Shown: piece by piece, positions 1 through 64,000 of the stretch | Position numbering within the stretch: the first letter of the stretch is position 1 | Layout of the letters: each line of letters begins with the position of its first letter | NCBI GenBank assembly: GCA_965644295.1 | Contig: CBFFRP010000461.1 | Span: 1 to 64,000 of the forward strand | DNA: 64,000 nucleotides | Origin: Paraphysomonas bandaiensis | Lineage: Eukaryota; Protista; Chrysophyceae | Direction: 5' to 3' | The notes under the pieces: model-generated | Database searches by the model: none | The model's input: the letters and a program-made list of their open reading frames with translations, nothing else | Told to the model about the DNA's origin: nothing | Position numbers and translations under genes: made by a program

Positions 1-2687
1 CCTTTATTCCTTCCGGAGGGAGTGTCTCCAGGGATTAGTGTGTTGCAAGAAGCGGTAGTCAAATTGTTTGGAGATCTGGAATGGGCGCTGTGTATATTTG
101 ATAATGTTCTGTTATTGGCACATGATTTTGATGATGCGTATAAGAAGCTGGAGATTTTCCTGGATAGATGCATTGAACATGGAGTTGTGTTGAAATTTGC
201 AAAGACCTGGTTAGGATTTAGGGAGATCAAGTTTTTTGGCTATTTGGTAAGGCACAATAGTTTCGAGCTCACGGACGATAGGAAAGAGGCTTTATTGAAG
301 ATTCCTTTTCCAGAGAATGGAAATAGATGTAAGAAGATTAGATCTTTGTTGGGTCTGGGAGTATTCTTTGCTCCATTTGTTCAGAATTACTCAGATTTGG
401 TTAAACATCTTACGGATATGACTAAGAGTAGTTTTAATTGGGAAGAAACGACATGGCAGCACGATTATAGGCAGGAGTTTGAAAACTATAAGAGTGGTTT
501 GCAACAGTCTTGTGCTTTGTTTTATCCGAATTATGATCTTGAGTGGACACTTAGGACAGATGCCAGTGACTATGGAGTGGCAGGCATTCTTTTCCAGACT
601 GTTGAGGGAACTGGGTCTAGTCCGATTCAACAGCAAACTATTGCTATCTGTTCCAAGAAATTGTCAGAGCAAGCCTTGAAGTGGTGTACTATTGAGAAGG
701 AGGGTTTTGGTATATTCTATTCAGTCAAGAAATTTTCGTTTTATCTGAGAGGAAAGAAATTTACAATCGAGACGGACCACAACAACCTTGTGTGGATGGA
801 GGCATCAGAAGTTGCGAAGATAATTCGATGGAGAATTTATTTGCAGGATTTTGACTTTTTGATTCGTCATATCCCAGGGAAGAACAATGTGGTTGCGGAT
901 TGCTTGTCAAGATTGCTGTATTTGTCCGGATTTGTGGACGAAAGTGACGATTTCGACTCAGATGAAGTGAACTTCGTGACACTGCATAACATCTTTGAAA
1001 AAGACGATTTTGAGGACGAAGTGCAGGAGATCGCGCCACCTACGGAGGAGCAGAGGATAGATTATCATCAGGCTATCAAGGAGGTTCACAACGCGCAAGT
1101 AGGACACTGGGGTGCGAAAGAGACGTGGAAGCGTCTGTGTAAGCAATTTCCGGGACACGGCGTGCCTTTCAAGGTGGTTGCAGACTTCGTGGACGAATGT
1201 ATCAACTGTCAGAAGAATAGGCGAGAGCTGAAGCAGCGATTGATTCCTATCACTAGACATTTAAAACCGCCTCATTCCAGGAGTGCTTTGGGAATTGACG
1301 CGGTTGCTATTACACCTGTTTCTAAATCTGGTTACACGCATATTGTGGTCATGGTTAATTTGTTTACGAAATTGGTGTACCTATATGCGGTGAAAGGAAT
1401 GACAGCTATCAATTTAGCTACAGCAGTGTGGAAGTGCTGGTGTACATACGGGCTCACGGATATGATTATATCAGATATGGGTCCTGATCTCAAATCAGAA
1501 CTTTTCGCAGAACTGGTTAAGTTGTCAGGACTTCGTCATGTTTTTAGTATTGCCAACAGGCATGTCAATGGATGTGAGCGTATTATTAAGGAAGTGGTTC
1601 GTCACATCCGTGCTATTTGTTTTGACAAGCGAATCGAGGCTGATGCTGTTTTGGAGGACGAACTGTTACTTGCCACTATCATGTTCATTCTGAATACCCA
1701 CGAGAGTAGTGAGACGGGGTATTCTGCGTTCGAACTGACGTTTGGGTCCCAGGATTCTATCTATAAGAATCTTTTGGCTGCCCAGGGGAGAGACAATGAT
1801 CCGTCTCATCAGCTGTTGAAAAGGCTGAACGATTACTTAGCTCTAGTTCGCCAGATATCAGCAGATTACCAGAAGTCTCTAGTTGAGAAACGAGCTGAAG
1901 CGGGTTTGGATCCTGCCAAACAAAACCAGTATTGTCCAGGCGATTTTGTTATGTTCGACGCTGGTGCTAAACCACATCCGAAATTATCCTCGAGGATGAA
2001 GGGTCCTTTCGAAGTGGTACGGCAATACAAGAATGATGTTCAAATTCGAAACCTTCTTACCGGGGAATTCGGGAATACTCTGTCTCTGATCTTGAGCCAT
2101 TTTTCGGAGATAAGGAATCGGCTATTGAAGCGGCGATGCGAGACCATGAACAATTTAAGGTGGAGGAGATTCTTTCATATACGGGAGATTCACGAACCAA
2201 ATCTACGATGGTCTTCAAGGTGAAGTATGCGGACGGCGATATCTTGGACATTCCATGGACACCGGATATTCAGTGTGAGGCATATTATGATTTCTGTGAG
2301 TCTAGGCCTTACTTGCGGCACCTCGCATACGACTCGTTTACTGCGAAGCGTTTTATTTCTTCAATGAGGAAAGAGAATATCACAACAGTGTCGGTTGGAG
2401 ATACTGTCTATGTTGATCTCAGGTTCTACGGTGACCTGTGGTACGAGAGTCTTGGTTTACCGGATTATGCCACGGCCGCGTATGTCATGGAATTCACGTA
2501 CACCCATTGGTATCACAAGAATTCCAAACGCAAGATTAGCGCCCGTTTTAATCTCAACGGTTCCAACTATGCCTTCGACAACTATTTGGTCTATTGTTGG
2601 GGGTCCCAGAAGGATTTTGACCCTGCTCGCATGATTTTGGTTGATGCGTCGCTCGCTGCGGCTTATCCCAAAATTATTCAGGAGTAG
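1..2687 (+). pseudogene. pol: Gypsy pol (RT C-terminal half, RNase H, integrase, chromodomain) with a 1-nt frameshift near 2066
   Basis: RNase H motifs LRTDASDYG, EKEG, TDHNNL, ADCLSR; integrase HHCC (HNAQVGH...CINC), DDE (GIDA, ISDMG, GCER) and GPF motif. ORF 2136-2687 (FKVEEILSY...FKVKYADG) continues the protein in the -1 frame. Confidence 0.88.
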
Positions 2688-2698
2688 CTACGGCATCC

Positions 2699-2716
2699 GG
2701 GGGGGGGAGAAAGGGT
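2699..2716 (+). promoter_or_regulatory. Polypurine tract of the Gypsy element
   Basis: GGGGGGGGGAGAAAGGG between the pol stop and the TG that starts the LTR. Confidence 0.85.
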
Positions 2717-2718
2717 AA

Positions 2719-3040
2719 TGTAAAGCCGTGGGCTTTTATAACGCCCTTGGTAGTTTTATATGATGATATATATTGGTATAATAGGCGGTTATAGTATATG
2801 GAGAAGGAATGAACAAGTTTTATAAGTAGTTGATAGATTGAATTATTAGAGTGATCTAAAGGGAACGAAACAAGACTTACTAACCATCATGGACACGACT
2901 TCTGTATTTCCTACGAGCTTTTCGAGGGGGATGAGTAATACCAGCGTGATTAGGAGGAGGCATACGGCAGCGATTGGGGTTAGGAAGCAGTGATACACAC
3001 AATTTCGTGGGCCTACGTGATTGCCACCCGTTGGTTTACA
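2719..3040 (+). repeat. 3' LTR (about 322 bp)
   Basis: Starts TGTAAA just after the PPT and ends TTTACA (6-bp terminal inverted repeat). The 5' LTR is not in the window, so the right boundary is inferred. Confidence 0.7.
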
Positions 3041-4479
3041 CCTATATCCATATAGCAGTCGGTGTAACAGCGATTTGAGTTAGGAAACATTGATTGGTAC
3101 CGCATGTGCGATATTCGTAGTCCATTCATCATTATGAGAAGCTTTCTGATGGTTTTGAACAGCTCTATGTGCTTGCTCATCGTTCCGGACTATGATATAC
3201 GATTATTTTCCCATTATCACACACCATCGATTTTCTGTGGAATGGGGAGGAATTCGTAGGGTGCCATTGGGCACAGATGCATAGGTGTTCTAGGCATGCT
3301 GATGGTAAAATTTCCCTATGTATAGATGGCTAGGTCTGTTGTACACTGGTTCGCAGGAATGGCGATGTTTAACGGGTTGAAATGTGATTGCAGTTGTCAT
3401 GAAATGTGCTTGCAATTTTTGTGGATTCGAAGATTGTCATTTTTGGGTGTTTGTGGCTCGAAAATCGGCGATTTTCTGCAATTCTCAAAAATTGGGGATT
3501 TTTGGGTTTTTTGGGACTCAAAAATCGGAGGTTTTTGGAAAAGACCTATTTAGGCGTATTTCAGGGGGTTTTTGACTATAAACGATGTAGGATATGAATC
3601 GTATGTAGTGTAGTACATGTTTGAGCATATTGTACGGTTGTGGTTGCATTCAATGTCCTGTGTATGAGGAGGAGTCTTTAGACTAGGGGTCTGTCTTTCG
3701 TTTTGCTTGTAACTTAGTTTTTAATAATAATTCTCTATGAAATTAACATAGTTGGTTGACTGATCTGTCTATTGGGAGCTTTAGATTGCAGGATACAGGG
3801 GAGCTTGTGTTTCTGGCTGTTGGTTTCTTAAAGAGTTATTATTATAGCTTTCTGTTTTGTTGTTTCGATAAACAACCATTTCATATCTTTTCAGTGATCT
3901 TACGTGCCGTGATATTGTGAACTGTCCGGAAGAAGAGAGCGCAGATATGCTGGTGCTAAAACTTTCCACCGGAAAGTCAGGATGACGATGGCAACCCTGT
4001 AGTATGTCTTGTTGCTCAGCAAACTGTTCATTTTGTTCAGCAAACCGCTGCTGAAGGAACTCCATAATGTTTGGAACCTCTTCTTCCGAACTCATAGTCG
4101 ACAATATAAATAAACAATGTTTCTTTCTATCCGACTAAAGTATTAATACTGTAATCTTTCTGATGAGAAAGACCGTGTTTACAACGTTTTATGAATTTAA
4201 AGTGCTTCCCAAACCGAGAATACACTGTCCAGAACATCAAACCGGTGAAACTGCCTCCTAACACAAGCAAACCGCGAGTATAGAATGAATTAAAATTACG
4301 TTAAAACGTATTATATTAAAGAATAGTGAAATCATACAACACTCTATCTTGCCGTGAATCATCTACAGTTTACAGTATCATACTTGTAGTTATACGGGAC
4401 TTATATCCCTTCAAGAATACGGTAACCGCAATGTATACTAAAAATAAACTGAAAATGAAAGTACAACAGCATGCTACCT

Positions 4480-5080
4480 AGAGTACCGCAGTATAACAGT
4501 AACTACAGGTATGCGTGACAGGCCTGCAAGGAAACGCGGCCGGCCTCGCAATGCAGCTAGGGCACTTATCAACGATGACCCCATAGATGTGGAGGCCCTT
4601 AAGCCAGGGGACTGGAAGAACGCATATGTTCGCCACCCACAGTACCTGAATGGTATGTGCGTGGATTACCGCGTGGTGCCGAACCACAGAAATAAAAAAA
4701 TTCTTCGCTGGCAGTGTCGGTTTTCTGATGCTCCAGATGACATCCTTGCTCATCCGAAGATTGTGGGGTTCGATGCCCATGAAATGAAGATTGCTGTGGA
4801 GCTACACCGGACTTGGTCATCAGAAACAGCCCAATTTGCATTCGACTGTGTGAAGACGAAGTGTGAGGCATATAGAATTTAATTTATGGCTATAGTATGC
4901 TCCCCTGTTTGACTAGGTGAATACTCAATTCCACCTAGTCAACCTAGTCATTGTAAAGTTAAAAATCTAATTATTTAATGACTAGGTTTTTCAACCTTTT
5001 GACTAGGTTATTACACCAATTTTGGTGTGACTAGTTTAGGAAATTCCCCCAAATTGACTAGAGGTCGAAAAATACATCCC
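4480..5080 (+). mobile_element. Truncated MULE-family remnant (right end only), related to 40377-41972
   Basis: 4715-5080 is homologous to 41574-41972: same PDDILxHPKIVGFDxHEMK coding segment, GACTAGGT subterminal motifs and TACATCCC end. No left TIR found. ORF 4511-4882 is the probable transposase C-terminus. Confidence 0.7.
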
Positions 5081-5437
5081 CTAATATTTTGGTCGAAAGA
5101 AGCTGTGAAGGAAACCATGACGCTTGATGGTGACGAGGAATTCTTGATAGACTGTGTTAATATTAGGATCATCTCCCTCTAGAAAGATATTCTTAATTCT
5201 ACCAATATGCTGGAGTAGAGCTCTATCTTGCTTGGTTCCTCCTCCATATCATAATAACAATCTATATTAAAAAATGTATTTATAACTACTTACGCAACAA
5301 TCAACTTCCCAAGTCTACAAATTGCAACTTATTGTCACCAGATATGAAGGTGTATGTTGTAAGAGGTTACTAGCACTCCCTAGCTTGTAAGTTTCCTGCC
5401 TGCTCTTTCATTACGGACGGAATAGTTGTACAGAGTG

Positions 5438-5923
5438 ATTGAAAGTCTTTATATTAGCAATAGGCGTTAAAAACCTGCACCAACTTAGTAGCTAGATGAA
5501 TGCTAGACAATCTAGTTAGACCTCTACCTGTAACTAATCAGTACACACCTTTTTTATCCTACTATTTAACGCTACGAAAGCTGCTTGTGCGTCGCCGCAA
5601 GCACCAAGGTGCGACCACTTCCGCTCTGAGTTCTTAAGGTGAACATCCCGGATACTTGACTTCAGCAGCAGGCAGCCCAATACCCCGGTTACCCTTCAGG
5701 TGGGCCCTGTCCCGGATGCCCTTGAGGTGGTCCCATTCCCGGATGCCTGTTTATTTGTCAGGGCCCAAAGACGTCTACACAAGTGACACTTACTGGTGTC
5801 CCTTGTACCACACAAGCATTCGGCTATATGAGTGGGCAGAAGAATACCTGCTGACTATGTTCGCGGCTCACGTTAGTTTCCCAGAGATAATCTCTCCGGT
5901 ACTTATCCCCCAGAACACCACGA
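5438..5923. repeat. Dispersed repeat family A, copy 1 (possibly a degenerate non-LTR retroelement end)
   Basis: Clear similarity to 42259-42703 and 57988-58198 (e.g. GCTGCTTGTGCGTC...CAAGCACCAAGGTGC). No intact ORF; class uncertain. Confidence 0.7.
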
Positions 5924-7555
5924 AAAGGTGCGAGACCGACTTTGTTGAGGGAGTTATACAGAGTAACTACCGGCTGTAATATTTTACTTGCGAGTTACAG
6001 AAATGAGACGCTCTATAATAATAGTTTTGCAACATATTGTTCCCTAGCCCTACTGCTAGATACACACACAGGCTGTTCACAAAATTAAAACTCAAAATTA
6101 TAAAGAAGAAATTAGTTTTCATAATCACACGTGTATATTTTGAGTGCATATACATAGAACGCTTGCAATTGTATCAGAACGATTTCGACTATCAGTACCA
6201 CTACACTATACACTATACTTTCTCCTCGTGAAGTATTTCTCCTCGATTAAAATTGTTATTCTTTGAGTATTATCAGACTATGAATATATTGAACTTGATA
6301 TTACAGAGAATATAGAGCAGGGCTAGGGAAGAATATATTGCAATACTATTGTTACATAGCGTATCATCAATAATATTGATGGAGTTTTTAAACCAATTCT
6401 ATCGTATATTACAGTACGGTAGTGTCATAAATATGGCACTACGCTGCCAGACAAAGACTACCTACTGCTTAACTAGTCATAACTTTTGTAATACACATCA
6501 TTGGTGATGTTGTTATCACCACATTGAAATATACATCCGGCATCAAATGTCGATTAGATCTCAGAAACAAAATCACAATATTGAGTGTAGTAGAATGCAT
6601 ACTTTAGTGAAGCACTGAGGTAATAAGTCTAGCTGCCCTTATCAGGCAAGTAAATTCCGCAAGTCGTTTAACTGTAGGTGGCATTTGATTATTGAACGCA
6701 GACTCTTAAGCAGAATCTGAAAATAGTGGACCGTCGTGTGACATTAATTCCTTCTGGTAACAAGGAAGCATTCTTGATCTGCTTTACCTTTCCTATTAGC
6801 AGGTCTACTTGTCGAATGAGAGGTCTTCTCATTTCCAGATAATAATTTACATGAACTTATGTTTTGCATCCTACAGTTAAGAAACTTTCTAAAATATTGA
6901 TAGCAGTATATAGTGAGCTACTTGAACAGCATTTCTTACAGATACTGATAGAACCTTTGTACCTTTGACCGGACTACTAATCAATATATTTATATATTTT
7001 ACGATAAAACGTATGTAACTTCTTAATATGTATACTTCGTTTATTACATACAACATACATATATAGTGATCTTGTAGTAAGTGTATATATGTACACATGT
7101 ATGTACGCATGTATGTATATCGTGAGTAGCTTCAATCAATTACTACTACTGTGATGGGATATGAGGAGACTTAATAAAGGTTACATGAAGCAATCCTCGC
7201 TGTGAATATACAGTTATTGTTAATGTTACTGTCGTTATATGTTATTGTTTGATTACCTTTGCTAATACTACAAAGCTGCATAAAACCTCTATATATACTA
7301 TCGATTCTAGGTAGTGTACCTGGCTTATATATCAAGATATCTATAAATCTATTTGCAGCATATTCTATAGATATGATTCTATGCACAGTGCATTCTACAG
7401 ATATCTAAGATGTGTATACCGAACAGGGTAAGAGTGTCGCTTTGTTTAACTACAGCATGCATCGCTACAGACATGGTTGTTGCAGTTGATGACAGCGGAT
7501 CATACTCTCTACATACATAGATGACTACTGCATTAAAACCAATGCAATGAAATAC

Positions 7556-7760
7556 TTGCCCCATATTGACAGCGTAACTAATCACTGCGTGCGGCCCCCT
7601 AGTGGGTGCGGCTGAGTGCTGCTGCGATTGATCGCCTCTACCTATGTACACATTGCTTAGTTCAGCACTACCCCACCCAGGGTCTCACTGCATATTCAGC
7701 GCTGAATACCATGTGATAATGATGTAGCTAGTTGGGTTCAGTAGGTAGCTAGCAAATAAC
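7556..7760. repeat. Dispersed repeat family B, copy 1
   Basis: Highly similar to 52038-52234; begins with the TIR-like motif TTGCCCCATATTGACAGCGTAACT. Confidence 0.75.
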
Positions 7761-8590
7761 GTATGGGACTTAAATCAAGTATTAGTTAGGTACCCACCCG
7801 ACCCCCATCCGAATCTACCTAAGTACGCGCTCAGAATGGGGCAACTTGTGGTTGATCTTCCACAGTGACATCACACTTGATTGGGTCGGATCCTCATAAC
7901 TGTCAAAAATGAAGTCGAGACAGAAGAAGTGGCCATTATTCATAGACACTGATATCGTAGACTACAGTTGAATAATACATACGTATAACAATCAGAGTGT
8001 TGTCAGTACATAACATACATGCATATGTCGTCAGGTTGGGTTCATACTGCTCCTAATGTATACATGGGAGTTGAGTGATACGATGTCATCATGCTGTCTG
8101 TCTATAACTGTTGATACTCAATGAAATATAATCATATGACGATAGATTTGTGTTCAGCACATCTGAATTAGTCTACCAGCATCATCCCTCCATCAACATC
8201 ACTACGAGCAGACATACTCAGACAAACAATGATATGATTATAAGGTCATCATGATGGACGACAGAGACAGGTGGTTGAGATGATGAAGACACTCACTTGC
8301 AACTTAACGCAACACTGAACTCATGAGAGATCAAAGTCACGAGAATGATAATGAAACAAAGTTGAGCAGAGTGTGTTGGATTTGATGAAAAGAAATCACA
8401 AACTGAAAAATAGGAGAAAATAGAGTGTCTCTTCAAGATACGTAGGAATCTTTTTTCTTGTTCTGATCGTGTAGAATGAAGTGATGAAGTGGGATGGTGT
8501 GATGTAGCGTGTATGTGTATATAGTAGCATCATATTGCTTCTATTCACTTCACTTCTCTTGTCTTCTATATACATATACATATATATAAG

Positions 8591-9680
8591 ATGGCTGATA
8601 TTACTACAGCTGCTCGTAAGGGTGATTTGAATGGTGTGAGGAGGTGTGTTGAGAGGGGCGATGATATACATACACAAGATTATTCGGTAACAACCATACA
8701 CACATATATACATACATACATACATACATACATACATACATACATACATACATACATACATACATACACACCTACATACATACATACATACATACATACA
8801 TACATACATACACACCTACATACATACATACCTACATACATACATACATACATACATACATACATACATACATACATACATACACACCTACATACATACA
8901 TACATACATACATACATACATACATACATACATACATACATACATACCTACATACATACCTACATACATACATACATACACATACATACACATACATACA
9001 TACATACATACATACATACATACATACATACATACATACATACATACATACATACATACAGTGTTATGGGGGCTCATGTGATATGATTTATAGTGGGGTT
9101 CTACGGCTCTTCACTGTGCTGCTGGTTATGGTCGCAGAGATATATGTGCATATCTCATAAGGAAAGGAGCAGACATAAATACACAAACCATTGTAAGTAA
9201 CCCCCCTATACATACATACATACCTACATACATACATGCATACAGACATACATACAGTGATATGGGGGCTCAGGTGATATGATTGTTACTGTTTTATAGA
9301 GGGGTTGGACGGCTCTTCACAATGCTGCCTGTTATGGTCACAGAGATATATGTGCATATCTCATAAGGGAAGGAGCAGACACAAATATACAAAACATTGT
9401 AAGTAACCCCCCTATACATACATACATACATACATACATACATACGGTGTTATGGGGGCTCATGCGATATTATTGTTATTGTTTTATAGGTGGGTTATAC
9501 GGCTCTTCACAATGCTGCTCGTTATGGTCACAGAGATATATGTGCATATCTCATAAGGAAAGGAGCAGACACAAATATACAAAATAATGTAAGTAACCCC
9601 CCTATACATACATACATACATACATACATACATACATACATACATACATACATACATACATACATACATACATACATACA

Positions 9681-9716
<36 letters not shown>

Positions 9717-10286
9717 TACATACATACATACATACATACATACATACATACATACATACATACATACATACATACATACATACATACATACGTACATACA
9801 TACATACATACATACATAAATACATACATACATACATACATACATACATACATACATACATACATACATACATACATACATACATACATACATACATACA
9901 TACATACATACATACATACATACATACATACATACATACATACATACATACATACATACATACATACATACATACATACATACATACATACACATACATA
10001 CATACATACATACATACATACATACATACATACATACATACATACATACATACATACATACATACATACATACATACATACATACATACATACATACATA
10101 CATACATACATACATACATACATACACATACATACATACATACATACATACACATACATACATACATACATACATACATACATACATAAATACATACATA
10201 CATACATACATACATACATACATACATACATACATACATACATACATACATACATACATACATACATACATACATACATACATACA

Positions 10287-10322
<36 letters not shown>

Positions 10323-13300
10323 GATCCCACCCCAGTTCCTATAAACCCACTTCCTATAAAACCCACTTCCTATAAAAATAATGCCCTTTTGCTATAATCC
10401 CAAAACCTATAATCCCATTTCCTATAATCCCATTTCCTATAAACTGCTCAAAACCCCACTTTTCTCTCGTCGACTGTATACCTATTCCTGTACCTCAAAC
10501 CGTTTCCTCAATTACCATGGTCAACGACTATCATGGTGGGTCCAATGTATGCTGGAGGAGTATCGCTCACATAACACTCCATCCATAGGCATAAAAAGTC
10601 ACTTGACACGGCTTGATCCTCAGCAACACTGTCGACATGGATACCAATCTCATATAGAGGGAATGGTACAGAAACATACCGTTCCCTCTATAATCTCATT
10701 GTGGATACATAGTCACAATGTTCAACAAACAATTACCATTGCTATCGTCCAAACAGAGGCGTCTATTGTACTGGCAACGACATGTGTACACTCGGAATTC
10801 TCTGAAGCAAACTGTTGATGGACGGTACAAAGTATATTGGGTATGTGAGGCTGGGGATGCGTGCACGGGCCGGGCCGTATCGACAAGAGAGTCAGAAGAC
10901 GGAGAAGACACTGACATTCGAGTGACCAAGCCCCACACAGCTGTGGTATTTGATTACGAAGAAACTGAAGCTGAAAATCTTGAGACTCCATGCCAGGTGA
11001 CGGAGATAGTCTATATCAATAGGCAAGCAAAGGCCCAGTTTCTTGCTCATTTTGCCAATGGCGTTGTCGATGCATATCGTACGATGGCCATATCATTGCA
11101 AAATCCTGAGCTTACGTCACCAGAATACGTTGCTGCTCGTGGATTTGCGCATTTTAGAACTCATGATTCTCTCACCTCACAGTCTTCAAGGGCACGAATT
11201 GCCGTTGTTGGTAGAAGTCCAATATCAGTGCACGAAATCAATATTCCACCTGATTCTCCATTGAGGAATTTGCCTTCGTCAAATGAACTCTTCTTACGTC
11301 ATGTTGGAGATTTGCGTGACAGTAAGTGTCTTATTTTCCATACCGATGCCTTTTTTGAGAGGTTGTGTGGTGCAAATATGGTGTACACCGACGGCACATT
11401 TAAAGTTATGCCAATAATTTTTGGAAACAGCGGCCAGCTCTTGACTATCCATTTCATAACTGGAGAAAGATCAATGCCGGGTTTGTATGCCATACTACCA
11501 GGAAAATCAATTGATGATTACATTTATGTTCTTCAATATATCAAGCGTACAGCTCAGACCAGAGAGATTCCAATAGCGTGGCAAAGAGCAATGGCCGATT
11601 TTGAAGATGGCCTTGTGAATGCATTTAGAAGAGAATTTCCGAATATTGATATGAGAGGATGTTATTTTCATTTTTGCAAATGTATATATAAGCATGTCAA
11701 TGAAAATCATGACTTACGACACTTATATCATAATGAGTTGTCTAATTTCAGGCTATTCGTCAGGTGCATTATGGCTCTTGCATTTCTACCCCCTCATGAA
11801 ATTGAGGAAGCTTTCAATGAATTGAAACAGGCATTTATACAATCCAATCCCCATTTGGTTGGAGTAGACTCGTTGGATATGTTTAACGGATATTTCTATC
11901 GCACGTGGCTTCGAAATGGGGATGACAGAATAAGACAATGGAATGTTCATGGAATTGTAGACCAACGCACCAATAACCACATGGAAGGCTATCACAGCCA
12001 ACTCAATAAAAGCTGTGGAATTCACTGTGTACTGTATCACCTTATTAAGCAGTTAATGAGGCAACAGGTTTCGTTTACAGGAGAGCTTGCACAACTTGAA
12101 GTTGGCGCCAGAGTGAATAGACGTAGACGAAAATGGGTAAACCTCAATTGTACAATCAAGCGCCTCATGTCCAGATACAGCGATGGTGATATCAACAGAC
12201 AACAATTCTTAAATTCAGTAAGTTACTATCTACTGGTAGTAGCTGTTCCAACAGCACATCAGAACAGAATATCCCCGGCTGTACGTGCTGCCATTAATGC
12301 TGCTGGTGTGGGTATACCTACACTAAATGCTCCAGTAGCTGAACAACAACCGCTTGCTCCACCTGCTGCAACAATTCAGGAACCGCTTGTTTCACCTGCA
12401 CATAATCCAGTTACCCCACGTGCCCCTGTTGTTACTACTGATATTCCAGTCGTAGTGATTGACATGGCAGCAGAAAATGATGACTATAACCCCTTATCGC
12501 TGCGTGAAAGGATTAAAGCATACGTCGATAATAATAGAACTGGAAATAGGTACACGTGGAATCTTTTTCTTCATGTTCCAATTCCTGAATTAACTTCTCA
12601 AATATTATCCATAATTCATATCATGACATATCACGATATTTGCAATGGTGTTTGGATATGCCAATCTGAAAATACGGGAGATATTGTGACTGACGCAGGT
12701 GGAGTTTTCAAAGACGTTACCTATCGGGTATTTACTCATCTTCGGCTGCATTATATTATTGAAGATACAGTCATCGTAAACCCAAATTTCTTTATACAGG
12801 AAGGGCGGTTCTGCTTACCAAACCCAGATTCATTTTGTCAAAATCCCATAGGAATTCGGTTCTATGAATCTTTTGGGAAGCTAATGCTTCTCTCATTTCT
12901 ACATGATGGTGCTTTTCCAACATGGCTATCTCCAATTGTAATTGCTTTTTGCTGTAAACAAGACGATTCCCATTTGCATTTGGAAAATGAAATTCTCGAG
13001 CAGCATGACATGGGGTATTTGGTACAATCATCGACCGAAGAGTTACTCGAGGTAGCGAATGGTTTGTATATTCCCACATATGGGAATGAAACCCAGGAAA
13101 TGTTGAAATCGACAATATCTAACTACTCATTGATAGGGCGCCGAAAATTATGCATGTTAGCGATCAAGCAGGGTTTCTGTGGTGGACAAGTAATCACAGA
13201 CTTAGCACTGCATGATGAGGAGGAATTCATCGACAGTGTTTACAATGTTTGTAGTGATGCTACGACGTTCGTTGAATCGTGTATTTGGGAGTTCGCTAAT

Positions 13301-16300
13301 GCTGAGCAAGCTCATGTACTGAATCTATTGAATGATGTTGTCACAAACCGACTCACGGATGACCAAATATGCAAATTGATGGTTTTCATATGCGGGAACA
13401 ACAACTATCCTGTGGAACCACACATAACCTTCGAATTCCATGGGAATGCGTTAATATTACCGAAAAGTCACACTTGCCACAACCAGTTGGATTTATCAAC
13501 AACCAGGTACGATGGAAATGTAACAGATCAGGACTACCACCAAAACCAAACGTTGAGAGATTTTTTTGGCAGTCCTCCTGTCGACCGACTGCTCAATGAC
13601 TTACTCACGTGCTTTGAAACTCGTGGTTTTGGATTTGCTTGAATATATATGACGTTGCGTTTTTACTCTAATTCGATATTATGTAATAAAATTTATACGT
13701 CTTCTTGTCGAGAATTATTTGTGGTAATAACCTAGGTGAAATCTAGCTACCCTAATACTCCGTCTTGTTGGTATATATTGCTGAACAGCAAAGCATGTGA
13801 AAGATTAACAGTCACATACATTAGTTATACGTCATCGGTGGGCCTATTGTTAATTTATTAATGAATTAGGTAATACCTATTGGGTAGCTAAATAGGTGGT
13901 GCCTATAGGTTTGTTATTAGGAACAACTATCAGATAACCGGTGTACTTGTAGGTACTACCTAATTGTAGTATCTAATTCTCACCAATAGGCAGTACCTAT
14001 AGACTCTTCAAATTACAACGACAACACAATAAAAGCGAAGTAAAGCAATCAAATCCAAATACCTCAGCAATAACTTCTACGCCAAACGAACAACATCGCT
14101 CACCCGTACCACACCAATGAAATAGAAGTACCGTGCTCACCCCAAATATCCCAAAGCCTGAACAATCATCATTTTCTTTCGACTCTTCTGTATCAGGCTT
14201 AATGGGACTTCGACCGCTATGAGCTCATGTGGATCCAGACTTTAAGCAATGTCGACCTCAGAATGCGGTCTCCAACCTGCAGGATGTTTGGGACAGTCGA
14301 AGAGGACTGATGCTTCCAGGGTCACAAGTCGGATTCTGGTAGCAGCGACGCATGTACATGAGGCGTTTGTGCGCAGCCAACAATCACCTTTTCGCCAAAA
14401 ACTTTGTCTCATGGACTGGGTATTGCGTCATCATGTGAAATGTTTTCGTTTTGTAATCTGATTTGTATTTCTCTGATTCGAGAAGAAATGAAGCACTCCT
14501 ATAATCTCCTGTGTGAAACTCGGCCCAAGTCTGTTATGAATGATGAGTCAATTGTGTTGCCAGTGCATAACAGTGGATAGACTGTGAAAGATATATAAAG
14601 CACAGCCAAGCGAGCTTTTGCTGTGTTCGTCCGACCCTCTGCATCATCCAAGCCCTGTGACAGTGTTGAATCGTGACTGTTAAAGTGTCTTCATCTCATC
14701 TATCGGGAATTGCGTTCGTCTGATTCTGTTTTCATCAAAGGAGAAAGATCAGAATGCAAAAACAGTCTCTTGACTGTCAGTGCGAGGAAACTGTCAGAAG
14801 GTAAGCTGCCATGGCTATCGTGTACAGTATTGGTGGTGCCGTATTGACCGTCATCCTTGTCAGTAGCAGGGTCTACATCTAAGTACTCTGTAAGCATGCA
14901 TGCTATCTACACTATAACCTCTGAGGAGTGTCCCAGAGTAAGTGATATGATCGAGTGGATTTATTCTATTGTTGGGTGTGTACGAGTCAGATTCACGCGA
15001 TGTGTCAACATCGTCGGCTCGTTTCTCAATCACCTCCACCACTTCCGTGTAGAATGATATGAACTGCCGTTCGAATGTACTAAATGTGTCGTCTCGAATC
15101 TGTTTGTTTCCTCTTACGCCACTCTCATAGGTCGCAATGAACTCGCCCCATAGTCTGGACAGTAACTGTCCTTCCCCGTCCACACTATAAGTAAAGTAAA
15201 TGCACAGTTAGTATTGATGCATACATACATATACAAATATAAAACAGACATATCATTGAATGCATAGAACACCAAGTAAGTACACGTACATCTTTACATA
15301 TCATACTGTATGCATATGTATACCTGAATGTGTACTCTCTACGTCAGTCTGAGAGTCCACCTGTATAACCGGCATCACATCCTCCACTCTGGGGACACTC
15401 TCACTACTAGACTGGTCCCACTCCGACTTTGGCACCTACAAGTATGAGGATACATAAGAGCGACATATAGAGAGGCGGAGGGCCGAGGGGTCGCTCTTGC
15501 CGCTTAGGCATTCTTCCTGAGCCAGAAAGGCTCTCGTATCGTAATAAAACTTCGTTTTATTACTCTTTCCTTTTCTCTTTAAATATAATAATTATCTTAT
15601 ATAATAATATTAATAATACTATACTTTAAATAAAAATTAATTACTTTATATAATATTAAATAATTATCTTATAATAAAATAAAAATATAGTTTTGGCATT
15701 TTGGCTTTCTGGCATTTTGGCTTTTATGAAAATTAGAAAAAGTTATAAAATAAAATTTATTATATAGTTTATGTTATAAAAAGCCAGTGCCAAAATGCCA
15801 GAGTTGTAATGGTGATGATGATGGTGGTGATGATGATGGTGATGATGGTGGTGTTGTAACGGTGATGATGTAAAATTTATTATATAGTTTATGTTATAAA
15901 AATCCAGTGCCATAATGCCAGTTTCTATTCAAAATATTTTTTCAAAATAATTTATCAAAAATATTTATTCTATTCAAAATATTTATTCTATTCAAAATAT
16001 TTTTTCAAAATAATTTATTCTATTCAAAATATTTTTTCAAAATAATTTATTCTATTCAAAATATTTTATTCTATTCAAAATATTTTTTCAAAATAATTTA
16101 TTCTATTCAAAATAATTTATCAAAATAATTTATCAAAATAATTTTTACGTTATTACCAATTAAAAAATTATTAAAAAGCAAAATGGTTTAAAGAGATAAT
16201 TTTAAAAAGGCCATGAAAGATGTCAAAAAGAAAAAGCAGATGAAGGTTAATAAATAGTTGAATACACACACGCAACAAACAATAAACAAAATAGTTTTAA

Positions 16301-19300
16301 AAAATTCCTTTACTGTTTTAATTTTTTTAAATTAAAACATTATATTAAATTGTTTCAATACATCAAGTTATCAATAACATTTAAAGAGTATTTCCACTTT
16401 TTTGTTTTCATTTTTTTCTCATCTCCTTCATTTTCAATAACATACATAATGGACTCCCAAAATTTATCCCATAAATATAATTTTTTGAATATATTTTCAT
16501 TTTTCCTTTCTTTTAAATTGTTTCTAGAAATATAATCTTCTAATATTTCTTTAGATGGATATGATAATGTGCGAGAGCTTATATATCTTCTACAATATTT
16601 ATTAAGTATATTATTAATTTCACCTTCTGATTTATTCAAAGGTTTTTCACAGCAATTTGATAATTTTGTATGAATAAATTTATCGTTATCTTCATCATAA
16701 TAACCGTTTAATTCACTATCAACATGTCCACAACAATCAAAATATTTAATTCCATAACCCATTATATATATATATATGTTAGATAAAAATATTACTCTGT
16801 TGTTGAATCTAAACTCCATGTATCACCTGTCAATCTAAAATTGATAGTGTTAAACATAATATAACCTGCTGAGGCAATAACAATTCTTATAATTGAATAT
16901 CTTTTAGTTGTTGTAACTGCTTCAGTGAACAAAGTTGAATCTTGTGTTCCTGGAAATGCTACATCATCAATATAATTCCAAGTTGTGCCATCATCAGAAC
17001 CTAATATATAACATGCTTTCATTGTTCTCTCTTGTGATGTGCTTCTTTCTTGAGTTGATATAGATGTTAAACGAATTTTATAAGGCAATTGAACTTGAAC
17101 CCATTCACCATCTATTGATTGAGATGTATCATATGTAGTTGAAAAATAATAATCTGTTCCATTGCTACCAATGTAATTACCTGTTGTATCATCATAAGCT
17201 TCACCAGAAGGCATAGCATGAAAAACGCCATCTCTGTAATTGTCAATACCATTTGGTCCGCTGTTATATCTGTTATTACCCCAGAACGTCTCATCACTAT
17301 CATCAAATAATAAGTTACATGAATTTAAAGGGTCAGCTGTTCTATATCGGCCGTATGAAGAACAAATTAAGTTATAATTTCCATTGGCATAAGCAGTTGA
17401 ACCACTTCCACCAGAATAAGACTTAGTTATATGAGTATCAAAAACATCTTGACCATTAAAAGCAGTTGGAAGACCTGTAAATGATGTAGGAAAAGTGACA
17501 TTTGTTTGGTATTGTGTATTTGTATTACCTTGAACGACATTATATTTGTTAATGTGATTAGCAATATTAATAATAGAACTTAATGACATATATATATTGA
17601 TGTTATAAAATAATTTGTAATTTTCACATTAAATAATTATATAGTATAAATATATATAACCATGAGTATTTACCCAAAGCCGAAACCATCAAACGGAGTA
17701 TTCAACCCTTCAAATTACACATATATAAAAGACAGCATTGTTGACGTTGACTTAACAGGATATATTCAAAAGAGTGGAGATGTAATGAGTGGAACTCTAG
17801 TTTTGCCATCATTGAATTTATATGGAGATGGACAATTATTATTCAATGACAATTCAATACAAACAACAGCAATGACAGATGCTTTAAAAACAGATATTGA
17901 AAATACGAAAACAAAAGCAACTAATCTATCATATGATGGAACGAATACGTCAATTTCAGGAAGTGTTGAAGTATCAAAAATAATATTTCCTAATTTAAGT
18001 GAACAAACATTAGCCTTTACAAATAATTTAAAAACGACATATGATAACTATGAAACAGAAAAACAAGATTTGATAACATCAGGAAATAGAATAAGTTGTA
18101 GTTTAATAGGAGATGGATTAATAACAAATGATGAACTAAACAAACTAAATAATGTTTCATCAAATATTCAAAATCAATTAGACGCCTTAGGACATGGTTT
18201 AGGAAGTATATCAAAATTATATGAATTTAACAAAGGTGAAATGATAGGTTATAATTCAACCAATATCACTAATGGTAATGTTTCAGGAATTGTTTCAGTT
18301 GGTTCTGGTGTGTTATATGCATCAAGCGTTAATATATCATATACTAGTGAATACAATGTTTTGGCGCCATATACGCCAGATGTAGATGACTTTTTTGATA
18401 GCTTCGGTTATATTAAAAAATTAGGTAGATTCTTAATCATACATCAATATGAACTTGGAACACTTGAATCTATTAACCATTTTTTTACTCATATCGAATT
18501 ACATAAGAATGGTGTTTTACATAAAAAGTCAAGAAAATCTGGACAACATTGGAAAGCTAATAGAGGTTCTATTGAATATATAACAGGTGAAATTTCTTTC
18601 TATATAACTGTAGATGAATTATCAACATATACTTTATCATTTGATTCTGATTTTGATTTTGATGGTGCAAGTAGTGATACCACTTTAAAATCAACAATAG
18701 AAATTACACAAATATAAAAAGAATGAATATATTTTTCTAAACAATGTTATATATACAGTATAAGATGGTTGATATAGTAAATTTTTATGAATTAGACGAA
18801 GTGAAAGCCTTTCAAACAGAATCTATTAATCCTAACTATGGAAAACATGGAATAAAAGTTCCTTTCAGAATTTTAAACGTTGGAGCGTCTGGAGGTGGTA
18901 AATCGAATATAGTTTTGAATATGATTCGTATCATGAATAATACGTTTCACAAGATTATCTTGTATACAAGAAACAAGAAAGAACCGTTATATGAATACTT
19001 AGAAAGTAAGTTAGAAGACAATGATGACTTATTTGAAATTCATGAAGGACTAGAGCATTTAAGAAGTGTTAACATTGATAAAGAATATTTCGGACAAACG
19101 CTAATTATATTTGATGACTTAGTTAATGAGAAGAATCAAGATATAATAGGTGAAATGTTCTTAAGAGGTCGTAAAATTGGTGTTTCATTAATGTATTTGA
19201 CTCAGAAATATGCAAAAGTTCCAACACTAGTTAGAGAGCAATTAAATTATTTAATAATGAAGAAGATAAGTGGAAAAAGAGATATAACTTATTTAATGAG

Positions 19301-22300
19301 AAATCATGCTTTAAATGGAAGTATTGAGCAATTATTAAACATGTATCAGTATTGTATAGATGACAACATAACGAACTTTTTATTAATTGATTTAGAAGCA
19401 CCAAGTGAAAGAGCATTCAGAAAGAACTTCAATGAAATATTAAATATAGAAGCATTTTAATTATAAAAAAATATGTTGTTATTATATATAAAAAGATGTT
19501 ATCAAGTTTTGAAATAAGAAGATTGAGTCCAAAGGAAAGAGCAAAATATTTTAGACAAAAGGAACTAAACGACTTAAAAATATTATCAGAAATTAGTAAG
19601 AATATATCAGAAGAGCAACAACACTTAAAAGAAGGTATCACACCAGAAGTAAGAGATAATAGAACACTAGCAGAAAAAGAAGAAGATAAAGTATTACAAT
19701 CACAGACAGCACAAAAGAACGCTTTGAAGTTGTTTAAAAATGACGGCAAAGAGGCACAAGAGTTTTTAAATAAATTAAAGAATAGTAGATATAAAAACTT
19801 TGTTGACTTTAACAAATATTTTTTAGGTATGTTTTCTTCTTTGTCCAATAAGGTTGGTAAAATAAGAGCAAACGAAATGTATGACTTTGTATATAGATAT
19901 CTTGAAAATCAAAAGAACACATCAGGAATAAGAAATCTTTTATCATCAGAACAAGAAGTTGATGCAATAATACGACATTTAACTAGTATAGCGGGTATAT
20001 CAAACGAAACTAAAAATGATTTAAATGATAGACTTGAAGCATTGCAACTAACTTTAGAATCATTGATTAAGAAGTATGGAGAAAGCAAAGTGAAACAAGC
20101 TTATGAAATGTCAGATTTACCTGATTTTGATGAAGAAGTTGATGAAGACACAATTGTTCCAGAAATACAAAAGATAGACAAAAAATCATTAGAAAGTTTC
20201 GCAAGACAATTTCAAAATTACCCAGTTTCTGATGATTACTCACTTTATGATGATTACTCAGTTTCTGATTATCACGATGATTCAATATCATCAATAACAA
20301 ATCAAGATGAAGATTTTCATATTTATAGCAACACTGATTATGACTTTGACTTTGACGAAGAGAAAGAAGAGAAAGAAGAGACTGAGATGAAAGAAGTAAA
20401 AGAAGTATATGATGAAAAGACTCAACGAGCTATAAATAAAGTAAATTCCATGACATTAGAAGAAATGAAGGCAATGTCAGCTAATGTGGTAAGATTGATT
20501 AGAATATTGAATCAAGGAGGAGACGAATATAAAGATAGTTCAACACGAGTTAATAAAGATGACTTGAAATCTTATAATGAAGTTGCACCACTCTTTACAC
20601 CAAAAGGCGGAAAAGCTACAGGAATACAAAAGAAGAGTTTATATAATTTTGTCAAAGACTCAGGAATCAAAACAATAGATAGATTATTAAGAGAAAGAAT
20701 AGCAGAACAAGAAGGAAATATAGCAGAAGCAAAACAACCAAGAGAACCGAGAAAATCAATTACACGAACTATACACGATATAAGAAGAGAAGAAGAAGAA
20801 ATGAAAAGAAAAGATGACGATGAAGATGAAGTAGAAGAAGAACCACAAGAAGACATTATAAAAGATGGCAACGGATTAAATATTAAAAAGGTTGGAAGTA
20901 TGAGAGTTAGATTTGGTTAATATTTAATAGTATAAAATATAATATAATATAATAGTATATTATATAATAATGACAATTAAAAAGAACTACAAGAAGTTTT
21001 ACAAACTACAAATAAATGTAATGAAGCTATTAGACAATAAGTTAATGATATTATATGAGACAGGGTCACCATTCAGCAGATATATAAAGACACGAACAAT
21101 AAGCCCAGAGTTTGCGAGTGTGTTGTTAAACTTAATAGACACAAATGAACTAAACTATGAAATGATAAAACGATTAACAGAAGAAGAGAAGAAATTATTT
21201 AACATCATAATGACACAATCAGGAGCAAAGACAGAATTGAAATACAAAGAGCCAGAACTAACGGAAGAAGATTTATTAAAGCGATTTTTAATTTTACAAG
21301 GGAGTATTCGATCAGGAAACAACAGTAATGAAGTATTGAAAGAAGGAATAGACATATTGAAAAGACTTAATAAGATAGGTAGAATAGATGATGAACAGTT
21401 AAATGAAATCTTAAATAGTTTAGAATAACTATTTACAAAAATTATTATATAAGTAAATATTATATAATGTCAGACACAAATTATAACTACAATACTATTA
21501 TATTGAATAAAAACAATATAGTTTCAGGTTCAAAGAATTCAGTATTCAAATATACTTTTAATCAATCATTACGACTAAATGATTGTTCATTAGCTATTCA
21601 AAGCATAAATATGTATTACAGTTGGTTTAATATATCAGATTATTTCAGAAACAATAAATTTTCATATGTATGGTTTGACAATGCAGGAGACTTGAACACA
21701 ACTATAGATATTACAATTCCAGATGGATTTTATACAGTTGAATTATTGAATAAATTTTTACAATCTGAACTAGAGAAAAGGGGTCATTACTTAATTCAAC
21801 AAAGCACGGGTGATTTTGCTTATCACATAGAATTTATTTCAAATGTAAGTTATTATTCAGTTCAATTGAATGTATATGCAATGATGACAGCAGCACAAGC
21901 CGGAACAGATTTCGTCAAAGGTTCAGAGACTTGGTCTTATCCTTCAACACCAACAACACCTCAACTAGTTGTTTCAAATTCTTCTTCATTTGGAGACTTA
22001 ATAGGATATTCTAATGGTTCGTATCCATCAACAGCATCAAGCACAAACACAACTTTTTTATCTGATAAAACCCCAAATATGACGCCTGTTAGCTCTATAA
22101 ACGTCGTTTGTTCAATGACTACTCAAAACGGCTTTAGCAATCCTGATGGACTGTTATATTCATTTACAAGTGGTAGTGTTGAATTTGGAGGTATGATAGA
22201 TAGAGAACCAAAAACAGAGTCATTTGTTAAAGTGAGAGATGCTTTATATTCAAGTTTTACAATAGAATTATACGACCAAGATATGAGAAGATTAGATATA

Positions 22301-25300
22301 AGAGACGCTGAAACGGTTATAATGTTAATTATTAAGAGTCCTACTAATGAAGATTAAAACGATATAGTATATTTTTTTATATAATACTATTATATACGAT
22401 ATGTCATATTATAAAATGATAGGTGGAACAATGAGAAGACAAGTAATTCCTTCTCATAGAAAAGAAATACAAGAAGAAACAAAAGAAGATAAGATAAAAG
22501 AAGACGTAATTATTGAACATAAACAGAAAGTGGAAAACACAAAGAAACCTAATATAAGTTTAAGTGATAAACTAATGAGTATTAAGGTGAAACCAAGAAC
22601 AGAAGGGAAAGGACAAGATAGAAGCAAAGATGAGTTATTTGAGCGTGTAAACAATGTATCAATGGAAAGATTAAAAAAATTTGCTAATTTAAAAGTATAG
22701 AATATTTTATTCTATTCAAAATATTTTTTCAAAATATTTTATTCTATTCAAAATTATTTATTATAAAATATTTTATAATCTAAGTATATATTATACAATA
22801 TGGACAAGGCAATAGTTGACCAATCTTTTGAACAAGCACAGGAGAATGTAAGTGACTTTGTGGAGTGGGATTATAGCAAAGTAAGTGATTTGCAGACTTC
22901 AGGTAATTATTCCAGCAATCAAACAATATTTGAAACTACCACACTCTCTAACAACGGTAAAATAACTGATTACAAAAATGGATTCTTTACTATTCCAATA
23001 GTGGATGTTGTGACTGGTGAAAACGGTGGTAATCCCGTTGACTTTACAGCAGCACACATAAAAGAGAGTGATTTGTTACTATGTAGGAAAAATTCAAGTT
23101 TAAATATGATAGATTCAGTATCTATTCAATATCAAAATCAAGCAGGAATTCAAGAGACAAGAAATATTAATCAATACTTAATATTTAAACAACATTCAGA
23201 AATGTCATTAGATGATGAATATGTTAATGGTCCGACAATAGGATATGCTAAAGACACATCGGATTCATGGAGCTATGATGAAGCGAACGGATTAATGAAT
23301 AATAATAACGCTATGAATCATTTAAATGGTATTGATTACATCAATAAATGTAATAAAGGAATGTATGAAAGACAACAAGTTTTTAATAAAGTTGTTGATA
23401 CACTCAATGAATCTAAAAGAAATTTGGTATTGGGTAATAATGAAAAAATTAAAGAAATGAATCGCGGCTATGTTGTGAACACTGCAACTTATAAAGCCTA
23501 TTATCATAATGCTATTATTCGTCTTAAAGACCTTTCAAGTATATTTGAGAAATCTCCTCCCATGAAAGGTGGTCTTTTCAAAATAACAGTAAATTTTAAC
23601 CAGTGTATATTCAAAGTGACTAAAACAGATAACGACACAATGTCATTTTCTCCAGCAGATTTTAACGGGAGAGGGACTAATCCTTTGATGGTGTGTAGTT
23701 CTGGATATCAAACTTTATTTGGCGGTGCGAATAACTCAGCAATTTCAGACGATGTATACTGTGGTGGATACACAATTCCAGATGGAACAGTACTAACAAT
23801 TTCCAGCAATATAGCAAAGCCTCAATTTTACCCACACAATACACTTAACGTCATGCCATGTAAAGAACAGAACTGTTTTCTTCACATTCCTTCTTATATA
23901 ATGAAACCTGCTCTACAGAAAAGATATTTAGAGAGTCCACAAAAACAAGTTATATATAATGATGTTGTTTTGTTCCAGCTTTTCAATAAATCAAACCAAG
24001 TCAATGAACTGATAACAAATGGCCTATCGCATGTAAAGAGGATGATAATTTGTCCGTTTATTAGCTCAGGGGCTAATGGAACAAATCAGATTCACCCGTT
24101 TCAATCTCCTTTCACGTGTGAACCTGGAACGTGTAGTCCGTATGTCATTAATAATTTTCAAGTTAAAGTATCATCAACTAATTTATATCCTAATCAAATC
24201 AATTATTCATATGATATGTTTATGAGAGAGTTAAATGGTAAATATGGAGTAAATTTTAACTTAACAACTGGTTTATGTAGTTCAAGAATCAATTTAAAAG
24301 ACTTCATTAACACATACGGTTATATCGTAGTTGACCTAAAACGTAAACACACTGACGACGAAAGCGTCCCCTTATCTATTCAGTTGGAATGTAACATAAC
24401 AAGTCCCAAACCACTTGATTTTAATATTTTCATTGAACAAGAGAAATCATTCGGAATTGAAGTAGCAACAGGAAAAAGAGTAGATTAAACAAAATATTTT
24501 TAGTATGATAATATTTAATATAAACTAATTATTATCTCAACATAATATATATATAATGCATCAAGTAAAACTCAATCTATCTGAAGCTCAATTAAGAAAG
24601 TTATCAAACGGACACAATATACAAGTTAGACCAGACCAAATCGGCTTTGGCTTTCCAGTTGCTTTATCTGACAAGAACTTGAAAAAAATTGAAAACTCTT
24701 ATAATAAGTCAAAAGGAATGCGACTAACATTAGACAATGATGAAATTGAAGGTGGAAATCTAAAACAAAACATTAGAAGTGCTTTCAATAAGACTAAGAA
24801 ACAAGTTAAAAAGACATTAAAAGACCCAAACTTAGGAAGAAAGGTTAAAAATACTTCAAGAAAGGTTAAAAATACTGTCAATGATTTTGCTGTTGTTGGT
24901 GATTTAGGCATTCCCGTTGTTAGTGATTCATATAATTTATTGAATACTACTACCCGTTTAGGTGATAAGTTAGTTAGAAGTGGTGTGGACCATATTGAAG
25001 ATAGAAAAGATGAAAAGAAAAGAAGTCAATTTGTTAATGATTTTAATTCACTAAGAGAACATGCTAATACTCAATCTTCAAATTCTCCTCCAACTGAAGG
25101 AAGTGGTAATCCTTATCTTCCATCAAAGCAAGTGAAGAAAGTTAAAAAAAAACTTACTACTGGCTCATCATTTAGAACATTGGGTGCTGGAGTTATAGAA
25201 GTGGATTACAAAGGAAAGAAACCCGTTAAACTTAAAGACGATGGAAGTAATCTAGTTAGAGCTGGACATCCTGGTTTTGACCCTGGAATATCAACTTTGC

Positions 25301-28300
25301 CTAATACTTGTTGTTATTGTTCTCATTGTGGAAAGAAAAAATAATGTGAATATAATATATAATGGATTACACAACAAGTAACATAGATTTGACACATTAT
25401 CTTATGTTAAAAGGTATAAATCTTAATCAAATAGTGAGTAAGAATAAATTATTAGGTAAAGCTAAGAACAATGGAAACTATATAATAAACTTAGAAGATA
25501 GTGATAAAGGTACGGGTTCTCATTGGGTAGCTTTGAAGTGTTTTAAAAAAACTTGTGTATATTTTGATTCATATGGAATTGCACCTCCTAGAGAAGTTAT
25601 AAGTTTTTGTAATAAGAAGAAGTTAATATATTCATGTGACCAAATACAAGGCATAAAAGACACTTCCTGTGGTTTTTATTGTGTTTACTTTCTTTATCAT
25701 TTCAATAATCTAAGAAGTTTTAAAGATGATATAAGAAGTTTAGGTTATCATTTAAACTTATTTCTTAAACCTTTTGATACAAGTAACACAGAAAAGAATG
25801 TGAAGATACTAAAAAGAAGATTCAAAGAAATCTATGAAAATGACTTGAAGAAATAATTTTAATTTGTGTTAAAGAATTATACAATTTTTTAAATCTGCAA
25901 TTTATATATATATAGATGAAAAAATTGACTACTCCCAGTAAACCAACAGACGCGATGCCTGAAACATATAAATCAATTGTTGAAGTTGAATCTAATTCAA
26001 ATCCTTTTGATTCATTTAAGGCTCCTCCTGTTATTCAAAAGCAAGAATCAATGCGTGAATTGCCTCCAAAAACACTTTACAATCACAATCTTAAGCGGCT
26101 TAAATCATACAGAAACTTAAGAAAGAAATATAAACTAGATAATCAAAAAACTGTGTTTTTAGAAAACTTGAAAGAAACTTTAAAGCCTCTCGATCCAAGA
26201 AGCAATAAATATGATAGTGAATTATTAGTGGCTGTCTTAGATATTGCTGAATATTTTTTTATATATGGTGATAAAGAACAAAGGAACACTATGAAAATGG
26301 AAGCTGTTGTTGAAATAATGAAACCATATTTTAACAATGATGAAACATATTTATTACATAGTATCAATAATGTAATGCATAAAGTTAAAAGAAGTAACAT
26401 ATTCAGAAGATTAGCAACAAGACTTAGAATTTTTTTTTCAATGACGATGAAAGCTTCTTAAAGGCTCTCATTAAATCGTTGATTGTTGAGATTCTAGTTA
26501 AAGTTATTATTCAAAGAATATTCCCAATTTTATTAATCGCATTATAAAACTATTTCATTTTATTATATATGTGTAATATATATAGTATTGATATGTCAAA
26601 ATGGATACAACACGTAAAAGATTACAGTGAACAAAATAATATGAAGTATAATGAAGCCTTATCAGACCCTGTGTGCAGAGCATTATATTATGAAATGAAA
26701 GGTGGTGCTTTAACAGCAGATGAAACAAGAAAATTATTAAAGTCTTCATATAATAAAAAAAACAAAGATGTAGGTAATTTTAAAGTTGATAAGCATTTAT
26801 CTGGAAATAGAACAAAAGTTTATTATGATGAAGAAAATAATATGCCCGTTGTTGTTCATCGTGGAACAAACTCTAAAAAAGATGTATTAACTGATGCAGG
26901 CTTATTATTTGGACATAGAGGAAATAGATTTAAACATGCTAAAAAAATACAAAAGAAAGCAGAAAAGAAATATGGAACTGAAAACATGCACACATTAGGG
27001 CATTCTTTAGGTGGACTCGTTGCAGAAGAAATAGGCAAGAATTCAAAAAATGTAATCACATATAACAAAGCTATATCACCTTTTGAAATGTTAAAAAAAA
27101 ATCAATCAAATCAAACAGACATTAAAACAAGCAATGACCCTGTATCATCATTAAATTATTTTAATAATAATAAAAAAAATAAAACTAAAGTATTTAATGC
27201 TAAAACAAATAACCCTTTTAAATCACATAGTACAGACGCTTTGAAATATTTAAAACCTGACAAAGTTATTGGAGAATAAATTTAAAAATTACGTCATTTA
27301 TAAGATGTTTGTTTGGAATACTTTTTAATTTCTTCTCTAGTCATTATGTGATTGTTTTCATTTTTAATTTTAAGTATGCTTTGAGGTAAATATTTGAAAA
27401 CTTCTTTTTCATACCAACAAATAGGTTTAGTAAATTCAAGATGTGTTATTGTGTTAGGAATATTTTTAATAATTTTATTTAGTTTTCTCATAGATACTTC
27501 TGTATGTATCATATATTCATCACTCTTTCGAACGTTCATGTCAAAAGGTCTTGTTAATATATAATACATTTTTGAATCTTTAAATACAATACATCTTATT
27601 TCTTTATCATTTTGTAGCTTTGAATATAAACTGTCAATTTCTTCAATATTAATTTCTTCAATGTCAATTGTTAAAGTTTTCATAATATATATATATTATA
27701 AATATAAAATTAGTTTTTTAAATTGTTTTATAATAAAATTATTATTTTTATTAAATTTGAAAACTATATTTTTTATATAAACATTATTATATATACTTTA
27801 TGGCAGATTTTGTTATATGTTTAAAAAATGAACTCTTCGCAATACCAAAGACAAAGAAACCTCAAGTTCAAACTGAAATATCAAACATAGTAAAACAAAT
27901 TGAAGGATATAAAGCCTTAATCAAAGATTTAGAAATACAGAAACGAAAAAAACAAGTTGAACTTCTCAGTGAAAGACAACAAATATATTATAAGAATCCT
28001 ATTAATAGAAACTTACCAAGTGAACAACTTGAAAAAACTAAAGCTTATGAGAAAAGACAAAAGCTATTAAAAGAATATGATGATTCACACGGTTCTTATA
28101 TTAAACCTGAACAAGGCTATTAATTTTTGAAACGTTACATATACATATGTATATATAATACTAACTAACTATAATGACAACAAAATTTATAAATTATACA
28201 TCTTCTTATATTTCTCCATATTAATAATCATTGACTTCATCTCTTCAATCTCTTTATAACATTTCTTATGATATTCTCTTGAATTCCAATCATTGTTTAT

Positions 28301-31300
28301 TCTTTTTATAGTTTTATCACAATGTTTACACTTTCTTTTAATTTCTCTAGGCATGATATATAATATATATATATAATATTTTTTAAATTGTTTTATATAT
28401 TTTTGAAAAATTATTTTGAATAGAATAAATATTTTTGATAAATTATTTTGAAAAAATATTTTGAATAGAATAAATATTTTTGATAAATTATTTTGAAAAA
28501 ATATTTTGAATAGAATAAATATTTTTAATAATATGAACCTATATTTGATATTACTTTCGTTGGTGATGTTCCTGAGTTAGTATATATTATTGTTATTGTT
28601 TGCAATATTAATCCTGATGCTGTCACGTTACTGATATCCACATTTGCGAGTCCTCCTGACACATTCAACGTTTCTGAAACTGTATTAACTTTTAAAGTGT
28701 TTATATATGCCTTATATGTTGAAGTGTCTATTAAAACAGAAACTGTAAAACTTGTATTTGTTAAGTTACTTGAATTAATATTCGTTATATCAAGTTCAAA
28801 ATTTGTATCACTTGTTAAACCATTGAAATATATAATTGAACCATTGCTATAATTATATGTCAACACATTTGAAGAAAACGTATATGTTGTGCTGATGGAT
28901 TCGCTTATTTGTTTAGTTGTTATATTTCCTGTCATTGTTCCGCCTGTTAAATTCAATTTTGTATTTTCAAGTGTTGTAATATTGCCGTCTATTGTACTTA
29001 GCAAGTTATCAATTGTATCAGTAAATGTGGAGTCATAAACTAAAGAAGAATCAAGTTTATTATTTACATCTATTAAATCATGTTTGTCACTTTGTAAGTT
29101 TGTTATATCTGTGTCATTGCTTGTTATTTGAGCATTCAAACTAGAAATAATATTATCTATTGTGTTTAATTCTGTTGAATCATACACTAATGAAGAATCC
29201 AACTTATTATTTACATCTATTAAATCGTGTTTGTCACTTTGTAAGTTTGTTATGTCTGTATCATTACCTGTTATTTGAGTCTTCAAACTAGAAATAATAT
29301 TATCCATTGTGTTTAATTCTGTTGAGTCATATACTAATGAAGAATCTAACCTGTTATTTACGTCTATTAAATCATGTTTATCACTTTGTAAGTTTGTTAT
29401 ATCTGTATCATTACTTGTTATTTGACCTTGTAAATTTACTATTATATTATCTATTGTATTTAATTCTGTTGAGTCATATACTAATGAAGAATCCAACTTA
29501 TTATTTACATCTATTAAATCATGTTTGTCACTTTGTAAGTTTGTTATATCTGTATCATTACTTGCTATTTGAGCATTCAAACTAGAAATAATATTATCAA
29601 CCGTGTCAGTAAATGTAGAGTCATAAACCAATGATGAATTAAGTTTATTATTCATATCGATTAAATTATGTTTAGTATCAATATTGTTCTGTAATGCTAT
29701 ATCTTGGGCTTGTAAATTTGCCACATCCGTTTGTAAATTCGGTATATTAATTAAGTCTATATCTTGGAGAGCATCAAGACCGTTAAAACTTGCTGTCAAT
29801 GTATCTAATTGTGATTGTATAGTTTCATTGGTATTTATACCGTCTAATGTTTGTATTTCATTTTCAGTCAGGTTTAATAATCTTGTATTCATATCTGACA
29901 ACATATTATTTTTTGAATCTGTGAAAGCAACTGTTTGGGGTTCATTGTTTATGGTTAAGTTATTACCATTCAAGATTTCAACGTTCGCTGTAAATTTAGC
30001 ATTGTCCAATCTTGCATATTCCGCCATATTTAATATTACTCTTGCTGTTTCAATCTGTTTATGATTTTCTGCATTGAAAATGGCATTATTGCTTGTTTTC
30101 GGCTTCGTATAAATTGACATCTATATATATAATATAACAACATTATTATATTCTATAATTAAATTAGACTTCAAGGTTTTATAGGGTTTTTGTATAAATT
30201 TGTTTTCTTTTCTAATTATATATACAATGTTAATCGATGTAATTATTAAGTATAAAAAAAAAAGTGGCCCACTCTGTTTAGAACTCTTTGAATCATTAGA
30301 CCATTCTAAATTTACCGCTCGTAGTGTACAATTCTTTAAAGAAATAGACCATTCTAAATTTAACGCTCGTAGTTCTAACCCTAATTTGTTTTGGCATGAT
30401 TATACAATAAATATTAAAGACTTTGAAGAATTTGTCATGCATTTTGAAGATGTAATTGATGTAATTCATGTAAGAATAATATAATAAAACTGAGGGTTTT
30501 TTAAACAAAATTGGGGGTTTTATTTCTAAAATTAAGGGTTTTTATATAAATCAAGGTTTTTATATAAAAATTGGGGGTTTTTATTTCTAAAATTAAGGGT
30601 TTTTATATAAATCAAGGTTTTTATATAAAAATTGGGATTTTGTCGTTTTGTTTTATAGCAAAATGGCTGCTATGAGAGTTCCAAACCATTGTTGTAAAGG
30701 AATTCCCCCAAAAATGGTTTGGAACCCTCATACGTGTTAATGTGGTCCAAGCCTAGCATTAACAGTATTTGAATTCCATTTTTTTTCAGAAAAACGCTTT
30801 CTATGTGGCGGCATAGGGTTTCGAACCAGGCTGAACAGAACTGCCGCCACAGATTCTACCCAGTAGGCCGAAAACCACGTATTTCCTAACCATCACAACA
30901 TGATTTAAATATATAAATGTAATATTTTTAGTCTGTATATTTTCTGTATTTTTGTGTTGTTGTTGTGATGCTGTTGTGTTGTTGTTGTGATGCTGTTGTG
31001 TTGTTTGTGTGTCTACGAGTATATATATACATTATATATATATTCATTCATAATATTCATTGTCATTGTGTCTATATCATTGTGATATATAACAAGCATG
31101 GAAATAAAGGAAATATGATGTCATTATGAGTGCATATCAGGTATATTGTCTTTGTTTGGTTATATGTGTCGTATTCATTATATTCATTGTTGTTGTTATG
31201 TGGGGTTCTTCTTCTTTCTCACAAGCATTTGTGAAAACCCCAAAGGCTTCATTTCTTTCTTTCTTCTAACATCTTTTTCTCTTCTTGTGTTCTCTTGCAT

Positions 31301-34300
31301 AATACTGTCTTATAGTGCAATTTGATTCTGTTTTTACAAACTTCCCTATCACATAACTCACATTTGACCTTTTCACAATTATAAGCTATGAGTTTGTCTC
31401 TGTTCTTCTTGTAGTATTCCTTTTGATAAGCAATATTCTTTTCTGACTTATTCATGTATGTTATAATAATACTATATATTTTTATTTTTTTAAATGACTT
31501 TATATAAAATTAAGCAAATAGATATTTCATATTTTATATATACACATAATATATATGAATAAGAAATCATTCAACGACATAATAAAGAAACTTGATATTG
31601 ATGAAACATTTACAAAAGAAGGAAAGAAACAAAAGAAATTTAATAGCATTAGAAAGAATACAGTTCAAAAAGCTAATTATAATATGATGGCTGATTTATT
31701 GGAACTTCCTACAACTTCAAAAGGATATAGATACTGTTTCGTTATATGTGATTTATTCAGTAGACGATTTGACATTGAACCAATTAAGAATAAAGATTCT
31801 CAAACTGTCTTAAATGCTATGAAAGAATGCTTTAAACGACCATATATTGATAAACCTTATGCTTCTATAAGAACTGATGACGGAAATGAATTTAAAGGTG
31901 TCTTTTTCAAATACTTACATGATAATTCAATTTTACATAAAGTCGCTTTACCCAACAGACATAAACAAATGGCTAATGTTGAAGCCCTAAATAAGCAATT
32001 AGCAAGACTTTTTAATGGTTATATGAATAAAAAAGAGAAAGAAACAAAGAAAGTATTTCGCGAATGGACTGATATAGTGCCAATAGTTAGAAAAGATTTA
32101 AATGAATTCAGAGAAAATTTAACAGTTAATGAACCTGGATTCATTAACTATTCTATTAAAGCAAAATATAATGTGGGTGATGTTGTTTATGAGAAGCTTG
32201 ACATTCCTGAAAATGCTTTAGGACATAAACAAAATACGAAAAATTTTCGTGTTGGTGATTATAGATATTCACAAATACCAAAGAAGATTATAAGAGTTGT
32301 TTCTTTCACTGATAAACCTTATTACAGATATATATTAGAAGGATTACCTAATACATCTTACTCTGAATATGAACTCATGAAAGCTAAAGATGAAGACGAA
32401 ACAAAATATGAAGTATATAAAATTATTGGAAAGAGAACAAAAAAGAAAAAAGTTGAATATTTGATATGGTGGAAGAACTACAGAAAAAATGAGAGCACAT
32501 GGGAACCTGAGAAAAACTTAATTGAAGATGGATTTCAAGATATGATTAATGATTACAACCAAAATAATTAACATTCATGCATTTCATCTTTACCCATCAA
32601 TTTATTTGTTCTATGTGAATATAAGCGCTTACACTTTTTACACTTATGGAAATAAGTATTTGTATTTTTCCATAATATATTGCCTGTTGTCTTTGATTCT
32701 TTTAATGGTTTGTATTCGTCTTTAAATTCGTGTTTTCTGTTTAATACTATGCCGTCAGTATGAATTCTTATTATATCATTTAATATGCCTTCTCTATCTA
32801 TCATTTCAGCTACAAAACAACGACAATATGACATTAAAAAAGGCTTCATTCTTGCTATGTTGTATTTATATGGTTGTTCTTTGTCAATCAATGTGAAGTT
32901 TATCTTTATATTATCATCACTGTCTATACTCATCTTCTCTTTCAATACCTTATATTTTGTATTATTCTTATCTGTTATGTCTGAAATATCTTCATCATTA
33001 AGTTTCATAAACTCTTCTTGATTATAATATAGTTTCTTATGTTCACATAAATAACCCCATATACTAGACATTAAATGCTTGATTAACATATTCTTATTCT
33101 TATCTTTCATACTCTTTAATTTGTCATACCAACTTTCAAATATAACTTTGCTATCTATTAAGTCATCTTTGTCATATATCATGGTGTTATAATCTTTCGT
33201 TTGTTCATTAATTTTAAAGTCTAATTCAAAGTTGTCTTTTTGTGAATATGCATATGACAAGTCTATATGAGTATACCAATCATCACTTGAAAATGAAAAC
33301 TTTTTATAAAACTGTGAAGGACTTGTTTTATTATTACATTCTTTAATTGTTATTTTGACATTGTATACTCCATATTTCAACTTTCCTTTTGATAACTTCT
33401 TCATAAACTTATCTTGAGATAATTTTTTAAATTCTGGTTTTGTTGTTGCAATTTTCAAATCACTTTTAGACAGAATATGAGGATAGAAAGCTCCATAGTC
33501 ATATCCATAACACTTTATAACATCATCTTTATATTTCTCATCTAAACAACAAAGACCAGCATTATGACACTTCTCTAAAACATAAGATTCTTTAAAGTTT
33601 ATGTTTTCTAATCTAACCTTCTTATTGTTTATGCTTATACTGTTCTTTTTCATATTTGAGAATCTTACAAAAGTTAGGGTTGCAGCGCTCTTATGATTAT
33701 AATATTTCTTATAAAATATACCATCTTTTAGTAATGTATCGCAACTTTCTTTAAAGTCTTTCATATACTTTATTATTCCTTCTTTCGAACCTTTATAACC
33801 GTCAAACAATTCAAAATAGTTATATTTATTCAATCCATCTTTAAATAACTCGTCTGCATGACAGTTCAAATCATCTTTGTCGTGTGACATGTAATATGTT
33901 TTGCCGTTCTCTCTATAGAAGTATCTTAAATATCTATTTTCGCCTGTTTCTTTGTTATATACTCTTTCTTCACCATTTTTATTGATAAACTTTTTTTTAT
34001 TAAAACTCATTACTATATATATTATATATATATAATAATTCTTTATATTATTTTATATTAATTTATATTAATTTATTTTAATTTATGTTTTCACATAGAA
34101 ATCAGCATATACAAAATCAAGAAATTTTTTATCATCTTTAACTTTGTTCTTTAAATATTCTACATCATCCCAATCTTTAATTTCGTTGTCTTTAAAACTC
34201 TTTATTGTTAAGTATCTATTGTCAATGGTTTTTACAGATATGCTTATTTTATGTCTATCTATTCCTTTATCATCTAACAATGCTTTATAAAGTGTTCTTA

Positions 34301-37300
34301 TATCATTTATTTGAAACTTATTTCCTGTTTTAGGTCTTACTCTCTTTGCTCCTAACTTGTATTTACCTTTTGATACAATATCAACATTTTTAACCGTAAA
34401 ATTCATATGTATATATATATTAAATATATATATTAATATTTTAAATTGTTTTATATTATTTTAAAAAAAACTAGTGAAATTTTTAATGTCTTCATCTGTC
34501 AAATCTGTCTGTTCTGGTAACTTTATAACATTGACATCTTTATTAAGTTTCTTCTCTTCATCTTTCTTCTTATTTGTATTGATTAGTTTATTCTTTGACT
34601 TGTTTATGGTGTTTTTACTAAAGTCAAATAATTTATCCATGTCTTCTAGCTCTTCATTAAGTTTATCTTCTTTTGTTGTCTTCTCATCATTACTCTTCTC
34701 AAGTTCTTTTATTCTTTCTTTCAATTGTTTGATTTCATCTTTCAATGTTTTGACTTTCTCTGCTTCTTCATTAGTATTTTGTTTTTCGTCTTCATTATCT
34801 TCTTCATCATCTTCTTTCACATATGTTCTTTCTCTCACATTATAAAAACAACCTTTTATTCCTGTTACTCTGCATCTTATTTCTCTATCCCAATCTATTT
34901 TAGTTTTTAATAAACTTATCATAGTTTGAGTTGATATGTTTTTACCATGGTATAACTCTTTATATAATCTTACCATATCGTCTTTTCCTATTCTATCTGC
35001 TTTTCCGTTTGTTGTGATTTCTAATTTAGCATCAATGAAATCCTGAAATTTGTCGTTTTCTTGTATCATTTCATCAGTTGCTGTTTGAAAGCTTTCAGGA
35101 CATGGAATTTCATCTCCTTCAATCCACTTATTAGCAAACTTACTTAAAATATCTATCCAAGCATCTAATAAACCTTCAGACACAATATTATCAAGTAAAT
35201 CTCTATTTGTCATATAAATATGTTTTTTTTCATTAACTTTTGATTTGTCAGTCACGAATACAGACTCATGAATATAACCCCTAAATCTTCTCTTTACGCC
35301 TCCGTCAATATTAATATTAGGCATTAGGTTTGCTGAAAATATTGGTAATGCATTATGATTAAAATTATGAACTCCATTTTTATATAATAATTTGCCCTTC
35401 ATTTCACCTTCACAAAATTTTTTAAATGTTGTTGCATTCATTTTGTCACATTTAGGTTCATTTATCCATACCATTCGTATATATGGCTTTCCATGAAATG
35501 ATGAAAAGGTTTTATCTGGGTTCTTATTTGACATTGAGAAGGAGTCTTCTTCTAATGTCTCAAAATAGCATTCAATTGCCTTTTCTGTTATTTGCATGAT
35601 TGTTGATTTTCCATTGCTGCCGACTCCTAATAAAAACAATATCTTTTGTTCTTTTGTTGCTTTTCCTGTAAGTGCTGAACCTAATATATATAAAATAGTT
35701 TCTAAGTCTTCTTTTTTCGGGTATATCTTCTTTAGTATATTTCTTATTTTCTCTCGTTGATATTTTGATGACTTTATATAATCGCGTTTTATATAGTTAC
35801 ATACAAAGTGTTTATTTTGCATTCTTTGTTTAAACTCTAATGTTTTTAAATCAATATAACCATTCTTATAATGTATTTCATAATAGTCAGCTCCGAATTT
35901 TATTTCTTCTTCTTGTAACAACACTGTCAGTTGTGGAAGGTTTTTATTCACATTTGTATTTTCACAAAGCTTATTAAACTCTTTTGTCTTTTGAAGTTCT
36001 ATTAACTGTCTTTGCTCTTTGCTCAAGTTCTTCAAGGATTCAGTTAAATAATTTGTTATCATTGTAATTAATACATTATCTTTGTTTTCACACGTTGCAT
36101 TGTATACAATAAATTTATTGTTATATGTATAAAGTACACCATTTTGAAAGAAGCAATACTTTTTTAGCTTTGATGTTATTATTTGGGCTCTTTCATTTGG
36201 AGATTTGGAATCAATAAGAATAATGATGTCGTCATATGTTAATAAATCTTGTTTTTCAAAATACATGATATATATAATAATATTATATTTTATTTTTTTA
36301 AATTGTTTTATATATTTTTTATATATTTTTTAAAACTATTTTGTTTATTGTTTGTTGCGTGTGTGTATTCAACTATTTATTAACCTTCATCTGCTTTTTC
36401 TTTTTGACATCTTTCATGGCCTTTTTAAAATTATCTCTTTAAACCATTTTGCTTTTTAATAATTTTTTAATTGGTAATAACGTAAAAATTATTTTGAATA
36501 GAATAAATTATTTTGAAAAAATATTTTGAAAAAATATTTTGAATAGAATAAATTATTTTGAATAAATATTTTTGATAAATTATTTTGAAAAAATATTTTG
36601 AATAGAATAAATATTTTGAATAGAATAAATATTTTTGATAAATTATTTTGAATAGAATAAATATTTTGAATAGAATAAATATTTTTGATAAATTATTTTG
36701 AAAAAATATTTTGAATAGAAACTGGCATTATGGCACTGGATTTTTATAACATAAACTATATAATAAATTTTACATCATCACCGTTACAACACCACCATCA
36801 TCACCATCATCATCACCACCATCATCATCACCATCACCATTACAACTCTGGCATTTTGGCACTGGCTTTTTATAACATAAACTATATAATAAATTTTATT
36901 TTATAACTTTTTCTAATTTTCATAAAAGCCAAAATGCCAGAAAGCCAAAATGCCAAAACTATATTTTTATTTTATTATAAGATAATTATTTAATATTATA
37001 TAAAGTAATTAATTTTTATTTAAAGTATAGTATTATTAATATTATTATATAAGATAATTATTATATTTAAAGAGAAAAGGAAAGAGTAATAAAACGAAGT
37101 TTTATTACGATACGAGAGCCTTTCTGGCTCAGGAAGAATGCCTAAGCGGCTTAGAGCGACCCCTCGGCCCTCCGCCTCTCTGTGTGTCATATATTGCAGC
37201 GTTATATTTGTGAGGGTACAAACACATATACACTGTAGGTCACTACACATGCATATATAATTAAGGGTACAGGGTACAGGACATATTCATACACACACAC

Positions 37301-40260
37301 AGTATATGGATATAGGAAACCCGGGTTTTCCAGCTTTTATAGGAAGTGGGATTTATAGGAAGTGGGATTTATAGGAAGTGGGATTTATAGGAAGTGGAAA
37401 TCGATGAAGTGGGTTTCGATAAAGTGGGTGCACACCTATATATATACATACATACATACATACATACATACGTACATACATACATACATACATACATACA
37501 TACATACATACATACATACATACATACATACATACATACATACATACATACATACATACATAAATACAGTGTTATGGGGGCTCAGGTGATATGATTGTTA
37601 TTGTTTTATAGAATGGTTGGACGGCTCTTCACTATGCTGCCTTTGAAGGTCGCAGAGATATATGTGCATATCTCATAAGGGAAGGAGCAGACACTAATAT
37701 AAGAAACACTGTAAGTAACCCCCGTATGCATACATACATACATACATACATTCAAGATATGAGGGCTCATATGTAAGTATTCATATTATATGTACTTCAC
37801 TGACTCATTCTGTGAAAGGCGATATGAATATGCGGCGATATACAGTGTCACTTCTTCTTATGATATATGTTATTTTGCAGAATGGAAGGACTCCTGTTGA
37901 TGTGGCAAGGAATGATGCGACGCGTAATATCATCAGAAATGCACATGTTAGTATGTATACTGTATGTGTTCATCTTATTCGTAGAACCAGAGATATAACC
38001 TCATTGGAATCATATGTGTATTGTATAGGCTGAGAGACAGAGGCAGCAAGAGAAGGAGGCTGCTGCTGCCGCTGCTGCAGAGGTATGTGTAATATGGTGA
38101 TGTAGTTATATGGTATGATATGTTGATAGTATTGGTATAGTTGGTGTATTATATATAGGTATCGAATATGTTTGGTTGTTATTGAGTTTGTGTGTACTGT
38201 ATAGACTGAGAGGCATAGGCAGAGACAGCAAGATGAGGAAGCTGCTGCTGCGGCTGCTGCAGAGGTATGTGTGATGGTGATGTAGTTATGTGGTATATTG
38301 ATAGTATTGGTATGGTTGGTATATTGGTAAAGGTGTCCAATATGTTTTGGTTGCAATTGAGTATGTGTGTACTGTAATGTATAGGCTGAGAGGCAGAGAA
38401 AGGAAGTGGAGGAAGCTGCTGCAGAGGTATGTGTGATATGGTGATGTAGTTATATGGTATGATATGTTGATAGTATTGGTATGGTTGGTGTATTATATAT
38501 AGGTATCGAATATGTTTTGGTTGTAATTGAGTTTGTGTGTACTGTATAGACTGAGAGGCATAAGCAGAGACAGCAAGATGAGGAAGCGGCTGCTGCAGAG
38601 GTATGTGTGATGGTGATGTAGTTATGTGGTATATTGATAGTATTGGTATGGTTGGTATATTGGTATAGGTGTCCAATATGTTTTGGTTGTAATTGAGTAT
38701 GTGTGTACTGTAATGTATAGGCTGAGAGGCAGAGAAAGGAAGTGGAGGAAGCTGCTGCAGAGGTATGTGTGATATGGTGATGTAGTTATATGGTATGATA
38801 TGTTGATAGTATTGGTATGGTTGGTGTATTATATATAGGTATCGAATATGTTTTGGTTGTAATTGAGTTTGTGTGTACTGTATAGACTGAGAGGCATAAG
38901 CAGAGACAGCAAGATGAGGAAGCGGCTGCTGCAGAGGTATGTGTGATGGTGATGTAGTTATGTGGTATATTGATAGTATTGGTATGGTTGGTATATTGGT
39001 ATAGGTGTCCAATATGTTTTGGTTGTAATTGAGTATGTGTGTACTGTAATGTATAGGCTGAGAGGCAGAGAAAGGAAGTGGAGGAAGCTGCTGCAGAGGT
39101 ATGTGTGATATGGTGATGTAGTTATATGGTATGATATGTTTGATAGTATTGGTATGGTTGGTGTATTATATATAGGTGTCGAATATGTTTTGGTTGTAAT
39201 TGAGTTTGTGTGTATTGTACAGGATGCACTGCCGAAGTCTTTCTTCGCCATACATGATTTGGCCGGTGATTTACAATCCCTAAAAATCGCCGATCAGGAG
39301 CAGGAGACAGCGCAAGAGAGGGCTCGCCTGGAGAGAGAACGACAAGCTCGCATGAGAGTGTGTTGTGTGTGTCTAGATGATGAGGTAGATGTGTGCCAGG
39401 GACTTCAGTGCGAAGGAGAAACTCGACATTTTACTTGCGAAGTTTGTCTTAACGCTTATGTCAAAGCTGAGGCCACGTCAGAGAAGGGACGACGTCGACT
39501 AGTTCATATATGGGATATATCTGGGCAACGAGACCTTTACCTTCGAGGCAATAAAGAAGATATTCTGAGGGAGTTCAAGCAAGTAGCTAACAGCACGGAG
39601 CTACAAAAGCCTTGGCCCAACATGAGGGCCCCTGACTTTGAAGGGGTTTGGGAGGAGCGAACAGATTATGGTGGCGAGTTCCGAATCATGTGTCCCTACC
39701 ATTCTCACGGGTGTAATGTGGGTCCCTTCGATTCCCATAAAGTGGTACGGCTATTAACAGAAGAGGTTCACCGTTTGTATCAACGCAGTGAGCGTGAGCT
39801 TGTTGCCTGGCGGGAAAGTTGCCAATTCGAAGAGGCTCAGCGGCTGGAGAAGATTCGCCTCGCCGCCTTATCCGAGAAGGACAGAGCGATACAAACTCAC
39901 AGTAACTACATTAGGGATTGTATATTGTCGCTCAGATGTCCGAGATGTGCGTGGCTGTTCACTGCAGATAGCTTAGACTATGACCATTGTCTAGCTCTTT
40001 ATTGCCCGAATTGCAACTGTGGTTTCTGTGGGTACTGCCTTTACGACTGTGGCGACGATGCCCACCAACACACTGCCAATTGCAAATACAATAACCGTAA
40101 ACCTAGTGTATTTACCCGTCGGACGGACTATGAGGAGTCCCAGCGGCTTCGCAGGACGGAGTCGTTGAAAGCCTACTTAGCTACTATTCGTGTGGGAATT
40201 CGTGAGGAGGTAGAAAACGCTGTGACGGAAATCATTTCAGCATTAGCGATCACTATCTAA
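8591..40260 (+). CDS. Host ankyrin-repeat / helical-stalk / RING-IBR (RBR-like) E3 ubiquitin ligase, 14 exons, about 645 aa
   Basis: All-phase-0 GT-AG exons: 8591-8686, 9094-9192, 9300-9398, 9490-9588, 37612-37710, 37881-37946, 38029-38082, 38205-38264, 38385-38426, 38550-38600, 38721-38762, 38886-38936, 39057-39098, 39223-40260. Ankyrin motif GxTALHxAAxxG...LIRxGAD. Last exon has a RING (CCVC...C...HFTCEVC...CP...C) and an IBR/Rcat-like motif (CPRC...CLALYCPNCNCGFCGYC...HQH). Intron sequences either side of the 28-kb gap match the other ankyrin introns. Confidence 0.85.
8694..9059. repeat. (TACA)n microsatellite, intron 1
   Basis: Direct tetranucleotide run with a few variant units. Confidence 0.97.
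9604..10316. repeat. (TACA)n microsatellite, intron 4, left of the MULE insertion
   Basis: About 0.7 kb of TACA units; the run resumes at 37445 after the insertion. Confidence 0.97.
10718..13642 (+). CDS. MULE transposase fused to a C-terminal HECT E3 ubiquitin-ligase domain (974 aa)
   Basis: FLYWCH-like YWVCEAGDAC...H; DDE core YTDGTFK, MADFE, GCYFHFCK, RTNNHMEGYH; Pro/Ala linker; HECT motifs DAGGV, FGKLM, IKQGF, KLMVFICG, LPKSHTCHNQLDL and terminal GFGFA. Confidence 0.88.
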   Translation: MFNKQLPLLSSKQRRLLYWQRHVYTRNSLKQTVDGRYKVYWVCEAGDACTGRAVSTRESEDGEDTDIRVTKPHTAVVFDYEETEAENLETPCQVTEIVYINRQAKAQFLAHFANGVVDAYRTMAISLQNPELTSPEYVAARGFAHFRTHDSLTSQSSRARIAVVGRSPISVHEINIPPDSPLRNLPSSNELFLRHVGDLRDSKCLIFHTDAFFERLCGANMVYTDGTFKVMPIIFGNSGQLLTIHFITGERSMPGLYAILPGKSIDDYIYVLQYIKRTAQTREIPIAWQRAMADFEDGLVNAFRREFPNIDMRGCYFHFCKCIYKHVNENHDLRHLYHNELSNFRLFVRCIMALAFLPPHEIEEAFNELKQAFIQSNPHLVGVDSLDMFNGYFYRTWLRNGDDRIRQWNVHGIVDQRTNNHMEGYHSQLNKSCGIHCVLYHLIKQLMRQQVSFTGELAQLEVGARVNRRRRKWVNLNCTIKRLMSRYSDGDINRQQFLNSVSYYLLVVAVPTAHQNRISPAVRAAINAAGVGIPTLNAPVAEQQPLAPPAATIQEPLVSPAHNPVTPRAPVVTTDIPVVVIDMAAENDDYNPLSLRERIKAYVDNNRTGNRYTWNLFLHVPIPELTSQILSIIHIMTYHDICNGVWICQSENTGDIVTDAGGVFKDVTYRVFTHLRLHYIIEDTVIVNPNFFIQEGRFCLPNPDSFCQNPIGIRFYESFGKLMLLSFLHDGAFPTWLSPIVIAFCCKQDDSHLHLENEILEQHDMGYLVQSSTEELLEVANGLYIPTYGNETQEMLKSTISNYSLIGRRKLCMLAIKQGFCGGQVITDLALHDEEEFIDSVYNVCSDATTFVESCIWEFANAEQAHVLNLLNDVVTNRLTDDQICKLMVFICGNNNYPVEPHITFEFHGNALILPKSHTCHNQLDLSTTRYDGNVTDQDYHQNQTLRDFFGSPPVDRLLNDLLTCFETRGFGFA
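15470..16305 (+). repeat. Left terminal inverted repeat of the virus (about 836 bp)
   Basis: Reverse complement of 36325-37180; GC-rich tip GAGAGGCGGAGGGCCGAGGGG, internal (GGTGAT)n and TTTATTCTATTCAAAATA arrays. Confidence 0.95.
16355..16762 (-). CDS. Viral hypothetical protein (about 135 aa; start probably ATG at 16762)
   Basis: ORF next to the left TIR; ATG directly preceded by the viral TATATA motif; two Cys-Cys pairs. Confidence 0.65.
   Translation of the reverse strand: MGYGIKYFDCCGHVDSELNGYYDEDNDKFIHTKLSNCCEKPLNKSEGEINNILNKYCRRYISSRTLSYPSKEILEDYISRNNLKERKNENIFKKLYLWDKFWESIMYVIENEGDEKKMKTKKWKYSLNVIDNLMY
16792..17589 (-). CDS. Viral galactose-binding/discoidin (F5/8 type C-like) protein
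   Basis: GEWVQVQLP...YILGSDDGTTW...RYSIIRIVI pattern typical of F5/8C-like beta-sandwich domains. Confidence 0.7.
   Translation of the reverse strand: MSLSSIINIANHINKYNVVQGNTNTQYQTNVTFPTSFTGLPTAFNGQDVFDTHITKSYSGGSGSTAYANGNYNLICSSYGRYRTADPLNSCNLLFDDSDETFWGNNRYNSGPNGIDNYRDGVFHAMPSGEAYDDTTGNYIGSNGTDYYFSTTYDTSQSIDGEWVQVQLPYKIRLTSISTQERSTSQERTMKACYILGSDDGTTWNYIDDVAFPGTQDSTLFTEAVTTTKRYSIIRIVIASAGYIMFNTINFRLTGDTWSLDSTTE
17662..18717 (+). CDS. Putative fibre/spike protein 1
   Basis: N-terminus MSIYPKPK...FNPSNY shared with fibre 2; YIQKSGDVMSGTL and VSSNIQNQLD shaft-type motifs; beta-rich C-terminus. Confidence 0.6.
   Translation: MSIYPKPKPSNGVFNPSNYTYIKDSIVDVDLTGYIQKSGDVMSGTLVLPSLNLYGDGQLLFNDNSIQTTAMTDALKTDIENTKTKATNLSYDGTNTSISGSVEVSKIIFPNLSEQTLAFTNNLKTTYDNYETEKQDLITSGNRISCSLIGDGLITNDELNKLNNVSSNIQNQLDALGHGLGSISKLYEFNKGEMIGYNSTNITNGNVSGIVSVGSGVLYASSVNISYTSEYNVLAPYTPDVDDFFDSFGYIKKLGRFLIIHQYELGTLESINHFFTHIELHKNGVLHKKSRKSGQHWKANRGSIEYITGEISFYITVDELSTYTLSFDSDFDFDGASSDTTLKSTIEITQI
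18765..19460 (+). CDS. A32/FtsK-HerA family DNA packaging ATPase
   Basis: Walker A GASGGGKS, Walker B LIIFDD, RGRK arginine motif, YLTQ; probable start at 18765. Confidence 0.93.
   Translation: MVDIVNFYELDEVKAFQTESINPNYGKHGIKVPFRILNVGASGGGKSNIVLNMIRIMNNTFHKIILYTRNKKEPLYEYLESKLEDNDDLFEIHEGLEHLRSVNIDKEYFGQTLIIFDDLVNEKNQDIIGEMFLRGRKIGVSLMYLTQKYAKVPTLVREQLNYLIMKKISGKRDITYLMRNHALNGSIEQLLNMYQYCIDDNITNFLLIDLEAPSERAFRKNFNEILNIEAF
19496..20920 (+). CDS. Viral hypothetical charged/acidic protein (474 aa)
   Basis: Long intact ORF in the structural cluster; no recognised motif. Confidence 0.75.
   Translation: MLSSFEIRRLSPKERAKYFRQKELNDLKILSEISKNISEEQQHLKEGITPEVRDNRTLAEKEEDKVLQSQTAQKNALKLFKNDGKEAQEFLNKLKNSRYKNFVDFNKYFLGMFSSLSNKVGKIRANEMYDFVYRYLENQKNTSGIRNLLSSEQEVDAIIRHLTSIAGISNETKNDLNDRLEALQLTLESLIKKYGESKVKQAYEMSDLPDFDEEVDEDTIVPEIQKIDKKSLESFARQFQNYPVSDDYSLYDDYSVSDYHDDSISSITNQDEDFHIYSNTDYDFDFDEEKEEKEETEMKEVKEVYDEKTQRAINKVNSMTLEEMKAMSANVVRLIRILNQGGDEYKDSSTRVNKDDLKSYNEVAPLFTPKGGKATGIQKKSLYNFVKDSGIKTIDRLLRERIAEQEGNIAEAKQPREPRKSITRTIHDIRREEEEMKRKDDDEDEVEEEPQEDIIKDGNGLNIKKVGSMRVRFG
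20970..21428 (+). CDS. Polinton-type conserved small protein (152 aa)
   Basis: C-terminal RFLILQGSIRSGNNS...E...IL...L resembles a motif I recall from uncharacterised Polinton proteins; lies just before the penton. Confidence 0.6.
   Translation: MTIKKNYKKFYKLQINVMKLLDNKLMILYETGSPFSRYIKTRTISPEFASVLLNLIDTNELNYEMIKRLTEEEKKLFNIIMTQSGAKTELKYKEPELTEEDLLKRFLILQGSIRSGNNSNEVLKEGIDILKRLNKIGRIDDEQLNEILNSLE
21467..22357 (+). CDS. Minor capsid protein (penton, single jelly-roll)
   Basis: ITIPDGFYTVELLNKFLQ and FTIELYDQDMRRLD motifs typical of Polinton/PLV pentons; size and position near the MCP. Confidence 0.85.
   Translation: MSDTNYNYNTIILNKNNIVSGSKNSVFKYTFNQSLRLNDCSLAIQSINMYYSWFNISDYFRNNKFSYVWFDNAGDLNTTIDITIPDGFYTVELLNKFLQSELEKRGHYLIQQSTGDFAYHIEFISNVSYYSVQLNVYAMMTAAQAGTDFVKGSETWSYPSTPTTPQLVVSNSSSFGDLIGYSNGSYPSTASSTNTTFLSDKTPNMTPVSSINVVCSMTTQNGFSNPDGLLYSFTSGSVEFGGMIDREPKTESFVKVRDALYSSFTIELYDQDMRRLDIRDAETVIMLIIKSPTNED
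22401..22700 (+). CDS. Small Lys/Glu-rich viral protein (candidate core protein)
   Basis: Between penton and MCP; MIGG candidate protease site; TATATA upstream. Confidence 0.65.
   Translation: MSYYKMIGGTMRRQVIPSHRKEIQEETKEDKIKEDVIIEHKQKVENTKKPNISLSDKLMSIKVKPRTEGKGQDRSKDELFERVNNVSMERLKKFANLKV
22800..24488 (+). CDS. Major capsid protein (double jelly-roll, PLV type, 562 aa)
   Basis: Size, beta-rich composition, GNYSSNQTIFETTTLSNNGK...TIP and NGPTIGY segments, position between penton and protease. Confidence 0.85.
   Translation: MDKAIVDQSFEQAQENVSDFVEWDYSKVSDLQTSGNYSSNQTIFETTTLSNNGKITDYKNGFFTIPIVDVVTGENGGNPVDFTAAHIKESDLLLCRKNSSLNMIDSVSIQYQNQAGIQETRNINQYLIFKQHSEMSLDDEYVNGPTIGYAKDTSDSWSYDEANGLMNNNNAMNHLNGIDYINKCNKGMYERQQVFNKVVDTLNESKRNLVLGNNEKIKEMNRGYVVNTATYKAYYHNAIIRLKDLSSIFEKSPPMKGGLFKITVNFNQCIFKVTKTDNDTMSFSPADFNGRGTNPLMVCSSGYQTLFGGANNSAISDDVYCGGYTIPDGTVLTISSNIAKPQFYPHNTLNVMPCKEQNCFLHIPSYIMKPALQKRYLESPQKQVIYNDVVLFQLFNKSNQVNELITNGLSHVKRMIICPFISSGANGTNQIHPFQSPFTCEPGTCSPYVINNFQVKVSSTNLYPNQINYSYDMFMRELNGKYGVNFNLTTGLCSSRINLKDFINTYGYIVVDLKRKHTDDESVPLSIQLECNITSPKPLDFNIFIEQEKSFGIEVATGKRVD
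24556..25344 (+). CDS. Basic putative core/DNA-condensing protein
   Basis: LSEAQLRKL...KGMRLTL N-terminal module, IEGG candidate cleavage site, Lys-rich body, Cys-rich tail. Confidence 0.6.
   Translation: MHQVKLNLSEAQLRKLSNGHNIQVRPDQIGFGFPVALSDKNLKKIENSYNKSKGMRLTLDNDEIEGGNLKQNIRSAFNKTKKQVKKTLKDPNLGRKVKNTSRKVKNTVNDFAVVGDLGIPVVSDSYNLLNTTTRLGDKLVRSGVDHIEDRKDEKKRSQFVNDFNSLREHANTQSSNSPPTEGSGNPYLPSKQVKKVKKKLTTGSSFRTLGAGVIEVDYKGKKPVKLKDDGSNLVRAGHPGFDPGISTLPNTCCYCSHCGKKK
25362..25856 (+). CDS. Adenain-like (clan CE) cysteine maturation protease
   Basis: Catalytic His (GSHWVAL), Asp (YFDSYG) and Gln/Cys (QIQ...SCGFYC). Confidence 0.92.
   Translation: MDYTTSNIDLTHYLMLKGINLNQIVSKNKLLGKAKNNGNYIINLEDSDKGTGSHWVALKCFKKTCVYFDSYGIAPPREVISFCNKKKLIYSCDQIQGIKDTSCGFYCVYFLYHFNNLRSFKDDIRSLGYHLNLFLKPFDTSNTEKNVKILKRRFKEIYENDLKK
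25916..26461 (+). CDS. Viral hypothetical protein (181 aa), possibly extended to 26547 by a -1 frameshift
   Basis: Intact ORF; T9 run at 26430-26438 followed by an open -1 frame. Confidence 0.75.
   Translation: MKKLTTPSKPTDAMPETYKSIVEVESNSNPFDSFKAPPVIQKQESMRELPPKTLYNHNLKRLKSYRNLRKKYKLDNQKTVFLENLKETLKPLDPRSNKYDSELLVAVLDIAEYFFIYGDKEQRNTMKMEAVVEIMKPYFNNDETYLLHSINNVMHKVKRSNIFRRLATRLRIFFSMTMKAS
26593..27279 (+). CDS. Alpha/beta-hydrolase (class 3 lipase-like) with a short N-terminal helical module
   Basis: VVHRGT, nucleophile elbow GHSLGG, DPVS Asp, C-terminal His; probable start MSKWIQ at 26593. Confidence 0.88.
   Translation: MSKWIQHVKDYSEQNNMKYNEALSDPVCRALYYEMKGGALTADETRKLLKSSYNKKNKDVGNFKVDKHLSGNRTKVYYDEENNMPVVVHRGTNSKKDVLTDAGLLFGHRGNRFKHAKKIQKKAEKKYGTENMHTLGHSLGGLVAEEIGKNSKNVITYNKAISPFEMLKKNQSNQTDIKTSNDPVSSLNYFNNNKKNKTKVFNAKTNNPFKSHSTDALKYLKPDKVIGE
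27294..27683 (-). CDS. FNIP-repeat-like protein
   Basis: IPNTITHLEF and LPQSILKI units. Confidence 0.55.
   Translation of the reverse strand: MKTLTIDIEEINIEEIDSLYSKLQNDKEIRCIVFKDSKMYYILTRPFDMNVRKSDEYMIHTEVSMRKLNKIIKNIPNTITHLEFTKPICWYEKEVFKYLPQSILKIKNENNHIMTREEIKKYSKQTSYK
27800..28123 (+). CDS. Viral hypothetical coiled-coil protein
   Basis: 107-aa ORF with heptad pattern and upstream TATATA. Confidence 0.6.
   Translation: MADFVICLKNELFAIPKTKKPQVQTEISNIVKQIEGYKALIKDLEIQKRKKQVELLSERQQIYYKNPINRNLPSEQLEKTKAYEKRQKLLKEYDDSHGSYIKPEQGY
28187..28354 (-). CDS. Small CxxC...HxxC zinc-finger protein (55 aa; not in the ORF track)
   Basis: MPREIKRKCKHCDKTIKRINNDWNSREYHKKCYKEIEEMKSMIINMEKYKKMYNL; both viral upstream motifs present. 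Confidence 0.75.
   Translation of the reverse strand: MPREIKRKCKHCDKTIKRINNDWNSREYHKKCYKEIEEMKSMIINMEKYKKMYNL
28525..30120 (-). CDS. Putative fibre protein 2 with 49-aa tandem shaft repeats
   Basis: 147-nt period at about 29010-29680, NLTGGTMTGNI neck motif, beta-rich C-terminal head, N-terminal motif shared with fibre 1. Confidence 0.72.
   Translation of the reverse strand: MSIYTKPKTSNNAIFNAENHKQIETARVILNMAEYARLDNAKFTANVEILNGNNLTINNEPQTVAFTDSKNNMLSDMNTRLLNLTENEIQTLDGINTNETIQSQLDTLTASFNGLDALQDIDLINIPNLQTDVANLQAQDIALQNNIDTKHNLIDMNNKLNSSLVYDSTFTDTVDNIISSLNAQIASNDTDITNLQSDKHDLIDVNNKLDSSLVYDSTELNTIDNIIVNLQGQITSNDTDITNLQSDKHDLIDVNNRLDSSLVYDSTELNTMDNIISSLKTQITGNDTDITNLQSDKHDLIDVNNKLDSSLVYDSTELNTIDNIISSLNAQITSNDTDITNLQSDKHDLIDVNNKLDSSLVYDSTFTDTIDNLLSTIDGNITTLENTKLNLTGGTMTGNITTKQISESISTTYTFSSNVLTYNYSNGSIIYFNGLTSDTNFELDITNINSSNLTNTSFTVSVLIDTSTYKAYINTLKVNTVSETLNVSGGLANVDISNVTASGLILQTITIIYTNSGTSPTKVISNIGSYY
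30227..30484 (+). CDS. Small viral hypothetical protein with an internal DHSKFxARS duplication
   Basis: ATG at 30227 preceded by TATATA; 85 aa. Confidence 0.55.
   Translation: MLIDVIIKYKKKSGPLCLELFESLDHSKFTARSVQFFKEIDHSKFNARSSNPNLFWHDYTINIKDFEEFVMHFEDVIDVIHVRII
30507..30636. repeat. About 60-bp tandem repeat (2+ copies) in the viral intergenic region
   Basis: Unit starting AAAATTGGGGGTTTT at 30507 and 30567, partial at 30628. Confidence 0.85.
30671..30860 (-). ncRNA. Candidate structured non-coding RNA locus (two hairpins and a Pol III B-box)
   Basis: 20-bp stem 30671-30690/30713-30732; 10-bp stem 30804-30813/30842-30851 enclosing GGTTCGAAACCC on the minus strand; T5 run downstream. No expression evidence. 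Confidence 0.35.
31249..31455 (-). CDS. Small C2H2-like zinc-finger protein
   Basis: CELC...HYKTVLC preceded by a basic YQKEYYKKNRDK helix. Confidence 0.7.
   Translation of the reverse strand: MNKSEKNIAYQKEYYKKNRDKLIAYNCEKVKCELCDREVCKNRIKLHYKTVLCKRTQEEKKMLEERKK
31555..32571 (+). CDS. Retroviral-type (rve) integrase with C-terminal chromodomain
   Basis: DDE triad MADL, RTDDGNEF, NVEALN; chromodomain YEVYKII...EYLIWWKNY...STWEPEKNL. Confidence 0.94.
   Translation: MNKKSFNDIIKKLDIDETFTKEGKKQKKFNSIRKNTVQKANYNMMADLLELPTTSKGYRYCFVICDLFSRRFDIEPIKNKDSQTVLNAMKECFKRPYIDKPYASIRTDDGNEFKGVFFKYLHDNSILHKVALPNRHKQMANVEALNKQLARLFNGYMNKKEKETKKVFREWTDIVPIVRKDLNEFRENLTVNEPGFINYSIKAKYNVGDVVYEKLDIPENALGHKQNTKNFRVGDYRYSQIPKKIIRVVSFTDKPYYRYILEGLPNTSYSEYELMKAKDEDETKYEVYKIIGKRTKKKKVEYLIWWKNYRKNESTWEPEKNLIEDGFQDMINDYNQNN
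32568..34010 (-). CDS. Short family B DNA polymerase (polymerase domain; no exonuclease recognised)
   Basis: Motif A YDYGAFYP, motif B KHLMSSIWG, motif C IHTDG; 480 aa. Confidence 0.85.
   Translation of the reverse strand: MSFNKKKFINKNGEERVYNKETGENRYLRYFYRENGKTYYMSHDKDDLNCHADELFKDGLNKYNYFELFDGYKGSKEGIIKYMKDFKESCDTLLKDGIFYKKYYNHKSAATLTFVRFSNMKKNSISINNKKVRLENINFKESYVLEKCHNAGLCCLDEKYKDDVIKCYGYDYGAFYPHILSKSDLKIATTKPEFKKLSQDKFMKKLSKGKLKYGVYNVKITIKECNNKTSPSQFYKKFSFSSDDWYTHIDLSYAYSQKDNFELDFKINEQTKDYNTMIYDKDDLIDSKVIFESWYDKLKSMKDKNKNMLIKHLMSSIWGYLCEHKKLYYNQEEFMKLNDEDISDITDKNNTKYKVLKEKMSIDSDDNIKINFTLIDKEQPYKYNIARMKPFLMSYCRCFVAEMIDREGILNDIIRIHTDGIVLNRKHEFKDEYKPLKESKTTGNILWKNTNTYFHKCKKCKRLYSHRTNKLMGKDEMHEC
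34083..34406 (-). CDS. Viral hypothetical protein (107 aa) between helicase and PolB
   Basis: Intact ORF with both upstream motifs. Confidence 0.7.
   Translation of the reverse strand: MNFTVKNVDIVSKGKYKLGAKRVRPKTGNKFQINDIRTLYKALLDDKGIDRHKISISVKTIDNRYLTIKSFKDNEIKDWDDVEYLKNKVKDDKKFLDFVYADFYVKT
34461..36266 (-). CDS. D5-like superfamily 3 helicase
   Basis: Walker A GVGSNGKS, Walker B VWINE, motif C FSAN, GVKRR arginine finger, YKNGYIDL D5-N-like segment; charged tail. Confidence 0.92.
   Translation of the reverse strand: MYFEKQDLLTYDDIIILIDSKSPNERAQIITSKLKKYCFFQNGVLYTYNNKFIVYNATCENKDNVLITMITNYLTESLKNLSKEQRQLIELQKTKEFNKLCENTNVNKNLPQLTVLLQEEEIKFGADYYEIHYKNGYIDLKTLEFKQRMQNKHFVCNYIKRDYIKSSKYQREKIRNILKKIYPKKEDLETILYILGSALTGKATKEQKILFLLGVGSNGKSTIMQITEKAIECYFETLEEDSFSMSNKNPDKTFSSFHGKPYIRMVWINEPKCDKMNATTFKKFCEGEMKGKLLYKNGVHNFNHNALPIFSANLMPNINIDGGVKRRFRGYIHESVFVTDKSKVNEKKHIYMTNRDLLDNIVSEGLLDAWIDILSKFANKWIEGDEIPCPESFQTATDEMIQENDKFQDFIDAKLEITTNGKADRIGKDDMVRLYKELYHGKNISTQTMISLLKTKIDWDREIRCRVTGIKGCFYNVRERTYVKEDDEEDNEDEKQNTNEEAEKVKTLKDEIKQLKERIKELEKSNDEKTTKEDKLNEELEDMDKLFDFSKNTINKSKNKLINTNKKKDEEKKLNKDVNVIKLPEQTDLTDEDIKNFTSFF
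36325..37180 (-). repeat. Right terminal inverted repeat of the virus (about 856 bp)
   Basis: Reverse complement of the left TIR, differing mainly in internal repeat copy number and a TTG/TAAG variant near the tip. Confidence 0.95.
37445..37561. repeat. (TACA)n microsatellite, continuation of intron 4
   Basis: TACA run followed by the same GTGTTATGGGGGCTCA...TTTTATAG intron end seen before the other ankyrin exons. Confidence 0.95.
38029..39222 (+). repeat. Tandem exon-intron array (7 micro-exons; 336-bp two-exon period)
   Basis: Exon starts 38385/38721/39057 and 38550/38886 are 336 bp apart; each exon ends GCTGCAGAG|GTATGT. Confidence 0.9.
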
Positions 40261-40376
40261 TATGCTGTGGAGCGATGAGAAGTTATGATATTTATACGTT
40301 GGATCACATTATTGCACCCACACACTACTGTTCTTCTGATAGTGCTCCCCAACGAATACACAAACTATACTTGAAT

Positions 40377-41972
40377 GGGAAATATTATTCAACCTAGTCA
40401 AATTGGTTGAATTACCTAGTCACACTATTTTTGGTTGAATAACCTAGTCAAAGTAATAAACGATTCAACCTAGTCATTTTTAGTTATAAACCTAGTCATA
40501 AAATGTACTCACATATAACTACGCATTAAAGAACAATGAAGTCACACAGCAGGTAAAAAGTGAAACCAACGCAGCATAGATCAGGTCAAAGCAGAGTTAG
40601 AGTATACAACAAGAGATATTTCATAGTAGCATAGACAGAACTCCACCGCTCAAGTAGCATAAACAGGAATAATCTCTGCTTCGTTCTCTGAACAGAATAT
40701 CCATATATTTCTTCAAGTTCCCTTCTAACCAAACGTCATGAAATCTTGCCGTCTGGGGGGTTATCAGTGTCACATATATTTATATCAATTACAATGCACA
40801 GATATGACAACTAAACAACATACTCAAATGATTGGTTACGAAACCAAAACGCATCTTGAAAGGATTTGCAGTTCGTCCGATATATCGTAGCTGAAAGATT
40901 CTGCCTGTCCAAGATACTTGCTCCCCATCATAGGAAATATTACTGGCTCGGAGAGCATCTAAACACACCTACCAACATCAATAAGAAGTACACATTTTTA
41001 TAAGCTGCTTGAAGGAGTGTAGCTTATATATCATATATATTCTAGTTATAGATTAATACTCATGGAATCCCCCAGTCAGTTGTCACAGTCTGCGGAAGAA
41101 GAAGAGCTGATCAACGAGGTTGTTGACAAAACTCCAGATACATCATCAGATCTTCCAAGTTCCTTGGAAAAACGACCATTTTTATCTTCAGACGAAGAAG
41201 ATACTGGCGATTCTGATGACGAAGAAAGTGATTTTGAGGAGCCCATCTTCACGCCTCCTAAGAAAAAACGGGGATTTCAGTGGCACAGAATTTCGGGAAA
41301 AAAAGCTCTCGAAAGTTTTGTAAGAGGCCACAGCTGGTACAGTCCCCTTAGAAATGGTGTCGTGCGGAAGTGTGTTGCTCACCGCGATTGTGAGCACTAT
41401 GTTAAACTGCTTACAAATGGAGAGCTCTACGAGCGAGGTGCACACAGCACCTCACCGAATATAAATGTGTCCACGTTAAGGGGTATTTCCCCCCTTATTA
41501 TAGATGAAGTGGATGAAAAGCTTCGAGGTGGCCTGAAGCCCACCTTCATTCAAAACTTTTACAAGAACCACGACGTGTCGGTTCTCGGATGCCCCTGATG
41601 ACATACTTCCACACCCTAAGATTGTTGGGTTCGATGTCCATGAAATGAAGGAGGCTGTCGAACTTCACCGGACTTGGTCACGAGAAACTGCGCATTTCTC
41701 GTTCGATTGCGAAGACGAAATGTGATGCATTGCATGTGTACAATAGATGCATTTGCATTAATTGATGGCTAGAGTATGCTCCCATGTTTGAGTAGAAGTT
41801 ATTATTTTTGACTAGGTGAATACCTTAAAACACCTAGTCAACCTAGTCATTGTAAACTGAAAATATGAATTATTAAATGACTAGGTTTTTCACCTACTTG
41901 ACTAGGTTTTTACACCAATTTTGGTGTGACTAGGTAGTTCAACCATTTTGACTAGGTTGAATAATACATCCC
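40377..41972 (+). mobile_element. Non-autonomous MULE (internal deletion derivative, 1596 bp)
   Basis: TIRs GGGAAATATTATTCAACCTAGTCAAA / reverse complement GGGATGTATTATTCAACCTAGTCAAA; perfect 10-bp TSD ATACTTGAAT (40367-40376, 41973-41982). Confidence 0.92.
41062..41598 (+). pseudogene. N-terminal fragment of the probable MULE transposase
   Basis: Acidic region, PPKKKR NLS-like motif, C-x5-C...H zinc-finger-like motif; joined out of frame near 41574 to a C-terminal fragment homologous to ORF 4511-4882. Confidence 0.6.
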
Positions 41973-42258
41973 ATACTTGAATATTTCCAAGCCGCTGAAT
42001 ATATGCTATTGGCATGTTGCGTGCTGAGGTTAAGTGTATACTGTCCCTTATACTGTCACACAACAATTATGATTACGTAATAAAATAAAATGATAAAGTG
42101 ACGGTGTACAAACATCCAAGCTTCTATGAAATAAGATTTACAACTAGTCTTAGTGTTTAGTGAGATGTATACACTTCGTATTAGTTAGAAGATAAAACTT
42201 GTAATAAACTCCATATAAGTAACGAAGCCTAATGATCTAATGATGTAACATATTATAT

Positions 42259-42703
42259 ATTGAAAGTCTTACTATTAGCAATAGGCGTTAAGAATCTGCA
42301 CCGATGAATGCTAGTCAAGCTAGTTAGACTTCTACCTGTAACTAATCAGTACAAACGCTATTATCGTACTATTTAACGTTACGGAAACTGCTTGTGTGTC
42401 GCCACAAGCACCAAGGTGCAACCACTTCCGCTCTGAGTTCTTAAGGTGAACATTCCGGATGCTAGCCTTCAGCAGGCAGCCCAATACTCTTGTTACCCTT
42501 CAGGTGGGCTCATTTCCGGATGCCTGTTTATTCGTCAGTGCCCAAAGACGTCTACACAAGTGGCACTTATTGGTGTCCTTTGTACCACACAAGCATTCGG
42601 CTTTGAATGGGCAGAACAATATCTGTTGACTATGTTTGCGGCTCACGTTAGTTTCCCAGTGTGAATCTCTCCGGTACTTATCCCCCAGAACAGAACACCA
42701 CGA
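42259..42703. repeat. Dispersed repeat family A, copy 2
   Basis: Colinear with 5438-5923. Confidence 0.75.
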
Positions 42704-42873
42704 TGTTGTGTTTTGCTGTTTGTGAGCAATTAAAAAAATACAGTAGTAGCTAACTGTATTATGAGAACCAATGAAATGATAGCCATTGTAGACTTTGTTC
42801 TGCTCTTTGGTTGAAAATACAGTCCAACTAAAAGTTACACCTTGCTAGCTCTCACGCCACTCCATGCGTTTGT

Positions 42874-42938
42874 TGTAGGACTATCCACCTACATACAGAA
42901 GGTATAATACCTTCTGTATGTAGGTGGATAGTCCTACA
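42874..42938. repeat. Perfect 32-bp-arm palindrome with 1-nt spacer
   Basis: TGTAGGACTATCCACCTACATACAGAAGGTAT-A-ATACCTTCTGTATGTAGGTGGATAGTCCTACA. Confidence 0.95.
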
Positions 42939-44530
42939 CTGTTGAGGCCGTGACTCCATTCTACCGGACTCAGCTGCTGTGTGTACTACACCACAATGCA
43001 GATGAGTCTCTTGTCAACTCCATCGACTCACTTCCTCAAACTAATTCAGTTTTATCATGCGCCTGCACCTCTGCAGCACCGCTATACGTACCCTCCTACC
43101 ACCTCATTCGAGGCAGGTATCTACGAACCCGAACCTCAATCTTTGCCCTGGCTGCATATTGGGTTCACACGGTGGATTCTATGGAGCTTTGAAACTCTTT
43201 AAAGCGTGAGTGCAGCCTCATGATGTATGACTACTCTAGTGCTGTTTGAGCCAATTCTGTAACCCTAGGGGTGTATGCAGTAGTGGTTTTAGTAGAGAGG
43301 AGATACATACAACAACTGTGGTAGAAGCAACATTAAGATAAGAACATCAAAAGACAACATGATTATTAGATTCAATAAGGGGGAATGATCTAGCTACAGG
43401 TCGTTTGTCTGTTTAATAAGAGTAGACGTATCAACAATAAGTATGAGTTTCCTTGTCATAATATGTCATATAACTAAATATAGAATGCAGTTATAATAGT
43501 AATAGACCTACTTGAGATATAGAATATATACAAGCATAATAAGTGTATAAGACAGAAGCAGAAGTAGTATAGGATACCTGGTAATGGAAGTACATACTAC
43601 ATGACTCGTGGACCTGTACTTAGATATCTCAACTTTTCATTTCTTAATTTTTTGAGCAGACTGAAGTATATATAGTCCAATGTATTGCAATACAATATAT
43701 TGTTTCCTAGCCCTTGGATACCCAATAGCTGGTGCCGTTATTACATTTGACGGATATCATTTTTCAACTTCCTTAAAGTAGCTAACATACCTGAAGGTTG
43801 GCCTTCTTGTGTAGCATAATCAATGACCCATAATCAATTACAGTATACAAAGCATCTTTTGCTTCATGAGAACTTCTAGTCCTCCATCACGTGCGCATTA
43901 GACATAAGTCTGTTTGTAAGCTCATCCACTTTAAGATCGATGACGTCTGGATTATCTTTAGCAAGTACCCAGTTGACCAGCTGCTTATCACTGAGTGCTC
44001 CACAAGTTTTGTTGTTACCAGAGTTTAAGGGTTCGTGTCTTCCTGCTTCCAGGCTCACGACGCTTCATTGTTCCTTCAATTCTTATTATTATCTCCTGCT
44101 AGCATTGAGTACACTACAGTAATGATCCAGCAGGAGCATCATAGTTGCGGATAGATTCTGGAGTCTGCTTGGATTTTGGAGCAATTTCTGGTTTTCTTTC
44201 ATTTTTATGTGATTTTCCGGGTTTTTTAGTCTTTGGCTTTTCTAAATTGGGCTGAATGAAATACAATATCTGGATATTCGGTATGGAATAGAAAATAGGT
44301 GTTTTCTATAGTGAAGCGAAAAATAAGGATTTTGTAGAATGGTAATCTCATTTTCCTGGAGTTTTACACCAAAACTACCTATTTTCTAAGTAGCTCTACT
44401 CATTTATTATACTGAAATTTGTACAGATATATACTACATGGACACCATCCCACACCATCCCACCCATAGCGTTCCATAGACACACAGGGCTGCATTAACA
44501 AGCAAGCAATTATACATATATATTGCACTA

Positions 44531-46452
44531 ATGGTTGATACAGACTCAGGGGGTGTCTCCTACATGGATTGGGATACTGTATTTAACGTAGGGATGGTTG
44601 TGGCATGCATAACATGTGCTGGTCTAGGTGCGTCGATCTCATACATACATACACATCTCACTTATATACATATACAACAGCGGCAGGTCTGACTATGGGT
44701 CTTTTATCACTTGAAAAAAGATCTCTTGAAGTTAAAACTATGATAGCGCATCCTGAAGAGGCAGCAGCAGCAAGCGCAGTGCTTCCTATAATACAAAAAC
44801 ATCATCTGCTGCTGGTCACGTTACTCTTATGTAACGCAATAGCTAATGAAGCATTACCCATATTTCTTGAAGAACTTGTACCTAATTATGTTGCTGTGAT
44901 ACTATCTGTTACACTTGTATTAATATGTGGAGAAGTAAGTTCTAATCATGGCGCCCATGTTATATTCTCATGAGTTTTTCAGATTATTCCATCTGCACTG
45001 TTCACTGGACCAAACCAGCTGATGATTGTTGCCTCACTCAGGCGAGTGGTGAACTTTCTTATGTATGTTATGTACCCGGTTGCTTTCCCTATCAGTAAAG
45101 TGTTGGATTGGGCATTTGGAGAGGAGGAGGAAGAGTTCATTTCGAGGAACGAATTTGAGGCACTCATGATTCTACAGAGTCCTAGTCACAAAAATGAGTT
45201 CGCCCAAGGGTCGTTATGTAGAATCGAGAGGTCAGTGTGATGCTGAACGCATCTTTGTATTTTGAACTCACTATTTTGTATCCCAGTGACTGTTCTCCGG
45301 ACTGTGACAGTGCCGCACCACCACGAAGAGCACCGCATAAACTCAGTCGTGATGAGGTTCATGTTTCTACTGTATCACTGTATTGTCGTTAAGAGTTATA
45401 TCCGTAGGTCGGAATTATGACTGGTGTTCTTAGACTTTCACAATTAACTGCTGGGGACGCTATGATCCGCATCAAAGATGTATGCATGATATCGTCCGAT
45501 ATGACGTTAGATGAGCGGTGAAGTGTTGTTCTGGCATGTGCGTATGTGTCAATAAACTACTATTCCAGGTGCCTACAGCTCATTCAGGAGCAAGGATACT
45601 CTAGAATTCCAGTCTTCAATGAAAAGAACAGAAAATTTATTATGGGAATCCTTTTGGTGAAAGAACTTATTGTGGTGAGACCTGGCGTTTGGTATTGTTT
45701 TGCGTTGGTGGTCCGTGTATGTGTCTATCGACGCAACGTATAAGTACAGTAGACGGCGTGCTAAGTTTTTCTTTAGGTGAACCCATCTCTAAAACGCCCT
45801 TTAGTTAGTCTCCCGTTGCGGGAACCGGTTGTGATCCATCCAGATGAGGATTTACTAGAAGTACTCAACATCTTCCAGGAAGGAAAGTCGCATATGGCAC
45901 TGGTATCGGCGGATCCCGAGACCACTCTACGATGTATACAGCAGAAAGTGTGTAACTTTATTTAATACGGTATTGATCTCACATTATTTGAATGTGTGAT
46001 AGACTCCACCCACTACCCACGAAGCAGAGGTGCTTGGCATAATAACTCTAGAGAATGTGCTGGAAAAGATAATACAGGAGGAAATATACGATGAGATGGA
46101 TACGAATGCCACTTCACGACGTAGCAGGAAGAGTATCAAGGTGATCTCGCGTGCATCTCTTGCAGAGCCACACCTACACCGCATAGTCCCACATACATTG
46201 AGACGTAGTGCATCTGGGAAGGTCCCGAAAAAGGACGGAGAGACAACTCCACTAGTGGATAAAACTACATCTGGTTATGGTACTCGACCTAGGCGTGATT
46301 CAAAATCTGCACTTCCTGTCCAACTGAACCCCAAAACAAATGAGAGAAAGATAAGAATTCGTCACTACAAGTCGGATGTTATTGACACTGCAAATATGGA
46401 GAAAAAGAAAGTAGAAGACATTGTCCCGTACTATGATGATTCTTTTGTTTAG
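44531..46452 (+). CDS. CNNM/DUF21 + CBS-pair metal transporter (multi-exon)
   Basis: AGLTMGLLSL, HLLLVTLLLCNAIANEALPIFL, GEIIPSA, GYSRIPVF, EGKSHMALV, GIITLENVLEKIIQEEIYDE across GT-AG exons; start uncertain. Confidence 0.9.
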
Positions 46453-46805
46453 GCATATTGTATTTCTATTTTAGTAGGACGACACACATTTATTTGAGGT
46501 GTTAACTCATGGATGACGCTTGATAAGGACAGTGAGCTGAGTTATTCGGTGTATACTTCGTTCTTATTTGATTGTTGTAGTGTTGTATGTTTTTCATATA
46601 ACTAATAGTACTGATCAAAGTTACTACGATATACTATATTGCAATAGTATTGTTGGGCTAGTTCCAAAACCTCCATCAAAGAATTGCAATGAATCTAACA
46701 CTACTACAGGTTACAAGAAAGTATTCAATATGCAATATTAACATATTACATTTACATTTCTCATTGAAAGAGCGTAACAATATTTGCACATGTAATAATG
46801 TCTAT

Positions 46806-48769
46806 TTAATTTCGCTGTTCCAATCGTTCAGTTTTCCAGTGAACTATGGTTTCTTTGTGTTCGTCTACATACTGCCACTTTGAATCTACCAAAAATCTAA
46901 ACGTGTTCATTATGCACACTATGTGCTCGAGATTCGAGAAATATTTCATTTCCACTTCCGGATTTACTGTCTCACTGGAATGGCCTTGACTCCTCGTCCT
47001 TATAATACCGCTGTCGAAAAGTTCCTTTATCTTTTTCACATCCGTTCCGCTGGAATAGAGAAAAATATATTAGGTTGGGGTTACGTTGGTGCATTCTACA
47101 TACCTGCTATCAGAAAGTACTTCCTGATAGTACTCTCTGCCGCGCACAGTACAAGCTGCTGCTAGCCTTACTTCTACAGCAGCTAAAGGAAATGCACTAT
47201 CGCACTGTTGAACAGACTTAGCTGAATTTAAAACTTCTTCGAGCATTGCGATTAACTCTTCCAGCATACGCATACGGTACCTACAAAAAAATGTGAGAAT
47301 GAGAACGTCTCAAATTATATAATAGTGCACCCTACTTGGACATATGCTTCCTCACAATATTATCTACACAACCGTCATCGTTGTCGGCGGAGACATGAAC
47401 TTTGTTGTTACGAAACAGTGGTTTACTACTAGTAGTTTCAGCATGCACGGTTGGTCGGAGATTGGAAGGGATAAAGTAGTAACCCTCTCCTGGGACTTGT
47501 GTTAGAAGAATGTTGATGATATCCTCACAAAATAGAACATCTGCTCTAGAATCCAACCACTCCATCAATAGAGAGGCGCTAGTACGGATAGCAGAAAGAG
47601 AGTTCTCCATAGGACATTCAACAAGGCACTTTCTCCAGCATTCCCACAGGCCACTGTTCGCATCATTCCTGTATCTCCCGAGTTCCATATCACTCCACTG
47701 ATCCTTCCCACTCCCACACACTGCGTCGCAAAGATCATTCGCGGTCACTGAACCAGCAAACTTCCTTAATGAATCCACAGTAATGCGTACCACTGAAGGG
47801 AGTACAACATAGTGGGTGCCAGCAGGATGGTGCGCATCGAGTTGACAAAGCATTTCGTCAGCAACAGACATGTCTATTGTTTTCATAGCTCGGTTATCAG
47901 TAGAATTTGGGAATACGCTCGTCTGATAACCATAAGCGCGCTCGAACTCTGTTATAAACGCCAGTTGGGTTGCAGTTTGTACTGTACCAGGCCTATGCGG
48001 ATATATGAGCAATTTAAGTAATATACGTTCACAACTATTATACCTCTTGGACCTCACTAGCTTAACGGCTTCTTCTGCTGATATGCCTTTCCTCGCCATA
48101 ACAAGACATGCAACTACGATACCCGTACGACCGAAGCCAGCGTGACAATGGACAGCAACCTGCAATATAATCTAAAGCACAGTACAATACAATCAGAAAA
48201 GGTTAAACCTTCCCGCCTTCTACTAGTTCTGCCATACAAACTCGGATGATGTTTTGAGTCATTGAAATAGAAGGGGCAGTCATATCTCGCCACGCAAAGT
48301 TAAAATGCTTTACTGAAATAACAGTTAGTTGTTCTATATTATACAAGGTATCGGTATTCATACTTCCTACTCCCATAAGTTTTTCTGGTGAATACGGAAA
48401 TCCTGAGGGCTTTAGACCAAATCCACAAAAAGGATGTTCTCCAGGCTCTGTTAAATTGACGACAGCAGTAATATTTGATGATCTAAACTGATCGAGAAGA
48501 TTAATAGTTTCGAACAGCTCATCTGCGGGTCGTTGCATAGCTAATATTTCATCTGTAATCCAATTACAATGAAACTTCTCTATAGCTGGATTAATAGCGA
48601 TAAGATAAGCATCTTTTCCACAACGTTTGCAGAGTACTCCACGACAAAATGTGCATCTCACTGTCTCTTTTAACTCCCACTTCCTTGGACGACATATGAA
48701 CCTTCCTTTCTCTGATGAACTCTCTTTTTGAGATAAGTTCTTACTACTGTTATTAGATTCAACACTCAT
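46806..48769 (-). CDS. PTPDC1: Protein tyrosine/dual-specificity phosphatase, PTPDC1-like (multi-exon)
   Basis: NWITDEILAMQRP, NLTEPGEHPFCG, FAWRDM, catalytic VHCHAGFGRTG, RPGTVQT. Confidence 0.85.
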
Positions 48770-49946
48770 TGTTGCAGTTGATGATGGATATGCCCTTAAT
48801 GGGCTTATAGATGATCTCACTGCACTGCTTGACTATGAAAATGTTTGTGTGGATTGAGAGGGAAGTTACAGCAATACTTATAGGGAATACAGTAGTATAC
48901 AGTCAATGTAGTTTTGATTGAGGGGTGGATAATGGTGGATATGTATGTATAGTTACGCTGTAGGGACAAAAAAAACTGAAGAATCTTCTTGCATGTTATT
49001 CCACTCGCCAAATTATCAGAATACAGTGAAATATACTGCCGTATACCGTGTATATACCCAGTCGTTTCATTCGCCAAATTACTAGAATACAGTGAGGTAT
49101 ACTGACGTATACCGTATATCTACTATAGATATGATGGAGTGAGGAAAGATACTGCCGCTACTCGTGCATGCGTGCTCTCTCACGCTCTCAGTAACCTGCA
49201 TAAATCACTGGTACCATGCCTGAATTTGAGATTTGCAGCTAATAGCTACTGTCATTGTCACTTACTTGAACAGTCATCAATTCGAAAAGATGTGTGCAGT
49301 ATGGAGCGATTGCAAGGTAACACGGTGGTGAATATACCAGTGTAGGTCAAAGTGTTAAGTGTACATTTTATAAATATATTTTGGGCTGACTGAAGAGAGT
49401 GATGTATGCTATCTAAAGTGCTGGTAGTTTTCAGACGGATGGGTTAGTGGAAGTTTCTCTGGAAAGCTTGTGAAATTGTGAAAACTACAACGTACAACAA
49501 CAAGTAAATTCAATGTGTCATCATCATGATTGCTTTTGCCAAAATAGTTATATTTAACAACGGGAAATAAGAAGACTGTATCGTTCCGCGCGAAAAATTA
49601 GACAGGGGATTATACTCCTTATCCGCAGGTTAAATTGTAGCATATCCTAATGATGTAGCTAATTGTAGTTTGCTTGCTGTAAGAATAAGTAGGTGTTCCC
49701 TGTTTAACATTAAGAAAAATAATGAAAACTCATATTACTTCGAATTAATGGTATATATTTTGTATGCTTAGGGGATAGGGGATAGCAAATGCACTAGATC
49801 AACTCAAAACAATAAACTCCCATGTTTCTATGCTTTTCTACCAAACTATGTGATTAGGCAAGTGTACTTCTACCACAGAAGGATACTGAGGGAGTTGTAA
49901 TTAGTACGTAAGTGTGATAAAGGATGTGAAAGTTGTAGCCGCATTG

Positions 49947-50228
49947 CAGGGATAGGGAACAATATATTGTATTGGAATACATTGCACAATATATTGCAAT
50001 ATATTGTAAAATATATTGATTGGTGGACTGGTCAAATATTCCATCAATAGTGTTTCTGTTAAAAGAGCTCACAATACTATTGCAATACATTGCAATCAAT
50101 ATTATGATAGTCATATAAGAGAAGATTCTCAACTGTAGGGTGCAAAATGGATATAAATAACCGAGAAATTGATTACAACATTACGACGGATAATGAAGCT
50201 GATGTTGACAATGCGACTAAAAATCTTC
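49947..50228. repeat. hAT-like MITE fragment, near-identical to 52625-52892
   Basis: Starts CAGGGATAGGGAACAATATATTG; CAATATATTGCA motif family also at about 6030, 6320, 43690 and 58210-58690. Confidence 0.7.
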
Positions 50229-50612
50229 AGTATGAGTCATCACTATGCATGACTTTTATATATGCAATTCGCGCAGATTCTAGTAGGAGCATGTGTACCT
50301 TCCCATTATTACCTAAGAAAGGTTACGCGGGGATTCTCGTGACCATGCATGACTCAGTATAGGTCTAGTGTGACATGACCACCCCCCCCTCCTCTAGAAT
50401 GCGCGGGGTTCCGTAATCTCATATAGGCTATGCAGGTATAGTGTAGATCTAGCTAGAGCTTTCTTGATGTCAACACACGAAAAATACGCTGAGATTTTTA
50501 TTAATAATCTATACGTTACTTGGCTTAGTCAACACTAACACTTCACTAGGGTACGCTCTCAGAATGGGGCAAAAATAAACTACTAAAACGAAACACATTA
50601 CTAAAATAAATG

Positions 50613-51719
50613 CTATATCATACCCATTCTCAGAAGACTAGCCCTCAACTCTGCTATCTCCTTTTCCTTCTCAGCAAGTATGCTATCCTTCTCAGCAAGT
50701 ATGCTATCCTTCTCAGCAAGTATGCTATCCTTCTCTGCAAGTGTGCTATCCTTCTCTGCAAGTGTGCTATGCAAACGTTCAATGGTTCGCTCCTGTTCCC
50801 GCTGTTTCTCCAATGTATCAAAAAATGACGTTATCTTACCGGCTATATAACTATCAAACATAGAATAAGATGCTTGCATTTTCTCTTCTGTAATTGTTCC
50901 AGATAAATTCGGAAATATGGCACTGAATAGATATTCCACAACCACCTTGGAATTAAATGTGGCTTTGTGATTCATATGAAACATCAGTGGTTCAGCCAAC
51001 TCAATATCAATGCCGGACATCAAATCAGCTCCTTTAGACTTCGCACATGCAAATATCCATGTGTATCCATCCGTGTAAGCCCCCCACACGTCTTCAAATG
51101 AACCTTTCAATCGATTATTTTCCACACTCACACTAAGCTGTGCATAGAACTGATATATCTCATTATTTTCATATGAATCAAATATTGATTCTGATGATAT
51201 CAGCTTATGCTTCACTTCTATCACTGATGTGATTACACCATCTGGTTTCGATGGTCTTTGATAAGACGTCACAAATTCCACAGGTCCGTTGGCAGTCTTC
51301 GACTCATTTGACAACTGCATTTCATGATGCACATATGCAGAAACATCTGCAATATCTACTTTGCCACCATCATAATCGTCATCATCGTCGAATCGTATTG
51401 AAATTGCGGCACCCTCAGATTTAACTTTATCAAAAGTTGCGACCAGCGATAGCAATTCATACACTAGAAAGTACATTGTTTTCTCATTTCGTTTGACTAC
51501 ACAACTATCAAATCTAATCTCCAAAGGAATAAAGCGATTCATAAAATAATCAAATGCGTTATTATCTAACTGTACACGCGGCGATAGCGATGGATGACAT
51601 ATCCGAACATGCGGAAATATGTTTGAAAATACAATCGAAGATCGAAATTGGGAGAAGCCACCACAGCGACCCTTTCCAGATTTTCTACTCCCAGAGGATT
51701 GGGTCTCAATATCATCCAT
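50613..51719 (-). CDS. PD-(D/E)xK restriction-endonuclease-fold protein with C-terminal heptad repeats (Crinkler-type REase-like)
   Basis: VIEVK...YQFYAQL...VWGAYTDGYTWIF pattern; (LAEKDS[T/I])n tail; intronless. Confidence 0.65.
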   Translation of the reverse strand: MDDIETQSSGSRKSGKGRCGGFSQFRSSIVFSNIFPHVRICHPSLSPRVQLDNNAFDYFMNRFIPLEIRFDSCVVKRNEKTMYFLVYELLSLVATFDKVKSEGAAISIRFDDDDDYDGGKVDIADVSAYVHHEMQLSNESKTANGPVEFVTSYQRPSKPDGVITSVIEVKHKLISSESIFDSYENNEIYQFYAQLSVSVENNRLKGSFEDVWGAYTDGYTWIFACAKSKGADLMSGIDIELAEPLMFHMNHKATFNSKVVVEYLFSAIFPNLSGTITEEKMQASYSMFDSYIAGKITSFFDTLEKQREQERTIERLHSTLAEKDSTLAEKDSILAEKDSILAEKDSILAEKEKEIAELRASLLRMGMI

Positions 51720-52037
51720 ACTATTAAGTTGTTAGTTCTTATATCTGTCAAGAGAATGAAGCATCAGAGACTACTGGCATACCCTGATGGCACCCAATAA
51801 AATGCCCATTTTAGACCCATGGAATATAATATCCCCATTTTCTAGACCTCAAAAACCCGATTTAAAAAATTTCCGTAAAAAAGGGACACATCATTATTAT
51901 GAGGATCATATACAGCAGTGTGTACCAGCCACCATAATACACACACCATATCCACCTTTTCACAGTCATATTCTACAAAATGGCTTCATACAACATAATC
52001 ACACTCGGTTACCAATAGAGCGTGCTATTATGGATGA

Positions 52038-52234
52038 TGCCCCATACTGACAGCGTAACTAATCACTGCATGCGGCCCTCTAGTGTGTGCGGCTGAGTGT
52101 TGCGACCGCACACCTCTACCTATGTACACATTGCTTAGTTCAGCGCTTCCCGACCCGGGTTCTCACTGAATATTCAGCGCTAAATACCGTGTGATAATGA
52201 TGTAGCTAGTTGGGTTCAGTAGCTAGCAAATAAC
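52038..52234. repeat. Dispersed repeat family B, copy 2
   Basis: Matches 7556-7760. Confidence 0.75.
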
Positions 52235-52624
52235 AAGAGGAGCCCAACTTGCTTCTTAGATTGTAATTGCTTTCCTATCAAATTCAGTGTTATGATGAGT
52301 GTGAGCCCCTTAGATTAACAAGGCACATATGAGAGATCAATTACTCTAAAAGATGTGATAATAACAAAGTTGAGATTGTGAAATTTATTGCCGGATACGT
52401 TGATAAACCGTCGAGAAGTGTGTATTGATTATTGCCCCATTCCGAGGGCGTGGCCATAGTGTAGGCTGGCTGGTGCTCCACCTAAAACACCGAGATATAG
52501 CACTGATTCTACTACCCACCTACCCGTGTACCAACGTAGCTGACCACATAGATCACGTGCAGATTCTGTTGTTCCCCCCAACCTGTGTTAACCTTTGCTG
52601 AGATTACGCGGGATTTCTCATCAC

Positions 52625-52905
52625 CAGGGATAGGGAACAATATATTGATATATTGTATTGCAATATATTGTAAAATATATTGATTGGTGGACTGGTCAAA
52701 TATTCCATCAATAGTGTTTCTGTTAAAAGAGCTCACAATACTATTGCAATACATTGCAATCAATATTATGATAGTCATATAAGAGAAGATTCTCAACTGT
52801 AGGGTGCAAAATGGATATAAATAACCGAGAAATTGATTACAACATTACGACGGATAATGAAGCTGATGTTGACAATGCGACTAAAAATCTTCTTGCCTGG
52901 CCCTG
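52625..52905. repeat. hAT-like MITE (CAGGG...CCCTG)
   Basis: Same sequence as 49947-50228, extended to a CCCTG end; no TSD seen. Confidence 0.6.
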
Positions 52906-53114
52906 GTATGTACTTCCAATACATGGAAACGTCTGTTCAGCACAGCTAAACATATTATATCAGTGTTGCGCAAAAGTATCCATCCTACTTAATATGCTGT
53001 TGTTTCTGAAAGCTACGAAATTGATGATATCATTAGATAGTTAATATCTTAGAACAAAAACTTTCAGATAGTAACACTTCGTTCCCTTATACCCACCAAG
53101 AAACTTGTTAGGCA

Positions 53115-54164
53115 CTACCCAATGCTCTGGAGTTGGGTCCTCAAGCGATTTACAGAGTCCGGTCCGTGCGGAAGGAAAAGCGTACTGTTGTTTGTCTTGT
53201 TTCCCACATCCTTAAGCATATCAAAGTACTGGGTCAGAAGCAGGAGGTCCATTACATCCTTAGCGGATGTCCCTTCAACCTCCGAGGCAAACGATGACAC
53301 GGTATCCTGCAAACTGTCCACGAGAGCTTTACGCTGTCGGGCAATCCCGAGTCCCATAAGATGCTTGCTTTCAGAATCAGCCTCCGCAGCCTTAACAAGC
53401 AGGATTTTTTCGGCATCGGCTTTGTATGAATTTGCCTGTCGTTGTCTCTGGGAGGCTACAATCACGATATCAAACATTTCCCTAGTAGACACAAAGTAAA
53501 TACCGTTTATTTCATTCATTGCATTCTTGACGGCATTGTCTGGATCGAGATCAACAATTAGGACATTAACTATTTTGTACCCATAGTCATCCATAAGATC
53601 AGCGAGTGAGTTCTTCACATCGTCTGCAATCTCTCGTTTCGACAAGAAGGCGCGGTCCAAGTCAAGTTTAGGCAGTGAAGAGCGAATGCCATCGAACACA
53701 TATGATCTGATTTTTCACATTTACTACAGATGGAACTAGTCAATATCAATACACACTACCTAATTTGAGCCTTGTGATCCGATAACTTATAGTAGGCATC
53801 GTACACTTTTTGTGAAATTACGAAATACTATATGCACAGATTGAACTGTAAATTCAGCAGAGGGTACTAAATTTGAATCAATGACTGACCTGTACTGCCA
53901 CAGATACTCTGACAAACACGTTATCTCTCGTCTTAGTGTCACAAGTAATATTCAACTGCTGAACACGAAGCGACATTGTGCCAACAATTCTCTCACATGG
54001 ACATTGAACACACACACATCCCGCTGTACAATATTAGCATTAGTTGGAACTATTACAGTTATGTGCGTTGTACCATTCGACAATCTACTATATTCACCGC
54101 AGCTCTCTATTACTGCAACCTCTGTCTCCTTCACACAGGTAAAACATCCACACTGAAGTGCCAT
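53115..54164 (-). CDS. SPFH/band-7 protein, HIR-like, paralogue 1 (multi-exon)
   Basis: Cys-rich N-terminus, FDGIRSSLPKLDLD, VKNAMNEIN, SAKDVMDLLLLTQYFDMLKDVG, LFLPHGP. Confidence 0.9.
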
Positions 54165-54813
54165 TACAGATTGTTTGAATAAGTCAAAATTACAATAAAA
54201 AGAAGAAAATAATGATTTGGTGGCACACTATAAGTGACACCACTACGAGATGATTAAATGTAAAAGCTCACACAATACAACTGAGAAACATCATATGAGC
54301 TGAGGTTTCATGCAATTGAGTTAACAGTATAATAACATCAACCTCATATGTATGTGGATGTCTTGTTGCTTGTGACTGTACTCTCTCCTATACATTATAG
54401 AGTGAACTAGAGTAGAATTCCAACAAGAAAAAATATCCATAGCATACCCCCCCCCCTATACATATATATGTATATATCCACCTGCAAACATGTTCTGTTT
54501 GGTTATAGCACGCTACACGTTGTTTGAGGATATTGAGATATCTATATGTACTGTAGGTATACTGTATGTACTGTACTGTATATGTATATGTATGGGAGGT
54601 ATGCGGTAGTATGCCTAAAGTTGAAGAAGAGGAATCTGCTGCTGGTGAGGATGACCGGGAGGTGTTTTAGTATATGCTGCACAACGTAGATATCAACTGC
54701 ACACACTAGCAGGCAGTGTACACATACATACCTGTATATATTCTCGCTCGTATCTAACACAGTCCTGTCAAGACCATAACTAACCACATATTATATATAT
54801 ATAACCACCCACC

Positions 54814-55906
54814 ATGTCCTGCTGTTTTGCTACTATCAGTACATCTGATGTTGGTATTATAGAGCGGTTTGGGAAGTATAATCGACTAGCTAATCCTGGA
54901 TTAGTATTCGTTTGTTGTCCATATGAAATTATTGCCGGGAAAATTTCATTAAGAATTCAACAGCTTGATGTTACCTGTGAGACGAAGACATTAGATAATG
55001 TAAGAGAGTGTATATATATTCTAATCTGTGTGTGATGTTGTTATGATTGGCAGGTTTTTGTTATGGTTAATGTCAGTGTTCAGTATCAAGTTATCAGAGA
55101 GAAAGTGTACCAAGCGTTTTACTCTCTTTCTGACTCTCAGGTTTTATGCTACATATTTATCTGAATTCGGATTTAATCGTATGTGCAGGACCAAATGCGA
55201 TCTTATATTTATGATACACTTCGTGCTGCACTGTGTGCACTCACTCTGGATCAGGCATTTGACTGCAAGGACGAGGTTAGCCAGACTCTAAAGACTAACC
55301 TTCAAGAGGTATTCTCGGAGTACGGCTTTTCGATATGCCAGACTTTGGTGACTGATATCTCTCCTAACAACCGTGTGCGTGACGCCATGAATGAGATTAA
55401 CTCATCTATGCGTATCAAGGAGGCATCCTACCAACGCGCGGAGGGCGAGAAACTCCTCAAGGTAATCTTGCATCAACTAAGGAGTTTGTACTAATACAAC
55501 ATTATGTGTGTTTAGGTTAAGCGTGCGGAAGCAGAGGCGGAGAGCATGCATCTCTCTGGGGTTGGTGTAGCTAGATCCCGCCACGCCATCATGGATGGCC
55601 TTAAGTGAGTTTATTTCTATTCGACATTTTGTGTCTGACTGAATTATACACAGAGAGAGCATCTTGGAGTTTAATACGCAAGTTAGCGGCACATCTTCTC
55701 GTGATGTTATGGATCTTCTGGTTTTGACGCAGTACTTCGATGCCTTACAGGTGTCCGATTCTACATATGAGCGTGTACTTTCGGTTGATGTGTATGTCTT
55801 TGTATTACAGGAAGTTGGTAGCCACGCCGGCACGAAGACTGTATTCCTACCGAGTGACAGTAACAGTGTGCGATCTGGTGTCATGGAAGCTAATGCTGGC
55901 ATGTAG
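54814..55906 (+). CDS. SPFH/band-7 protein, HIR-like, paralogue 2 (multi-exon)
   Basis: [48 protein letters not shown]. Confidence 0.9.
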
Positions 55907-57269
55907 AGCTATTCTATTGTCGATTACTGAATATTTATGATGTGGTTATATATCCATGTCGTCAACAAAATATGATTAGCTGAATGAATGGAAATTATTA
56001 ATCTAAAATGCTGATGGTTATTCTATTTACACACTAGTTTTTCATATTATGGAGATAAGCTAGAAGAAAATCTTGGATAAGGAATACTGTCTCTTTTCAG
56101 CTTATTATTGGGTACAAAGAGGCGTTTTCATGTCTCGCGGTTATTATAACAATTTTGTATTGACGTAGTGAAAATATCAATTCTTACTTCACGAAAATTG
56201 TGACAAAATTTGTGGTCGTGCAGTTTTTCAACAATATGAAAGTTGGCTAAAATCATAGTTCATTACCACCTAATAGAACTGTTGAGTACAATAGTTTTGC
56301 CCTTTTTATACGAACAGTCATATGCTAGAATGTCATCTTAGAGTTTTATTATAATTTATAGAAAATCAGTATGACTTTGACACTACGAAATATTAGAACA
56401 GTGAGCTCTATGTATATTTCCAGATTTCCGTAGTAATTAAAAGGCGATATTGTAACAAGAACAGTTCTACTTCTTAAATGTATTAATAAGTCCATATATA
56501 GTAGTATAGGTGTGTGTCACATACACTGACTAGTAACACATTTTCTTAAATCGGAGATGGAATTATTTACTGGAGCAATTATAAACGTGAGTTGCAAATG
56601 AAACCCACGTATTAGTAATTATATCATTCACTACCACGTATTCTCAAAATTCACAATATTATCTGCATTCATTGATTATGCTACTTTGAAGACACTTATA
56701 CGCATAATTCGTTTCTTGTATAGAGTAGACGCAATAGAGTAAAGTATATCTGTATACTATACAAAACCCCAATAAAATTGGATAAAATAATAGCTCAGGG
56801 TGGCTAAAATGTCTGACTTTCACCTCATATTGATGATGCAAACATGCTTTACTTTGGACTATGTTTGAATTGCAAGAAATCTCATTGCTTGGATCTCTAT
56901 GAGAAGGACATGATTAGATATAACAGCCAGCATGCAAGATATCTGCTGTATAGGCGTAAAACCACAGGTTTATAGCTAAAAAACGTAAAGGGCCTTTATT
57001 TGTCCAATAGTCTAGAGTATGGACACGAAATCGTACCTATGGCCAGGTGGGTGGTGATTGGTTCATATTTTTTCAGTTCAACCTTTCAAGATACGATTTA
57101 TGTTCGACCACCCAATTCTGTGTACATCTGTACAGCTCACCTCTCTACATACACTCTGTACATATATACCCATACATACATATACATATACATACATATA
57201 GAGAGATCATCAGCATTAACCATCACAGATTATTAATCACTTACTCCACTCGCATCTCTCTACATTAAT

Positions 57270-57672
57270 ATGTTCGCTGTTACTAAACTCGCTCGGGCTA
57301 TTCCCCGTCATTCATTTGTGTGAGTAGACATCTTTACATATCATATACGTGTCTCATATATATATATATATATACAGCACCTCTGCGGCCTTCTCCCGCG
57401 CCACTGGATCTGTCAAATTCTTTGATGTAGCAAAAGGATTTGGATTCATTACACCTGATGATGGATCTGATGATGTATTTGTGCATCAGTCAGCTATTCA
57501 TGCGGAGGGATTCCGTTCACTTGCTGAGGGTGAGCCTGTTGAGTTCAACACTGAGATGGACATGACCAAGGGAAAGACCTTTGCTAGCAATGTCACCGGA
57601 CCTGATGGGGCTTATGTCCAGGGAGCCCCTCGTCAGCCCAGAAGAAACAGTTTCGATGACGACTACCGCTAA
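57270..57672 (+). CDS. Cold-shock domain protein with a probable mitochondrial presequence (2 exons)
   Basis: Exon 1 [17 protein letters not shown]; exon 2 [20 protein letters not shown]...VFVHQSAI...GFRSL (RNP1/RNP2). Confidence 0.9.
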
Positions 57673-57987
57673 GCAGTAGTTGTTAGACCCCTCATGTAGT
57701 TGATGTTTATATCGCACCAGCCAATCTATAGCAGTGATGGTACGTGTATCCCTTTAAGCCCTTCTAGTTTCAGTTATGCGAATGGAGTAGGCGTAGTATC
57801 ATCGTTTAACGTAATACCCAAATAATCAACTTGTGTGCTAGCATTTCTGCTGGCTACCCGCCCGCTTGATAAGTAGCGTAGACAGCACAGATTATAAACT
57901 ATTTTATTCTAAGAAGTGTACTACAACGTCAGTGCACAATAAACTGCATGACCACAAATAATACACAAAAGGCATTTAGTAGTAGTG

Positions 57988-58198
57988 ATAGGCGTTTCAG
58001 AGTTAGAGCTTTACAATGATATCCTACTACTCCTACTACAAAGCTGCTTGTGCGTCACTGCAAGCACCAAGGTGCAATCACTTTCGCTCTATCACTCAAA
58101 GCAAACGCAGTGAGCAAGCAGAATGTTGATATACCTGACATCTGCTGATGCCTGTTTATTCGTCAAGGCCTAAAGACGACTACACAAGTGACACTTAT
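57988..58198. repeat. Dispersed repeat family A, copy 3 (diverged, partial)
   Basis: Shares GCTGCTTGTGCGTC...CAAGCACCAAGGTGC and GATGCCTGTTTATT...TACACAAGTGACACTTA. Confidence 0.65.
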
Positions 58199-58207
58199 AT
58201 TATATTG

Positions 58208-58688
58208 CAGGGCCAGTCAACAATATATTGCAAGCAAAAATAATAATAATAATATTTTCAAGACCAATAATAATTATTAAATATGTTGCAATATATTGCA
58301 GTATATTGATATAGACTGGTATCCTATTACAGGTTATAAGAAAAACATATTTGTATGAGGATGATAGCATCAATTCAAGCAGTTTGGAGTTTACTATTTG
58401 GTGAATAACTTGACAGAGACAGACAGTACGAATAGTGTTCTTCGTTGCAGATAGTTATCATAATTGTTCGATGTTATTACAGTAGACGTGGTTTGTGATT
58501 ATGAAGAGTTGTTTATGATTAATCAAGTATATTTTCTAAGACACACTAGCATGAGCAATATATATCAATATATTGCAATATATTGCAAGGCCAAATTTTG
58601 CTAAAATAATAATCAATATATTGTAGCAAGCAAAAATAAATAATTACAATATCTATATTGCAATCCAATATATTTTTGACTGGCCCTG
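58208..58688. mobile_element. hAT-like MITE
   Basis: TIRs CAGGGCCAGTCAA / TTGACTGGCCCTG with CAATATATTG subterminal motifs; no 8-bp TSD seen. Confidence 0.65.
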
Positions 58689-59857
58689 TGTACCAGGGCC
58701 TGGCAATCGTAAATGGTAATGGCAATAATGGAAATGCCATTGTAAGTGCCGGATACTGGACTACCATTAATGGACCATTAATGACATCCCATTAATAGAG
58801 TGTACTAGCACTTGATATATATAGAACTAAGTGAAATCTAACCAATATGTCAAACAATGTTCATGCAACTGTGGAAACTTTATTGATTATCAGCGGCACA
58901 TTTAAGATTCAGAAAATAGTTTCCTGAGCAACAACATAGCAACGTACTCTTACTCAAAAACTCTAAAAAAACATTGAAAATATGCATATTTCACCTAGAA
59001 ACAAGCTCTCATAAAATATTGTTTCCCTCAAAGTTGAAAGAAGCTGCAGTACACAACTAAACAAAATAATTATACTCAGTATTTATACTATATATTAAGC
59101 AACGATGATGGTCAAAAAAAGTAAGGCAGTGTAAGGTACAGAGTCTTTTTCCGAGGACCACTGAGTCGGGCTTTATGTTTGTTTTCTGACACTGAGCGAG
59201 CGAACTGAAGACGTTTAAGAATTCCAGTTCACTCTCATCCGACAGCAATCACGACAAAAGTGTGCTGGACATCGCCGAGGTCACTAAGAGAGCTCGACTT
59301 GGTACCTATGAGTCCGCAAGTTGATAGCGAGCCGCAAGTTGATAGTATCGTGATTCTTACCTTTACTTGCACTGAAATCTGTCAAATAAAGTAGACTACA
59401 CTCCAAGCTTGTTCACCAGTATGCTAGATATTTAGATTCTAGATATCATGTATACTGGACTGTACATATCTTACATAGCACTGTCATCACACACCGCATA
59501 ATAGTATACATTTGTGTAGTGCTGTCTTACGCCATACTGTAGCTAGCTGTTTACTGTTTACTACACTGTATACTACACACCTACTATATAGTGCAGTATA
59601 CAGCTGTGCTTTCACTCCAATGACAGTCAACCTCCTGTATACGGGGATGACAGCAATGCAGTAAAAATAATATCTCATTTCATTCGGCCGATCTTGAACA
59701 CCGTCAGCACTACCTTCTATAGTTCTATAGGAATGCCTTGTATAATCATACTTTCAAGAAATCATTTCTTAATATACACTACATGCACGCTAACCAAAAT
59801 CGATCAATTCTTCCTTTCACAGTTGCCCTTACACAGCAATACAACTTTTACGTATCA

Positions 59858-62800
59858 TTATTCCAAATACACGTCTATAGAATCCACCTTCAGATCTCGG
59901 ATTTGCAACGTTAAATCAGTTCCAACAACACTGCCATTAACCTTGTACTCTTTTCCGTCTCTCATTCGTACCACGTAATATGTTGGGTTAATATTCCACG
60001 TATCAAGCAGTCCATAGTTATAATAAGTAACTTTTATGTCACCAAGGAACGTAAAACTCACAACACCACCTTCCGAAAAAAGCCAACGGGCTAGTACTGG
60101 ATTCAAACGTAAATTTACTTCACCGTGTTCGTTTAAGAAGAAGGGCTCGTGACCTTGTGTCATAATAGTCCACATTGACATAAATTCAGCTGTGGAACCA
60201 GACAATCGGGCTAGAAAGCTTGCCCCGTGTAGATTAGAATCAGGGAATGCCGTCGAAACAATAAAAGAGGCAGCTTCGAGAGGAGATCGCCCAAACACAT
60301 CTGAGTCCATGAAGGGAACTAGACCCGTAGAAATTTCGTGATAAAAAGCATCATACAACTTTGCCCGTAATAGCTCCAAATAAAACTTGTATGACATGTG
60401 TAGCCATACAGATTCATTTTCTAACCAGCCCGGGGAAAAGGCCATCATGCGACCAATCTCTTGTCTCATGCCAACTAACGAACCAGAGATCTTAAACATC
60501 TTCAGTTGAGGATCGAACAGCTCACTTTGTTTTACTTTCATATATATTTGGCGATTTTCTTCAACATCTGCGCTGGTCTTCATGTGCCGAACGGGGCCTT
60601 CCAGGAAGAGTGGTAGGGTTTTCAAGGCAAATTTTTTAGGAAACACATATTCTCCATTGGGACGAACAACTGTGATATTTTCAGCAGGTAATTTTTGCAC
60701 TGTATACTCAACACACTCGTAGTAAAAATATGTGGGTGGCAATCCGTTATTGGTTTCTAGAGCACGCGATATACCGTCATTTGTCTTGCGCTCAATTGCA
60801 TCCAGCAGCTCCAGAATTTTTTTCACTGACCACGTGACAGAGGTGCAAGATACATCTCCGACAGTTCTCTCGCGATATATTTCTCGTGCAGAATTAGATC
60901 GATCCCAGTGGTTAAACTCCGCCTGTTCAGTCGTGTGCTTCTTAGTATCTGCCGCAAAGTGTTCCAGAGAACTAGATATAGAATCCATAAAATCACTAAA
61001 TTCAATAGGAAATGAAATGTTTCGTTGACTACGCTGAAAACTACGTTGTAAATACCGCACGATCTGAAGCATTTCATAAGTTTCTGACATTTCTGAACCG
61101 AGAATTCCTGGAAGGCCATTCATTGCATCATTCCAACCCGGCTTTCCGCCCTCCATTTCCACACCCATACCAAAGGGGTCCATAGTCGAAAATTTAATTA
61201 CGGCTAGCATAGCAAGCTTAGTAATCGGCGATACCGTAAATATTTCTCCAGATTGACAGCGTTGCCAAATGCCAGCGGAATTGTCTTTTCCAGCCACATG
61301 GCGTGGGTCGTGATATATACGATGTAGAGCTTCTGCTCTTTCAGATGGGAATGACGGGTCCCCCGCTATAGACACTGCGTTGTACACTCGTACGGTTTTT
61401 CTATCAGATACCATAGGATCATCCACCAAAACATATCTACAGAGAACAATTAACACTTCATTGCAATCACAGCAGCATATAGCAGTATGTTAAATATATG
61501 AAAACGAAAGACACTAATAACATCAAATTTACGTAGAGTGATAACTAGATACAGTGTAGCAATCTTAAATTAAGATGTCCATACCTTAATTTTCTAGGCT
61601 TGACAACTGCAGGACTCATAAAGAATGGTATAGGATCTGCATCATACATCATCTCTACTTCCTTATCTGGGAAAACAAACAAATATGACTTGATTAAATC
61701 CAGAGTGTATGTCCAATGATCTGTCCAAAAGCCATTTTGCGCAAATATACCAGCCGTTGTTTGGTCTGACGCAGCGACGACACGGTCAACGAAATCATCT
61801 CGATTTATCGGGAAATGCATTCCATTTGCTTTCATATCTTTTAGCAATTGCCCGATACGAAATCCATTCGACACCATCTTCACCCACTTAGATTTCAGCG
61901 TAGAATTCATTCCTAGTGAAGTATAGAGCGCTTCTGCCTTGCTTGGAGTTATAGAAAATAGTGTGGAAGATACTGTTAAAGGATTGTACCCATCAGTTTG
62001 AATAAAGCTCAAAAACATTCGAACATTAAAGTCACCCACAACTGGCGAGTGTATTACATCATTCCGACGATTCTGATTAACATCTCTGAAATTTCCAGGC
62101 CCTTGGGAGAAATATGTCGTCTCAATATTAAAAAAGTTATAATCTCGCTCTAAGTCACCATGTATACGTGAAAACACGTGATATATTTTAGGCTTACTGT
62201 GAGGTTTGATATCGCCTAGTGCAATCGGTAATCCACCGCGTAGCACATTATCCAGAAAATTCTGACGAATGTACGCGTTGAAGAGTTCCGAACTGGTGTT
62301 GGTATTAACTCGTTTAGTGATGGTATGCACTAGTTCTCTCGCTCGGTGGTACTTTTCAGGGATAAATCCCTTCCGTCGGAGTTTTGGAACATGCTCATCA
62401 AAGAATTCATCTGATGATGATGCATGGCCGTAAATACTACTGATAACAACACTGCCACCTGAGTTGCAGTTAGAACAAGTGCATTTCTAATAACTACATT
62501 TCTAATAACTACACAACGGATTGCTGAAATATACCTGGTGGAATGTCAACCGATGCCCCGGCATAGGCACAAGGAGTTCGACTGGTAGTACCTGTATACA
62601 AACATAAGACGCTATGTGACTCTGTGTAAACGATGGCGGAACCGGTTAGGTCCTCACAGAGATAAGAAATAAAATTAAGGGAATAGGCATAATATAAAAT
62701 GACTTCGTGCCAGCGTTACTGAATATCTAACACAATGCTCACCTTGCGGCTGCATTATCAAGTCATGCACAGCAGGCGACTTCTTTGAAAAAAATTTCGA

Positions 62801-64000
62801 TGGCGACACTAGACTTGTATCAGTTCCAAATACAACATTAGGGTCCACTACAAAAGGCAGTAAGTCATAGTTGTCCACGTCAGGGTCATCAGAGATATGC
62901 ACTGAGGGTTTAGAGGGATTGAAGTCATCATCATCGCTGTCATCATCAGCAATACGCTCGCCTGTGTTGCTGAATACACCTACAGACGTAGATACAACAT
63001 TAGAACAGGTCAACAAGTATCGCGCACCCCATTTCTTCGAAAGACTTCCGGCAAAGTCGGTATACGACCACATATACCATTGAACAAATATACCACAACA
63101 TTGCAAGCACAGTAATATACACGACAACAACCATAAATAGCTAGTCTCATGTACCTTCTATGTACGCCAAAGCGTAATGACCCTCACGTATCACTTGTAC
63201 TTCTGCGGTATCTGCGGTTCCCTGGCTAGCATGATAGAATGGTAACGTTCTGTCCGTATTATCCATGTTGTATACATTCATCCAAGCCTCCATGGTGCGA
63301 CCCATGGCGTCCAAGTTGCCATTCGGAATTCCGCTCGGTTCAAGTTTGGTCAATCCATCCAACACTTCAAGTGATAGAGAGCTTTCACTATTTCGATTGG
63401 TGATTGTAACTCGACGAACCAACGCAGGAAAGGACTCATCCGGGACAGTAAAGTACAGCACGTTAGTCTCAAGTTCTTTTGATTCATCAACTTCATTAAT
63501 TTCTAGTTCATTCATGCCTGCATAATAACAATTAGTTGATCATACGCAGAACAGCGTCTCAGTTGGTGGTTGTAACGATAGAAGTACAATCACATATAAG
63601 CACTGCTGTACACGTATGTGTTGCATTTACCGATGCTCATATCACGCCTAGTAGTGCATTCTTCTCCTGTATGCGGAAAAAAAGGCATATGCATCCATGA
63701 CTTTTCGCCTATTTTGCCCTTCAAAAATGTTCTAAACCCTGTGAAGGGGGTCTGTTGGTACGCTTTCTCAGCGGTATTAAATTTGGCGATTCCGCCGTCT
63801 TTATTGTCCACACCAAAAGCCGTAATTCCCTGACCACGATTATTGTAAAATGCCCACATAGGTACTCCCCAAATGCCCCCTAATCCAGGGAGAAAGCTGG
63901 ACATTGGTTTCGCCTGATCATAGTTGTACATAATAAACCTTCCATTTTCATCGAACTTCGGTGCAATTGTGGGAATATCAGAATGATCATTAGGCGAAGA
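59858..64000 (-). CDS. Beta-1,3-glucan phosphorylase, GH161-like (multi-exon; 5' end beyond window)
   Basis: SFLPGLGGIWGVPMWAFYNNRGQ, FSRIHGDLERDYN, GNFRDVNQNRR, EGGKPGWNDAMNGLPG, GWLENESVWLHMSYK, ARLSGSTAEF. Confidence 0.8.

What the first reader, a model, noticed from the sequence alone, without database searches (positions are those of the whole stretch)
10718..13642. Mutator transposase fused in frame to an apparently catalytic HECT ubiquitin ligase
Seen: one uninterrupted ORF with FLYWCH-like finger, MULE DDE core, Pro/Ala linker (about 12240-12480), then HECT N-lobe (DAGGV, FGKLM) and C-lobe with the catalytic Cys in LPKSHTCHNQLDL (13467-13478) and a GFGFA end. It lies inside TIRs, so it is not obviously domesticated. 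Known: MULEs are reported to carry Ulp1-type proteases; I am not aware of a described transposase-HECT fusion but cannot verify that here. Inference: a transposon that brings its own ubiquitin ligase to its binding sites, e.g. to remove silencing or chromatin factors or to limit its own level.
Basis: partly seen in the sequence, partly recalled or inferred. Interest (0 to 1): 0.9.

Follow-up and report, generated by a model that had tools for sequence, protein, structure and literature searches.

The report
Mutator transposase carrying a HECT ligase
A jumping gene in an unidentified marine eukaryote encodes one protein joining a cut-and-paste (Mutator) transposase to a HECT ubiquitin-ligase domain that looks catalytically intact; the fusion recurs in two very distant relatives, and I found no description of it in the literature I could search.

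Summary
Window 10718-13642 (+) is one uninterrupted 974-codon ORF. It has a FLYWCH finger, a MULE DDE core, a Pro/Ala linker and a HECT domain, each above Pfam's curated cut-off. The DDE triad, the catalytic Cys (C920) and the -4 Phe (F971) are all present.

The fusion is not a one-off. An exhaustive protein search found a 1010-aa protein with the same architecture at about 28% identity. A third contig has MULE then HECT, separated by one in-frame stop and one frameshift. A profile of the three HECT modules hits only HECT E3 ligases in the PDB, with the Cys aligned.

The TIR statement needs correcting. No inverted repeat flanks the ORF closely. The left array of a 15-bp unit (10332-10443) has its inverted partner at 37336-37397. 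In between lies a nested 21.7-kb virophage/polinton-like virus (about 15470-37179).

Eighty more distant MULE loci lack HECT, and some relatives carry OTU instead. Papers I could search describe Ulp1, OTU and C19 proteases in transposases, but no HECT.

Structure prediction failed because the alignment had only three sequences. Copy number, mobility and ligase activity are untested. Verdict: a real, conserved, apparently undescribed variant of the known link between transposases and ubiquitin-pathway enzymes.

The parts
10314..10322 (.). Candidate 9-bp target-site duplication ATATATATA, left copy
   Evidence: Read from the sequence. The same 9-mer directly follows the proposed right end. It is low complexity and lies inside a compound (ACAT)n(AT)n microsatellite, so it is compatible with a MULE-type 9-bp TSD but not diagnostic.
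10323..10443 (+). Left end of the proposed outer (Mutator-type) element: 5 direct copies of a 15-16-bp unit (CCCACTTCCTATAAA and variants)
   Evidence: Family D1. The 14-mer search gave 5 matches on the + strand here. blastn to the inverted partner gave E=2e-13.
10718..13642 (+). Single-exon ORF, 974 aa: FLYWCH - MULE DDE transposase - Pro/Ala linker - HECT
   Evidence: Base composition is host-like: GC3 is 0.367, against 0.389 for host ORFs and 0.225 for the viral ORFs.
10745..10936 (+). FLYWCH zinc finger (aa 10-73), the presumed DNA-binding module
   Evidence: Pfam PF04500, 26.0 bits, GA 23.6. Close relatives also have it.
11387..11986 (+). MULE catalytic core: Pfam MULE aa 224-321, with D225, D294 and E423 (DDE) and C315/H318
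   Evidence: D225, D294, E423, C315 and H318 are invariant in the 6-member transposase alignment A3.
12230..12517 (+). Low-complexity Pro/Ala/Val linker (aa ~505-600)
   Evidence: It is not conserved in P0003, whose linker is acidic.
12680..13639 (+). HECT domain (aa ~655-974): N-lobe motifs DAGGV and FGK..L.H.GAFPTWL, C-lobe LPKSHTC, end GFGFA
   Evidence: Pfam PF00632, aa 694-927, profile positions 20-281 of 306, 33-37 bits, GA 23.9. Motifs are invariant in A2. The A2 profile hits only HECT E3s in the PDB.
13475..13477 (+). Codon of the predicted catalytic cysteine C920
   Evidence: Invariant HTC in A2. It aligns to the active-site Cys motif of TOM1 (LPSSHTCFNQLNL) and NEDD4 (LPRAHTCFNRLDL).
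13628..13630 (+). Codon of F971, the Phe at position -4 from the C-terminus
   Evidence: All three HECT modules end with Phe at -4: GFGFA, GFTRA and GFGHI. The functional role of the -4 Phe is from general knowledge of HECT ligases.
13643..15469 (.). 3' internal part of the proposed outer element (GC 0.418), with minus-strand ORF pieces at 14700-15183 of unknown function
   Evidence: No Pfam match.
15470..37179 (.). Nested virophage/polinton-like virus, about 21.7 kb, about 26% GC, TIRs about 0.8 kb. It is not part of the transposon proper but splits it.
   Evidence: TIRs 15499-16305 / 36325-37150 at 93-100%, extending outward to about 15470 / 37179.
37180..37335 (.). Short remainder of the outer element between the viral insertion and the right array
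   Evidence: GC 0.391, host-like or element-like.
37336..37437 (-). Right end of the proposed outer element: 4 perfect plus 2 degenerate copies of the same 15-16-bp unit, inverted relative to the left array
37438..37446 (.). Candidate 9-bp target-site duplication ATATATATA, right copy
   Evidence: Read from the sequence. The low-complexity caveat given for the left copy applies here too.

Best explanation
The ORF is the transposase gene of a Mutator-superfamily DNA transposon of the FLYWCH-bearing kind. In one narrow lineage this transposase has acquired a C-terminal HECT-type ubiquitin-ligase domain and kept it over long evolutionary distances.

Shown:
- The fusion exists, and all three Pfam domains pass their cut-offs.
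- The DDE triad, the HECT catalytic Cys and the -4 Phe are intact.
- Two relatives at only 25-37% identity share the same order of domains.
- Inverted arrays of a 15-bp unit bracket the gene.
- A 21.7-kb virophage-like element has inserted between the gene and the right array.

Inferred mechanism: the FLYWCH finger and the DDE core bind the repeated 15-bp units at the element ends, which places the HECT domain at the transposition complex. There the HECT domain takes ubiquitin from a host E2 onto C920 and passes it to lysines of nearby proteins.

My preferred target is the transposase complex itself, or chromatin and repair proteins at the break. Ubiquitination would then help dismantle the very stable post-cleavage complex and hand the break to host repair, while also limiting transposase level. 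Removal of silencing factors is a second possibility.

Related transposases carry OTU or Ulp1 de-conjugating enzymes at the same kind of position. This suggests that the ubiquitin/SUMO state at the transposition site is what these accessory domains tune.
For: ORF and domains.

DDE and CxxH are invariant in A3.

Second full-length fusion: P0003/L001, 1010 aa, from an independent assembly with 51% GC. It aligns end to end at 28% identity and keeps SHTCHN. Its Pfam HECT score is 33.9-36.1 bits.

Third instance: L004. The MULE ORF ends at an in-frame TAG. The canonical N-lobe start motif (IDIGGVLR) follows in the same frame. After a frameshift comes a 334-aa HECT ORF scoring 42 bits over Pfam profile positions 23-280.

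In the 3-member HECT alignment, HTC, FGK..L.H.G..P.WL and the C-terminal GF with Phe at -4 are invariant, at about 28% overall identity.

The A2 profile against the PDB gave 66 matches with E up to 1, of which 60 are listed. Among those listed, all 37 with E<=0.001 are HECT E3 ligases; the best is TOM1 at 1.8e-6, with the Cys aligned. The only listed non-HECT row is a marginal one, C-terminal Bte1 at E=0.11.

The three HECT-bearing transposases fall in one 9-row subclade (SH-aLRT 88) of a 16-row clade supported at 99.

Transposon context: the inverted arrays have 9 matches against 0.86 expected, and none lies elsewhere in the window. The gene is intronless and lies between ankyrin exons. Its composition is host-like, not virus-like. 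A near-identical variant with 6 SNPs and the same left junction is present in two Tara Oceans assemblies.

Precedents for ubiquitin-pathway domains in transposases: PMC2836005. I also found OTU in relative P0023, at 26.8 bits against GA 23.3. RAG1 is a DDE recombinase with a RING E3 (PMC8374863).
Against: - No biochemical or transcript evidence exists.
- The fold is not confirmed. AlphaFold gave pLDDT 36 and 41 from 3-sequence alignments.
- The window holds only one copy, and copy number in the genome is unknown.
- The terminal repeats are arrays of a short unit rather than a long clean TIR.
- The candidate TSD is microsatellite sequence.
- The right end is 24 kb from the gene because of the nested virus, so this copy may no longer move.
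- Only three HECT-bearing members were found. The six other members of the subclade sit on contigs too short to tell. The close relative P0004/L003 has no HECT within the 1.9 kb downstream.
- The C-lobe has a roughly 20-residue insertion after RYDG that the other two lack.
- The choice of substrate is pure inference.
Confidence: 0.6

Rival explanations
1. It is a domesticated host gene: a transposase-derived DNA-binding protein fused to HECT. It would serve the host as a sequence-targeted E3 ligase and no longer move.
For: Conservation of the whole architecture at 28% identity across different organisms is also what an old host gene would show. There is one copy in the window. Each relative was seen on a single contig. 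No TIRs were detected on L001 or L004, although those contigs barely exceed the gene. Composition is host-like.
Against: Inverted arrays of a 15-bp unit bracket the gene and occur nowhere else in 64 kb. The gene is intronless inside an intron of an intron-rich host gene. The DDE triad and CxxH are fully intact. The L004 copy carries a stop and a frameshift, as decaying transposon copies do. Its nearest relatives are ordinary MULE transposases.
Confidence: 0.2
2. The HECT domain is retained but not as a ligase. It would act as an E2- or ubiquitin-binding or scaffolding module, or as a decoy that titrates a host E2 or E3.
For: Similarity to canonical HECT is weak (33-42 bits). There is a C-lobe insertion. 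No confident fold model was obtained.
Against: The catalytic Cys, in its LPxxHTC context, and the -4 Phe are the best-conserved positions among three modules that are otherwise about 28% identical. Both matter for catalysis rather than for folding alone.
Confidence: 0.12
3. The fusion arose from an accidental Pack-MULE-like capture of a host HECT fragment, or from read-through into a neighbouring gene, and has no function.
For: MULEs are known to pick up host gene fragments (PMC6446971 abstract).
Against: The same fusion, in the same order and in frame, occurs in an independent full-length protein and in a third contig from other samples. Catalytic motifs are conserved while the linker is not. 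A neutral fragment would not keep a 320-codon open frame at 28% identity.
Confidence: 0.04
4. The fusion is an assembly chimera that joins a MULE to an unrelated HECT gene.
For: None specific. The short metagenome contigs of this element do break inside the ORF.
Against: The frame is continuous through the junction, and composition is even across it: GC 0.418 in the N-half and 0.399 in the C-half, with GC3 0.374 and 0.385. The same architecture appears in the independent assembly L001.
Confidence: 0.02

Closest known systems
Mutator-like elements with Ulp1 or OTU protease domains (KI-MULE/VANDAL-type elements with Ulp1; MuDR-6_HM with OTU)
   Same: These are MULE transposons whose proteins include an enzyme of the ubiquitin/SUMO system (PMC2836005 discussion; PMC6446971 Table 1). 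My own search also found MULE relatives with OTU (P0023).
   Different: Those domains are cysteine proteases that remove ubiquitin or SUMO. Here the domain is a HECT ligase that attaches ubiquitin. No HECT appears among the accessory motifs listed for the 50 MULE lineages in PMC6446971.
Ginger1 transposases with C-terminal OTU or Ulp1
   Same: The layout is the same: a DDE transposase at the N-terminus and a ubiquitin-pathway enzyme at the C-terminus of one polypeptide, within an element that has TIRs (PMC2836005).
   Different: The transposase superfamily is different (integrase-like rather than MULE), and the enzyme is a de-conjugating one, not a ligase.
RAG1 (DDE recombinase derived from a Transib-type transposase, with an N-terminal RING E3 ligase)
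   Same: It is the one well-studied case of a DDE cut-and-paste enzyme and a ubiquitin ligase in the same protein. The ligase activity promotes efficient recombination (PMC8374863).
   Different: RAG1 carries a RING, an adaptor-type E3 with no thioester, at the N-terminus. It belongs to a different transposase superfamily and is a domesticated vertebrate gene. Here the ligase is a HECT, a thioester-forming E3, at the C-terminus of what looks like a transposon gene.
Phantom and other FLYWCH-bearing MULEs
   Same: An N-terminal FLYWCH zinc finger is followed by a MULE DDE core in a single ORF (PMC6446971 Table 1).
   Different: No HECT is reported for them. I did not test phylogenetic membership in the Phantom group against reference sequences.
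Canonical HECT E3 ligases (TOM1/HUWE1, NEDD4, E6AP)
   Same: Shared features are the Pfam HECT match over N- and C-lobes, the LPxxHTCxNxLDL active-site motif, and the C-terminal GF with Phe at -4.
   Different: The match is very divergent, with best PDB E=1.8e-6 and only when a profile is used. Cys920 lies 54 residues from the C-terminus, longer than usual, because of a roughly 20-residue insertion. The substrate-targeting N-terminal region is a transposase.

Membership tests
Mutator superfamily (MULE) transposase | MULE transposase domain (Pfam PF10551) at or above the curated cut-off | tested here: met
   34.1-35.1 bits against GA 27.6, aa 224-321. There were 7607 homologues at E<=0.001, and all those inspected are MULE-type.
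Mutator superfamily (MULE) transposase | Intact DDE triad with the C/DxxH motif after the second Asp | tested here: met
   D225, D294, E423, C315 and H318 are invariant in A3.
Mutator superfamily (MULE) transposase | Terminal inverted repeats | tested here: inconclusive
   Inverted arrays of a 15-bp unit lie at 10332-10443 (+) and 37336-37397 (-), with 9 matches against 0.86 expected. They are short-unit arrays rather than a long TIR, the extreme tips do not match, and a nested virus leaves them 27 kb apart.
Mutator superfamily (MULE) transposase | Target-site duplication of 8-11 bp | tested here: inconclusive
   ATATATATA occurs on both sides (10314-10322 and 37438-37446), but it is part of a microsatellite.
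Mutator superfamily (MULE) transposase | Several copies or insertion polymorphism in the genome | not testable with these tools
   There is one copy in the window. A 0.5%-diverged variant with the same microsatellite flank occurs in two Tara assemblies, which could be an allele or a second copy. The source genome is not available.
HECT E3 ubiquitin ligase | HECT domain (Pfam PF00632) at or above the curated cut-off, covering both lobes | tested here: met
   Window: 33.1-36.6 bits, profile positions 20-281 of 306. L004: 42 bits, positions 23-280. P0003: 36.1 bits, positions 146-283. GA is 23.9.
HECT E3 ubiquitin ligase | Active-site Cys in the conserved C-lobe loop | tested here: met
   C920 in LPKSHTCHNQLDL is invariant in A2 and aligns on the TOM1 and NEDD4 active-site motif.
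HECT E3 ubiquitin ligase | Phe at position -4 from the C-terminus | tested here: met
   The C-termini are GFGFA (window), GFTRA (P0003) and GFGHI (L004).
HECT E3 ubiquitin ligase | Bilobal HECT fold | tested here: inconclusive
   AlphaFold2 with 3-sequence alignments gave mean pLDDT 36.0 and 41.1. I ran no fold search on such models.
HECT E3 ubiquitin ligase | E2-dependent ubiquitin thioester and transfer | not testable with these tools
   This needs a biochemical assay.
Pack-MULE (non-autonomous MULE carrying captured host gene fragments) | No transposase; captured fragments are not conserved as a functional unit among related elements | tested here: not met
   The transposase is present and intact. 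The HECT is in frame with it and conserved in P0003 and L004.
Domesticated transposase fusion gene | Loss of terminal repeats; single syntenic orthologue under purifying selection | tested here: inconclusive
   Terminal arrays are present, which argues against this. Synteny and copy number cannot be tested.
Phantom subgroup of MULEs | FLYWCH finger plus phylogenetic grouping with Phantom reference transposases | not tested
   FLYWCH is present. No Phantom reference sequences were available by reference for a tree.

The most novel reading that the evidence does not exclude
A lineage of Mutator transposons in marine eukaryotes encodes its own active HECT ubiquitin ligase as part of the transposase. 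This would be the first mobile-element transposase known to carry a ubiquitin-conjugating rather than a de-conjugating enzyme. Transposition in this lineage would depend on ubiquitination carried out in cis at the transposition complex. In addition, the copy in this window now encloses a complete virophage-like genome between its ends, so the transposase could in principle move an endogenous virus as cargo.
Probability: 0.4. Interest if true: 0.85.

Novelty: new variant of a known kind. Interest (0 to 1): 0.72.

Why it matters
Transposases fused to enzymes that remove ubiquitin or SUMO (Ulp1, OTU, C19) have been known for about twenty years, but what those enzymes do is still unsettled (PMC2836005). 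A transposase with the opposite activity, a thioester-forming E3 ligase, gives a second and experimentally tractable handle on the same question: which ubiquitin-dependent step limits cut-and-paste transposition.

A single Cys-to-Ala change should separate ligase function from DNA cleavage. MULE transposition can already be assayed in yeast (PMC5499845).

The fusion is also a natural parallel to RAG1, where a RING E3 sits on a DDE recombinase. It would be a natural example of an E3 ligase targeted by a sequence-specific DNA-binding module. Finally, the family shows that accessory ubiquitin-pathway domains have been exchanged (OTU in some relatives, HECT here) on closely related transposase backbones.

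Tried and rejected
**Searches that found little or nothing**
- A TIR pair close around the ORF: none. The CCTAT-type palindromes at 13864-13999 pair with each other only.
- Word-indexed protein searches. The full-length query found one newt MULE. The HECT half alone and the 3-member HECT profile found nothing. This shows how divergent the domain is and says nothing about absence.
- Exact look-up of the 974-aa protein: not on record.
- HECT-based scans of JGI metagenomes and IMG/VR: no relatives. Full-length and transposase-based scans of IMG/VR: none.
- A transposase-based metagenome scan gave 80 MULE loci, none with a HECT by HMM on six-frame translations.
- Literature searches for a HECT-transposase fusion: nothing relevant.
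- Rfam scan of the window: no hits.

**Tests that were inconclusive**
- Contigs of subclade members P0005, P0014, P0021 and P0152 are too short to reach a HECT.
- AlphaFold was run twice, on A2 and A4, with pLDDT 36 and 41. Both models are unusable, so I ran no Foldseek search.
- I tested whether Tara scaffold L002 is an internally deleted copy. Its 47-bp tail matches nothing in the window. Its frameshift is a T6/T7 homopolymer difference that L094 does not share, so I do not count it as proof of a decayed copy.
- A clean TSD for the nested virus: ambiguous.
- The identity of the host organism could not be established with the collections on hand.

**Idea rejected**
- That the ORF is cargo of the viral element. 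Its composition is host-like, and it lies outside the viral TIRs.

Full report
**1. The observation**

Window 10718-13642 (+) is a single open reading frame of 974 codons. It opens only eight codons upstream of its ATG.

Pfam finds three domains, each above its curated cut-off:
- FLYWCH, aa 10-73, 26.0 bits against a cut-off of 23.6.
- MULE transposase, aa 224-321, 34-35 bits against 27.6.
- HECT, aa 694-927, covering profile positions 20-281 of 306, 33-37 bits against 23.9.

A Pro/Ala/Val-rich low-complexity stretch (about aa 505-600) lies between the transposase and HECT parts. The catalytic-type cysteine is C920 (nt 13475-13477) and the Phe at -4 is F971 (nt 13628-13630). A 974-codon open frame in 40% GC DNA is far beyond chance.

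**2. The HECT part is a true HECT homologue**

On its own, the C-terminal half gives only a marginal PDB match, to the HECW2 C-lobe (E=0.9). The word-indexed protein database gives nothing.

Two relatives changed that (section 3). An alignment of the three HECT modules (A2) is only about 28% identical overall, yet several positions are invariant:
- the N-lobe block FGK..L.H.G..P.WL;
- the block RL..Q..L....G....P..P;
- the active-site HTC;
- RYDG;
- the terminal GF, with Phe at -4 in all three (GFGFA, GFTRA, GFGHI).

A profile of A2 searched against all PDB sequences matched 66 distinct chains at E up to 1, of which 60 are listed. Among those listed, all 37 with E<=0.001 are HECT E3 ligases such as TOM1, NEDD4, SMURF2, E6AP, RSP5 and HUWE1. 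The best is TOM1 at E=1.8e-6. The one listed non-HECT chain is a marginal match, C-terminal Bte1 at E=0.11. The family's SHTC aligns on the active-site Cys motif of TOM1 and NEDD4.

The window protein has a roughly 20-residue insertion after RYDG that the other two lack.

The fold could not be confirmed. AlphaFold2 on 3-sequence alignments gave mean pLDDT 36.0 and 41.1, so I did not run fold searches on those models.

**3. The fusion recurs**

The exhaustive HMMER search with the full-length protein found 7607 proteins at E<=0.001. Almost all the listed ones match only the transposase half. Three results matter.

- **P0003** is 1010 aa, from a Logan assembly of run SRR30894616 (contig L001, 51% GC). 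It aligns from residue 2 to the active-site loop at 28% identity, and 37% in the transposase half. Its domain order is FLYWCH-MULE-HECT and it keeps SHTCHN.
- **P0006** lies on contig L004 (run SRR32481249, 41% GC). It is a 632-aa FLYWCH-MULE ORF that ends at an in-frame TAG. The same frame continues through a canonical HECT N-lobe start (IDIGGVLR). After one frameshift comes a 334-aa ORF whose Pfam HECT score is 42 bits over profile positions 23-280. I read this locus through its stops only with X, in a script. It is therefore a third, interrupted instance of the same fusion.
- **P0002** lies on L002, a Tara Oceans scaffold that is 99.5% identical to window 10275-11635 (section 5).

In the 6-member transposase alignment (A3), D225, D294, E423, C315 and H318 are invariant. 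The catalytic DDE triad and the MULE CxxH motif are therefore intact.

In a maximum-likelihood tree of 56 transposases, the three HECT-bearing rows fall in one 9-row subclade (SH-aLRT 88), inside a 16-row clade supported at 99. The six other rows of that subclade are short ORFs on contigs of 1.8-2.8 kb. I fetched contigs for P0005, P0014, P0021 and a cluster-mate of P0020, and none reaches far enough to show or exclude a HECT. The contigs of P0026 and P0035, at 2.1-2.2 kb, are likewise too short for a gene of about 3 kb.

Outside that subclade:
- P0004/L003 has no HECT within 1.9 kb downstream.
- None of 80 more distant MULE loci from JGI metagenomes has one.
- Some relatives carry an OTU domain instead. 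P0023 scores 26.8 bits against a cut-off of 23.3, and P0128 falls just below the cut-off.

**4.

No inverted repeat flanks the ORF closely.

The left flank carries five direct copies of a 15-16-bp unit (CCCACTTCCTATAAA and variants) at 10332-10443. The only other place in 64 kb with this unit is 37336-37397, where four perfect copies lie on the opposite strand, followed outward by two degenerate copies. The 14-mer with up to 2 mismatches has 9 matches against 0.86 expected, and all 9 lie in these two arrays.

Both arrays abut (ACAT)n/(AT)n microsatellite in an intron of an ankyrin-repeat gene. Ankyrin exons lie at about 8591-8690, 9490-9590 and 37600-37700.

I therefore propose an outer element from 10323 to 37437. 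A 9-bp ATATATATA lies on each side. This is the usual MULE TSD length (PMC6446971 Table 1), but here it is microsatellite sequence and so not diagnostic.

**5. What lies between the gene and the right array**

A separate element occupies about 15470-37179. It is 21.7 kb long and about 26% GC, against about 40% around it. Its own inverted terminal repeats are about 0.8 kb, at 15499-16305 and 36325-37150 with 93-100% identity, and they extend a little further out.

It encodes:
- a Pox_A32-type packaging ATPase;
- a 562-aa protein and a 296-aa protein in the positions of major and minor capsid proteins (no Pfam match);
- an adenovirus-type cysteine protease;
- a GHSLGG lipase-like protein;
- a repeat-rich fibre-like protein;
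- an rve integrase with a chromodomain;
- a D5-like primase-helicase.

This is the gene set of an integrated virophage or polinton-like virus, which parasitises protists and their giant viruses. I built no consensus of it and repaired nothing.

The transposase-HECT gene lies outside the viral TIRs and has host-like codon composition. GC3 is 0.367, against 0.389 for host ORFs and 0.225 for viral ORFs. It is therefore not viral cargo.

The simplest reading is that the virus integrated into the 3' part of a 5.4-kb Mutator-type element, about 260 bp from its right end.

**6. Evidence on mobility**

The window holds one copy.

Two Tara Oceans assemblies (L002 and L094) contain the left junction and the first 0.6-0.9 kb of the ORF. 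They share the same six substitutions relative to the window, three of them synonymous. Each assembly breaks inside the ORF at a different point. A T6/T7 homopolymer difference that truncates the ORF in L002 is absent from L094.

This shows a second haplotype or copy in the ocean. It also shows that assemblers struggle here, as they do with repeats. It does not prove several insertion sites, because the flank is the same microsatellite.

The organism is marine and eukaryotic, but I could not identify it. Nothing suggests human sequence. No spliced model was needed, because the ORF is a single exon.

**7. How it most likely works**

Shown: one polypeptide has a zinc-finger DNA-binding module, an intact DDE nuclease core and a HECT domain with intact catalytic signature residues. 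It is conserved over large distances and associated with inverted arrays of a short repeat.

Inferred:
- The transposase part binds the 15-bp units at the element ends and so positions the HECT domain at the transposition complex.
- The HECT domain is charged by a host E2 on C920 and modifies nearby lysines.

My preferred targets are the transposase complex itself and chromatin or repair factors at the break. Ubiquitination would promote disassembly of the stable post-cleavage complex and recruit repair, with self-limitation as a side effect.

Two published parallels make a ubiquitin-dependent step plausible:
- De-ubiquitinating and de-SUMOylating domains (OTU, Ulp1, C19) recur in MULE, Ginger, Helitron and IS5-like elements. 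The authors of PMC2836005 argued from this that the ubiquitin pathway is broadly involved in transposition.
- RAG1 is a DDE recombinase of transposon origin, and its RING E3 activity promotes efficient recombination (PMC8374863).

**8. Comparison with what is known, and novelty**

It meets the tested sequence features of a MULE transposase and of a HECT E3 (see the membership table). The tests left open are terminal repeats, TSD and copy number on the transposon side, and fold and activity on the HECT side.

It is not a Pack-MULE, because the transposase is present and the HECT is conserved in frame. Domestication is the main rival, at about 0.2.

A survey of 1631 autonomous MULEs in 50 lineages lists FAR1, OTU and SET as extra motifs but no HECT (PMC6446971). 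Four full-text searches found no transposase-HECT fusion. Repbase and subscription journals could not be searched, so 'undescribed' is provisional.

I rate it a new variant of a known kind: a transposase with a ubiquitin-pathway accessory enzyme, but here a conjugating enzyme rather than a de-conjugating one.

**9. Limits**

Its 150 visible hits are dominated by the transposase half, so the true number of HECT-bearing members is unknown.
- Structure prediction failed for lack of alignment depth.

Noticed in passing
window 15470-37179: An integrated virophage/polinton-like virus: 21.7 kb, about 26% GC, with TIRs of about 0.8 kb. It encodes a Pox_A32 packaging ATPase, capsid-position ORFs, an adenain-type protease, a lipase-like protein, an rve+chromodomain integrase and a D5-like primase-helicase. 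No clean TSD was found; CATATA is a candidate. The putative major capsid protein has no Pfam, PDB or IMG/VR match.
   Followed up: partly
window 21467-22354, 25362-25853, 31555-32568, 32571-34010: Exact copies of four of the viral ORFs are on record. Each sits in a cluster of 25-43 members at 90% identity or more. The clusters come mostly from ENA marine assemblies, and two carry Tara-named members, from 0.22-3 and 0.45-0.8 micrometre fractions. The virus, or its endogenous copies, is therefore common and polymorphic in the ocean.
   Followed up: partly
window 8591-10322 and 37438-37700: A host ankyrin-repeat gene has roughly one repeat per short exon. Its introns are filled with long (ACAT)n microsatellite. 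The whole 27-kb composite element sits in one such intron.
   Followed up: no
window 1-2700: A Ty3/gypsy-type retrotransposon pol (RNase H, integrase zinc finger, rve core) runs off the left edge of the window.
   Followed up: no
window 14700-15183 (-): Two adjacent minus-strand ORF pieces (65 and 107 aa) lie inside the 3' part of the outer element. They may be exons of a second gene or a captured fragment. The one piece scanned, the 107-aa ORF at 14860-15183, has no Pfam match.
   Followed up: partly
window 13864-13999: A cluster of mutually complementary TAGGTA(A/C)TACCTA-type motifs lies about 220 bp downstream of the ORF stop (I6-I8). Their function is unknown.
   Followed up: partly
window 38071-39219: A tandem array with a 336-bp period (170-bp sub-period), 3.4 copies at 97% identity, and strong GC skew. 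It produces long spurious ORFs.
   Followed up: no
L087-L090 (ENA metagenome scaffolds) and L091/L092: In close MULE relatives the FLYWCH, DDE and C-terminal parts are separate ORFs divided by 22-47-bp AT-rich gaps. In L087 the second gap contains a GT...AG stretch read by eye, which looks like a very short intron rather than decay.
   Followed up: partly
P0023 and P0128: MULE relatives carry an OTU cysteine-protease domain at the C-terminus (P0023, above the Pfam cut-off) or the N-terminus (P0128, just below it). Ubiquitin-pathway domains have therefore been swapped on related transposase backbones.
   Followed up: partly
L094:1062-1113: After window position ~11356, the Tara contig continues with what looks, by eye, like the reverse complement of window ~11440-11493. 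Its tail spells the start of the minus-strand ORF 11299-11493 (MAYKPGIDLSPV...). This is either a fold-back assembly artefact or a rearranged copy.
   Followed up: no
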